A DNA stretch of 63,486 nucleotides, filler included, from Perkinsus olseni (Eukaryota), in the NCBI GenBank assembly GCA_013115125.1. It is 21 parts of 21 records of this genome, joined end to end, with 100 filler letters (N's around TTAATTAATTAA, not from the genome) between each part and the next. Parts side by side here need not be neighbours in the genome. Positions count along the whole stretch, not along the records: positions 42,666 to 45,575 come from JABANN010001481.1; positions 45,676 to 48,580 come from JABANN010001482.1; 19 more parts are not named here. The stretch is one strand, 5' to 3'. The first letter of the stretch is position 1. Every line of letters starts with the position of its first letter. The notes below the pieces were generated by a model. That model ran no database searches. It was given only the letters and a program-made list of their open reading frames with translations, and had not been told where the DNA came from. The translations under genes were made by a program, and so were the position numbers. Positions 1 to 63,486 of this stretch are shown here, in pieces.

Positions 1-674
1 TCTTCAGGAAGCACTGCGTGGCCTGTTAGAGGTATCAAAAGCCGATATGTACCGCGCTTATTGCACGCGCGCGATGTGCCTGACAAGCTTAAACCTATTA
101 CAGCGGTCATCTTGCTATCGGCATCCCCGCTGTCCCTACACAGTCCTCCACCATGCGTATCCATTGCATCAATAAACTGCCTAAGAAGGCCAAACGCACA
201 ACTTCCCAGGAAAAAACCGAGCATTTTTCCCAAGGGAAATATCTCCCGGAAATCCCTTGGGGAGAAATTTCCCATTTTACCAGTGGAGAAACTCTCGGCA
301 GGAGGTACCCTGCCTTCGTTCCACCGCCTCTCCCCCCACTCAGGGCCGGAGTCCCCGAGCCGGGAGGTCCTCCCGGGGAGGAGGGACGATTCGGATGCGT
401 CTCGCGTGCCGACTAAATTGCTCTGGGGTTTTACTAATTTGTTATGGAGTTTTACTCTGAATTCTGATACGGATCCGGGCGAGCGAGGTAACTTCGCTCG
501 CCGAGGTTGGTAGTGCGGGTTAGCGCGGAAAGAGCGCTCGAGTTTGCGGCTCATAAATTTCCTCCCGCACGCCCTCCGCCATATAGTGGATATTACTGGA
601 GACACATCAACTCTCGCTTTACGTTACTCTCTGCGTAAACAGTTGGTGATGAATCGAGACAAGGGGCTTCTCCT

Positions 675-2249
675 GTGACAGAGTTCATGCTCTTCCCGCA
701 ACTTCAGTTCTACGCTCGGTCGACCCCCAAAATGCAGCGCAACTCTTTCACTCCTCGTCTGTCGGTGATGTCGTTGCTACTCATTGCCCTCTCATCGGTG
801 GGGCTCCCACTAGTGCAGCAGCCGGGCTCTGCGGTGGTGATCATAGCAGATTCTGAAGGTCGTCAAGTCCGCATTGAAGATGCCTTCCGTCGCCACCGTG
901 GCTCTATCGTTAAGGAGGGCTTCTTAGCAGGAGCGTTGGTTCGAGTGTCGAAGTGCTTTCGAGGGGTGGCGGAGGATTCGAGCGTGGTAGAATATTTGAA
1001 AATCACAGGCATTCAAATCGTCCACACCGGCGTGGCGGCCTGTCCGGCCACTGAGGACGACATTTGCCGCCTCGTTGCGTCTGTAGCCCGCTGGGGTGTC
1101 TACCAGGAAATCGCCTGCTCGAAGGGATCTGAGAAGAGCAATATGCCAATGACCGAACCACGAACGGGGGCTTGGCCTCATCGTGCTGGAACGAAGTCTC
1201 ATCGTGAGCCACACATTCTGGACTACCCTCCGAGTGACCCTCTTTTCGCCAACCAACGGCCGATGTTCGAGGCATTGAGAATGGAGGAGACTTGGAAGGC
1301 GGTGAGAGAGTCGGGCCTCCCACGGAGGGATGTAATCGTAGCTATCATCGATACCGGCATAACCACGGAGCATCCTGAATTTCATGGAAAACTGTTGGAG
1401 GGTTATGACGCTTCTGGAGAGGCTGAGAATTCCGTACAAGACAAGATGGGCCACGGTACTGCAGTGGCCGGTATCATGGCTGCCAATATCAACGACGGGC
1501 TAGGTATTGCCGGTGTTGCAGATAGGGTTCAGATTCGTCCTGTCAAAGTTACCCGGCGAAATTATTCAGCCTTTGGCGACGCTCAGTGTGCGAAAGGCTG
1601 GGAGGCGGCCTTGAACTTCCAGGATACAGATATGATAGTCTATGCCTCTGGGGGCGATTACGAACCCAACAGAGAAGTTTTGTTCACACGTTTGCTGACG
1701 AAAACAGTGGAGAGGGGCGTGGTAGTTCTCACGGCGACTATCAATTCTGATGAGGTTAACACTGAAGCGGTGTTCGCCCTGCCCTGCTCTCTGGCTAATA
1801 AATTTCCCGGCGTCCTCTGCGCAGCGGCTACTAGGGCCACCAATCCGAACGTTCTCGCGTACGCCGCTTCGAGACATGCCAGCTTCGGCCTGCTGGGCAC
1901 AGAGGTGTGGTCTCCTACACATGAACGTGAGAATGGTGGATGTGTTTACAGGAGTCTCAGTGGCGCGTCAATGGCCACAGCGATTGCGGCTGGTGTGGTT
2001 GCACTAATGCAAAGTTTCAAAAACTTCACACCCGCCGAAATCGATAGGATGTTGATAGGCGCTACCGATGGCAGAGTGAAAACGGTCAATGGAACCGAGA
2101 TGGACTACGGCTCTCTTCGACCTGATCTTGCTGTGAGAAAGGCGATAACGGAGGCTGCGCCGCCACCTCGTCCGGGAATAGTCAACCGTTTAGGCAGGTT
2201 GCTGGTTTCAATCGGAGAACATGTGCTCTGGCCGGAATGGGATGGATAA
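675..2249 (+). CDS. Subtilisin-like S8 serine protease, intronless, probably secreted; true start likely a downstream ATG (688 or 732)
   Basis: Triad motifs IVAIIDTG (Asp), GHGTAVAG (His) and SGASMAT (Ser). Hydrophobic N-terminal segment LLLIALSSVG followed by a prodomain-length spacer. Confidence 0.92.
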   Translation: MTEFMLFPQLQFYARSTPKMQRNSFTPRLSVMSLLLIALSSVGLPLVQQPGSAVVIIADSEGRQVRIEDAFRRHRGSIVKEGFLAGALVRVSKCFRGVAEDSSVVEYLKITGIQIVHTGVAACPATEDDICRLVASVARWGVYQEIACSKGSEKSNMPMTEPRTGAWPHRAGTKSHREPHILDYPPSDPLFANQRPMFEALRMEETWKAVRESGLPRRDVIVAIIDTGITTEHPEFHGKLLEGYDASGEAENSVQDKMGHGTAVAGIMAANINDGLGIAGVADRVQIRPVKVTRRNYSAFGDAQCAKGWEAALNFQDTDMIVYASGGDYEPNREVLFTRLLTKTVERGVVVLTATINSDEVNTEAVFALPCSLANKFPGVLCAAATRATNPNVLAYAASRHASFGLLGTEVWSPTHERENGGCVYRSLSGASMATAIAAGVVALMQSFKNFTPAEIDRMLIGATDGRVKTVNGTEMDYGSLRPDLAVRKAITEAAPPPRPGIVNRLGRLLVSIGEHVLWPEWDG

Positions 2250-2977
2250 GAGAGCTCCCATCTCTAGGGGAGGGCCAATCAAGTATCATCCTCTTTGCAT
2301 GTGTCGATGTCCATGGCGATGCTGGAGTTGTTCTGGGATGGTTAGACTTCACTGCCTTACGTTGCAATCATCTCTTGGGGCGTGGGCGTCAGCGCTTTGG
2401 CTCTACAGTACGAACCAAACCGTTATGCAAATCACCTTTCAGAGATAATTCGCTCAATACGGAGAGTTTATTAATGAACTTTGCAAGGTGTACTGATAAT
2501 GAAAGTGAAAATCGATTGACACCGTTTCAGAACTGTTTCATCATCCATTGTCATGTTATGGGCGCGCGAAAATTTCCGGACCCTGCCGACCAACCGGATC
2601 CTGCCGATAGAGATTATCAGCATCGCCGGCGGGAAGGAAATGGACGATCACCACTGCGACCACTAACTCACGGCACTCCTGGAGCAGCACTACAATTCAA
2701 AATGACTTTCATCGACACGGACCGCTGTAGAGGTATTGTCCGCCTACAACCACGCACAAAGGTTTTCTTAGCAATTCTGAGGGTAGAGTGGTGGATATGA
2801 AGTAGATAGTGCCGTATCTAAGCTCGTGTAGTAGCACTACTAGTACTACGCTACTGGTATCACACTACTAGTAGTACTGTGAGTATCGTGTAAAAGCAGT
2901 GCCTAAGTTCACGGGGAACAGGTTCCATGACTCATGGACCATGAGGCCACACTCTACGGCCACCGTAGTACGGCGGA

Positions 2978-3077
2978 NNNNNNNNNNNNNNNNNNNNNNN
3001 NNNNNNNNNNNNNNNNNNNNNTTAATTAATTAANNNNNNNNNNNNNNNNNNNNNNNNNNNNNNNNNNNNNNNNNNNN
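2978..3077. other. Artificial contig-joining linker (N44-TTAATTAATTAA-N44); first of 20, about every 3.05 kb
   Basis: The same 12-mer, with stops in all six frames, is flanked by N runs at each junction. Contig lengths fall along the window (2977, 2975, 2971, 2970...). Confidence 0.98.
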
Positions 3078-3281
3078 GCACGCACGCACGCACGCACGCA
3101 CGCACGAGACCTGTGCGGAATCGTCCATGGCGGCCACGCGTGTTGCTCATGTGTAAAATTCCCCATGCCTACGGTCGATGTTTGTAATTCGTCTCCTCAC
3201 CAATGAAGCCCCGTAGGCTCTTGCTCAGTGCCGCTCCTAACGTAGTCCTCATGCAAGCACCGGCGGCCCTGTCGTCCGTAG

Positions 3282-3991
3282 ATAGATGAGCCCTTGGACA
3301 TCCTCATCAATAACGCGGGTATGGGCATCATGAACGCTGACGTTTGGGAGACTGACCCAGCTAAGATAGGCGACATTTTCACGGTCAGACATCCCCCGTT
3401 TCAGTTGCTCCCTACCGTGGATTCTTCAGGTCAACACTATCGCCCCCATGGCATTGATTCGGACATTCCTACCGGGGATGCTTCGAGCTGGTCATGGCCA
3501 TATAGTGAATGTGCTGTCCATGTCGGCTCATCGGGTAAGTTGTCCTCATCACTGGTGGTCCATAATCAGCCTGATGTCCCTCAGCCCATCCCGGGCGCGT
3601 CGGCGTACTCCGGGACCAAGTACGCTCTGAGTGGATACTCCCTCGCAGCAAGGATGGATCTCGTCGACACCCCAATACGATTGACATGCATCTCGCCAGG
3701 GCTAGTTAAGACGGAGCTGTTGGAAGTGAGCAGCACCGGTGGAGGTTCTGTTGAGGACCTCCTGTCAGAGCGCTATGAGAAGCAAGGAAGCCTCGGATAA
3801 GGTTTACACGGCAAACTCTCATCTCAATCCAGCTGACATCGCTGATAATATCGTCTATGCAATAACGAGGCCTTCCCACGTCCAGATCGCCGACATTCAA
3901 GTTTTCCCGACCAACCTTGTGAGGGGCCACAGTGAGGGTTGAGTCCTCCCAGTTCCTCCGCCTTCAGGTTGCACCACCCACTTCGAAATGA
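3282..3991 (+). CDS. Short-chain dehydrogenase/reductase (YdfG/DHRS11-like), multi-exon, 5' exons not seen
   Basis: [16 protein letters not shown], catalytic AYSGTK (YxxxK), ISPGLVKTE and [10 protein letters not shown] are recovered after removing short GT-AG introns. Confidence 0.85.
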
Positions 3992-4134
3992 GTCATTGGC
4001 AGCATACCGTCGTCGCCCGATTTTTCATTTTCATGAACAGCAGCAGTTGAGGAGTTTCTCTCCTCCGCCTATCTTGCGTATCGACTCCCCTGTTACCCGA
4101 CAGCATTGGTGCTTCCTGCCAGTATCAAATCCCG

Positions 4135-5287
4135 ATGGCCCTGCCGCAGACCAGTTTGTACTCCTGTGTCGATGTGAAGGGATCTCGAGTCCTCATAACC
4201 GGTGCCACTGCCGGCATCGGAGAGGCCACCGCTCGCCGTTTTGCCGAGATCGGTTGCGACCTTTACCTGGTGGGTCTTACGTGAATAAGAAACTCCTCTT
4301 TGATAGCAATCGTGTGGTAGGTTGGTCGACGAGAAGATCGATTGAAGTCTTTGAAGGCGGAACTTGAGAAGCATTCGGGGACAACAGCTCATCCTATTGT
4401 GTTCGATCTTAAGGATGTCCACAAGATGGAGCAAATCGTCGATAAGGCACTCTCATAATCGTGACAGTTTGGCTATGAGGCTTTCCCGGCTCCCATCAGG
4501 TTGGTGGCCCACTCGACATACTCGTGAATAACGCTGGTTACGCGGTCGGCAGGCCTGCGGCTTGGGAAGCCGATGTCACCGATATTCAGAACATGTTCAA
4601 TGTACCTTAGAGGAGCCCTCAGGCTATCCCCTCATCACTCGAGGGGCCCTTCTCATCTACAGGTGAATGTGATCGGCTACATGTCGCTCATAAGGCTTTT
4701 CCTGCCGGATATGCTGCGCCAAGGTCGGGGCCACATTGTAAACGTGAGTTCGATATCAGCCTTCGAGGTGGGAATCTTTTAACTTCGGATATGCACTGGT
4801 GTTACTGTCATCAGCCCTGCGATCACTCCTCGGTTTATACCGCCACTAAATACGCTTTGAATGGATATGCCATGGCAGCCCGCATGGACGTTGTGGACAC
4901 CCCCATCCGGATCACCAACATCTCCCCTGGGATGGTCCATACTGAGTTCCAGCGAGTAGGCAACAGGGTGTTGATGTTGTGGATCTTCAGGACTCAGGCC
5001 CGCTTCAACCACTCTCCCGATATGTTCTCTGCTGCTGACTCTGTTTATGACAATATTGTCTACCTCAATCCTGAGGATATCGCCGACCAGATTGTCTATG
5101 CTGTGACCCGACCACCACACGTTCAGATCGCTGATATAATAAGCTACTCCACGAACCAGGTGAGGCTCTCATCGACCAGCAGCAGTGCTCAACTCTCCCT
5201 CAGGCACGCGATAAATACGTCGAAGCTCGAGTTGGCGCGGACCTCGGAAGAGCCGAGTGCTTACGGAAGTTCTCCAACCTCGACTGA
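4135..5287 (+). CDS. Short-chain dehydrogenase/reductase, complete multi-exon tandem paralog
   Basis: ATG at 4135 gives MALPQTSLYSCVDVKGSRVLITGATAGIG (TGxxxGIG). Also LDILVNNAG, IVNVSSIS, VYTATK, ISPGMVHTEF and RPPHVQIAD. Stop TGA at 5285-5287. Confidence 0.9.
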
Positions 5288-5983
5288 TGCCTCGACCGTT
5301 ACGGCGATGAATCCATTGGCATTCGAGCTCTCAACATGGGGTCGTCAAGCGTGTCATTTTTTACATTGGTTTCATGCTTCCTCAGTAGTACTTTAGTTCG
5401 AGGTGGGATGAGGCATCTGACTTGAGCCGATCAACAAGGGCAACGACACAAGGACAGCGATCACCAGCTGAGGCTCTTGTTCAACATTCAAGATCTAAAC
5501 TCAGAATTCCCGAGATGTATGAGACTGTCCTGAGGAAAGTGCAGTATGTCCCCGAAGCAATGACACATCGACGCAAGCAAGCTCTCTGGTAGAGGGATAT
5601 GTAGGTTTATGGCGGTCCCTAACCTTGTGTCTGGAGCCAGCAGCAATCCGAATGTTGCAGCGTTAGCCGAAAGACTCTGACCGCCCGATTTTCACACAGA
5701 CTGAACAATATGCAGAAAGAGCGGTGAAAAGTGAAACCTGAGTGCTGCCCCGACAGCCCTGAATACCATAGCATCATCAACGAGTAGAACTGAGAGAAAT
5801 AATACATGGCCAGAACGGTAGGTCCTCATTAGAATGACGTTGTTCATCTCATAGCGTGCGTAATGAAATGCCCTTAGAGGGCACGTCATGTAGGGTACTG
5901 TGTACGTTTGACGTTGACGTCCATGTGGCGCCAGCGTTCAGTGTGCTATACCCCTTGCGTGTGGCATATACAGACTACAGCGT

Positions 5984-6052
5984 TGCAAATCCTGCTCCGA
6001 TGCACACGACCCACCCTAAACTCGTCGAACTCGACTCGTCCCGCCCTGCCGA
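5984..6052. repeat. Dispersed repeat starting at TG, probable LTR terminus (copy 1)
   Basis: TGCAAATCCTGCTCCGATGCACACGACCCACCCTAAACTCG... is nearly identical to 9042-9110. Flanks diverge right before the TG, and the contig breaks inside the repeat. Confidence 0.7.
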
Positions 6053-6152
6053 NNNNNNNNNNNNNNNNNNNNNNNNNNNNNNNNNNNNNNNNNNNNTTAA
6101 TTAATTAANNNNNNNNNNNNNNNNNNNNNNNNNNNNNNNNNNNNNNNNNNNN

Positions 6153-6620
6153 GTCCTAGTAGTCGTACTCTCAGTTGTAGTAGTCCTAGTAGTCGTACTC
6201 TCAGTTGTAGTAGTCCTAGTAGTCGTACTCTCAGTTGTAGTAGTCCTAGTAGTCGTACTCTCAGTTGTAGTAGTCCTAGTAGTCGTACTCTCAGTTGTAG
6301 TAGTCCTAGTAGTCGTACTCTCAGTTGTACTAGTCCTAGTAGTCGTACTCTCAGTTGTACTAGTCCTAGTAGTCGTACTCTCAGTTGTAGTAGTCCCAGT
6401 CGTGGTGCTCTGAGTTTTAGTAGTCCCAGTAGTCGAGGAGCTCATAGTTGTAGTAGTCCCAGTAGTCGAGGAGCTCATAGTTGTAGTAGTCCCAGTAGTC
6501 GAGGAGCTCATAGTTGTACTAGCCCCAGTCGTCGTGCTCTCAGTCGTAGTAGTCCCAGTCGTCGTGAGCTCAGTGGTAGTAGTCCCAGTCGTCGTGCTCT
6601 CAGTGGTAGTAGTCCCAGTG
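6153..6620. repeat. Coding minisatellite: 30-bp unit GTCCTAGTAGTCGTACTCTCAGTTGTAGTA, with 33-bp variants further right
   Basis: About 8 near-perfect 30-bp copies at 6153-6395, then diverged units. Confidence 0.95.
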
Positions 6621-6937
6621 GTAGTACTCGGTGTTGTAGTAGTACTAGTCGTGGTACTATCAGTCGTAGCAGTCCTCCCCTTCTTCGAGCCAGCTTTCAA
6701 CATACGTTGACGGTCTTCGTACTCCATGCCAGATATCTCTAAACTACTCTGATATTCTACACTAACAGTTCTAATTTCATCATCACCAAAAGAGGTAGTA
6801 GTAATGGTATAATCACAATTGTTATAGGCTGGCTGGGCGTCCAACTTCGCAGCCCCAGTCACCAGTGGAACCTTCTCAGCTGAAATAACCGATAGACATA
6901 GATAAAAAATAGCAGAGATGCCCAAGGTGCGAGCCAT
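6153..6937 (-). CDS. Secreted Thr/Ser-rich mucin-like protein, 3' truncated
   Basis: Signal peptide MARTLGISAIFYLCLSVISA, a short unique domain, then TTTESTTTRT / TTTMSSSTTG repeats running into the gap. Confidence 0.8.
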
Positions 6938-9041
6938 TAGCGCTGTTGACGCAATAAAACGGAAGAATACACTGAGGCGAGACAAACGACTCGGAAAATC
7001 ACCTTATCCATGAGACCAACTCAGAATGGATGCAACTCTATAGCTGAGCGAGAGAAGTCCATACATCGTATTGAAATGCCAAGACTAGGGATACAGCTCG
7101 TAGTAGTTTGTGTTCCGGAGTACGATTGGATGAGCCATGTGATGTTGAATATCTTCCTTGCGCGGGCCAATGAAACGCTCGCAGAGCTATCGCCTGTGCG
7201 TGCAGAATCCTTGTGACACTCTTCCCTGTGCGTCGAGGACCGAGGCAATCTTACTTGGCCAAACTAGATATGAGTTCCTGTTAATTGGGACCACTCAAGG
7301 CATCGATTGCGATAGTGACGCGCGGTCGGTCAGGATTAATACGCCTGGTTTGCGACTTCCTAGACAGTGACTCACTGTGAGTGAGAGCACATTCAATGTT
7401 ATATACTTGATTAACAGATCTTGATATACGGGTTATGATCAACTGATCGAGTGATGGCAACTCTTACCACGGGTTTCCCCGACCGCAATCTCTAGCCAAG
7501 TGAACTTATCCTTCACGTGGCCGGACGATGCCCCGCTTCACGTACTCATGTCGGGGAGGGCCGGAGAGTACAGACCCTACTAAGCACAGCACTATGACGG
7601 GTAGTTCACAAGCCGAAGTAATGCGTGCCAGAGCACAGACTGATTAGAGTTGCTACGCTTTAGCGTGGGATGGTGACTCACCATTGGTGAGATTAAAGTC
7701 TTAGCGCTAACTGGAGCAACCCGCACTGGTCTCGTGCACGAACCACGTGCGCAAGCCTCTACATATCTTCTCGGGCGCCCGTCGTTGTCGTGCAGAGTCT
7801 AGTCAGCCTTTCAGGGTGATACTCAACCAAAAGTTTCTGCACGAATCACTTAATACAGCAAGAAGATCCAGCACGATTACAATGACTGTCTGTTCGCATA
7901 TGACGATGTTTAACGAGCCATGTGTTTCTATCCTGATCCCACTCGGCCTCATGCGTGTGAAGCCACATGATAGTGCGCAGCGGAAAAGCTGAGTTATTCG
8001 GGAGTTACTAATAGTTTTCTGCCTTCTTTCTCCTAATAGTTTTCTCTGCCTTGTGTGCAGTAGAATCGATAAGGGTGCTTGGAACCTCAGCCTCTGCATC
8101 GCTAAACTTTGCAGAGATGATGTCCATCTTTTCGCTCTACAAGGAATTGAATCAATCGAGTACCCTACAGTCGCTCATGGAGGCCACTTGGGGCCCATTC
8201 CTAATCAATAATAGCTTCAAATATGAATCACTTGTGGTCTCCGAGATGGAAGCCAGCTTGTACCTTCCAATCATATGCCTCGATGCCGCTTGAGCATGCC
8301 ACATCGCCGTCAGAAGGTAAATGAACAGAAGTGAGAGTTGACACTCTAGTAGAGATTCCTGATTTCCTGATGTACAGAAATATATCAACTACCTCGCAGT
8401 CGCCCATGGACATTCACAGGCAGCCAAGCTCTCCAGTGTTTTTTCGGAGTTCTCCCTCAATAACTAACGTCTCTGGTGTTCGAGTCGAATCTACTCATCC
8501 CATTTTTCTCTCTCTTTCTCTCTTTTTTTTCTAGCCCAATTATTACTCAACTACGCCCGACATTCGAATGACAACCATCAGGCAACTGTCGCTGTGTGTA
8601 GCCACGCCTTTGTCGTCGAAGAGTCTATCGATCGTACGTATTAGACACAGGATCCACCCAGCGCGGTTGAATTCCCAACATCAACGTTCTTGTAAAGGCT
8701 CACATTCCTGTAATCTAAACGACCGGGGTTGTAAATGAAGAATTGCAACGAGACCCTTCGTGGCTCGGAATACCCGATTTCGCGTATGTGCGGGCTGGCC
8801 TTGACTATGTGCTGCCCGACATCACGCTCGCATCCATATTGTTCTTACGCGAAGTCACATTTCTGCAAGTAATAGGGCAGGTTGTGTGAGATACATTACT
8901 CTGGTTGAATCGGGCTGATTCATTCCGCGTACGTGTCGAAGGTTCGTGTGCAGGCCAGGTTAGTTTTCAGCACGCACTGATTCATCCCAGCCGTGTCAGT
9001 CCCTGATTCCCACACGTGGCATCTTGGCACTGATAGGCTCA

Positions 9042-9123
9042 TGCAAATCTTGCTCCGATGCACACGACCCACCCTAAACTCGTCGAACTCGACTCGTCCC
9101 GCCCTGCCGATGATAGCTGTGGC
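9042..9123. repeat. Dispersed repeat starting at TG, probable LTR terminus (copy 2)
   Basis: One mismatch to 5984-6052 over 69 bp; also at a contig end. Confidence 0.7.
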
Positions 9124-9223
9124 NNNNNNNNNNNNNNNNNNNNNNNNNNNNNNNNNNNNNNNNNNNNTTAATTAATTAANNNNNNNNNNNNNNNNNNNNN
9201 NNNNNNNNNNNNNNNNNNNNNNN

Positions 9224-12193
9224 TCCGCGGTTCGTCCACCCATCTCGGGCGACGGGTCGGCAGCCGACTCTAAACACTTCACTATCGAGTTCGTGAGAAG
9301 GTTCCGTTGTCAGCGATGCCTGGTTCACGATCACTCCACCAGCAAATGTGCCGCTGACAAGATGTTCATGGCCCATCTCCGCTGTGATCAGTGCGGACTC
9401 CATCACGATGTTTCTCCGAACAAGGCCCTGCACTGCGCTAAAGCCATCTGTCATCGATGTTCCGCCGCCGGTCACCTGTGCCGTGCCTGTCCTGCTCCCA
9501 AACCTCTGCGTGGTCGCGCTCCTGTACAGCCCCAACCCGGCACGGCTCAGGTCAACTGTCTTGCCAGCGCATCGGCCGCATCATCATCGTTGATCACTAT
9601 TGATCTCAAGATCTCTGCCGACGACGAACTGCTCTCTCCGACCGTGCTCTGTCCGGCTCTTCTTGACACAGGAGCTGAGGCCTTCTTCTTGCGGTCTGAT
9701 GAGCTTTCGTCGTGGCGTACGGCTGGCCTTCACTTCCCCATACTGCCAGACAGCACTAAGGTCAAGGTCGCCAACGGGACCTCTGTGCCAACGTTGGGTC
9801 GTACTCCCCCATTACGGGTAACGTTCGTGAGTGGCACGACCATCTCGGCGTCTTTCCTCATCCTCGAGGACCTTACCCACCGTGCCATTCTTCCCACCGC
9901 GGCCCTGAGACAAGCTGGCGGTGCGAGGTGGGTCGTCGGTGAGACTGCCTCCGAGGATCGCATCTTCATCGGTGATGCCCAAGTCCAGCAGCACTCTCTC
10001 GCCACGGCGTCGCCTGGCTCGGTAACCTGTCTCCGCATGGTTGTTGCGAAGAACCCGCCAACTCTGACTGAGGAGCACGCCGTGAAGTTCTCTGTCCTTC
10101 AAGAAAACTCTGAACATCTTCATCCTGTCGCCTTGCCCATCGACCGTGATGATCCTGTCTCTGACGATCGACATCTCCTGCGGGTTTCTTACCGCCCTGA
10201 CGCGTCTGCTCCTGCCGGCCGTCCCTACGTCGATATCCCCTGGTGTGACGACGACTGCCGTCCTGCGTGGAACTATCACCGCGCTTATGCGCGCGACAAA
10301 GCCATCTTCAGTCGACTTACGTCACAACAACAGCAACTCTACCGTCAGGCTGTTAATGATCTAGTGGCCGCCGGTTTCGCTGAGATAGTCGACGATCCAA
10401 AGCAGTGCGGATACTACATCAACGGCCTACCGGTGTTCAGGCCTGATAAGGCCACTCATCCCTGCCGCGTCTGCCTAGATGCTCGAGAACTTAATCGCTA
10501 CCTCGCCAACATCTCGTCCAAGGGTGTGGGACCGGGCAGCCTGTGGTTCTTCCTTCTTGCCATCCGCAACTGTAAGTTCTTCCGAGCTGCCGATCTGCAA
10601 ACCGCTTTTTTGAGGGTCGGGTTGCATGACTCGGACAGCTTCTTCATCGGCTGCGTAGCAGCTTCGATGACTATAAGATTCAAGCGACTTCCCTTCGGCC
10701 TATCATGTAGCGGATTCGGTCTCGAATCCGTACTTGAAGATCTACAAAACCGGTGGAGTAGGTTGCTAGCCTCCCTTTCCTCTCCTCATGGCAGTCCCTT
10801 CTCCCGCATCAGTCCGATGACGTCGTCGACCAAGCCCAAGCCATCTCCTGTCATGCTCAACACCCAACCGATGTGCTCACTGCCCGATGTGCTCATCAAA
10901 GAAGGCTTGGATTTGGTCATCTACGTTGACGATCTCGCCAATCGCGGTGAACATCCAGCTGACGTCCATCACCGGTCAGTCTTCTGCTACAGCAAGCTTG
11001 ACGACTCCGGGTTGCCAGTCCATGAGGTGAAGACCTTCGACAACATCCATCCGGCCCCATCGCTCGACCCAGCCAACGTTAAGGGCCTGCTCGGCTACCG
11101 GTACGACCCTGGCTCGGACTCTCTGTCCTTATCGATCAAGCTTGAGGCCACCTACTCTCCACAGTCGTGTACCAGGCGCCTTCTCGTTGGTGCGGTAAAT
11201 TCCTTCTATGATCCTCTCAACCTTTTCATGGAATTCGCCGCTGTCGGAAGGGGGTTAGCCCGCCTGGCTTCCCAGCCCACAGACGCGAAGATTCCACCGT
11301 GGGATGTTCCGTTGGATCCTACACTCATCGAGAGGCTCAACAAGTGGATTTCGCACATACCTCGGGATCTTTGGGTTCCTAGATTCGCGGGTCTACATCA
11401 AGGGGTCTACGCCTTCACGGATGCAAGCTATGATGGGTTCTGCTGTGACATTCGCGCTGCTGAATCTCCCTTCACTCGGCTCTGTGGCAGGTTCGGTCTC
11501 TTCTCCTTGGATTGCGTGCACAAGCATTCCATCGTCCAGAAGGAGCTGTCTGGTCTCTACTGTACCATCATCCTTCTAGACCGCCTGCTCGATGTGGCCA
11601 CTGTTCATGGACCCTTGCCACCCACTTGCGACGTGTTCACTGACTCCCTCATAGCCATCCATCGCCTAAGGTCGATTGCCAACGACAGCAAGCTGGGTAT
11701 TTTCGAGCGTCGTCGTCTTCGCCGAGTGCGAGACTTTGTCGACCGGGCCCAGAAGCTCGGCATCGACACCCATGTAAGGCACGTCGCCGGCGTCCACAAC
11801 CCCGCGGACCCCTCCACCAGGCCCTTCCGCGACCCAGTCGAGCTATTGCCGTTGTCTCCTGACCAGATAGGCATCGGAGTATCATCATCGTTGGCATCTG
11901 ACCTCACCTACCCCCGCCTCTCGAGGCCCGCCGAGAATGGTAGTGACGACGATCTCACCTTCGACCCCATTCCTCTGATCGACGGCGCCGACAGCGATGT
12001 CAGTTGTGAGCTTAATGTGATAACCTCTGTCTCTAACAACGACATCGACACCAACTTTGTCTCCATCGAAGACCTCCAGGCTGATCAGGAGTCCAGCGTG
12101 GTGATACGAGCAATCAAGGAGAAGCTGACGTCAAATGGTGAAGATACATCACGTCAACGTCTCTCCAACTGGTATCGTGTCAACGGCGATGAT
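9224..12193 (+). mobile_element. LTR retrotransposon gag-pol, BEL/Pao-like, open frame across the contig
   Basis: Three Cys/His knuckles (including CHRCSAAGHLCRAC), protease LLDTGA, RT (ADLQTAF, RLPFGLSCS, YVDD), FYDPL motif and RNase H (FTDAS, KEL, FTDS, NPADPSTR). Confidence 0.9.
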
Positions 12194-12473
12194 NNNNNNN
12201 NNNNNNNNNNNNNNNNNNNNNNNNNNNNNNNNNNNNNTTAATTAATTAANNNNNNNNNNNNNNNNNNNNNNNNNNNNNNNNNNNNNNNNNNNNGTGGTCC
12301 TGTGATCTTTGGAAGTCTTGTGACCGTCTGATCTTCGTGAATTCGTGCGCCGGCTTTACCGCTCGTTGATGTAGTAGCAGGCAGCTGATAAGACGGCAGC
12401 CTGGCAGGCCCCCATTTTATGCTACTGGTGCGGCTGTAACCTCTCCCTGGCGGCTGGTCATCCCTCGTTCTAG

Positions 12474-13128
12474 GTCATTCGAGTGGACTGGGATAGCGGG
12501 GTATCGGCCGGCAGGCAGTTTGGTCGAGGTCAGACCGGCGACCAATGGAGGGATGACTTCCGTGATGACTTCGATCCATCTAGAGGTAGTAACGGCAGTG
12601 CCCGCCACGGTCTCACAGTGGCGGTGTCAGGTGGACAGGGCAGAGGTCTGTTGAAGGCCCTCGAGAGTGGGGATGGCAATCAGCTGTTTGTCGGCAAGAG
12701 GGACAGGGAGACCCGGTACGACACTGGCTATCCCACAGCTTCATTGAACGACTGCGCTCCTCGTTCGCCTACCACGGGGATCTCGTGGTGGTGCTTGGCC
12801 CGCTGTCAGGGATGTGTGTTTTGACGTGGAATGCCGCAGACCGACAAGTCGCCTTTACGTTATTGTTTCGTACGAGACTGTTGTGATGATCAGGTCCAAC
12901 GACTTTTACTATGGTCAGCGTAAGGGCGGTGGATTCCGTCGGGCATCCTACGGTGGCGCTTATTATGGCAATAGGAGCGGTGGAAAGGGTAGTAGCAGTG
13001 GTGGTGGACGGGTAGTGTATAGTGGTGTTGGCGTAGGTGGTGGGTATCCTCCGTACCAGCAGGGACGGCAGTACCAATCGGAGGGAGGGCAGAGTGATGA
13101 GAGGCCCTATAAAAGGGCACGATACTAG
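12474..13128 (+). CDS. NCBP2: Nuclear cap-binding protein subunit 2 (CBP20), 3' exons, with a Gly/Tyr/Arg-rich tail
   Basis: Exon VIRVDWDSGVSAGRQFGRGQTGDQWRDDFRDDFDPSRG matches the CBP20 signature [38 protein letters not shown]. The last exon ending RPYKRARY is joined by inference. Confidence 0.8.
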
Positions 13129-13244
13129 AAAGGACAACAGTAACACTTTTGCCTTCACGGTGGCGGGTCTAGTTGGACTGGGAATCTCGAACGGTCCCGA
13201 TGTAGCGGCTTTTGGCGCTGCGGGCTTATCAGTTTTCGTCTTCC

Positions 13245-14657
13245 ATGGTCTTGTCGCTGCAATGCTCTCTACTGTCCCTAACGCTACTCACATCGACCTC
13301 AATGGCAGCGATGTGTGCTCGGCCATGGGCGGTGGATGATGTAGTAGTGGGCCTCCGGTCCAGGATACTACTGCCCTTATCCGCATTAAAGGCAGCTGAT
13401 AAGGAGGGCATCTGTACCTCAGTCCAGAGCGGCCCGAGATGTGTTGGGCTGAGCATTGGTAATGGCGAGGGCCCTCCCGCGGCCGTTGGTGGTCTTCTGC
13501 AGAGGAGTGCGCTAGAGGAGGCTGGACTGGGTGTAGAATCCACCCTTCGTTCGCTGGCAACGCATCTGTCCTCTATGTTACAGCTGTTTGATTTCAACGA
13601 GGTCATAAGCCGACGCAGCAGTGAGTCGTTCCGGAGGGGTCGGTGGGCGCCCGGGAACGAGGAGATCGTTGGAGGGGTAGGTTTCAGACGGACTTCGAAT
13701 AGGGTGTCGTTCGATGCTAACCTCACTATTACGGGCTTGCGGATTAACGGCAATGGTCGTCTGCTCGTACGGGCGTACAGCGGCAAAGACATCTTGTGGT
13801 CGGCAGGGCGGCTGGGGGGCTCGGCGAAAGATTTGATGGTGGATGCTGCCTCCCTGGCGAGCCCTCTTGCCGGGGCTGCAGACGTCCATGCTGTTGATAA
13901 GTTGGAGTTCTTTGGTGGTGGAACGGATGATGTACTGGAGATGAGCGCAGTCACAAGAGGTCCGGGGTTCGATCCCCACGGGTTGCATAATTTATTCATC
14001 GTACTGGACCCGTGGAATGAGCGGTCAGCCCTATGGAGAGGTCGACTAGCGAGCACAGCTCCCTATGTTGACTATAACACCGTCCTCACGGAGGGCCTTC
14101 AGTGGGCTACTACTGAGAGGCCGCAGGGACGTGACGTCCGAACCAGCCGTCTTCTATTCTCGGCCTCCCTCCTCGCCAGGGTGATGGCGCGTTGCAGCCG
14201 CACAGTGCTTGAAAGCAATACCACACTGGAAGGCTGGTGGGAGGGGCTGGTCCAATGGGTAGGGGAAGTATCGATGGCGTCGTGGTCTCGCAAGTACCAT
14301 AAGTCCTTTGATGCTGCTGTGGATACGGCAGTGAGCTCCTATACAGGCCCAGGCGCTGACTTTGTCATAGACCACCTGGTGGGGTTCGACATGGAGGACT
14401 CAGCTGAGTGTGAGGGAAGGGTCGGCCGGGCGCTGGTGGAAAAGGCGAGGAGGTTGTTGTGGCGGTTGAGGGACGACTTCGAGGGCTTGGGAGGGTTGGA
14501 AGAGCCTTTGAGTGTTCACTGGAGTCGGGAGACCATCGGCGGCAAGGAGCCTGGCTCGGGTCGGGGGGCTGTGCAGTATTCTGAGGGAGATGTTGTTGCC
14601 TGGGTAAATGAGCTCATAGCGCAGGTCTTGTCGCCTGAGGGGCAGGGGCCGGTCTGA
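13245..14657 (+). CDS. Hypothetical secreted protein, intronless, about 470 aa
   Basis: Long uninterrupted ORF. ATG at 13245 gives a signal-like MVLSLQCSLLSLTLLTSTSMA. No family recognised. Confidence 0.7.
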   Translation: MVLSLQCSLLSLTLLTSTSMAAMCARPWAVDDVVVGLRSRILLPLSALKAADKEGICTSVQSGPRCVGLSIGNGEGPPAAVGGLLQRSALEEAGLGVESTLRSLATHLSSMLQLFDFNEVISRRSSESFRRGRWAPGNEEIVGGVGFRRTSNRVSFDANLTITGLRINGNGRLLVRAYSGKDILWSAGRLGGSAKDLMVDAASLASPLAGAADVHAVDKLEFFGGGTDDVLEMSAVTRGPGFDPHGLHNLFIVLDPWNERSALWRGRLASTAPYVDYNTVLTEGLQWATTERPQGRDVRTSRLLFSASLLARVMARCSRTVLESNTTLEGWWEGLVQWVGEVSMASWSRKYHKSFDAAVDTAVSSYTGPGADFVIDHLVGFDMEDSAECEGRVGRALVEKARRLLWRLRDDFEGLGGLEEPLSVHWSRETIGGKEPGSGRGAVQYSEGDVVAWVNELIAQVLSPEGQGPV

Positions 14658-15733
14658 GATTGGTATTTCGTGGCGCGTGACGGTCGTCCGTTGCCACGTG
14701 CTGTACTATTGATTCTATCCCTATGCTGCTTCTTGCAGCAGTTTTACGTCATTTGTTCGAGCGCCCCCTTGCGAGCATAGTGGGGTTGAGTTCCTCTTCG
14801 GTCACCCTTCACACTGTTCCTGCTCAGGTGGTTTTTATATTCCCTTCATGCGTTCCGGTGTCGCCTGTATGATCTTCGGGACGTCCCGAGCGGCCCTTGG
14901 GGCACCAGAACTCGGACTTCGTCCGTCGAATGAAGCTGGCATAGATATTTCGCGCCCTTACCTGCCCAGACTCTCGATGTGGGGGTAAAACTAGAGTTTG
15001 TCTTCAACGATACTTCAAGGTATGTCTTCAATACCTGGATTATTGGATTGCATTACTGATGAGGCCCCCTCAGTCGCAATAGATTTCGGCTGACTGCACT
15101 CCACTCACTAGAGTGTGGTAAGCCGCAAATTGTGGTTCTGGGAGAGTAAGCTCTCTGCTTAAGCTCCCCGAGCCACAAAGCCACATGTATCCCTCGTGGC
15201 TAGTACAGTTCCGACCAGTGATCGGTCGTACAGTGACAGTTCGTACAGTTCCCAGTGATACANNNNNNNNNNNNNNNNNNNNNNNNNNNNNNNNNNNNNN
15301 NNNNNNTTAATTAATTAANNNNNNNNNNNNNNNNNNNNNNNNNNNNNNNNNNNNNNNNNNNNGCGGCCACGGGCTTAAAAGGCACGCGCTCTGCCGACTG
15401 AGCTACCGAGGCACATGCTACCGATGACACATGGGCCAAGAGGCTCCCAGGTAGCTAACCCACTACGCTAGAACAAAGTCGAGTAAGGAACGCACCTCGG
15501 GCGGGGCTCGAACCCGCGGCCGCGGGCTTAAAAGGCACGCGCTCGGNNNNNNNNNNNNNNNNNNNNNNNNNNNNNNNNNNNNNNNNNNNNNNNNNNNNNN
15601 NNNNNNNNNNNNNNNNNNNNNNNNNNNNNNNNNNNNNNNNNNCCTACCGAGGCACATGCTACCGATGGCACATGGGCCAAGAGGCTCCCAGGTAGCTAAC
15701 CCACTACGCTAGAACAAAGTCGAGTAAGGAACG

Positions 15734-15806
15734 CACCTCGGGCGGGGCTCGAACCCGCGGCCGCGGGCTTAAAAGGCACGCGCTCTGCCGACTGAGCTAC
15801 CGAGGC
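15734..15806 (-). tRNA. tRNA-Lys(UUU)
   Basis: GCCTCGG TA GCTC AGTCGGCA GAGC G CGTGC CT-TTT-AA GCCCG CGGCC GCGGG TTCGAGC CCCGC CCGAGGT G. Cloverleaf with G73 and one mismatch in the anticodon stem. Confidence 0.88.
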
Positions 15807-15886
15807 ACATGCTACCGATGGCACATGGGCCAAGAGGCTCCCAGGTAGCTAACCCACTACTCTAAAACAAGGTCGAGTAAGGTACG

Positions 15887-15959
15887 CACCTCGGGCGGGG
15901 CTCGAACCCGCGGCTACGAGTCCCTCAAATACGCGCTATGCTGATTAAGCTATCGATGC
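15887..15959 (-). pseudogene. Degenerate tRNA copy at the array edge
   Basis: T-arm and 3' acceptor strand are identical to the Lys gene. The 5' acceptor strand, D-arm and anticodon arm are disrupted. Confidence 0.75.
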
Positions 15960-16008
15960 AAACAGTTTAACGTCGGAGTGATTGAGACGCCCCAAACTAG
16001 CTAGTCCC

Positions 16009-16290
16009 TCAACGAGGATTCGCTGCCGCACCACGTGTTGACCTAGACAAGAAACCTACGTATTCGCAGACCATATCTTGACGACTGGACCAGTATATGT
16101 CGTCCATGTGATCCGTGCACCACTCAAGAAGACTTTGTAGGGACGTATGAGGATCATTCAGGTGATACTCGGCCAGTCGGATAGCGGCATCCCAAAAGTC
16201 ACGCAGAGCATTAGGCCACGCGGCCATAAGGCCAAGGACAAGAAAAACGAGGCTATCAGCGAGCATTCTCCAACGTAACCCCACTTCCAC
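16009..16290 (-). CDS. Exon of an orphan membrane-anchored protein, paralogous to 17779-18165
   Basis: Hydrophobic helix, then WDAAIRLA..DPH..YWSSRQ..EY, followed by a GTAGGTT donor. Confidence 0.45.
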   Translation of the reverse strand: MEVGLRWRMLADSLVFLVLGLMAAWPNALRDFWDAAIRLAEYHLNDPHTSLQSLLEWCTDHMDDIYWSSRQDMVCEYVGFLSRSTRGAAANPR

Positions 16291-17778
16291 TTCCTTCTAT
16301 CACTATACACCTTCGACCTTCAACGACGCGAATACGTCGGACGATCTTCCTGAACCGACTATTTTGCATATCTCAAACTCAAAGCAGCTCGTCCGACCAA
16401 ATGCTTATAACGTACGAAGGTGCAAGCTCCTCGGCCATAGGCATGAGAGGCCAGAGTCGTGCAAAGGACAAGGTATCAGCATCAGTGATGACGCCGCTCC
16501 TTACACATACGTTTATGTCGTTCTCGCAAATGCTCCTTTGTACGGTGCGGTGCGAACCTACGACCAGCCCACGGCAATCACGCCAGCACAATAAACTCAG
16601 TTTTTCCAAGCTTACCACAGGTCACGATCTGCAAGCATCAACTGCCACCTGTTCCATTTCCCTTCATACTTCTCTAAGCCTCGCTCCAGAGACTCTTGCT
16701 CTCGCTCCTAGTAGCAGCTACCAGTTCAGTCCCGTGGCGGGATTGCTGATACTCAGCTTACCGTCCATTTGCCGCCGCCGCGTCGAGGTCGCGGACTTAC
16801 CATCCATACGGGCATCCTTCTTCGCTCCACAGGTGGGGTACCTGGCTCCCTTGATCGGGCCTGAGGAGGTCGAGTTGGGCCATCGGGCAATCACCGGCGC
16901 GTACACTATCAGCCCTCTCTCCTGCGTCACGCCTGGGCGAACCTGCCACCCAAGCATATCGAAGAACCGGCATCGCTAAAGACATCGACATCGCGTTGCC
17001 ACCGAGCGAGAAATTCTCGCCGAGAATGTGACTACAAGTTGATAGAACACGTTTCTTCATCGGAAATACGGCTGCACATCATGAGCGTAGCGTCGATGGC
17101 ACATAGTCCCCACAGGCAATTCCCTTTTACCATTAACCTTAAATACTGCCCTCACGCACCTGGAGTGTTTTCAGGTACTCCACGTCCCGTGGGCTCCCTA
17201 TTCGTCTCCCTACAATGTGTTGGCCTATCGCTGTCCTCTGTCTCCTCAGCCGTTTCTTCCTCCTCCTCGTCCTCATCATCATCACTATCGAAGGAGGCGG
17301 AGACCTTTCGACCAGTGCTAGGCCCATGAACCAAGGGGTGCCTCCGATGTCCACTAGTAGAATGGTCTAGCACCACGACACGCAGGGCCTCGCTACTTCT
17401 GATGCGTCCCTGATGGCTGACTAGGCTCTGCCTCCCGCTCCGCGCGGGCCGCTGCTCGTTTTCTCCTCTTCCTTTCAGCTCTCTGGTCTTCCCTGACGAT
17501 CATTATCCAAAAGTGCAACCACGTGCGCAGTTCACCTGATTCCAGAGTTGACTAGGGCGAGGTCGTGGAGGAAGTCCTCCAGCAGCTGCTCTCGCGGTCG
17601 CTGATCATCACCACCATCATACCGACTATCCATGACACTGAAGCCCTGGGATATCTGAAAGGGTATGCTACGATAAATCCTAACAACCCCTTTCCAGACC
17701 TAGGCTCAACACGGCATAACAACACCTGGGGACTATCACACTAATAAGCAGTGCGATCAGCACCCGGCATAGTAAATC

Positions 17779-18165
17779 CTACCATCGAGAGATCGTAATA
17801 CGACCGGGAGGAATAGGGCAGGGACGGGGCCAGGCAGAGGGCCGGTAGCGCAGCAACGGAGTGTCTTGGCAAGACGGCATAAATTCGCAAGCGGCCAACA
17901 CCCCCCAAGAACCTACGTATTCAAATACCCGACTTTGCCGAGTTGACCAGTATCCTTCCACTAGGTGGTCCGCAAAAGACTTGTAGACCTCGAGTAGGAA
18001 CGCATGTGGATCATCAACGTACGTGGTCGCCACGCGTATAAGGGCATCCCAGGCGTCGTCAATCGCAGGCGGGCACTCGTGCATGCAGCTCATGATGATG
18101 ACAAATAAGACGACAACGCCTAGCTTGTTATAGCGAACACCCCACTCCCGTTTCACCACTCCCAA
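17779..18165 (-). CDS. Exon of an orphan membrane-anchored protein, paralogous to 16009-16290
   Basis: Hydrophobic helix, then WDALIRVA..DPH..YWSTRQ..EY, followed by the same GTAGGTT donor. Confidence 0.45.
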   Translation of the reverse strand: MGVVKREWGVRYNKLGVVVLFVIIMSCMHECPPAIDDAWDALIRVATTYVDDPHAFLLEVYKSFADHLVEGYWSTRQSRVFEYVGSWGVLAACEFMPSCQDTPLLRYRPSAWPRPCPIPPGRITISRW

Positions 18166-18431
18166 GTTGGGAGTCCCAACGAGGAACAGATCATCATAAC
18201 CGGAAATTCGATCCTTGGGAGTAAATATGAAACTACGAATACGCGGATGTTATGGAATGATGCTGAAGTGCGCAAGATCTGATGATAGCTGTTGTCTTCC
18301 TATCGATCGCACGATCTGTTTACCCCGCCCTNNNNNNNNNNNNNNNNNNNNNNNNNNNNNNNNNNNNNNNNNNNNTTAATTAATTAANNNNNNNNNNNNN
18401 NNNNNNNNNNNNNNNNNNNNNNNNNNNNNNN

Positions 18432-20446
18432 CTTGGGTGATCTACCTTATCCTTCCGTAGCAGCAGGCTACACTGAACTTAACCTTACCCTCAACCCTGT
18501 GCCTTCCGCCGCACAGTATAAGCCTAAAACCTATCTTGTAGAAACCCTGCCGGCTCATGGCGTTGCTAGGCGCTTCCTTGCTGATGGATTCAGTGACGGG
18601 GCATGGACTGTTGCACTGCGAGTGAACTATGGATCTACGCCCGCAGTGGCGACACTGTCCGGTCTCACGCCATCATCCTCGGTCGTCGTGAGATACAGGA
18701 TCGAGATGGACGATAGCCGTGTAAGTACTCCGTCCATCGCCATCTTGGCCACGACATTGTCCCCGACAGCCCCGTCAGCTCCCGGTGAGTGGTGTCTTGT
18801 ACGCAGGCAAGCTATGGAGAATCCTGCTTTCAGGTCTGTCAGCGTTCAACACTTCAACCTCATCAGTTTCGGTGCTCCTCGTTCCACCCAGGTTCGCCCA
18901 TGGGTCCGTCGTCACCAGTTATGAGTTGAAATACGCAGTAAGAAGCCATTGCGTTTGATTATTTTCGAAGTCACGTTATTGCATCATTCAGCCCTCGACC
19001 GGGCAAACCCCGCCCACTAGGTGGACGTCGAAGACCATTCAAGCCGGTGATATTTCTAAGGTATCGTGCTGCATGCCGCTTAGCATGACTGACAGTAATT
19101 CACTCAGCCGTTCACCGTGTCTGGCCTATCGACCGAGCAGACCATCATCTTCACTGCCACCGCAGTGAATGGCATAGGTTCGAGTCCTGCATCTTCCCCT
19201 TACTCCATGAAGAGTGATGCCAACGGAGCAACTGCCCCGGGAAAAGTGAGCGTCATTCCGCGATCGATTTCTCGTGTTGGTGTGCTCGAGTCACTCGGTT
19301 ATCTCCTCCGCAGGTTGGAACAGTCAGCGCTAGTAACATCACGTCGGACTCTGTCCTTCTGAAATGGCCAAGCACCGAAGACCACGGGGCGATGATTCTC
19401 CGTTATGTCATTTCTATCAACGACACGCGAACCGTCGAGGCGGACGGACACAACACGAATGTCACCGTCACAGGATTGACGAGGGGCACCTACTACAAGT
19501 TCACTATCCGAGCTGTCAATTCTCGTGGCCAAGGGGAGGCCTCCGACCCCATAAGTGTGAAGACGCTGGATCTTTGCAATGCGGATCCTCCCAGTCGACC
19601 CACTGCCCAGGCAGTGTTCGCCGACGGTATCAGCATCAGGTGGTACCCCCCTACAAACCCGAGTTGTACCTTGGGCATCACTGGTTATCGTGTCGTCTGG
19701 GCCGATGGGACGGGCGTGGCGTGCACGCCCTCATCCGGGCTCGATTTTTGCGACATTACGGGTTTGTCCNNNNNNNNNNNNNNNNNNNNNNNNNNNNNNN
19801 NNNNNNNNNNNNNNNNNNNNNNNNNNNNNNNNNNNNNNNNNNNNNNNNNNNNNNNNNNNNNNNNNNTGTCTGGGCCGATGGGACGGGCGTGGCGTGCACG
19901 CCCTCATCCGGGCTCGATTTTTGCGACATTACGGGTTTGTCCAACAAGAAGACTTACTCGGTGAAGGTGCAAGCAGAGAATGCTGCTGGGTGGTCTAGTA
20001 GTATGACCAAAACGATAACTGCGACTACCTTGGACAAGGCGCCAAGTGGCGTGGGGTGCAACACGAGAGACCAAGTGCGCTGGTGGATGTCCGTTCAAAA
20101 CAACGATGGCCAATCTCTGTACTATGACGGCCAAAAGTTCACGCAGGAGATGATTCATTGTGCAGTGAGCACGCTAGGAAGTGTTGATGGTCAGGCGAAA
20201 TGTCTCACTGAGTATACTGAGGACCCTTCTCGGACCCCCTTCCACCTCAAGCCCATCAGTGCTGACTGTGCTCATCTCATGGGTGTCTTGGGAGGTTGCG
20301 GTAAGGATAAATGTTTCCAACAGTGTTTTGCTAACCCCGCTGCGGCGGCTTGCTTGGACTGCAACTCACGCAACTGCAACGGTGCGTTCTACAAAGCTGC
20401 TGGTCTCAACCGTGCGATCGCACCCGAGTTCCCCAAGTCGCGATGA
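18432..20446 (+). CDS. Multi-exon fibronectin type III repeat protein with a C-terminal Cys-rich domain, 5' truncated
   Basis: FN3 signatures VTGLTRGTYYKFTIRAVNSRGQG, LSNKKTYSVKVQAENAAGWS and FTATAVNGIGSS. C-terminal CGKDKCFQQCFANPAAAACLDCNSRNC. Confidence 0.85.
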
Positions 20447-21485
20447 GAGCAACGAGGAGAGTTGCTCTTTCAGCCGCGTCTGGCACTGATGTCGGCATGT
20501 TATGTATTTCTGGTATAAGCTTTCTTGGAACATACCCTGTTCACACGCTGAAATATTCATTTTGCTTCGAAAAGTTAATTTTCATGGGTGGTCACCATTA
20601 TCATTGCCTTTTAGTAAGGTTTCAGATTTCTAGGCTTTTGGTTTATCTCTAGTAAGCTATTGATGTCATCGTTTCTCGACCGACTAAGGGGTGCGCCGCA
20701 GACGATAGGAGATGTCCAGCTATCCGCGTGAATCATCCAACTATCTGTTAAGAACTCGTGGAACGGTGATTCGGGCGTGCAAACATGGGGGTGTCCGAAA
20801 CATGTCGAGCCAGTTTTGTGCGCCCACTCGGCCCTGAAGTTGTGGTGCACCTGAAGTCGTTGCGTGATGTCGGGAAGCTGTAACACTGCCCAGAATTTCA
20901 AGGCTGCAGGTGAGGAGTAAAGGCATCCCGTGCAGGCGTTGCAACGGGTATGTGAGTACGCTTCCAGGTGGTGGTGGTAAATTGTATAGGTTATTGAGAT
21001 GGCCAGGAATCGTGTTGCATAGTTGTTGTCCCAACACGCAACAGATGCGACGGAAAGTCGGTGGAAATGCGTTGCTTGAAATCGATTGATTAACTCATGC
21101 ATTCATGAGATCAGTCATCATCATCGGCGGTTGAACTTCGGGAACGCTAATTTGGATGAAGTAGACCCGGCCGAGCCTGACACCGAACTTCCTGCACGCT
21201 GCTAGCCGCCGGCTGTGCAACTCACTGTGAGCTGAAGAAGAATGGTGTTTTGAAGCCGCTTTACGGCTCGGTAGGGCGAACTTGGACCCGACACTCGATA
21301 CCGAGGGAGCCAAGAAACTCTGGCTGCCATGGAAAGAAGGCATCTGAGAGCGGCACAGGTTGGGCGAGCCCCGAGACACACCACANNNNNNNNNNNNNNN
21401 NNNNNNNNNNNNNNNNNNNNNNNNNNNNNTTAATTAATTAANNNNNNNNNNNNNNNNNNNNNNNNNNNNNNNNNNNNNNNNNNNN

Positions 21486-24438
21486 GGCGTAACCAGGGGG
21501 GGGCAAAGGGGGGCACCTGCCCCCCTTTCTGACCGACCGGCCCCACCAGCTGCCCCAGTTAGTGATGTGGTCTGCTTGGGGGGCAAAGAAGAAGCGCGTT
21601 CTCGCGGATCACGATCCAAGCCTGACGGTTCGTGCTGGAGAAGTTCGCGCGTGCGGTTTTGCACGCATGCGCGAGGCCTTCACAGCGAGCGCCGTTGAAC
21701 GTGAGTAATCGCACATATTTCAATGACAAGCCGTATATGGTGTCAGCTCATGGCGGGCGCGCAGCAGCAAGCGTCGCCTGGCGGCTTCAGTTTTCAGCCT
21801 GTGGTTTCCCATGTCCAAGCGTCAAATGCCAATTACTGGCTTTCTTGCCAAATACCCCAGGTCGAGCAGCTCTGGATCCGCTGTACAGCAGGCCGTGAGG
21901 ATCCCTGAAGATGCCAGATCCTCTCCCGATTCTGTGAGGGCCGATGAGGATGATGTCGAGAAGGCTGAATCAAACACCGGCACTGATGATCAACCGCATG
22001 TCTCCGAGTTATCGACGGGCGAGAAGGGATCGATCGGGGTGCCCGGTCTCTCAATACTGAAGAAAGATGGGCCTACGCAGCCCAAGGGTCCCTTCCCAAA
22101 GAGAAACGGGCGGGCCTTCGTGGGCACCTGGTATGATAAATATCCTTGGATTGAATACTCGGTAGCAACGGGTCGTGCATACTGTTACCCTTGTCGGTTT
22201 TTCCGCCCGGCTCCATCAAGAACATGGTGTGTTGATGGCTTCGCCAACTACAAGAAGTCGGAGCGTATCGCTGATCATAGCTCGAGTGGGGAGCACAAAG
22301 CCGCCATGGAAGCCTGGTCGCGCTACCGCGTTGAGTGTTCAACTGGAGAAACTGTTGCGACTCGGCTAGGTGAGGCGGGTCGAGCTACCGTGGCCGCCAA
22401 CAGGCGCCGTATCCGGTATTGTCTTCAAGTTGTCCTTTTCTGCGCCATTCAGGGCATCGCTCTTCGTGGACACTTGGAGGATCGGAGTGATCCTGACGAT
22501 ATGTCGAACAATTCTGGTAACTTTCTAAGCATCATGAAGTTATTGGCTTCCCACTCACAAACCCACCGCGAGCAGTTTGAGGGGGCCCGTAATAGTCGTT
22601 ACCTTTCGCCAAAGGTCCAAAATGACCTTCTGGCCCTTGGGGCCCAGTGGGTGCGAAGAAAAATCAGCCAAGCCGTGGCTAGTTGTAAGTTTTTTGCACT
22701 CATTGGGGATGAGTCGAGAGATAATAGCAAGACTGAGCAGCTATGCTTAACATTGAGATATCTACGGCCTGTCGACTCTACAGCTCCTTCTAAAGCCTTG
22801 GAGGTGGTGGAGAGTATCCTTTTAACAGCCCCTTGCGAGGCTCTCACTGCCGATTATTTGACTGAACTTATCAAGGATAGTCTGCTCGAGAATAGCATCA
22901 ATGTGAGCGATTGTGTTTCAACTTCATTTGATGGAGCAGCCAATTTCTCGGGATCGAAGGGAGGTGTACAAAACCTCCTCCGGGAGAGGTACGCATCCCG
23001 CTCCATTCATGTCCATTGTCTAGCACATAAGGCCAATTTGGTCCTAACCGCTGTGTGTCGAGACATCCCGTCGATCCCCCTATTATTTGATACCTTACAA
23101 GAAGTCTATGTATTCGTTTCGAGTGCGGCTGTCCATCCGCAGTGGATGCGGATCCAGCGTGACGTCTACCCCAATGAGCCGCCTCGCGAGCTGAGAGCGC
23201 TCAGTGAGACGAGATGGAATGCTCGTTACGAGTCGGCCAACATCATGTGGATTCGCCTGGAGGCTATCTATGATTTATTGGATCATATCATTGACAATGA
23301 CGTGCCCGACAGGAGGGCCAAGGCCGAGGCTTTGAGTCGTAGGCTCGATGGACCTTTTGTTGTCGGTTTGTCCATGATGCGGTGGGTCCTCAAGATGATG
23401 AGTGCCTTCACCATAGAGATGCAAAAGGTGGACTTCAACCTGTCGGATGCTATCGCTCGTGCCGTCGAGTTAGACTTGGTTCTTCAAAGGCCGAGAGCTG
23501 ATGAGCCAGACGAGGTATGGGAAGATGTTATCTTCGGCCCGGCGAAGGATATGTGCGAGGAGCTCGAGATTGACTTCGTTCCTCAGCGACCAGTTCGTCG
23601 AGTGAGGGCTGAGAAAGGCCCGAGGTGCAGGGCGGATTACCGTGCCATTTTCATCAAGGTTTGTGACGCTCTGCATCTAGAGCTCCAGGATCGCTTTTTG
23701 GGTGAAGAGAGGCAGGCATTGTACGACGGTCTCGATGCTCTCAACCCCGCGATGGAAGAAAAGTTTCTCCAAGCCGGTCCCCTCATTGGTATGGCTCAGC
23801 ATTTCGGTATAATCACTAAGGATAGCTCTGCTGTCTCTGGTTTACTTGCCGAGGTTAGGACCTTCCGAGACACTCTGGCTCGTGTTGATGGCAAGCCCGG
23901 GAGCCTGATGACTCTGCTGCAATTCCTCAACGAGCGAGAGCCGATTTTCCACAACATATTCCAATTGGCGAGAGTTTGTGCAACCATACCAGTATCTTCA
24001 GCTCAGTGTGAGCGGGGTTTCTCTGGAGTTCGTCGAATAAAGAACTTTATGAGAAGTACCATGACGCACGGACGACTTTCTGACCTCATCGTTATACATC
24101 TTAACCGCCAATTGGCTTCGCGAATCAATGAGGAGGAGGTCGTTGATGACTATCGCGATGCTGCCGAGAGGCGCGTTGATCTGTGATGCTCTCGGGCCTT
24201 CTGAGTCGTCAGGTGTCTCATCAGCATTGCAACAGGTGATTGTCGTTCATTCACCTGCATTGATTTTCAGTTTCCTCGTTGAGGTATCTGTCATGTTGAA
24301 TAGTCGGGAAGGGTGACAATCTCGAGGATATTTGATCCTCGATATACAATATATCATACATTCAGCATGACCCACCAGTGGTGGGCCACCCGGGATGGAG
24401 TACAAAACCTGACCCCACCGCATTAACAGCTGCCCCCC
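21486..24438 (+). mobile_element. hAT DNA transposon filling the whole contig
   Basis: Left end GGCGTAACCAGGGGGGGGCAAAGGGGGGCACCTGCCCCC is typical of hAT TIR regions. The right end terminates in CAGCTGCCCCCC. Encodes a transposase. Confidence 0.88.
21811..24186 (+). CDS. hAT transposase (zf-TTF/DUF4371, ZMYM1/P52rIPK-like), 791 aa, intact
   Basis: WYDKYPWIEYS..AYCYPC zinc finger, ALRGH, catalytic DESRD and FDGA, HCLAH, ETRW and SSAQCERGFS dimerisation domain. Confidence 0.93.
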   Translation: MSKRQMPITGFLAKYPRSSSSGSAVQQAVRIPEDARSSPDSVRADEDDVEKAESNTGTDDQPHVSELSTGEKGSIGVPGLSILKKDGPTQPKGPFPKRNGRAFVGTWYDKYPWIEYSVATGRAYCYPCRFFRPAPSRTWCVDGFANYKKSERIADHSSSGEHKAAMEAWSRYRVECSTGETVATRLGEAGRATVAANRRRIRYCLQVVLFCAIQGIALRGHLEDRSDPDDMSNNSGNFLSIMKLLASHSQTHREQFEGARNSRYLSPKVQNDLLALGAQWVRRKISQAVASCKFFALIGDESRDNSKTEQLCLTLRYLRPVDSTAPSKALEVVESILLTAPCEALTADYLTELIKDSLLENSINVSDCVSTSFDGAANFSGSKGGVQNLLRERYASRSIHVHCLAHKANLVLTAVCRDIPSIPLLFDTLQEVYVFVSSAAVHPQWMRIQRDVYPNEPPRELRALSETRWNARYESANIMWIRLEAIYDLLDHIIDNDVPDRRAKAEALSRRLDGPFVVGLSMMRWVLKMMSAFTIEMQKVDFNLSDAIARAVELDLVLQRPRADEPDEVWEDVIFGPAKDMCEELEIDFVPQRPVRRVRAEKGPRCRADYRAIFIKVCDALHLELQDRFLGEERQALYDGLDALNPAMEEKFLQAGPLIGMAQHFGIITKDSSAVSGLLAEVRTFRDTLARVDGKPGSLMTLLQFLNEREPIFHNIFQLARVCATIPVSSAQCERGFSGVRRIKNFMRSTMTHGRLSDLIVIHLNRQLASRINEEEVVDDYRDAAERRVDL

Positions 24439-24637
24439 NNNNNNNNNNNNNNNNNNNNNNNNNNNNNNNNNNNNNNNNNNNNTTAATTAATTAANNNNNN
24501 NNNNNNNNNNNNNNNNNNNNNNNNNNNNNNNNNNNNNNTACTCACTCAGACTGGTTTTAATTATTATTTGCCATCATTATGTCTCCATCTACCGAAGGAT
24601 TGCGTCAGGACTAACGGGAACTTCTCACAATAGTATC

Positions 24638-24918
24638 ATGAGTGACCCAGCAACAGCAATCAATCGTCTCAATCATAAGCCTCATCATAGTAAAGGCGTG
24701 GAGTGGCTTGCTCTTGTCAGGTTGAGAGAATGTTGTATGGATGTTATAGATGTCTTGAAGTCAAGAAATATTTCAGTCGAAGTCATTCATTGTTCAGCTT
24801 CTCTCAATCAGCAAGCCGATTTTCTCTCCCGCCTCACTTATGACATTCCCGCCTCCAACATAGCATCTCTCGAAGACCCTCTCGAAGCTACCCAGTCTCA
24901 AAAAGGATGGGCGGATGG

Positions 24919-24950
<32 letters not shown>

Positions 24951-24982
24951 TTGGGGCGGATGCCTTTGAAATATTTGTTTGA
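24638..24982 (+). mobile_element. Retrotransposon RNase H C-terminal fragment ending in poly-Asp
   Basis: VEVIHCSASLNQQADFLSRL (H...N..AD.LSR motif). Confidence 0.55.
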
Positions 24983-26375
24983 GATGAAGGATCTTCGCAA
25001 AAGAGCGTTCAGCAGGGTAAAATGCGCACTGAGTCGACGCAGCGGGCACCGAGGGCCGGGCGCGGTAGCGCGCGCCCGGATGATCCATAGCGTTAACGCT
25101 AGTGGGGCGTTCCAGCACTCCCCTTCAGGTGGTGTGTCTTGCTTCCTTTGGATCGTAAGTTGCGCTTGTTGTTAGATTTCTTTGAGTTTTATGCGGCAAG
25201 GCGATAGGGCCGGCTGTGTCGCACAAGATGCACACTTTGGAGGTCGCCTCTAAGAGAGCCGGGTCCGGGAGCCCGATGAATCTGCAACTGGCGGTCCAGT
25301 ATGATGAGCGAGTCAGGTTGGAGGGCTATGAGAATTTGGTTACGTATGCCCGGTCCCTCCCCACGATCTTCTCTGGTTTTTACACCATTAACTTTCCGGT
25401 GATGACTGCTGTGATCAACGAGCCCCAGAGAAACGCCACACCTGCCTACCATAACCACGGTGGCGGAAAGGGCAAGGGCCAGAGATCGGCAGGCGGGTCC
25501 CGACGAAGTCGGGGCCCGAAGCCCGAAGGCAATTCGGCCGGGTTTCGGGCGAACAACAGCTTTTTTCGGGCTTTTTCGGTCGGGCTTCGGGGGTTCGATA
25601 AAAGCCCGAACTGATTGAAAGCCTGAATCTGAGGCATTACCCATTACTCCTCGTTGTGACGGTCTTTCAGCCCGCTGTATGATGGCTACAGATTTGCCGC
25701 CGTCAAAACTCTATGCCGCGTTGAGGTACCAGTTTGCCGGGCCGATTACTTTCTATTCTAGATGGTGAGGTTCATCGCTCCACGACTAGGAGAAGCAGTT
25801 AGCAAAGACGCTGTTTTCACAAGCCCGGCTGACTGGCCCAGCCTCCACAGAACGGCTCAGAAAGAGTTCATTTACGCCACGCCATCATGTACAAGATTAC
25901 CACGAAGAGCTTGATGAGAGACAAGACCAGAATCGAGGGATTCCAGATGGAGTTACCCGACTTCCGTGTTCTCGATCACTCGGAATCCTAATACGGTGCT
26001 GATGGACTGGTGGTGAGACCAGGCTGTTGGGAGGAAAGAGGGCCGGTGGACTTGTAGGCCCTAGATGAGGCCTTCAGTTGACGATGGTGATTGTGGTGAA
26101 TAGATGATTCGTGATAACTGGAGGTTCACATCATGAGAGCGACTCTAGCGGTGGTAACTGTCATCAGTCGGCCCGGTAGAGTACCATGCCGAGCAGGTCA
26201 GAATCAATATCCCCAGACAAGGGACCCCAGCATTGATCCACTTTACTATATCTGCTGAAGAACTAATCAACGTAATAAGCGGCATCATACAGACATCAGC
26301 ACATCACATACATCAGAATAGGTTGACACAGGAAAAGCGGCACCAGGCATGACAAGTCAAGGTACTCAGGCCTCT

Positions 26376-27474
26376 TTACATGCCAGTGCAACTTCGGAGA
26401 AGACCCCGAAATCCCGAACGGCGTTGGCGTTCTGCTCGCTTGCGAAGGAGACCCCGAAACTTATTCCGTGCCTCTGGGGACGTGACTTTCCTCACCACGT
26501 TTCTCTGCCTCTTTGGGCTCCGGAGAGTGATGATTGCCCGACTAAAGTCGAAAGAGACGTCGTATTCGGTGAAGAACCAAGTGCCCAAAATGAATTTATT
26601 CAAAGATTTGTCTTGCTGAAGTCTGTCCTGGACTTGGAGTTCACACCATGCCCCTTCACATATATGCCAGTGGTTGCTGAGATGCATTTGAAATGTAGAT
26701 TCTGTGCCCACGCGAACGACCATCACAGGCAGCTGCTTGACAACATCTTCACGAAACCAAATCTTGTGGCAAGCATCGATATAAGCATATGACTCCACAC
26801 GATCTCGGCCGAACTCGTCCTCAATACTATTGAGTCAATAGCCTCCCATATCCCCTCGAACACTATCTCAGGGACGACAGTAAAGTCGGCACCGGTATCG
26901 ACCGTCACATGATGGAACTCTTCGGCATTGTTGGCTTCATTCCACGTACCACTGATTCACCACGTCGATGGACTGCGGACCAGGACTGCCGAAACAGCTA
27001 TCCGGGTCGCTAATTTCGAGTCATTTCTCAGAGGGATTAGAGTAATATCTTCGCCCTGTGGCAAAACGTCCCCAAGTACCAGCTGGTCAGTTAACCCGTG
27101 GTAGACATTGGACACGCGGATGTCAACTGTAAAATGGGGGATCACTCCGGTCTCCGCGAGCTGCTGGAGAAAAGACGAATTCCGGGAACCCGCCCGCAAC
27201 TCAGTTAGTCGAGAGCTTAATCCGAGGTAAGCCGACGGTTGACCGCCCTCCTTCACGTCAGAGCCGTCGATCATCAGACCAACATGCAAGTCGTTTATCG
27301 TCCGATTGCCAACCGTCAACGTTACTTTTCGATATACATATTTCAAACTATACCCATCGGTGTACCGAATGGAATATACGTCTTGTCGCAGCAAGGTGTC
27401 TAGGTCACACGGGTCGGTTGGAGGGCAGAAGTAGCAACCCGAGATGAGGTACTTGCAGGAACCACGGCCGTAGA
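26376..27474 (-). pseudogene. Pepsin-family (A1) aspartyl protease pseudogene, 5' truncated
   Basis: Flap IRYTDG, AYLGLS, second catalytic VDTGA and FILGTWFFTEYDVSFD. In-frame TGA at 26957-26959 and a frameshift near 26795. Confidence 0.8.
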
Positions 27475-27574
27475 NNNNNNNNNNNNNNNNNNNNNNNNNN
27501 NNNNNNNNNNNNNNNNNNTTAATTAATTAANNNNNNNNNNNNNNNNNNNNNNNNNNNNNNNNNNNNNNNNNNNN

Positions 27575-27645
27575 TTTTACTAATTTGCTCTGGGCTTTAT
27601 TAAATTGCTCTGGGGTTTTACTAAGTAGGTCTGGAAATGGTGTAG
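27575..27645 (-). mobile_element. End of a MITE/DNA transposon with 21-bp subterminal repeats, inserted in an FDXR intron
   Basis: Reverse complement of 30436-30505. Terminus CTACACCATTTCCAGACCTACTTAGTAAAACCCCAGAGCAA. Confidence 0.7.
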
Positions 27646-27659
27646 AGTGAAGGGCCCAC

Positions 27660-28483
27660 CTTGCCGGCCTCCGTCGGGCGTTCCGATAGCCATCGCAGAG
27701 CATCTTTGCTGATCTCGGTGTCCACAAACTCCTCTGCTGATTTAGACAGTACCCGAGCAACATCCAAGGCGACATTTCCGAGGCCAATAACAACAACCTC
27801 TGCCGACTGAAACAAGCACGCTCAAAAGATACTCTCTCGAAGCCCTCTACCGACCTTTTCGGGGGAGGGGAGTTTGGCTGTGACGTTGGTGAAGTCCGGA
27901 TGACCGTTGTACCAGGAAACCTGAGGGAGCACTCAGACTGCTACTGGCTGAAGGTTCGACCGCCGCCTACAAAATCCCGCGCGGTCAGGATGCCTTGCTT
28001 CACACTCTCACTGCCGGGAAGCTCAAGGCGGTTCGCAGCCTGAGCACCCGTCGCTACAACAATACCATCATAGTGCTGCTGTAGGGTCGACAACTGAGTT
28101 GAAAATCGTCGAGAGGACGGCGGAGCGAAGCACGGTACCCTCGGTGCAGCATCGGCAAAAAGCCTGAAGCGGTCATGGTACTCATGAGCGACCCCTCGGA
28201 ACTCGTTGCGGACGTTCTTGACTTCAGGATGGTCCGGTGCAACACCAAAATTAACGAGGCCGAAGGGCTCAGGTAACCTGGCGGCCAATCTCGCTCACTC
28301 TGGCGTACAGTAGCGTCATCCCCACCGTTCAAACATGTCGATGCGCGTCGAGTCCGACTGCCTCATTATGTACTTTGCAGTGTAAAACGCTCCTGGGCCT
28401 GAACCCAGGACGGCTATTCTGGGCACGGTTTTGGATAGGAGAGTTCCCGACAATCGAAGGAATCCACTTGGGACTCGCGACAT
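27660..28483 (-). CDS. FDXR: NADPH:adrenodoxin oxidoreductase (mitochondrial ferredoxin reductase), 5' exons
   Basis: MSRVPSGFLRLS.. targeting peptide, IAVLGSGPGAFY, PFGLVNFGVAPDHPEVKNV, VSWYNGHPD and VVIGLGNVALDVAR. Confidence 0.92.
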
Positions 28484-28504
28484 TGTAAAAGCTATGAGCC
28501 AATC

Positions 28505-29950
28505 CTATTGCAGTGGTAGAGGCGGTAGTGTGAGCCTTTCCATCTTCGACAGAAGTGTGGCAGGGACCACCCAGGACGAGACTATCGACGGTAACACAAC
28601 ACGTGGCGTCGCTTATCCACCATCAAGTAAGGAAGGGACCAACATGCTTCAGCCAAACTTGCTCCAGTCGAATGCTGGTAACGAGACGCTCAACTCTGCT
28701 TCTTCCCGCTTCATGGACGAGCCCTTCTTCTGTCTGACCGCAAAGCCAGTCAGAACATCAACACACGAGTCGCGCGTTCAGCTCTCATACATTCTCACCC
28801 CTGATCCCCTGTGAGATCCGTGGTGCATTCTGCCAACAACAACGACTCCCTCAGCGACCGGTTCTCTGCCTGCACTTCCTGCAACTTCACTTCAGCCCGT
28901 TTGCGAGAGGACCGCAGCCTATCAGGAGCCGCCTTCCCTTGCCGATAATCCGGAGCCGGACTGACGCTCGTATGGAAGTGGATTCGCGACGGTTTTTCTC
29001 TTCGAGCATATCCACTTTCGCCAGCAGAGCCGCATTCTCCTCCTCAAGCGAGCGCAACTAACACTACGAGGCTCTGATATCCACAATGCCGGCGACCCCA
29101 ACGGTCCATGTGCTCTCACTTTCGCCCGTAGACTCTCAGTATTCCCTACACGAGTCTCTTCACTCGCTCGAGTATCCTCACGTTTCCGCAGCATAGTGAG
29201 GGAATCCTGCAGGCTGCGGACCTTGGAAGAATACACATGATCATTATCGAAGAGGTGTACTGATGTAGAGAACCAGGCCAACGATCACACAGTCATCCAC
29301 CTCCCATTCCTGCCACTAGAAGAGGAGCTCATCGATTTCCTATTACCAACGACCAAGCAAGGGTCCCCCTCATCATCAATTTACCAATAGTAATAACCGC
29401 CGAGAGGAGGCGCTATTACTTTCTCAACCAACCGCCTCCGCTCCTCTTCAACCTTGTCAGACTTCCTCTCAGCCTCTTCAGCACGTCTTCGCCATATGCT
29501 CGCCGACGTGGATGCAGCATCACTAACCCTCCTCATCTGCCAACCTCCAACGAGCCCCCCCTAAAGGCCCCATCGCCCTACTTTATGTTGGAGCTCATCA
29601 TAGGCGGCAGTGATCACACACAGGTCATGCACTAGCCTCTTATTATCGCGTTTTAGAGCCTCCTCACGGGTACCACTCGCAACGAGCTCTTCTGACAGTC
29701 TCACAATGCCCCCACACAGGAGATGAGTGTCCCACTGTGCAGTGCTTCAACTGTTGCTACGCATGCCCGCTGGGCTTCGACCGCCGCCAAGTCTTCCCTA
29801 GCGAGCTCGTCATCAACGGTACGCGACCTACATCCGACTAGCTGGCTTGAAATGGTTCGGCGGCCCTCGGGAGTGCATCAGTCGACGTGGACCAGGGCAG
29901 AGAGAAGGTTCTGATGAACTGCTAGGCTCCCCTTTGTACTACGCTTCCTT
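28505..29950 (-). CDS. Probable multi-exon coiled-coil protein; boundaries approximate
   Basis: E/R/K-rich exon pieces on the minus strand (e.g. WRRRAEEAERKSDKVEEERRRL, LQDSLTMLRKRED) separated by short intron-like gaps. Confidence 0.4.
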
Positions 29951-30435
29951 TAATTGCCCACGATTCTGCCGATCCAGTACGATGGGAGAGTACGGGCCCG
30001 CAGAAGGAATCTGAGCTTCAAGAAGAAAAAGGAGTCATGCTACACCATTGTAGCCTCTTATAGCTCGGGTTCGGTTCGCAGAGAGCAATGGCCCCCCTGT
30101 GAATTATCTCAGAAGTTAGTCCTAGGGAGAAGAGACTCGCGGACTTCGTGACAAGAACGCGGCGGACATATATAAGACGGAAGCGGGAATTCCCCATACT
30201 CTATCCAGAATACCATCGCTTGCGACGCAGCTCGACGACGTTCGACTCGAACTGGCCGGAGTACACTGCACGATCATTCCTGATGCGCACTAGGGACGTG
30301 CCACCCCATGCCCCACACCTATTACTTTCTCCCAGCCATCGCACGCTGACGTTCTTCTTAGCAACAGCTCCGCGAGGCGGCGGTCGATCTCCTTGATAAA
30401 AGCATCCATAGTGGAAAAAGTGATTCCTCAAAGGA

Positions 30436-30505
30436 CTACACCATTTCCAGACCTACTTAGTAAAACCCCAGAGCAAATTAGTAAATCCCCAGAGCAATTT
30501 AATAA
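30436..30505 (+). mobile_element. End of the same MITE/DNA transposon family (second insertion)
   Basis: CTACACCATTTCCAGACCTACTTAGTAAAACCCCAGAGCAAATTAGTAAATCCCCAGAGCAA; the contig breaks inside it. Confidence 0.7.
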
Positions 30506-33500
30506 NNNNNNNNNNNNNNNNNNNNNNNNNNNNNNNNNNNNNNNNNNNNTTAATTAATTAANNNNNNNNNNNNNNNNNNNNNNNNNNNNNNNNNNNNNNN
30601 NNNNNTAAGCTTAATATGCGAATCTACAGTAATGTGTGGCGAGGAGATGGGTAGGTATGCGGATCCTGATTGTGGAATCACAGCCGTTGATCGTAATCAG
30701 TGTTTGATTGTGATGCATGATTGAAATCAGTGCCTGATCCGTGAAGCCTGAAGCCTGATCCAGAATACATAAATTTGATTGATATGCATGATTAGTGATT
30801 CTGATTACTGACCCTTGAGCCAGATCAATGATTGGCGATTGTAATTGATGATTTTTGATTGCAATCATCAATCAAATCACGATCGTGATTATCAAGGTGT
30901 CTGAGGAGTTGATCAGGGGATCACAATCACGGGTTCTTGAGAAAAATCAACTGCCTCTGACAAGAATGGCGGATTCGAGATTCATTACCTGATTGGGAAT
31001 GACCCCTCTGATTTGCATCCATCAATCACAAGCAGAGTTTGATACACAATCACAAGCAGAGTTTGATACACAATCACAATCAGTCAATCAATCGCGCTTT
31101 TGTCGCATGTTGAAGCGTACCGGGGGTATTCCGTATCGGTACATGAATCTGATCCTGATTAATACTGCTGATTGTACATCACGAGCACAGCTCTCTCTAG
31201 CAAGTGGGGTTTAACTAAATTCCGCAGGTGCGAACATTGAACCTGGGTCGCTCGCAGGAGCAACCTGCAATCTAATCACTCGCTTCAATCAACAAAATAA
31301 TCAGTTCGGTTGCAACTCATCTGCTGTGATCAAAAATCGGCCCAAAACGTGATTTAATTCCTGAAGAGTGAAGCATAAGACTGAGTGTGGTTCAGTAAGA
31401 GCGCGCCTAATTCAAAAAGGTGATAAAATCATGCCTGAAACCAGAAACTGAGGATACGCATACTGAAAGTAGATAGCATCTTCGCTCTGTAGCCCTCCTT
31501 ATGTCAGGCTATATAGATAAGATATTATGCTGAGATCATTCTTCGCAGCGTCTGTGGACCGGCGGCGGGATCGGATGACTTCTTACTGCGGGGCGCGATT
31601 TAGCAGACTTGCTGTTTTCTATCCTATGGGCTTGCCCAGCAGCGAAGATTTGTCTCAACGTACAGAACTCAGTCTTGAGTTGGACATAGCTGGTCCCTGT
31701 TGGATTCATAACTTACGAGACCTAATTGCGGTGGCAGTGCTGTGCAGTACAATCAGTTCCGTGTACTCGAGCTGGCGACCGCTCGGTCTGCTCCATTAGA
31801 ATTCAAAAGACACCTTCGAACGTTGTCTACTCTCCCGATCGAAGCGACTGCCTCTCACCCTTTGGGCGATGTGCCTGTAACACTTCGAATGTCCCACATT
31901 TTATACTTGTGCTGCCGTCAATTATCATCTGTTGTTGCTGCTCTCCAGACGCCTACTGTCGACGAGGTCATGGTCAGTCTTGGAGTCGTCGAAAATGAAC
32001 AATCACCGATAATAAGCGCTTTAAATCGAAATGATGGCGCTGCTAACAGATTCGACACCATTAAATGGTAAAATTTAATATCGCGTTGTCGTGACCCGGG
32101 CCTGAACGATAAGGGATTCAGGTCTGAATCCGGATTCGTACATCTTTCAAACTGTTCTGAGATGCTTGACGATCTGTGATTGCGACTTGCAATCCCAAAT
32201 GATTTCATAAACATGGTGCCTCGCAAGGTCGTTAGGCAAACCATAACGGTCACGATGACGGAGAGCCATCCCGACTGACGATGACCTTGTTCTAAGAGCA
32301 GCATTCCCTGGCTTGATGACCAGGGCCTACTCAACAGGCTGAATCGTTCCCCACGGGAGGTACATCGGTGCTAGCCTAACTAACCAGTGTTCTCAGTTTT
32401 GGGCTTCAAACTCACACGCACGATGGCTGAATGGTATCAAAGATAGGCCATACCGATACGTGAACTCGTGTGTGTCAGTTTGAAATCCAGCTCCGCTGCC
32501 GGCCAGACCCGAAGCCGATGCGGGCGTAACAGCCCATCTGCCTCGTATCGAGCGTTTGCCGTAACCGGTATTAGAGCTTGACACTGATGATTTCCATCCT
32601 CTGATGAAACCCAAGGAAGTCACAGTTACTAAGTTCATCTTGGTCGAGCGGTTAAGTTCACCGTTCGTCATCTTGGAGGCGTTGGTTCAAACCTATTGCT
32701 ATGCGCCTTCCAAGAACCATCTGCAATTAGGGAACTTAATCCAGGGGAGATGCTCCATTCAATGAATGAGCGGGTTTGCTCATCACTCGCTCATTCGATT
32801 CAGTCAAAATTGACCAATCAGGCTCCTGATGCAACTACAGTCGCTCCTGGTGAGATGCCGTGATGCGAAACGAGCAGAGAATCCTCAGCTGAAACATACG
32901 GCCTCCCGAAAACTCTAGCCTAATAATTCCCGACACAACTTTGGGGTATATGCCACGGGGAGTAGGACAGTTAAGTCGGTCCACACGCTATCGTCAGTAA
33001 AAGAAGCAAACGCAGTGGCTGGTGTCCGATTCACCATAGAAACCCGGCTGCGAGTGCCGAAGAATGGTACAGTGTTTTGATTGTTGTTACGGCCTCGCAA
33101 ATCTGCGAGTATAACACATCGCTCCCCCTAGTGCACTCAGCCTTCCATCATCTACAAGGAGAGGTGAAGTTCGGCCTGGTGACTCACAACTGTGATCAGG
33201 ATTCGCGTCCTTTGCCCGTTGGTTAACACTAAGCATCGCAGACTCTCTTCCAGAGTGTGATTCATCAGAAGGAATAGTATCCAACAGCAGCGAGCGGAGA
33301 CACTGCCACCTATACACAGGCTTTGCCTGGCTCACCCGAGTTCGGCCCTCCCCTCATCCACTACCGTACGATTACGAGATTGCTAGATTGTCGATCCCAG
33401 ACTAGTGCAGTGCTCAGTAAATGGATCGTGCACCGATCGTGAACAGCATTCTGCAAGGTTGATAGGAAGACAAGGCGCAGCCGAAGGCTGCGATGTGTCG

Positions 33501-34289
33501 GACTATCAACCGGTCAAAACCCNNNNNNNNNNNNNNNNNNNNNNNNNNNNNNNNNNNNNNNNNNNNTTAATTAATTAANNNNNNNNNNNNNNNNNNNNNN
33601 NNNNNNNNNNNNNNNNNNNNNNTTCGTCGACTGCCCCCAAAAAACAGCCAAAAATAGCCCATGGTGTAACGGCCGTGGCGAGCGACACGACAGCCTTCTA
33701 AACCCGACACTTGCCCTGGAGAAATGGATTTACTCGTCGCTTCCGTACTGGGCCAGCGCTCTGGGGTTGTTACAGGTTTCAAACCCGGATTTCGTCAAAA
33801 AGACTAGAAACGGGTTTTATGACTCTTGGCCGAAGAGTCTTGAATCATGTAAGTTGGGCAATACACGGGCAGGGGCAGATTCGAATATGTGGATTCCACA
33901 AATTAAAGATTCAAAGATCTTAATCTTTGGGGGAGTCAAAGATTAAGATGTAGCAACGTATCTCTGTATCTGATGCGTGGATGTGTCGCCTTCACCGCTC
34001 AAGTTTGGCTGTTTTCTTGTCGGGAAAATCTCGTTTATGTAGAACACTTCGGTACTAACGGATGCGTGTATAGCAGGGTGGCTCAAAAGCCGGGAATATA
34101 GCCGGGAAGAAAGAATGCATTCTTTTCCATGAAAGCAAGCCCTCCGAATTTTTTCGCGCACCTTAGGCCCGCCAGTCCGCCTGTACTGGCTGCTCCCTCC
34201 CTCAGGTCGAACCATTGAAATGAAGCACCTAGGTACCCAAGAAGAATGCAGACGGTCTACAGTGCACCATTCTTCCATGGAATGTTGAG

Positions 34290-34338
34290 CATTTTTTCTT
34301 CCATGTATCACACTGTGTGATACATGGAAGAAAAAATG
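34290..34338. repeat. Perfect inverted repeat: 24-bp arms, 1-nt centre
   Basis: CATTTTTTCTTCCATGTATCACAC-T-GTGTGATACATGGAAGAAAAAATG. Confidence 0.92.
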
Positions 34339-37300
34339 TGTGATTCATACACAAGTTAGACCCGGGAAGTGACCCAGAGGGCTTGCGATACGTAAATGTT
34401 CAAGTTAACCGCGTGGCCACTGGCCAGGTGGCTTACGAAAAATGCAATCTCTGGCAGAGTCATAAGTTTAAGCCAGAGACCCTCTCCACTCTCAACTCAA
34501 CTTGTCGTGATTCAAAAAACGTGCGACTGACCTCAGTGCTAGAGCCAGAAGCATGAATCCTCGAGAAATCAACATGGACCTCCATATTATAATATAATTT
34601 AAATTATAGGCGCCAGAGTGACCCTACCGTAGGTCACCTACTCAAGGCCGCCGTACGGGCGACGATCTTGGGCCACCAATCGAATGTCTGCAAGCGTCTG
34701 ACAGAAGTTTGCCTACGTTACTGACGTAGTCGAGCTTCGGGTGGAAGTTGATGCGCCCCGCTATGACCCTGAGTGGATCGCGCGAGAGCCTGAGAAGCTC
34801 CCAGGTAGCCTGATGACTACACCATTTGCCGTGCAAGTGTCGACAGCAAGCGAACATTGTTCGCCGAACAAGCAAGTTTGACGTTGAGCATGCAAGTTGA
34901 CAGATGTTACCCCACGAGCGTCAATGTGAACTTCACAGTCCGACAAGCTCGACAAGAGCTTGTCGAACTTGTCCGCAAGAATGACAGACTGTCATTGACA
35001 GTATAACTGACAGTTTAACTGTCACAGTTATACTGTCATTCTTGCAGACGATATTGCCAATCAAGTTGGTTGTTACAGCCAGCCTACCTGAGGTAGCCTG
35101 TAGACTGCTCGAGTCCATCATTTTCCCGCCGGTTACGAAGACGCGCGAGTAACGACGCACGGATAGTTCTTGCCGCTCGCTTCCAATATTCCGCTTGCTC
35201 AAGCGGAGCACGCCTCACAGAGGTCCACACAATTCGTACCTGCGGTTCGAATCTGTGGCGGCCCAGTGGGGCCTCGCGATTTGCAGACATACGAGATAAA
35301 CCTCCCACTGCGGCGGACCTGAGTCCTGGCGTATGAGGCGCTATTCGACGTTCGGTCACGCTCATGTTGTCTAATCATGAATGATGATTCATCATCTGCT
35401 ATGTGAGAAACCTGGCGCCAGACGCTCCGAGCCATCCCGAGATTATATTGGCAGTTATTCCTCTCATCAATCCTATTACAATGATGACCATCATTGGCCG
35501 CAGCCCGCTGCTCATGCTTTTTGCCTTGCCTTCATTCGAGGCCGTGCGTAGTAGTAGTGGAGATCAAGAAGTCCCAGAAGTGAGTAGCTTGTTCCTTGGA
35601 CACGACAGTACGTTGGTGCCACTGTGTCTGCAGGTGCGAGCGCAGACTGTGGACTTTAAAGACCTGAGCGCTTCCGGCGCTACTGTAAGTATCTGGTCAA
35701 GTTGCGTGCTTCTTGCATCGTACAAGCTGTAAACACAATCTGCAAGACGGCCGACTCTTTCCCTCCTCTTCAGTTCAACATCAGTCATGTGAATAGAGAG
35801 GAGGGCACCGTCTGTCATCTCGAGTGGAGCTATTTCGATCCCGGCCGAGCCCGCGAGGACCTAGATCTCTATATTCATTTAAGGCTTGTTTCAATGGGGA
35901 AGAATGCATTCTTTCTTCCCGGCTATATTCCCGGGAATTCCCGAAAATTCCCCAAAATTCCCGGGAATGGGAAGAATGATCCATTCTTCCCACTTTTGGG
36001 CCACCCTGCTGTATGGCCTAGAATTTTTCGAGTGGTGCCGTCGCGGGTTATATACTCGGACTCAGTGGGGTCCCAGGTATCAGCATAAGCCTTCATATAA
36101 GTGAAAGCCTTCTGTTCCGTGTCTAGACGGGCCCAGAAACGAAGCTCCCTTCTCATGCGCCCGTCGTGAGCCATGTACCACCAATAGAGTTTGCAAAAGT
36201 CACCTTCTTCTCCTGGGAGACTGTCCAGGCTGACGTCGTACTGACACGGAGAAGCAGACTTGACAGCAAGCACGGCTGTACGCATGAACGACCGCGGACT
36301 CCGCGGTGGTTCGCGGAGTCCAAGGCTACTTACTAAGTAAGTCTTACTTTCCAGTCTATGTCATCTTGTCATCTTGTATCTTCCCGCAGCGTCATGCTAG
36401 GACCCGTCTACTCGATGCTACCGCTGTATAAGTTCGTTTATATCTTTTGAGTCGGAGGCTTCGGTTCGCACGTATAACGAGTGCGTTTGGTTTTGGATTA
36501 ATTCGGTTGAAATTCCGGCGCATGATGCGCTGCGCATNNNNNNNNNNNNNNNNNNNNNNNNNNNNNNNNNNNNNNNNNNNNTTAATTAATTAANNNNNNN
36601 NNNNNNNNNNNNNNNNNNNNNNNNNNNNNNNNNNNNNCACGCAGCTGCACGTAGACTACTGTGACGTAGTGACCAATAATCCTTTATAGTTCTCAAATAA
36701 TATTCATTCCTCTTGCGACACCCACGATTCGCGCAAGGCGTTTCGAAGCGGCGTAACACAAGGCGCACCGCACATAGGGAGAGTGCGTATGGAATGGCGG
36801 CGGCGGCGGCTAATGATAGGCGACGTATCCTCACTGGCAGGGATCACAAACCGAGTTGAACCGAAGAGCAGATCATGGAACCTCTTTCAAGAAGGGTAGC
36901 TTATCACGGAGTTTCCTCGGTGGACGCAAATCAGCGCCGTGAGGAACCGCAACCTTACCGACGGGGTCACGTTGAAGAGGGGTGCGAACTGAAGTTTATC
37001 CGATAAGCTTCAGTTCAGACGATAAACGTTATCGTCATCTCTCGCGTCTAATGGTGTTATGTGAATACTCCCAGGCATTATGGTGTACTGATGCGGCCAG
37101 CTATGCGCTGATGCAGACACCCCTTGTAACCTCAGCTAACAGCTCTTGACGAAAGGGGGTCACTAGCCATTACTATTTTACTGCCTATTATATACTTTTT
37201 CATGCGCTTCTCCTAAGTTCCATCGTAGCATTCATTCCGAAGCTCAAAAAATGACATCGACTTCTATGGCATAACCGTGCGCTCAAGACGAACATGCACT

Positions 37301-37428
37301 GTTGCACCATAGAGTTCCGCCGGCGCTTGATCAGCTCTCGTCCCCCAATCACTGACAACCCGACAACAGCAAACTACTGGTAGAGGCACAGATGAAACTA
37401 AAAGTATTCTGTTGAATACACCATCTAT

Positions 37429-38555
37429 TCAATGAACCACTCCCTCGGCCACAGCGGGGAGTGACTTCACTTCCCGTTTTTCGCGCCACAGCTGCACCGC
37501 AGAGTTGGACGCCACCAATTCTTGGATTCTCCGTATCTTTCCATAAGGTGCCAAAATAGACGGCTGGATGTTCAACTGTATGATGTTAAACATCCAGTAA
37601 AATACTGAATCGATAACCTGAAAACAAAACCGAATAACAAAGTTCGGAAAATCACAAGCGATCGTTGCTCGAAGGTGCTGACCAATCGCGGCACCGACGG
37701 AGCTCAGGTAATTTCGGCGAGGACTACAGGCTCATAGAGGCTCTAATGAGGTCAGATTCTTACCAGATCGGATATTGTAAGGTGGTCTCCAGCTGAGTAC
37801 TTGTTGTCACCGATCATGTGCTCGACTCTGCCGAAATAGAACGGATAAATTGTTTTTAAAAGCTCCTGAGCAGCGAAGAACAATAGTGATATAAATATGA
37901 TGAAGACGATGAAATCAATAGATATAATATGATTCTGCATTCCCATACGACGACAGAAAAACTCGAGCCTGACATGCACTCTCACAAGCGACCGGAACCA
38001 CGCGATATCAGCAATAGGAAGCGCCTTACCTCCCTCGCCGCTTCTTTTGCAGGGCTGTCCTGCATGACATTAACAACCCTCGTCTTCTCTCTGATATCGG
38101 CTAAAGTTTCCATCATCTGATCCACGCGTAGTCTCTCCAGAGAGTCATCAGGGTACAGACCATACGAAGGGCGCAGCTAAAATGAATGACAACGCTCAAC
38201 ACATCCTAGCCCCCAATGTAGAAGCCGAAGAAAAATAACGAAAGGTACGCTTACAGAAGCCACGTATCTCAGAATGGCGTAGCTTTGGACAGCCATTTTC
38301 CCATCGGGGAACTCTAACACGGGTAGCTGGTCAAGCGGAAACACATGGTTTGGCTTGAGGTTCTTCGCCCACGCATCCCTCGAGATTCGGTGATCGATGA
38401 AAGGGATACCTACGACTCCTCACCAGTTCAATGAGGCACCCACAAGCGGACCATGACCGCCGCACGATTTACTCACCTTGAATGGCGAATGATAGACGAA
38501 TCGGTTCAGCTCTAGCAGCTAAGTCGAAATAGTGGAGTTTCAGGAGGCTAGACAT
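37429..38555 (-). CDS. Glutathione S-transferase (sigma-like), multi-exon
   Basis: MSSLLKLHYFDLAARAEPIRL, FPLDQLPVLE, QSYAILRYVA, GLYPDDSLERLRVD and YSAGDHLTISDL, with GT-AG introns. Confidence 0.9.
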
Positions 38556-39689
38556 TGACCAATGAAGTTTGAACGATTCGCTTAGATGTCATGTTCTCAT
38601 TCGAACCATATACCATTTCGTATTCGGTACACTCAACTTTCGCTCTGGTCATTAACTAACTGAGCACTCTCACGTCCCTGATGAAGCTCTGTGGTGAGAA
38701 GATAGCAGTTCGCATGACCGGCTCGATGAGCCAATCACAGCAGCCTTCCGGGCGTGTTGCAAGCACGATGACTGGACCGCTCCTTTGTGGCTAGAATACA
38801 CACGATCTTGCAGAGGGAACCGACACAAAATTCGCTAACGAGAAAGTTGTCCCGGATTGAGTCGTCAACTCGGCGTGGAGACAACCAACAGCACTCCACG
38901 GAATTTATTTGACTCGAGAGAAGCTTCTGCAAGATTATTACAGGGAGCCTCCCGCATGAACCCGAAGCGAGATCCGCCCTTCATCAAAGACGTGGTGCCG
39001 CTGGGCTTAGGACACTGGGAACTAGCGCGCGATCGAGGGAGGCAGAATTCCGTTTGGTAACGGAATATAGAAATGTCCCCAGGACTCCTGGACCAGGAGG
39101 CCGGTATTTCACTCAACTCATAGACGCAGGGTGTACAGCTATAATGAATGATAATCAAAAACAAAACCGCTCTTACACACTGGCTACTGTCGCCGCGCGA
39201 ACAGGTCCTGCCATATTGATGGCTGGCCCGTCCTTCCCAGTCTTCCAGCAAAGCTCTCAATGGACAACACAACCGAACTCAGATAAAGGAAACTATTTAT
39301 GACAAAAAGACAACTGAAACCATGGTCAACCACCGCTGGGACTACGAGGTGGGAATCTAAGAGCTGGCGCTGACCTCCCGCTTCTCCCCCCATGCGGTGA
39401 CCCTGGGGTCGGCATGTACGTTGGACAGGATACGTTTGAGATTGAAGTAGGTATCGCAGATGGTCGGTGGGAAACCATCAATACAGGGTGTTCCAATTCG
39501 ATATGCAAATCACAAAAATCAGTCTAATTCAGCACATACTACGTGTTTGAGNNNNNNNNNNNNNNNNNNNNNNNNNNNNNNNNNNNNNNNNNNNNTTAAT
39601 TAATTAANNNNNNNNNNNNNNNNNNNNNNNNNNNNNNNNNNNNNNNNNNNNCTGAAGTTGAGTTTTTCCCTCCAGTCCTTCCATCAGCT

Positions 39690-40925
39690 ATGGCGCAACG
39701 CAGAGACGAGCAGCAAATCGTGCAACCGGACCAGCTGGCTCTGGGAGCGGCGGCGGGTGACGACGGCGACAACAGAGTCGAGAATGACGACGGTGAGAGC
39801 GTGGTCAGCCAAGAGCATGTGGTGGTCGACGCCGACGAGAACGACGGGGGCAACGTCGAACCTCGCAATGCCGAGGCCGAGGCTGCGGCCGAGGCGCTCA
39901 GGAATCTACCGTATAAGGCGGCCGAGTTCTTGAGGCAGAACGCCACCCTGAGTGCCCAGAGAGATATTGCTAGTTGCCTAGTCAGGCTCGGTGTGACCAA
40001 CGAGGTTCTTCTGCGAGACTTGCACGGAGCCTGTGATGAGGTTGCTAGAGAGTTGGATCAGCCAGCTAATGCGGTGGCCTTGAGATCTCTGGCCCGTCAT
40101 TATGCAGCGGACTCATCCGCTCGCGGTCACAAACGCAAGCGTGCGTCGACTGAGGTGGACGAGGATACTTTGCCCGTGCTGCAACGGGAGTTTGAAGCTA
40201 TCCACGGTATGCGTGTGCCTGGCCGATACCTGCTCGGGGCTACGGCCTTCGGAAAGCTTAGCAAGAAGCAGATGGTACAGCTATCCGAGTGCGGGATGGT
40301 GTCGAGGAGTGGGCAATCCGAGGACCTTTTGCTCCGTTTCAACAAGCTTACCGGTGAGCTCAGCTCTGGGGTCACAGAATCCAGGGAGTCTACTGCTGAC
40401 AACCCGTCCTGCCAATCGGCAGATTTCTTTTTACGCTTGGGCAGGTGGTTGCTCACGGCCTCGTTATTGAAGCTCGCTTCACCGCTGGAAGGCCTTCTCT
40501 ACCTCACTAGGGTCGCCGAAATGGGCCGGGCCAGCGGGGTGTCTTACATGCAAAGCGCTGACTCAGAGTTGCGAGCCGAGTTAGGCGCTAGTAGCTGCGA
40601 CGAGCCGTGGGGTAAACAGCTGGCTCAGGGGCACCATGACATCCTGTCTCGTCATGGACAAGCCGGCAAGACTGCCATCGCGCTCAGTCGGTCTGTTACT
40701 AACGGTCGCGGGTCCTCGCATTCGTCTAAGCCATCAACCTCGAGAAGCTCGTCTGATTGGAGGTCCGATGATATCTGCCGTCTCTTCCAGCGTGGCAAAT
40801 GCCACTATGGGGATAACTGCAAGTTCCGTCACGTGAAGCAGAGGTTCGAAGGCCGCCGAGGAAAGAAGAATGGAAGCGACGTTAAGCAAGAGGACACTGG
40901 CCGGGGTAACGATAGGAGGTCTTAG
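39690..40925 (+). CDS. Gag-like ORF1 of a DIRS/Ngaro-type retrotransposon, with a CCCH zinc finger
   Basis: C-terminal CRLFQRGKCHYGDNCKFRH (C-x7-C-x5-C-x3-H); lies directly upstream of an RT ORF. Confidence 0.7.
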   Translation: MAQRRDEQQIVQPDQLALGAAAGDDGDNRVENDDGESVVSQEHVVVDADENDGGNVEPRNAEAEAAAEALRNLPYKAAEFLRQNATLSAQRDIASCLVRLGVTNEVLLRDLHGACDEVARELDQPANAVALRSLARHYAADSSARGHKRKRASTEVDEDTLPVLQREFEAIHGMRVPGRYLLGATAFGKLSKKQMVQLSECGMVSRSGQSEDLLLRFNKLTGELSSGVTESRESTADNPSCQSADFFLRLGRWLLTASLLKLASPLEGLLYLTRVAEMGRASGVSYMQSADSELRAELGASSCDEPWGKQLAQGHHDILSRHGQAGKTAIALSRSVTNGRGSSHSSKPSTSRSSSDWRSDDICRLFQRGKCHYGDNCKFRHVKQRFEGRRGKKNGSDVKQEDTGRGNDRRS

Positions 40926-41334
40926 GCTTCGGCCGAGCCTTCAGCTGCCGACGTCAGCAGCGCTTGAGGGACAGATGTCAGTCCCAAGAGCTAAGCAACG
41001 TGACGCATGTCGCGTTTTTGATTGCCGTAGCACTGTGTGTAGCTGACTGTAGCTAGCAGCCGAGTTTCCTTTCGTAGTCGGCCTAATCTGGCATTACGAG
41101 ATGCAGTGAAACAATATGCGAGTCTGCTCGACTTTGGATTCTGAGTATGCACTTAAGTTTCGCCAGCGAGGAGCTACTGCGTTCGTTATTTAGTGTAAGC
41201 ACAACTCGCGAAGATAACATCGCTCGGTCTCAGGCCGTTCGCCTCCGAGCCTTGGCGACAAGTCGAGACCGGCCAGTTCATCAGCTCTCGCAACACCTTC
41301 TGACAACGAGTGCGAGCTCCACGCGGCTGACTGT

Positions 41335-42565
41335 TTGGAACGGGCACGAAAGCATATCTCGGAAAGCCTTGAGCAGCTCACATTTGTGAAAGACGGAGCG
41401 TTCGGATACACGTCGGACAGCGAACCACCGCTCACCGCCGCCCAGAAAGCTGTGGGCGAGAAAATTGGGGAAATAATATGGGCTGAGTCATCGGCCAATG
41501 GTTTCACGGAGGCATTTGAGGCCGTGTCGGGTACTCCCACTGCTGAGCAAGTCGCGAGATTGGAGGAGACAAGCCAGGCCTCGGCTACTAAGGCTAGGAA
41601 GAGGATATCCGAACTTTTAGGGGTCGAGCCAGGGAAAAGAGACAATGGAGGCCGCATATATTGTGGCCTGTTGGATGCCCTTGTCAGGAAACTGGGAGTG
41701 CCGGACGTGGCTCTGAGCTCCATACTCAGAGTGGGAGTCCCTATAGGGATCAGCAAAGAAGTTCCTCCGTGCCCATTGTACCCACCGTACGACCCTAAAC
41801 GGTACGACCCGTACCCAGCTAGCGAGAATAGGAACTATAAGTCTATGGACCATCCTGACGTGGTGGGGGCGGTGGGCCGGCTGATTGCTGAAGAGGTCGA
41901 GGCCGGGTACCTGCGGGTTCTGGACGACGTGCAGGCGGCAGACCCGTCCAGAACCTACGTCAGTAGGGGAGCCATCCCGAAAGGGGAGACGTACCGCTCG
42001 GGCATAAGGGTGATAGAAGATTATAGGCGCAATAATATCAATCTGTCCTGCGCCATACCTAACTCGACGGTCTTACCCAACATCGTTAGCCTCCGTACCA
42101 AGGTCGGGTCCCTCCTAGATCGGTGGCCCCACGAGAAATACAGGGCTCTGAAGCTGGACTTGCGAAGTGCCTATAGGGCTATAGCTGTGCACCCGGCGGA
42201 GAGAAAGCATCTGTCGTTTCGCCATGTCGGGGAGGATGGCCGCCAACGTTCCTACGAAAATGTGACCCTGCCCTTCGGCCTCGCGTGCTCAGCCTATTGG
42301 TTCGTGAGGTTCGCGACGGTAGGGCAGCAGTGCATCACTGTGGTGGTGAGGGCATTTACGGCAGCGTTGCTGGTCGCGAAGGAGTCCTCGAAGTCAGGGA
42401 GCTTGACTGAGCAGGGCGCTTTCCCAGGGACAGGCGTCCAGTATGTAGACGACGGGTTTTGGTGCCTGGCATCTTGCATCTACACCCGGGCGAGCGTCAT
42501 CATATGCTTGCTATGGATTATCATCGGGCCAGAAATGAGTTTCCCAAAACTCCGGGCGAACGTGG
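41335..42565 (+). mobile_element. Reverse transcriptase of a DIRS/Ngaro-like retrotransposon, 3' truncated
   Basis: LRVGVPIG, RVIEDYRRNNIN, KLDLRSAYRAI, LPFGLACSAYWF and YVDD. No protease motif between gag and RT. Confidence 0.8.
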
Positions 42566-45500
42566 NNNNNNNNNNNNNNNNNNNNNNNNNNNNNNNNNNN
42601 NNNNNNNNNTTAATTAATTAANNNNNNNNNNNNNNNNNNNNNNNNNNNNNNNNNNNNNNNNNNNNATATCTTCGGACGAATCCAAAATCTTCGCTGTGCG
42701 CAAATCCTCTAGAATTAATACGGCAATGGTCGCGCTGAGATCATTCACCAATTTCCCATTTTCTTGCAGAATCGCCGAGAGAAGGTCTTCGAGGAACGAT
42801 TCCCTTTGTGATGGTGTTAGCTGAGACGCCATCAACAGAGCAACGCTTTCTCGGGAATCTGCATTTGCTTGAAGATTCTCATTGAGCGTAGCGACGGCTG
42901 AGAGGGACGCAAGCATCGAAGGAGCTGTGAAACACTGAGAATCTTAGGTCGATCATGGTTAATCACGGATCGAAACTTTGGAATCTTTCGAATCGGAAGA
43001 TTCTTCTCCCTTAGTGAAGCTTATTCCCTGCTACCGAGGTCTCCAAAATTTCCTGCAAATCCTCGAGAATGATGTTGAATGACTTTCGTTATTTCGCATA
43101 GCATTACTTTGATCGGCCAAACATGATGCCCCGAGAGCATTGCTCCCCATGAAATGTAATATCGCAAAAAATCTATTTACTTTTCCAAGTATCAAAAGAA
43201 TTCACCCAAAACAATTTCGAAAAATCAATCAATAATGATCAAGATTTAACACGTAATTTTCATGGAAGGAATTCCAGTGGCACAATTCAAGGATTAGAGA
43301 ACCCCGTACTGCGAACACAAGAAGGCCGAGTTGTCGAACAACAATTGCAATCAGACAATCCATGTAAAGGCAACTCGCCGTACCACTCCTTCAACTACTC
43401 ATCCTCGTCCTCTCGAGTCAAGTCTTTCCCGAGCGCCTTTACCGCCTGAAGCCGAACAGGGATCCCCCATCGCCCGAGAGAAAGGGAAGGTGCGGTATGT
43501 ACGGATGATAAATATTATCGATCAGATAATGAGAAGTTTTATCGGTCATCTACGTCGATGGTATCTTATGTCGAAGCCCTCAAGATACCACTCAAACCTG
43601 GGTCACCAGGATAGCAGTCAGCCGCTCTACGTACTGAACTAAACCGGGCTCGAGTCCACCGGGCTCACGCGAAGTTCAAAGCCGCGTTTGAACTTGCTCG
43701 TCGTGGCGGAGCGGAGCACGATTCACGCTCTAGGAACGTTCCTAAGGCAATTTCTTCGGGAACTCGGTCAATGAACATGCCTGAAGCTCATGCCCAGACA
43801 TGTTCCCGAAAGTTTTCAGGAATGTGTTTGTTGAACACAAACACTGGAAACGAACTCACGCGTATCTATTGAACAGCCCGCATGAGTCGTTGGAGGCGAT
43901 AGCGGAGCCGTCAGGGTTCGGCGCGCAAGTGGATACGCATACATGGGAAGTTCTTAACGAGTAAATTATTCTCCTAGTGGACTCTTACCACACGTCGGAT
44001 CATCCCAGCCTTACGCGTTGATGAGTCCTAGACTGGTCCTACTATGATAGTAGTACTATCGTTATTGCACCGACGACTCCTATGCCATACCAGCTATGGC
44101 CATTGAGGTCACATCGCCCGCTTAAACCAGAAACGGCTACAAGATGCGATGCGTGACTGATGTATATCTATGATATTCAGGAAGATGAATTTTGTGTTTG
44201 ACAATCGGATTTTATATGCTCGTAGTGACTATCCAATCCCTTTGCGTATCTCTCTCCAATGTCGAGTTCTCCAAGCAACAACCAAGGGCAGGGGGTGCCA
44301 CACACCCTCAACAAGGCTCATTTTTTGCCTTTCGAGCAGCAGGCTTTCTCTCGTTTNNNNNNNNNNNNNNNNNNNNNNNNNNNNNNNNNNNNNNNNNNNN
44401 NNNNNNNNNNNNNNNNNNNNNNNNNNNNNNNNNNNNNNNNNNNNNNNNNNNNTTTCTCTTCTTCAAAAGCCTCTACAATTCAGGAAAATTTTTTTCTGAA
44501 CCACGAGAGAGTGTCCATTCCCATAATATAATTCTTCACGACCGTCGGTGGGATACCATAGTCGACAGCTTATCAGGCTCGGAGAGCCAATTGAAGCTTT
44601 CCTTATACATCGTGCTGTACATGGTATTATACCATTGGTATAATCGCCACGTCTCTCGGCACAAAAGGCGCCGCCGGCTGTTAAGCCTATACCACGCAAT
44701 GGTGGTCTTCAAAAACTCGTCCGTCGTCAGCTGCTGTTGTAATACTCCCAGATCAACGCATAAAGCTTTCACTACCAGATCGTAATATATCGCCGGTAAA
44801 TATGATGATGTACCAACATCATAAGTTATGATGATTCATAACTCTCCGCACCTCCCCGGGGTTTCCCTCCCTTGTTATACCAAAAAAGTTCGAAATTGTC
44901 CGACAGCTTCAATGCAACCCCATACGCAATCACATAGTGAACTGGCACCGAACGGTGAGCCCGAAAGATCTTCCACCGGGAACAATGAGAGCAGTCGCCC
45001 AAAGTTTAACACCTCATATCTTCACGCCCAGCAGGTCGATTTTTCTCGAGACTGGACCATCTTCTAGGTTGCAAACTTCCTCAGACACGCCGCACATTTT
45101 ACGGGACTTTAGATCATTTTGCTGCTGTCTGAGATGCCGTTGCAGCAGTTCTCGCTTGTCTCTGCCGTCGCAACTTTCGGGCAGCATTCAATTCCCCCGG
45201 AATTGAGTAGTGGTAGGCGAGGTGGTCGTGTCGTTTTAAGGTTTGAGGGGGCGAACTGTAGACGAACCACCGCTCGTAACGAAACGAGCGGTACAGAGTG
45301 GCCGAGTTGCTGTTATTGCGGCACTCAAAGTACAGTAAGCTTCAGTGTCCGGACTTATCCCAATGACGACGAAGCAGATCATCGTTGCAGCTGCTACGGC
45401 AATGGTATCCAACATTCCAACCGGTCTCGCACTTGGTGCGATGAAGCCTGATGACGTGAGTAACCAAACCTTAGAGAAACGTATCCGTCGAAGGGACTTC

Positions 45501-47384
45501 AACCACCTGCAGAAAAGTCTTTTTCGAGGAAGTGTCCCGCTCGGTTGTGACGGAGTCACTCTGGCACATGCTTTTNNNNNNNNNNNNNNNNNNNNNNNNN
45601 NNNNNNNNNNNNNNNNNNNTTAATTAATTAANNNNNNNNNNNNNNNNNNNNNNNNNNNNNNNNNNNNNNNNNNNNATCCCCTAACTCTAAAAACTGAATG
45701 CGTGAGCCCCGTTGAAAGTTTACCTGTCTTTAGATGGCGGGTACTGTAGAACCGGTGGGCTTGTTGGAGAGGAGGAGAGAGGAATCCAAGCTTATCTGCT
45801 GAGGTAGTCAGCTCTGGTGTTCTCCTCGCTAGTAATGAGCTTCAGTTGAAACTTGACACCGTATAGCATTGAGCAGTCTATTTATAGCTTGGCGTTCGAC
45901 AGTTTTGGTCTTGATAGTTAATGGAGAACCTTTGCACCACCGATATACCGTGCTGCTATCAACATAGGCCTCGATAGTAAAAATAGAAAGTCGTCGTTCT
46001 TCATGCCATGTTACCAGTGCACTGAGAGCCTCGGCGAGACTCCTCGCCTCCTTCCTATGAATATGCCAGATAGACTCTCGCTGTGACCAGGTTCGGGAGA
46101 CTTCTTCCAGAGGGACTTCGCCAACCAAGATAGAGTAGCCGGAAGCTGTTGCCGATGCATCTGAAAATAGCCTTACACTAGTACTGTTGAAGGAAGCAGT
46201 ATGAATACAAGAGCACTTGGGCAAGAAGACCTTTAGAGCATTAATGAGAGATAACAAGTAGGAACGAACAGACGAGTCTGTGATAACTGCGTCCCACTTT
46301 TCCTATTTTCCAGCATAAGAGCGGATAGCATCACAGAGGCTCCTGCACTCAGGGTGGAGCTTCAGTAAGTCTGTGAAGTGACCAGCGATGGAGTAGGCAA
46401 TACGTTTCGTAATATGGTCACTGTCGACTTCTGGTAGAGGTTTTACTTGACATCGGTACTCAAGATTACCATCTTCTCCCAGACGAATAAGATAACCGAG
46501 ATGCTGTACCCAAGAAGTAGGGCCGTGATCATGATGAAGAAGAGAACGCTTAGAAGAGAGAAAGTCCCATCCTAAGACTCGAGCGAATGATGAGATGTAT
46601 TCGGCATGTTGAGAGAGATGTTGACCTACCAGAGAGAGATCGTCATAGTACCAAGCATGGTATTTCAATGCAGAACGCGAAGAACATTTCAGAAGTACTT
46701 CATCGAAGTGATGGGTTGCTTCCTGCAATGCCCCCGGGCCGCAATTGATACCAAACAGCATTCTCCGACATTTGAAAATTTTATTACCCGTCCTCACATA
46801 GAACGGTTCTACCGCTCTGAAACGATAGTAACATTTTGATAGATCTAACACCATCAATTCGTCACCGACCTTGAAGTGAGAGCGCAGAGAACCAAGCACT
46901 TCCGCAGTGCTGGGACCGGAATAACTCGAAGCTATACCGAGAGCATTATTAAAGGATCGCAGATCTATCACCGGTCTCACCGGCGTACTATGGCCGGGTT
47001 GACGAATAGGGAAACATACGGCAGTTGGGGCTCCTTGAGGTAGGCCTGCTGGAGAGACCTCTTTCCACCATCCCTTGGACTGATACGAGCTGATTTCCGA
47101 CCAGTAGAGAGCCCTTTCCTTGTCCGATAATAGTGACAGAAGATTCTGCGAATAGTCAGCCGGATTCTGAACTTGTACACGATCGTCGCTTCTAACCGAA
47201 TTTCGCATGTGACTTCTTGTTCTGGAGTATCCTTGACCTCATCTGGTCGTAGTGGACGTACTCGGAACTGATAACCGGTGCCGGAGCAGGCTCGTAGAGG
47301 TCGCCAAGGGCATAGTAGTTTTTGGGCTTTTTCTGAAAGTGGTTGTGAGTCAACTTGAGCCGATGATGGGGTAGCCGTAGAATG

Positions 47385-47887
47385 GGGATGTTCACGTTTC
47401 GTACACCAAATAGTCGTACATTTTCGACTCATGTCTCTAATACTCGTACATTTTCTAATCGTACACGAAATACTCGTACACTGAATAGTCATACATAAAA
47501 TACTCATACACAAGAGATTCGTACATATCAAACTCGTATACATGATGCTCGTATATATAATACCCGTACATATAACACCCGTACACATAATAGTCGTACA
47601 CTTTCAACTCGTATACCGGCATTCCATACACTCTCATGTCGTACACAACCCCAGTTTCAAGTCGTACACCGTCATTCCGTACACTCCGCGAAAATTTTTC
47701 AGGCGCTCTCCCGCCCCTTACTACCAAGCTACTTCCTCCCTGGTAAGGGAGTCCCTGCACATAGGATCGAACTTGCGACCTTCTGATCGAGAGCCCGCTA
47801 CTTTAACCACCATACCACTCACACTAACAAACTTTTTCTCACAGAGTGGCGCGAGCAGTTCGCTCACTATAGACAATATAACGTACC
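47385..47887. mobile_element. 503-bp non-autonomous element with 9-bp TSD, tRNA-like head and 15-bp periodic array
   Basis: CGTAGAATG at 47376-47384 and 47888-47896. Ends GGGATGTT / AACGTACC. Excising it restores the host frame TPSPSHSTATPSS. Confidence 0.85.
47763..47819 (-). promoter_or_regulatory. tRNA-derived Pol III internal promoter-like sequence (A box and B box)
   Basis: AGTGGTATGGTGGTTAAAG ... AAGGTCGCAAGTTCGATCC with tRNA-like spacing, but no complete cloverleaf. Confidence 0.6.
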
Positions 47888-48680
47888 CGTAGAATGAGAT
47901 GGACTGGGAGTGTCCCGAATACGAGACGATGCTGCAAATGTAAGATGACCTCCTTGTGGATGATGATGACCTAACTCTAGTTTAGCAGAGTATTTGGAGA
48001 GGAAGTCGTGACCAAGTATACATGAAGGAAGATTACTCAAGGCGGCAATATAGAAGGAGTGAGTATAATGTTGGGATGGATTATCCTCGAGATGAAGTTG
48101 TAGACCGATTTTGGAATGTACATAGAGAATAGACCGAGCAGTAGAGAACTGTAGAAAAAAAAAGAAAACTGTAGAGGCTTTGATAGCCTTTGAATATATT
48201 TGTCGAGTCCAAGAGTAGAGATGAACTTCTGGTCAATGAACGATGCCGATGAACCAGTATCGACAAGAGCTCGACAAGATACCGGATTTACTGTGAATCT
48301 TCTTGATCCAACGAAGGTACTTGGGAGGACGACGGACCGGTAGATACCGACGTCCCTTCCCCGTTTGGGTAGTTACCAGTGGATATATTAGAGATGTTAC
48401 CATTATCACCATTGCGCTCCCGAGCCAATCTCGCAATAGCCTTGCACTCGGAGGTCCAGTGATTATTAGTTTTATGATAGATAGTATCTATTAGATACAC
48501 CATCTCCTGCTCGACGAGCCCTTGCCACCTTGCCCCTTGCCGTTTTTCCCATTACGGCCGTTGAAACCATATTGTCGTCGNNNNNNNNNNNNNNNNNNNN
48601 NNNNNNNNNNNNNNNNNNNNNNNNTTAATTAATTAANNNNNNNNNNNNNNNNNNNNNNNNNNNNNNNNNNNNNNNNNNNN

Positions 48681-48750
<70 letters not shown>
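48681..48750. repeat. (TAG)n microsatellite; another at about 51510-51581
   Basis: Direct reading; both ends of this contig terminate in the repeat. Confidence 0.95.
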
Positions 48751-48752
<2 letters not shown>

Positions 48753-48792
48753 CAGAGTGGTGGTAAGTCGTTGATGTTAGTGTTTTACATGA

Positions 48793-51456
48793 CTAATAAT
48801 GGGGATATTGACGAGAGGGGCCCCCATTCTGATAATAGCGATTATTATTGTAAGGCGACTGGTATTGTTGTTGTTGTTGGATAGTAGTGGTAGGAGTAGT
48901 TGCCACTGGTGTTCCTGTAGTTTGACGTTGACGATAATTACGATTGTTGATGTTATTCTTGTTATTATTAGATGATGTAGTAGCAGTAGTTGTATCGTCC
49001 ATAGTCCATACAGTAAACCAATCAACATCAGGATGAGGTGGGCATGGTGGTATATCCCTAATCTCATCTTCACGTACACTCAGTTTAATGCCAACCCTAG
49101 TATGTGAATATACCAATACATTCTGGCATAATGCCCCGATACGGAACAATAGAGAATTTAGTCGGTACCTGACACGATGGCAGGGATGATGCCGAGGCAT
49201 TACTATTGTCCTAATCATCATCATCATTATTACCAGGGGAATATGAGCATGACACATAAAGGTAGTCGTAGATCTCTTCTTTGTCTTAACACTATATAGT
49301 TGAGAGCGAGTACCATGAGGTACCTACAATGGACGAATGAGTAATAGTGTGATGGTGATGATGATGGTGATGATGATGATGGTGATGATGATGGTGATGA
49401 TGGTGATATTGTTATTATTACACTAACAATGTTAATATAGCCAACATGATGATGAATGCTACATAGTCACGACAAAGCAGACCAAATAGTAAGAATATCC
49501 TCAACCAATCCAGACAGATAGTTAGCAACTCTTGTATGAAGTATGGTTTAAGGACCCAACTAGGTAGATGACACCAACCAGCGGGATTGATGATCTCTAT
49601 CAGATACATAAACGTCTTCCTGTGTGATGTAACATCCCATGACTTAACACGCTGTCTGAATAATTTAGTCCTGAGAAGCAACGGTATGCCGGTAGCATGC
49701 TGCTGTTGTTGTTATTACCATGTATCGGGTGCATAGGTTGGTATGAGGGATTGGGCCGACGATATTATCCTGGAATTATCTCTCTTCCTCAGAAGATTGA
49801 TACCCATCTGTAGATCTTCACCATGGAAGACGGTATCATGATCATACAAAACCTAGTAACGACGAATGAGGATGGTAATCATTGGTATTAATAAGGGTGT
49901 AAACGTAGCCGGCTGGTTGTACCATCACTACCTCGTCGAGTGTTTCCCTGTCCCATAATGCAACAGCACCATGGCAACTCGTTGCAGTTGCTAGGGTTGC
50001 CTGAGTAACAACAACAATAACAAGAACAGCAACAACAAGCAACGACAAGAACAGTCTTGACAATTACTTGAAACTGCTTATGTACCGCAGCTAGCCTATA
50101 TTCGCAGTCTTGGCATCCCACCAAGACATTAGATACCGCGCTACCACCATTAGCTGCTGCTGCTGGTGGTGGTGGTGGTGTTGTTGCACCAATAGGGAAG
50201 TGCACAGCTTTTATCTCAGGACATTGATCGAGTAGTTGATGTGGTATGTGTAGGTCCGATGGTAGTATAACATCATCATCAATAATGACAGCATACTTAA
50301 ATGACGGTATTCTATCGTTCTGTTGAAGGAATGGTATCCAATATTTATTACACCAATAGAAGGCAAAGGTCTTGTTACCCTCCGGTATATAAAGATAATT
50401 AATATCAGGATGTACCTGATGATGCACGTAGCATGAGCGCTGCTGCTGCTGCTGTCCTGGATATTTCCACGTTATTATTACTTGTTCACAGGCCCATATA
50501 TTCTCATCAGGTGGTTGTAATGATGAACCATTATCACATACAAAGATGTGGGATGGTGGGAAGAGTGATAATGCTGCCCTTAACATATTCAAATGGTTCT
50601 CCAACCTACAACCATCACTTATTGTGACTGGAAGTTGTTGGTATTACCTCTCCAGTGTCATAGTAGAATTATGGCATGCAATCATGAGACATACATCCCT
50701 TGTCATACCTTGGCTTAGGACCTGATCATCATCATCACCTTGCATATCATCAGGATGGTAATCATTCCCACTATCCGTGCTCTTGCTAGCTTATTACAAA
50801 ATCAACTGTTGCAGTATCTTCACTGGATGGTAATGTTGATGTAACTCCAGCATCAATACTGCTGGATATCAAACTACTCAGATCACCATCACTATCTTCT
50901 TCATCATCATCGTACGAGTAATCATCCTTGGAGACATCATCACCATAGCTGGCATGCTGTTGTTGATGATGATGTTGTTGCTCTAGCACCCGTGCAGCAT
51001 AAGGTGTACTGTCATCACTCCTTTTATTCAATTGTTGTAAACGTCGTTTGGTGAGTGAAGGATACCTCGGACGTACCCTGCTGTCATATCTTCTACCACG
51101 ATAATTACCATCCTAACAACATGACAGCAGCCAATACACCACACATGTTACTGCTATATTACCACATCCTCATCATCATCACCATCGTAGTAGGAGTGTT
51201 GATAATAAGATCGTCGTTTGCCATTATAACTGTGAGCCTCTAAAGGGTTCACATCATCATAATACGAATCATCATCATCATTACGATGATGATGATATGG
51301 TCGCTCCTCAACATCATCGTCATAAGACCTTATTGAACGCCCCTCTGTTAAACTTCCATCCTCCTCTTCGTCGTAATAACCAATACCATCATCATTGCGG
51401 CCCTCTTTACTATCCTTATCACCACGTAGTTCAGCTTGTAGTCTATTAGCAAACAC
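48793..51456 (-). CDS. Multi-exon membrane GT2-family processive glycosyltransferase (HAS/chitin/cellulose synthase superfamily); boundaries approximate
   Basis: IFVCDNG, EGNK, IIDDD (DxD), EYRLA, HGAVALWDR, DTVFHGEDL (ED base) and LFRQRVKSWD (QxxRW equivalent), followed by hydrophobic segments. Confidence 0.8.
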
Positions 51457-51508
51457 CTGTACAACAATAGTACAACAGCAGCAGCAGCAGCAGCAGTGGA
51501 TTGTTGTT

Positions 51509-51581
<73 letters not shown>

Positions 51582-51681
51582 NNNNNNNNNNNNNNNNNNN
51601 NNNNNNNNNNNNNNNNNNNNNNNNNTTAATTAATTAANNNNNNNNNNNNNNNNNNNNNNNNNNNNNNNNNNNNNNNNNNNN

Positions 51682-51754
51682 GAGGCTAGATATCTTAGCG
51701 TAGCACAAGGGGGAGCGACTCCATAGGGACAGCAACGACACAACGATCTTCACA
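51682..51754 (-). repeat. Start of the 3' LTR, preceded by a polypurine tract at 51755-51763
   Basis: Minus strand AGGGGGGGA|TGTGAAGATCG, just downstream of the integrase C-terminus. Confidence 0.8.
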
Positions 51755-54566
51755 TCCCCCCCTGATTGATCATCAGATCAATCACAACATAACTACGAAA
51801 AAGCAACCACATCATCTGCTCCATAATAGGGACGCAGATTCGCACGATGCTCCGACTTCTCTACTAGAAACTTATCAGAGATAGTCACCGTAGCTCGGTC
51901 TGATAAAACTGCCTTAACGACAAAAGGGCCAACCCAGCCAGTGGCCATACGAACCAGAACCTTCTACCACCTTTCCACCATCTTGCCCGCATACACAGTG
52001 GTTGTTGGTCTGCACCTTCTAGGAACCATAACCACCCGTACCCCACAGTCGACGCATCACACTGAGCCACGATAGTGGTACCACATCTCACCGGAAGGTT
52101 ATGGGAATGAGACACAATCCCATCTTCCACCATCGCAAAAGCAGTCGTCAATACCTTCTTCTCCTCAGCCGACAACAGATGCGGCTTATCCCACGCCAAA
52201 GTCCATCGACCAGCTATCATTCTGCACGTATCTGCAGCGAGACTCCATTCTGGATGACGGCGTAAGCCGTCATGCCATTTTCCCACTACACTGAATAGCT
52301 GTCGCTTGCTGAACTTCTCCTTCACGACCGGCTTCTCGAAAGTAGCACAGCTGACGGTGAGGTGCTGCTCGGCCACATCCCAAAAAACACCCAAATGCCG
52401 CGATCGCAAGGACGGACCATGAGAGCATAATATCACAGTTTTAGAAGCTGGAATCGGCAAACCATGGAGCGCAGCCAGCTCCCTTATCACGAGCACAGCA
52501 CGTCTCACTTTCGATGATGTCCCTATCAAAGTCAGATCATCAAGATAAGCCCAAGAGTATACGCCATCCAAGACGCCTGCCTGTTTGGCTAAGGCTAATA
52601 TTCTCAGGACGAACGCTTCTAACCCACTTGGCCCAGCCGCTAGGCCAAATATTAATCGACTAGTGCTGTACCATTTATGACACGTTCTCAACCAAAGGCG
52701 GGTCAGGCAACCGGAGGAACTACACAGACGAAGCCGATAAAATGCACGGCTTATATCGAGACAAGCCATGCATACACCATCATCATGATCAGTCTCGTTA
52801 TTCATCTCGCTAACAGCGTTCACTGCAAGAGCAATCTCACTCAAGATAGCACCAACATTCTCACCAGCAAAGCTGGCCTTCTCCATCCGACTATTCAAGC
52901 GGCGACAATCCGCTACCGGCCTCATTACCGTACTTTTCAGACTACTCTGCGGTAGACCAAAGATGATAATATGATCATCATTGTTGTAGTAGTTACCCTT
53001 CTCTACACTCCCAGCCAATTTNNNNNNNNNNNNNNNNNNNNNNNNNNNNNNNNNNNNNNNNNNNNNNNNNNNNNNNNNNNNNNNNNNNNNNNNNNNNNNN
53101 NNNNNNNNNNNNNNNNNATTTTCCCTCTTCCACCAAGAGTTGGCAATGTAGGAGTCGATCTCTTTAAAATATAGACGTTTCTGCTCTGTTGACAGCTTAG
53201 ATAACAGAGCCGAACTGTAGTCTACCACTTTCTTCGTCTCCTCAGTAGCACATAAATTCGGGAGCCTCACTTCACAAACATACCGCTGCCCTGGACAGTC
53301 AATCACATCATCGGCACGGACCTCGCGTACACGGTAAAAGTAATTTGGCGCTGCTGGCACCCTGCGCCAATCGAACACATAGGAGTCACATTTAGGCTCA
53401 TCATTCTCACCGTTGGGAGTGTACGACTCAACTTCACTGGGAGCTTCTTCACTGGCCAGCTCCTCTATATCACTAGAGACTGCATACGAGTCCCCACAAC
53501 AACGTACCGCCAGGATATCCGGCACCACGGACTCAGTCGTGACAGTAGTATCAGAGCTCTGGTCGCACAAGAGCTTACTCTTCTGGCCCTCACTCACGAA
53601 GCTTGTTGATATACGGACCCCTTGCTCACACTCGCTGATGGTAACGGAAGTCCCCAACCTCGCCAGAAGCTTGACACCCCAGATCACCGAAGGGCATAGG
53701 CCTTGCACAACATAAAAAGGATGAACCAAGGTGACACCATTACTGAATCTCAGTGCCAACTTCACCATCCCAGCAACTGCCCTCATACTACCATCGGCCA
53801 ACTGAATAGAAGAACTCGTCTTCTCCAAAGAAATGACCGATGCGCTCGACGACTGCAAGGCACAATATCTCTCATACGACAATAAGGCATCAGCTGCACC
53901 TGTATCAACCAGCCCTCGTAGTGGAACACCCTCCCACCACGCAGTAAGTAAAGCACCACCAACATCTTCTTCTTGACCACTCTGACTGTTCTGAAACGTA
54001 ACGGTTCTCGAAGGGATAATAACCGTTTCGACCACACCACCCTCATGGGCCACCATGCCACGAGAGCCATCATTAATAACAGCAGCCTTGGTAGTCACAG
54101 CCTCTGTCTTACTGGCAGCTTGCTCAGACACTTGCGAGCTCACTCCTTCTCTATTCGGGCACGCGCTGGCCAAGTGTCCAGTTTGGCTACAGTTCCAGCA
54201 CTTACGCGGCCCCTTATCGGCCGTACACTGGCGTGCCAGATGCCCAGTCTTTCCGCAGTTATAGCAACGGCGAACCCGGGGATAAGCACTACCTAGTGTC
54301 GCTGTTGCTACCGTCCCTGTACCACTCCTATCTTCTCCAGTCAAGTCGATCACGGCAGCGCCTTGCTGAGACCTTCCGACATCACTTTGGCATTGTTTAG
54401 AACGTCGATCCAGCATAGCCACCGTACGCACCCAATCGTTCCATGTATTCGCCACGACCGCAGCTGTCTGACTGGCCAAAGCAGTAGAACGTAAGCCTCT
54501 ACGACTGATCATAATGAAGAAGCTATCATCATAGGGCATATGCGAATTGCGACACTGGTCCCTATA
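51682..54566 (-). mobile_element. LTR retrotransposon with an internal deletion of RNase H C-terminus and integrase core
   Basis: Two CCHC knuckles, LVDTGA, RT (LDISRAF, LIFG, YLDD) and RNase H CDAS, then an abrupt jump to WVGPFVV..EHRANLRPY in another frame, PPT and LTR. Confidence 0.9.
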
Positions 54567-55982
54567 NNNNNNNNNNNNNNNNNNNNNNNNNNNNNNNNNN
54601 NNNNNNNNNNTTAATTAATTAANNNNNNNNNNNNNNNNNNNNNNNNNNNNNNNNNNNNNNNNNNNNGGCTGCATCTCGGCTCTGCGTCACTCCGTCGCAG
54701 ACGAGAGGAAGGATCCGAGACATGGACGCGGCAAACAGGCACTTCAAGAATAGCTTACGACTCGAATACGATGCAACTGTGAGCTCGAAATATTCCAATA
54801 ACTCAAGGTCCGGTGCGACTGTGCCCGGCGTGTCTCTCCAATGCAATGCTGAGTCACTCAACTTGAGTGAGCACGATTCCTCTTTTGTTGACTCTTGGAA
54901 GTGGGAGGGCCCCACTCTCGGTTCACAAACTCAGAAACCCTACAGATACACGCTGGGTTGCGTGCAGCGGTAAAAGGTCAGGAGAATTCTGCCAGGGAGG
55001 CTGCAGCGCACACGCTACAGAAAGGCCCTAGAAATTGGACCTGGGGCCTGGATTCGAGACCAAGGCCGGAGTACTCTATGAGAGAACGCCTCGCCCGGCA
55101 GAGGGGGATGAGAACTCGGCGTTACCTATCGTCACTGGCGGAGCCGGTCCCGCCTGACTGCTTCCTCACTCATAAGCCATCAGACTCTGTCGCTCGCCCG
55201 GGACGGCCGCACAGGGAGGGGGAACCAGTCCCACTTTATCTGCAGATAAGCTTCCGACTAGCGCAAAACGAGAATCAGAATGAGCCCTAGAATCTAGGGC
55301 CTACATGAGATCGTGCCCTCTCGGATGTTAGAGATACGTTCAACCTGAGCTGTTCAGGTTGAATGGTTCCACAAACCGAGTCACTACTAACCTGGACTAT
55401 CACATCTGCAATCGCGCGAGTCGAGAGTCGATTCCCAAGGAACGAACGCGCGGCGTTGGACCGAATACACAGCGGAGTGGGCATCAAGGAGGCCCTCACA
55501 TATGGGCTACATTACGGATTACTTAACGGAACTTAGCTAACACAACCAGTGCACTATCCTATCCAGTTTGCTAAGGCGGACAAACTTCTGAAGCCAACAG
55601 CCATCATGATGGAATGGCTCGATGATCATGTATGACACAGCATTCCATACACAGCTTGGGTAAAGCTGCTCCACCGCGGTTGAGAGTGGGAAAAATTACG
55701 TCGCTACGCATTCACGATGTAGCGAAGGATGTATAATTCACCCTGATAGCGTTGTTAATACTCTAATGCGCCTCATTACATCCTCCACTCCCTCGAAATC
55801 CTCACATCAGCAAGCCCCCACGAAGCAGGGCCTCGAGGATCAATCGGACGATGAACGGCGAGAGGTCTCAGTTCGCCTACTTGGTACGTTCAACTTGTAA
55901 CTCGGAAGAACATACTATCGAGCGAGAACATCATGGACATCACGACAGAATAGAGTGGAGGCCGGAATCTTGGACTCTTCTT

Positions 55983-56640
55983 TCAGATTGCCATACGAGC
56001 GGACAGATAGTAGTACTCGTTCGGGTAGCCGAGCGAGCTCTGATCGAACGAATCGTGCGACTTAGATTGGGCGATTCCCATCCTCTTGAATGCCTTTTTC
56101 ATTTTTTCCACTTTATCTCTATGAAATTTGAGTATCCATCCGGTGCTGCCCTTTTTGTATCCGGAAGGAGGATTCTGCATGAGGGTCTCCACGACGGCAA
56201 GACAATCCTCGATGTACATGAGGTCAGTTGGACTCTCGGGAGTGCTGTCTTCCAAGACCTCTAGTGCGTCAGGCGTAAGATGCCCCAATGGTAAGACACC
56301 TGCCTTCTCCAGCTTCTCCCAGCTCTCACTGCCATACCCCTTGAACTTCTCATTTCCGACAATGATTTCGAATCCTGATGGTCTTTTGTCACTGAAAGAA
56401 AGTAGTCGACATTCTCGTTCTCATGTGCTCCAAGCCTACAATATGTAATACTGATCCTCTTTCAAATCATAGAGCGTGGTTCCCACCACTCCCTTTCCGG
56501 GACGTAAAGTGATCCAAAAGTGCATTGGATCGAGAGGACTGGTCTGATAGATCGAACACCCTGAGGTGTCAGCTCCGATATGGACCTAACAGAGAAGTTC
56601 CACTAGACGCACTGAATGGCTGATTTTTGCACTGGTACGA
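55983..56640 (-). CDS. Hypothetical multi-exon protein, 3' part
   Basis: Open exon ..GYGSESWEKLEKAGVLPLGHLTPDALEVLED..YYYLSARMAI preceded by acceptor CTTTCAG. No family recognised. Confidence 0.4.
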
Positions 56641-57660
56641 CAACCAATGGGGCTGATTAGTATGCGCCTTGAACGGAATGATGATAATAGGATGGACATA
56701 GAGCGCTTACCCCCTGCGCTTGGAGAGCTGCGAGGCGTTCATGCTCATCAGTGGTGGGCACCATGGTCCCCTTCTTCTTCGACCTCTTGCTCCATAGTTG
56801 CCCAGCCGAGATGGCAGCGACAGTTGTCACCAGAACTACGAGACTGGTACTAGAGAAAGTCGTGATGAGAAATAAAAGCTCCTGCTAGCCACGCGCACAT
56901 TCTGTGGACGACAAGGACCAGACTCCACATCAATCACCATACTCGTGCTGATGCTTCACAGTATGGCCCGGCCCGAAGGCAACAGCGCGGTTAGCACTGA
57001 CAGATGCAGCACTGACCGGGGTGCTGGAGGGCATCCAGCCAGCGCCTCAAAAACGGACGGCAGGCAGGCAGGCGTACACTTGCCAGATACTGTTTATACT
57101 CAGTCTTCTACGAACTCACCGGTCTAGACGAATTGGAGATCGAGAACAACGAATTTTCCTACCGAGTACAACTGCTTATCATATCGTAAGAGCTCAATGC
57201 TTTCGAGCTCATTATTTCACTTTGCACTATTCCTGGAAAGTTCTTGCCACCATCTTCTTGTGCGCAACTTTGCGCGTGCGTACGTGTGCACGCGTGCTTG
57301 GAATTGTCAAATGCGGGCCAGGTTTTTGGCAGGGGAGTGGCTAAATTATCGACGGAAACTCACCGTATGAAAAGTTAGCGAGAGAACCCAAGCTCTACGC
57401 ACTCGGGCGATTCATTTAGTCTCGCAGGAGAAGTACCGAAAGTAACTAAATGCATGAAAAGTGACATCCTGCGCGTAGCCGCGGGATAACGAGAAGGAAG
57501 GCCAAGACGACTGAAGTGCCCAAGATGATGACGTATCTTCGNNNNNNNNNNNNNNNNNNNNNNNNNNNNNNNNNNNNNNNNNNNNTTAATTAATTAANNN
57601 NNNNNNNNNNNNNNNNNNNNNNNNNNNNNNNNNNNNNNNNNATACTTACACACTATAAAA

Positions 57661-59193
57661 ATGGTTGATAACGCTACGGCAGTTACTATCACCCCCTCGG
57701 CGCTCAAGTCCCTCGACGAAACAAAAGGTTTCTCTACGCCGCCCGGAGCTGCTCATCCTACCACTCCACCGAAGACCTATCGAGAGCCAAAGAGCTTCGT
57801 GTCACCTACGGTTGCTTCGACGATTAATAGTTCGTCCCCGAGACATGTCAGCTTCGATAACTATGTTGGTGATCATGCTGTGCATCATGACACCGTTGAC
57901 GGTGTTATGGACCATGAAGAGCTTTCAGACGTTTTGAATCGTCTATTGCCCTCCTTGGACTGCTTGAACGATACTGATACGTCTTTTGGTGGCAAGGCTG
58001 AGTCGGACAGCGATGGTGTTGTTGGTGGAGGTTCGGGCCTCCATCATCCGAGCATGGATCTCTCCGCGCTCAGTGACAGCGTCTTTGAGGAGTATCATGA
58101 TGATCGTGGTCGGCATTTCTCGGCTGATGGAGACTTGTCTTACTACAACGACGATATGAATGCTGGCGAGCATCATTACTCTGGTGCTGGTGACTCGACT
58201 GCTGGTGACTCTGACGATGTTGGTGAGATGGTGGAGAAGGTCCTTGCTGCATTCGTGGACACTCAGAAGGAGTTGGAAGAAGAACGTGAAAGGAGAAGAC
58301 AGCTAGAGCTTGAGAATGAAGTGATGCGCTTGAGGATACGGACGCTGAGTAGTGTCGGCTCTAACACAGGTGGTAGCAGTCGACATGGCAGCATGAGCTA
58401 CGCCGCCGCCTTGAATAACGGTGTGAGCTCGCCAAACTACGGTGGCCTGTCTCCTAGGGCAAGAGCAATGACATCGGCTGTTGACACCTTCATGCCTGCT
58501 GACTCTGGTATGTCCGAGATTGCTCCACCGCCACCTGGCCTGTTGGAGCATCAGGTCTCTGCGCCGTCTCGTCCCTATGGTTTATCGCGTTACGGCCCTC
58601 AACACCCGAGGGGATATGGTGGCAGTTGGGATGCATCTCTGCAGCAGCAAAGAAGGTCAAGTTCGGTGTCGTCAAGTTATCGTCAACCCGTGTCGCCAAC
58701 AACTCCTCCTAAGATGAATCTTCTTGAGGCATTGCAGGTGAAGACCGAGGCTGACGAGAAGATAGTATTTACTGTACGAAAAGTACATAAATTAGGGTTC
58801 AAGGCGAGGCATATTTTGAGAGAGTACTTCTCTAAATATGGTCATGTACGTGATGTTGTATTACTGCCGATGCGTGCTAAGCCTCGTCCGGGCCCTGGCG
58901 GTATCATCCGTGGTCCTCGACCAAGCTCTATGGGCTTTGTGGTCATGTCCACTCCTGAGGAAGTCCGTCGCGTCTTAGATGTTGATGGAGTACATATTGT
59001 TAGAGGATGGCCTATCGAGGTCAGGCCGTTTGTGAGACCTGCTGATCCTCCTGCTACTACTAAAGCGCAGCAGCAACAAGGTTATCACGTTGATGATGAG
59101 ATTGGTAACCATTGCTCGTCATCATCGCTATCGTCGTCCAATCACTCTCATAGTAGCTCTCCGAGTGATGTTGTCCGTTCGGACACCGAGTAG
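57661..59193 (+). CDS. RNA-binding protein: disordered N-terminus, coiled coil, C-terminal RRM
   Basis: VFTVRKVHKLGF..LREYFSKYGHVRDVVL..SMGFVVM..IEVRPF; coiled coil QKELEEERERRRQLELENEVMR. Confidence 0.85.
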   Translation: MVDNATAVTITPSALKSLDETKGFSTPPGAAHPTTPPKTYREPKSFVSPTVASTINSSSPRHVSFDNYVGDHAVHHDTVDGVMDHEELSDVLNRLLPSLDCLNDTDTSFGGKAESDSDGVVGGGSGLHHPSMDLSALSDSVFEEYHDDRGRHFSADGDLSYYNDDMNAGEHHYSGAGDSTAGDSDDVGEMVEKVLAAFVDTQKELEEERERRRQLELENEVMRLRIRTLSSVGSNTGGSSRHGSMSYAAALNNGVSSPNYGGLSPRARAMTSAVDTFMPADSGMSEIAPPPPGLLEHQVSAPSRPYGLSRYGPQHPRGYGGSWDASLQQQRRSSSVSSSYRQPVSPTTPPKMNLLEALQVKTEADEKIVFTVRKVHKLGFKARHILREYFSKYGHVRDVVLLPMRAKPRPGPGGIIRGPRPSSMGFVVMSTPEEVRRVLDVDGVHIVRGWPIEVRPFVRPADPPATTKAQQQQGYHVDDEIGNHCSSSSLSSSNHSHSSSPSDVVRSDTE

Positions 59194-59965
59194 TCTGCGG
59201 ACTCTAGTTCATTGAACTGCCGTGTTATTGTCTGAAGATGCCAATAAGAGCATTCAGCGGGGTGAGTTAATAAGGCTAGTTAGTCCTTCCTTTTTATCAT
59301 TTACTATTGTCAACTCTCTTCTGTTTCAAGTCGTAATAAGTCTCGTCACGAACCTCTCTCGTTCTGGTACCGCTAGTTGCGGTATATCCCGGAGAGGTAT
59401 CATTTTTATGTTCGTCCTTTCCAGTGTCCCGGAGACGATCGTATTCTGTTAGCTGCTATCTGGGCAACAGGAATGCCACTGTCGTCTTCGTTGAGGAAGC
59501 TGGTTGTGAATTGAACCTATTCGGTTGAGGCTACCGCCTAACCAACAATTGATAGTTGTTATAATTGGTTATAAATATCCTCACCATCATCATAATCAGC
59601 ACGTATGTGCGTGCGCTAAATGTGTTGTATCGGTCTGTAGTGATTAGTGCCGCGTGATTATGGCAAGGTGCTGCAGTTGTATCGTTCTCACGCCTTGTTG
59701 GTAGTGACGGCAACAAGTTGTTGACTTGCCATTTACTTTGGGGTGGCACTTTCGATGCTCCCATTGGTGTTGCTCTTCCTGCTACCTTCATTGTCTTATC
59801 ACTTGGTTTGTACGTATTTCTGATGGAACTGAAGCTATCGACGCCTCTTTCCAGAGAACAACCCTCTGTTGTGTTCTAGAGTCGACCTTGGATACCATTC
59901 CGGGGGAGCTAACCAAGTGTCGTGAATCATGTCGGGAGCGCCCTCGCCACCGGCGGTGATGTCAG

Positions 59966-60371
59966 AGCACGCTCAGGAGATGCTGAAGAAGTTGAACCGA
60001 TTCGTAGAGGAGGTCGTTAAACCAGGTTCGTGGATCGGCTAGCTCTCTTGTCCAGTAGCGGAGTTTTGTCAGGGGAGGTCCTGTACAGAGAGCAGCATTC
60101 GAAGAGTGGGAATCGTTGGGCCTGCCCACCTGTGATGGAGGAGATGAAAGCTGAGGCAAAGAAGAGGGGGCTGTGGAATCTATTCGTCCCCAGGAAGTTC
60201 AAAGAGAGTACGTTGTTGGTTGACATGCGTATTCACTAGTTTCATGCAGTACCGGGAACAGGCCCTGGGCTGACGACATTCGAATACGCTCATCTCTGTG
60301 AGGTGATGGGTAAGCATCTCCTGGCAGCGGAAGCCACCAACTGTAGCGCTCCGGATACGGGAAATATGGAG
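59966..60371 (+). CDS. Acyl-CoA dehydrogenase (ACAD10/11-like), N-terminal exons, partial
   Basis: [41 protein letters not shown] and [14 protein letters not shown]. Confidence 0.88.
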
Positions 60372-63354
60372 GTGAGGTGCTCCCTGATGCTGCGTCGATG
60401 TGGCATGTTAAGCAAGCGAGGCGTGTGCACTGCACACTGTGCAGTATGAGAACATATGATACTCTACGGTTATGAGAATATACCTGAAGAATTTTTATGA
60501 CTACCATTTTCGTTGNNNNNNNNNNNNNNNNNNNNNNNNNNNNNNNNNNNNNNNNNNNNTTAATTAATTAANNNNNNNNNNNNNNNNNNNNNNNNNNNNN
60601 NNNNNNNNNNNNNNNATCGTTCAAGCGCTGCTTTCCTCGGTCGAGTATTACTATATACAACAACGTGGTCAACGTGTACGTGCGTGTCGTGATATCATCA
60701 TTTTCGGGGCCATAGCGATCTTCGGGATGAGGACCAGCATTAGCCAAAGGGTCGAGCTCATCCACCTCAGCGATAGAATAGTCACGATGATCACCTGCCG
60801 CGGCATAGACACCGTTTTCCCACTGTATCCACCCGTCATGCCCAACCGGATCATCCATACGCTCGCCCAATGAACGAGGATCCTGCTAACCCGGCGGAAC
60901 ACCCTTGCCCCAGCGAACAACACCGGGAGCCGACGTAGCATCAGCCGTCGGAGGACCTGTTGGACGGGAGTCCCGTCACGGGAGGGATAGCCTCTCACAT
61001 ACAAATTATCCAGCTGCCTAGGGACGCTATCAACATAAGACAAAAGAGCCAGACGCTCCCCAACCTTTCGCATACGACGGAGGATCTGCGGCTCAGTAGG
61101 GTTCTCAGGAAGCGGAGGCAAGTCATCTTGAACATAACGAGGAATCCTATCAGCTTGAATAGACTCAAGCGCGGTGCTTGAAGCGCCCACTCGGCCAGAG
61201 GTGGTGGCGGACCCGAAGGAGTCATGAGAGTCGAGGACAACAACGAGCTGCTACCAGTAAGGTGTCGCGCCACGGCAGTCGCGGTACTGGCTCACGGAAA
61301 CTCAACAAGCGGATGTCTTGTGCCAGAACAAGCCAATATGGTATTGGCATTACCACTACCCTGGGACAGAAGTAGTGTAACAAATTGAGAGTGAAGTGCA
61401 TTGATACTGACTAAGTGAAGGCACTTCACTCTCTCCCCTGCTTCTTCGAGATGGGATGATAAGCTATATAAGGGCTGCAAGGGTATGACCTCTTCCCGGA
61501 CTTGACGAGACCTTCCTGGGATACAGAGAACCAACTAGCCGAGCATAAGAGTATCAGCAGCAGGCAATCCGCACCCACAACAACGGGCAAAACTGTCTCC
61601 GTTCTCGAGATCATCCCGAAACCATCAGATGAATTGTTCAGAGGCCGCTTGCATGCAGATTCTGATGTTTACATCACAACTTGTGATTCACAAGTCATGG
61701 GTAGAATTAACTTGCGGTTCCGAATCGAAACTTCCGATGCATGAGGCGATGCTGATTACATGAGTGAGGTTGTTTCTCGTGGGAAATCAGCCAACTACCC
61801 TCATGCGCGCGTATCTCTCCGGTTCTACCATAGGCGGCTTCAGTTCGCGCGATTTCAAATTGAAACTTTCAATACAACCACCCATCAGAGATCACTCTGC
61901 AATGCTCAGTAATCAAATCGGATTTGATTACTGAGCAATTGAATTTGACAAATTCGCGAGCTCTTTCAGGATCATAAGCATGAGCTGCGACTTCATTGTA
62001 CGGAATTCTCAAATAGCAAGTCGTAACTCTAGGTATTCTACCGGGAGCACGAGTAACTGGCGAGAAAACGAAGTGACGAACTGGAACTGCACGAAACTGG
62101 AGTGAATATGAATTTGAATCAGGTTCCGAATAATGACAGTGATTTGAAATTCAAATTTTGAATCACAGCATGATACTCACGAGTAGCATGCTCACGTATC
62201 AGGAAAGAAATCTTGACTCAACGGACATCTTCATCCCTTAAAGCGGACAGCATCGGCCTTACTGGTCGTCTCACATCAGGTTGATGACCTTCTCCACCCG
62301 GTTCCATCGCCACTTCCCCAGGGCTTCTCAGCCGGAATCACCCGGACTGAGCAGACGTACGATGAGGGGGATCAAACAGACACGGATGATGAAGGTGAGC
62401 ACCTCAGACCCGTCATTCATTCGCTGTGCGTCGGTTGCTTGCTCTCGGTGATTTTCAGAGTGTTGAGGGCCTCGACTTGAGGCTCGCGGTTGTTTCAGTT
62501 GAAACTCTCCTGACTAATGCAGCAACGCTCGGGGAAGACGGCGACGTTACACCGCGGCCGACCGGGCGAATTCGAGTAAAGCAGAGCGATTCGGACTCGG
62601 ATACTAGCGGCCAAGGGGGGACGGAAAGTGAGTTCAAGTGACGCTGTCTGTATTCTTGCAGCCACGCGACCCTCATCGTTGGGATTGAATAACGGCGAAT
62701 ATTTGCTTTTCGTCTGTCCATTGCAGCACCGCCGCCAACGGGTAAGAGAATGAGGAGTTCTTCTGGTGAGAGTCCGTCCTCGCAGAAGCGGTTGAGGAAG
62801 GACTGGTGGGTTCTTGAGAGCGTCTCTCGTGCTTCGCAGACTAGTGTGCTCTCAGTGAGGAGAAGCCTGCCGGAGCCACTTTCGGCGACTTATTAGGCAA
62901 TGACTCTGAGTGATGATAATGTATAATGAGAAGATTGAATTTTACCATCGACTGACCATAGTCAATCCTTATCAGTTGGCTTGCGTTCTGACAGGCTCGG
63001 GCGGGAATCCCGCCGCGGTATGATAGCTGCTGATGGTTATGATGAACACAAAACAAGATGATGAGAAATAGGAGATAGGTTTGTGATGGTATTACGATCA
63101 TCGTGAGTGCCCCTCTGTGGAGGAAGGGGGCGAAAACGAAATATCGGGTAGCTACTAAAAATAAAAAAGGATGCTATATGATAGTTCTAGCAATAAGATG
63201 AAAAAAGGACCATGCGTGGGTGGGACTTCTCATGTACTCTTCTCCTTGTTTATCTGAGAATGTGACATGGTTTGGCGATTCGTAGCAGATGGGCAGCCTC
63301 TCTCACCTGAAGGGCGCAGGAGCACTCACGGTCATCAGGGCACAATAGGATAGC

Positions 63355-63468
63355 CCAGATCTGGGGACTGATCTACAAGATCAGTCGGGGCCGTGTTCTT
63401 CAAGACCAGATCGGGGGACTGATCTACAAGATCAGTCGGGGCCGTGCTCTTCAAGACCAGATCTGGGG
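63355..63468. repeat. 51-bp tandem repeat (2.2 copies), each unit with an internal hairpin
   Basis: Units start at 63355, 63406 and 63457; each full unit has GACTGATCT-ACA-AGATCAGTC. Confidence 0.9.
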
Positions 63469-63486
63469 AAAGGTCCTTCGTCCCGT

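Follow-up and report, generated by a model that had tools for sequence, protein, structure and literature searches.

A 498-bp insertion nested in a Perkinsus olseni retroelement, probably a retroposon of an uncatalogued family with an unusual phased 15-bp array

A segment in the pol region of a Perkinsus olseni retroelement was identified as a real mobile-element insertion with a target-site duplication. It is probably an ordinary nested retroposon insertion whose family is probably uncatalogued and which carries an unusual phased array; the hybrid of DNA transposon and Pol III head that had been proposed in a sequence-only reading of the same DNA does not hold. The window comprised 63,486 nucleotides (filler included) of P. 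olseni DNA, and all coordinates refer to it. The base-by-base reading concerned a single copy of the element, and the evidence on its family was taken from short contigs of four public runs (X1, X2, X6, and X10) placed on positions 46900-48500. The insertion and its flanks have the following coordinates.

47385-47882, minus strand (putative sense): inserted element of 498 bp, delimited by empty-site joints and contig ends.
47371-47384, no strand: left-hand target-site duplication of 14 nt, the last 10 (47375-47384) exact; the empty-site joint fits.
47883-47896, no strand: right-hand target-site duplication, either of 14 nt with a mismatch at position 47886 or of 10 exact nt preceded by 4 additional bases.

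The sequence-only reading had described a duplication of 9 bp around the insert. The corresponding direct repeat CGTAGAATG was present at 47376-47384 and 47888-47896 as proposed, but the duplication is longer: the exact repeat comprised 10 nt (CCGTAGAATG, 47375-47384 and 47887-47896), and a repeat search gave a flanking repeat of 14 nt with 13 of 14 positions identical (47371-47384 versus 47883-47896). Likeness of the element to the placed contigs stopped at 47882, exactly where the 14-nt repeat begins. Thus, the element was assigned to 47385-47882, and the former extent of 503 bp (47385-47887) was revised because the flanking repeat reaches further.

Host copies lacking the insert, for which the same reading had suggested a search, were found as direct joints in three of the four runs and as a loose end in the fourth. 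In X2, X6, and X10, at least one contig each joined 47374 directly to 47887, with 512 bases skipped and 10 letters fitting both sides of the joint. The X2 contig had a length of 1569 nt, with 187 and 475 letters on its two sides. In X1, the same junction was seen as a loose end: a 195-nt contig stopped at 47384, and its next 19 letters were those of 47897-47915. The empty-site contigs were a few percent off the window flanks (18 and 10 other letters in two X2 pieces), indicating that they derive from paralogous host copies without the insert. Both flanks read HST in frame at the two repeat copies, as deduced from the codon phase of the minus-strand ORFs 47867-48232 and 46977-47603, and their frames meet once the 512 bases are skipped (from the ORF coordinates, not from a joined sequence). 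In agreement with the earlier claim, removal of the insert and one repeat copy would thus rejoin the host pol frame.

The host is an old LTR-type retroelement that was multi-copy before the insertion. The domain order on the minus strand is protease, reverse transcriptase (RT), and RNase H-like, in frames that differ.

45829-48372, minus strand: host, degraded LTR-retrotransposon-like pol, from Pfam matches, ORFs, and alignment of the linker to a second element.
48037-48372, minus strand: host protease motif, Pfam match below the curated cut-off.
46303-47238, minus strand: host RT, Pfam match below the curated cut-off.
45829-46302, minus strand: host RNase H-like domain, Pfam match below the curated cut-off.

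As all Pfam matches were below the curated cut-offs and the frames differ, the host was regarded as a degraded copy. The insertion site is its protease-RT linker. The window contains a second retroelement, to whose protease-RT linker the downstream flank aligned (18 of 46 positions identical, E 5e-07); the upstream flank gave no alignment to it. Elsewhere in the window, a subtilase ORF (639-2249) had 35 protein matches at E ≤ 1e-10, the top 11 of which were all from Perkinsus (9 P. olseni, 2 P. chesapeaki); the best showed 93% identity and covered 94% of the query. These matches point to a Perkinsus close to P. olseni as the source of the window.

The element belongs to an abundant interspersed repeat family of Perkinsus. 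On the 1.6-kb stretch, 336 contigs of X1, 622 of X6, 23 of X2, and 3 of X10 were placed, numbers that do not equal copies; the counts for X1 and X6 establish the membership of a repeated family that the sequence-only reading had assumed. Among the X1 contigs, 114 of 336 were at least 99% alike. The summed contig depth inside the element was 10-40 times that of the flanks with a peak at the 47385 end, though contig depth cannot rank the parts of the element. The three X10 contigs gave no cover inside the element, which is not evidence of absence, and a 213-nt contig of X2 was identical to 47647-47859, which proves nothing on transcription (that X2 and X10 derive from RNA is a guess). A BLASTN search of the element against the window retrieved only the element itself and its internal repeats.

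The two ends of the element behaved differently in the contigs. At the left end, at least 14 contigs from three runs lost likeness at 47381, 47384, or 47385, and their flanks agreed with each other only at 0.45-0.65, i.e. they were unlike. The disagreement of these flanks indicates that 47385 is a fixed terminus of the family in many places. At the right end, at least 4 contigs of X1 and at least 8 of X6 lost likeness at 47882 and then continued in one common sequence (agreement 0.96-0.97). From this shared continuation it follows that other family members run on where the copy in the window stops. No end with unlike flanks was seen at 47882-47888 among the loose ends listed, those with a single contig included; beyond these, there may be copies whose ends lie at 47882-47887 and whose flanks are unlike. 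Two features of the element bear on its ends.

47385-47398, minus strand: 3'-terminal unique stretch beyond the last array unit, with no poly-A; loose ends at 47384/47385.
47702-47882, minus strand: 5' module of the copy, 181 bp; contigs 85-87% alike share this module and extend past both its ends.

The contigs that extend past 47882 (two records) were only 85-87% alike to the element and may represent a sister family. One of them, with a length of 2179 nt, had approximately 2 kb on the array side, the first 255 letters of which do not fit the array. The 30-letter continuation past 47882 was not found in the window even when up to 3 mismatches were allowed. These observations also bear on a different reading, in which the segment would not be an independent short element but a piece of a longer composite repeat, taken up in a single event; the long form could be a satellite-bearing element or a LINE with this piece as its untranslated end. 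The occurrence of the 181-bp module in other contigs with different sequence on both sides, among them the 2179-nt contig, is in its favor, as are the indel variants and the palindromic variant seen in other copies around 47699-47706. A single capture is at odds with the at least 14 contigs with unlike flanks that stop at 47385 as at a mobile terminus, and we regard a composite piece as rather unlikely. It would overlap with the retroposon reading if the long form were a LINE.

The data were best accounted for by a 5'-truncated non-LTR retroposon or SINE-like copy formed by target-primed reverse transcription, a reading that we hold to be somewhat better than an even bet. The combination of a fixed and an open end, the length of the duplication and its slight imperfection, the lack of inverted termini, and the lack of coding capacity point to RNA copying by a LINE enzyme, from which we infer an RNA intermediate, the minus strand as the sense strand, and a partner enzyme. 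The constant 3' end together with a variable or truncated 5' end, by which non-LTR retroposons are recognized, was found on contig evidence among the loose ends listed. With regard to length, the copy is a 498-bp interspersed sequence with at least 14 unlike flanks at 47385, and at least 12 contigs continue beyond 47882. In the proposed sequence of events, a repeat copy would have inserted into the protease-RT linker of the multi-copy LTR-type retroelement. A minus-sense RNA would have been copied by the LINE enzyme from the fixed 3' end (now 47385), copying or joining would have stopped early to give a 5'-truncated copy that ends at 47882, and staggered nicks would have produced the target duplication of 10-14 bp. 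Either form of the duplication, 13/14 positions or 10 nt with 4 additional bases at the 5' junction, is in accordance with joins made in reverse transcription. On the basis of one copy, the family may be a SINE proper or the 3' end of a LINE.

Several properties of the element speak against a retroposon. As the sequence-only reading had noted, poly-A was found at neither end; a simple-repeat tail is likewise lacking, and no partner LINE was found in the window. RNA folding of the 3' end gave a z score of 0.57 and that of the 5' module a z score of -0.55, both no better than shuffles, and no 3' stem-loop stood out. The exact 10-nt duplication also fits a Mutator-like element.

A non-autonomous Mutator-type DNA transposon was considered in its own right. 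Its inverted termini would be degenerate or absent, and its movement by cut-and-paste would have given a 10-bp duplication. Mutator-like duplications comprise 9-11 bp, a range into which the exact 10-nt repeat falls. The absence of poly-A is equally in accordance with such an element. DNA transposons do occur in this genome, as is evident from an intact hAT transposase ORF at 21727-24186 of the window. Against this stands the absence of terminal inverted repeats, by which Mutator-like elements and MITEs are recognized: a repeat search with seed 6 detected none, and the sole inverted pair was internal (47765-47773 and 47857-47865). In the short imperfect inverted termini that the sequence-only reading had put forward, only 6 of 8 bases match, and 4 of the 8 right-hand bases lie inside the extended 14-nt flanking repeat, so these termini were discarded. 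Furthermore, one end alone acts as a terminus, with at least 12 contigs running on alike past the other, which was absent as a terminus among the contig ends listed; and the flanking repeat reaches 13/14, which is not given by a cut of fixed length. We consider a Mutator-type origin unlikely. Merlin duplications comprise 8-9 bp and are accompanied by inverted termini; the element has no such termini, and its duplication of at least 10 nt (10-14 bp) is too long. The DNA-transposon reading suggested before was not supported.

In the hybrid reading, a non-autonomous element would carry its own tRNA-type Pol III promoter and transcribe through the array. The relevant features are given below.

47763-47817, minus strand: stretch with A box (start 47817) and B box (start 47773), 2 mismatches each; no tRNA detected.
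47691-47699, minus strand: A5-T4 run that separates the array from the 5' module; its T4 (47694-47691) resembles a Pol III stop, and other copies have indels here.

The minus strand contains A-box-like and B-box-like motifs 44 nt apart, each with 2 mismatches to the textbook consensus, and MAFFT aligned the stretch in register with the tRNA-Lys of the window with 34 of 74 columns invariant. The 3' half of the stretch may resemble an arginine tRNA, which was given no weight. However, ARAGORN found no tRNA in the element by default and none at the claimed place when thresholds were lowered to ps70; the only tRNA detected in the window was the tRNA-Lys at 15733-15806. Rfam searches gave nothing at E ≤ 1 over 47200-48100 (901 nt), only a meaningless IRES match at E ≤ 10 over 47735-47845 (111 nt), and no tRNA, 5S, or 7SL match in the searched stretches. 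Motif pairs of equal quality and spacing occurred 16 times in the window; across 30 shuffles, their number averaged 8.5 (range 2-13), and the match was judged to be at chance level. An ungapped comparison with the tRNA-Lys gave 30 of 62 identical positions (48%), tied at ranks 9-12 of approximately 127,000 placements and level with unrelated places. The stretch with the motifs begins 58-65 nt inside the copy, away from its 5' end, and in the family the sequence continues still further 5'. A T4 run generally acts as a Pol III stop, a rule that may not be that of Perkinsus; as the minus-strand T4 run lies between the A/B-box stretch and the array, transcription by Pol III should end before the array.

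According to the available part of SINEBase (PMC3531059), A and B boxes indicate but do not prove a promoter, and an identity of at least 60% over at least 60 nt is asked for. No such SINE head (tRNA, 5S, or 7SL at the 5' end) was found in the element; the identity to the only tRNA of the window was 48%, in an internal stretch. Both the tRNA-like segment and the promoter reading through the array were not supported on these grounds, and the hybrid is in our estimate very unlikely. With no inverted termini, one fixed end, and no tRNA signal, a combination of DNA transposon and tRNA-type promoter was rejected as a candidate.

The 15-bp array proposed in the sequence-only reading was confirmed by TRF and by a count of core motifs.

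47399-47691, minus strand: phased array made up of 19 units of 15 bp; the 8-nt core is conserved, and the phase slips once, by 8 nt, at 47654-47661.

At 47438-47601, TRF reported a period of 15 with 10.9 copies and 71% matches; a period of 30 nt was reported at 47399-47480. The core-motif count gave 18 in-phase matches at 47399-47677, which represent 18 of the 40 core-motif matches in the whole window, plus a degenerate unit at 47429. The core comprises 8 nt (YCRTAYAY on the plus strand), and the 7-nt spacer varies almost freely: the information content was 1.05-2.0 bits in columns 1-8, with transitions as the common variants, versus 0.13-0.79 bits in columns 9-15. In the putative RNA sense, the core is UGUAYGR-like, which, as a speculation, may resemble PUF-protein sites.

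A conserved core next to a nearly free spacer is expected if the core is under selection, and not if a tandem duplication has decayed neutrally. We infer that the array is the part that the partner RT recognizes or slips on. A bolder version would be a Perkinsus-specific retroposon of new build, without tRNA, 5S, or 7SL head and without poly-A, whose selected 3' array of approximately 19 evenly spaced cores serves as a multi-site landing pad for the partner RT or an RNA-binding protein; this appears rather doubtful to us.

The 15-nt period leaves open frames across the array, which are not evidence of coding. In agreement with the earlier description of the element as non-autonomous, the ORF in the plus frame had no match among 1.84 billion representative proteins. 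The minus frame had one match among 4 near-length candidates and none among 95 longer candidates. The matching P. olseni predicted protein from the published assembly (P0036) starts with 33 residues, 30 of which are identical to the translated array, and continues with RT-like sequence. It is a mis-predicted fusion protein and marks a second copy of the family, nested in another RT gene of P. olseni; as it was the only match, the element is non-coding.

Wider searches with short words or patterns of the element were carried out as well. A 26-nt word gave no match in a scan of genome contigs. A 20-nt word from the 3' end matched one metagenome locus, an unrelated, bacterial-looking contig that was dismissed as a chance match. 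A scan with the phased-core pattern yielded 58 prokaryotic and 4 viral loci; together with the metagenome locus, none of these 63 was alike beyond the pattern.

Perkinsus is a shellfish parasite whose mobile elements have barely been described: the literature searched holds Dada, Merlin, and a passing mention of retroelements. In the available parts of these sources (including PMC2868825 and PMC3942190), no SINE or LINE of Perkinsus was described, and judged on this literature, the copy possibly belongs to an undescribed family. If a young, abundant, short retroposon is indeed present, it would aid repeat masking, provide a strain or species marker, and help in judging assemblies of polyploid Perkinsus parasites. 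The array with its conserved core is a small oddity.

Among known systems, non-autonomous Mutator-like and Merlin elements share with the insertion that it is short, non-coding, and without poly-A, and its 10-nt duplication is in the Mutator range. Unlike these, it has no inverted termini, only one constant end, and a duplication longer than the 8-9 bp of Merlin. In P. marinus, Merlin remnants without identifiable termini are described in the available part of the report (PMC8101967). The Dada DNA transposons of the same species, according to the accessible text of PMC3706591, insert into tRNA genes; they have a length of 4.7-11 kb, encode a transposase, lie inside true tRNA genes, and give a duplication of approximately 6 bp. 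The genus and a link to tRNA sequence are common to both, but the element sits in a pol gene and contains no tRNA; its target is not a tRNA or snRNA gene but a retroelement pol frame, with a duplication of 10-14 nt.

In build, the element is like the CHRS/CHR-2 "quasi-oligomer" SINEs of cetartiodactyls, in which a degenerate motif of approximately 20 nt is repeated more than 10 times (PMC3531059, available part). In both cases, the body is largely a degenerate tandem array with a unit of 15-20 nt. Unlike the element, CHRS/CHR-2 are mammalian, their head is proven to derive from a tRNA, and their tail is A-rich. The likeness is one of build and not of sequence. By the definition of the same source, a SINE is a repeat below 1 kb in length that is interspersed and not in tandem. 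The element differs from SINEs and 5'-truncated LINE copies, which spread by target-primed reverse transcription, in that it has no recognizable tRNA, 5S, or 7SL head, no known partner LINE, and, in place of a simple repeat or poly-A, a tail formed by a 290-bp phased array with a conserved core. In its mode of action, the element resembles those SINE/LINE retroposons that have no poly-A; such retroposons, with a specific 3' tail in common with their partner LINE, are reportedly covered in reviews by Okada and Ohshima. Like SINEs and 5'-truncated LINE copies, the element is non-coding, repeated, interspersed, and nested; it is fixed at the 3' end, open at the 5' end, and flanked by a duplication of at least 10 nt.

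Assembled contigs from X10, one of four coded public sequencing runs and labelled organism B, were 95-99% alike to the degraded LTR-retrotransposon-like host element (45829..48372, minus strand) and carried the empty site, in which 47374 is joined straight to 47887. Thus, either the host element family is common to both labelled organisms, or the X10 label spans mixed material. Compared with the window copy, the run copies of the host element differed by several small indels at 47145-47200 and 48147, in agreement with the frame changes in the window's copy.

Transposable elements are abundant across the window. Besides the host element, at least three further retroelement pol or gag-pol frames were found, together with an unbroken ORF of 819 amino acids:

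9176-12241, plus strand, retroelement pol or gag-pol frame
39600-42621, plus strand, retroelement pol or gag-pol frame
51885-54614, minus strand, retroelement pol or gag-pol frame
21727-24186, plus strand, 819-aa ORF with hAT dimerisation domain, DUF4371 and zinc finger

A weak Pao-peptidase match and two CCHC knuckles were each observed in one of these further retroelement frames, and the RT at 41218-42565 was similar to the RT portion of the predicted P. olseni protein P0036. The ORF at 21727-24186 is possibly an intact hAT-type transposase.

Throughout the window, 44-N blocks occur in pairs at intervals of roughly 3 kb (e.g. 2978-3077, 6053-6152, 9124-9223), with a few runs of 96-97 N, and several ORFs are broken by N blocks, which look like masking or scaffolding rather than biology. 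Two long microsatellites adjoin such blocks:

48683-48755, (GTA)n microsatellite
51509-51581, (GTA)n microsatellite

Poly-Q, poly-T and His runs are frequent in ORFs close to the (GTA)n microsatellites (49888-51633).

In the region 15400-15960, ARAGORN called a single tRNA:

15733-15806, minus strand, tRNA-Lys(TTT)

Three further minus-strand tRNA-Lys-like stretches, starting at 15959, 15565 and 15412, shared 44-49 of 62 positions with this tRNA, or 54-56 of 74. The minus strand of this region thus appears to hold a few tRNA-Lys copies or pseudogenes in a small tandem cluster, with N runs covering part of it. For P. marinus, PMC3706591 describes an unusually high tRNA gene copy number.
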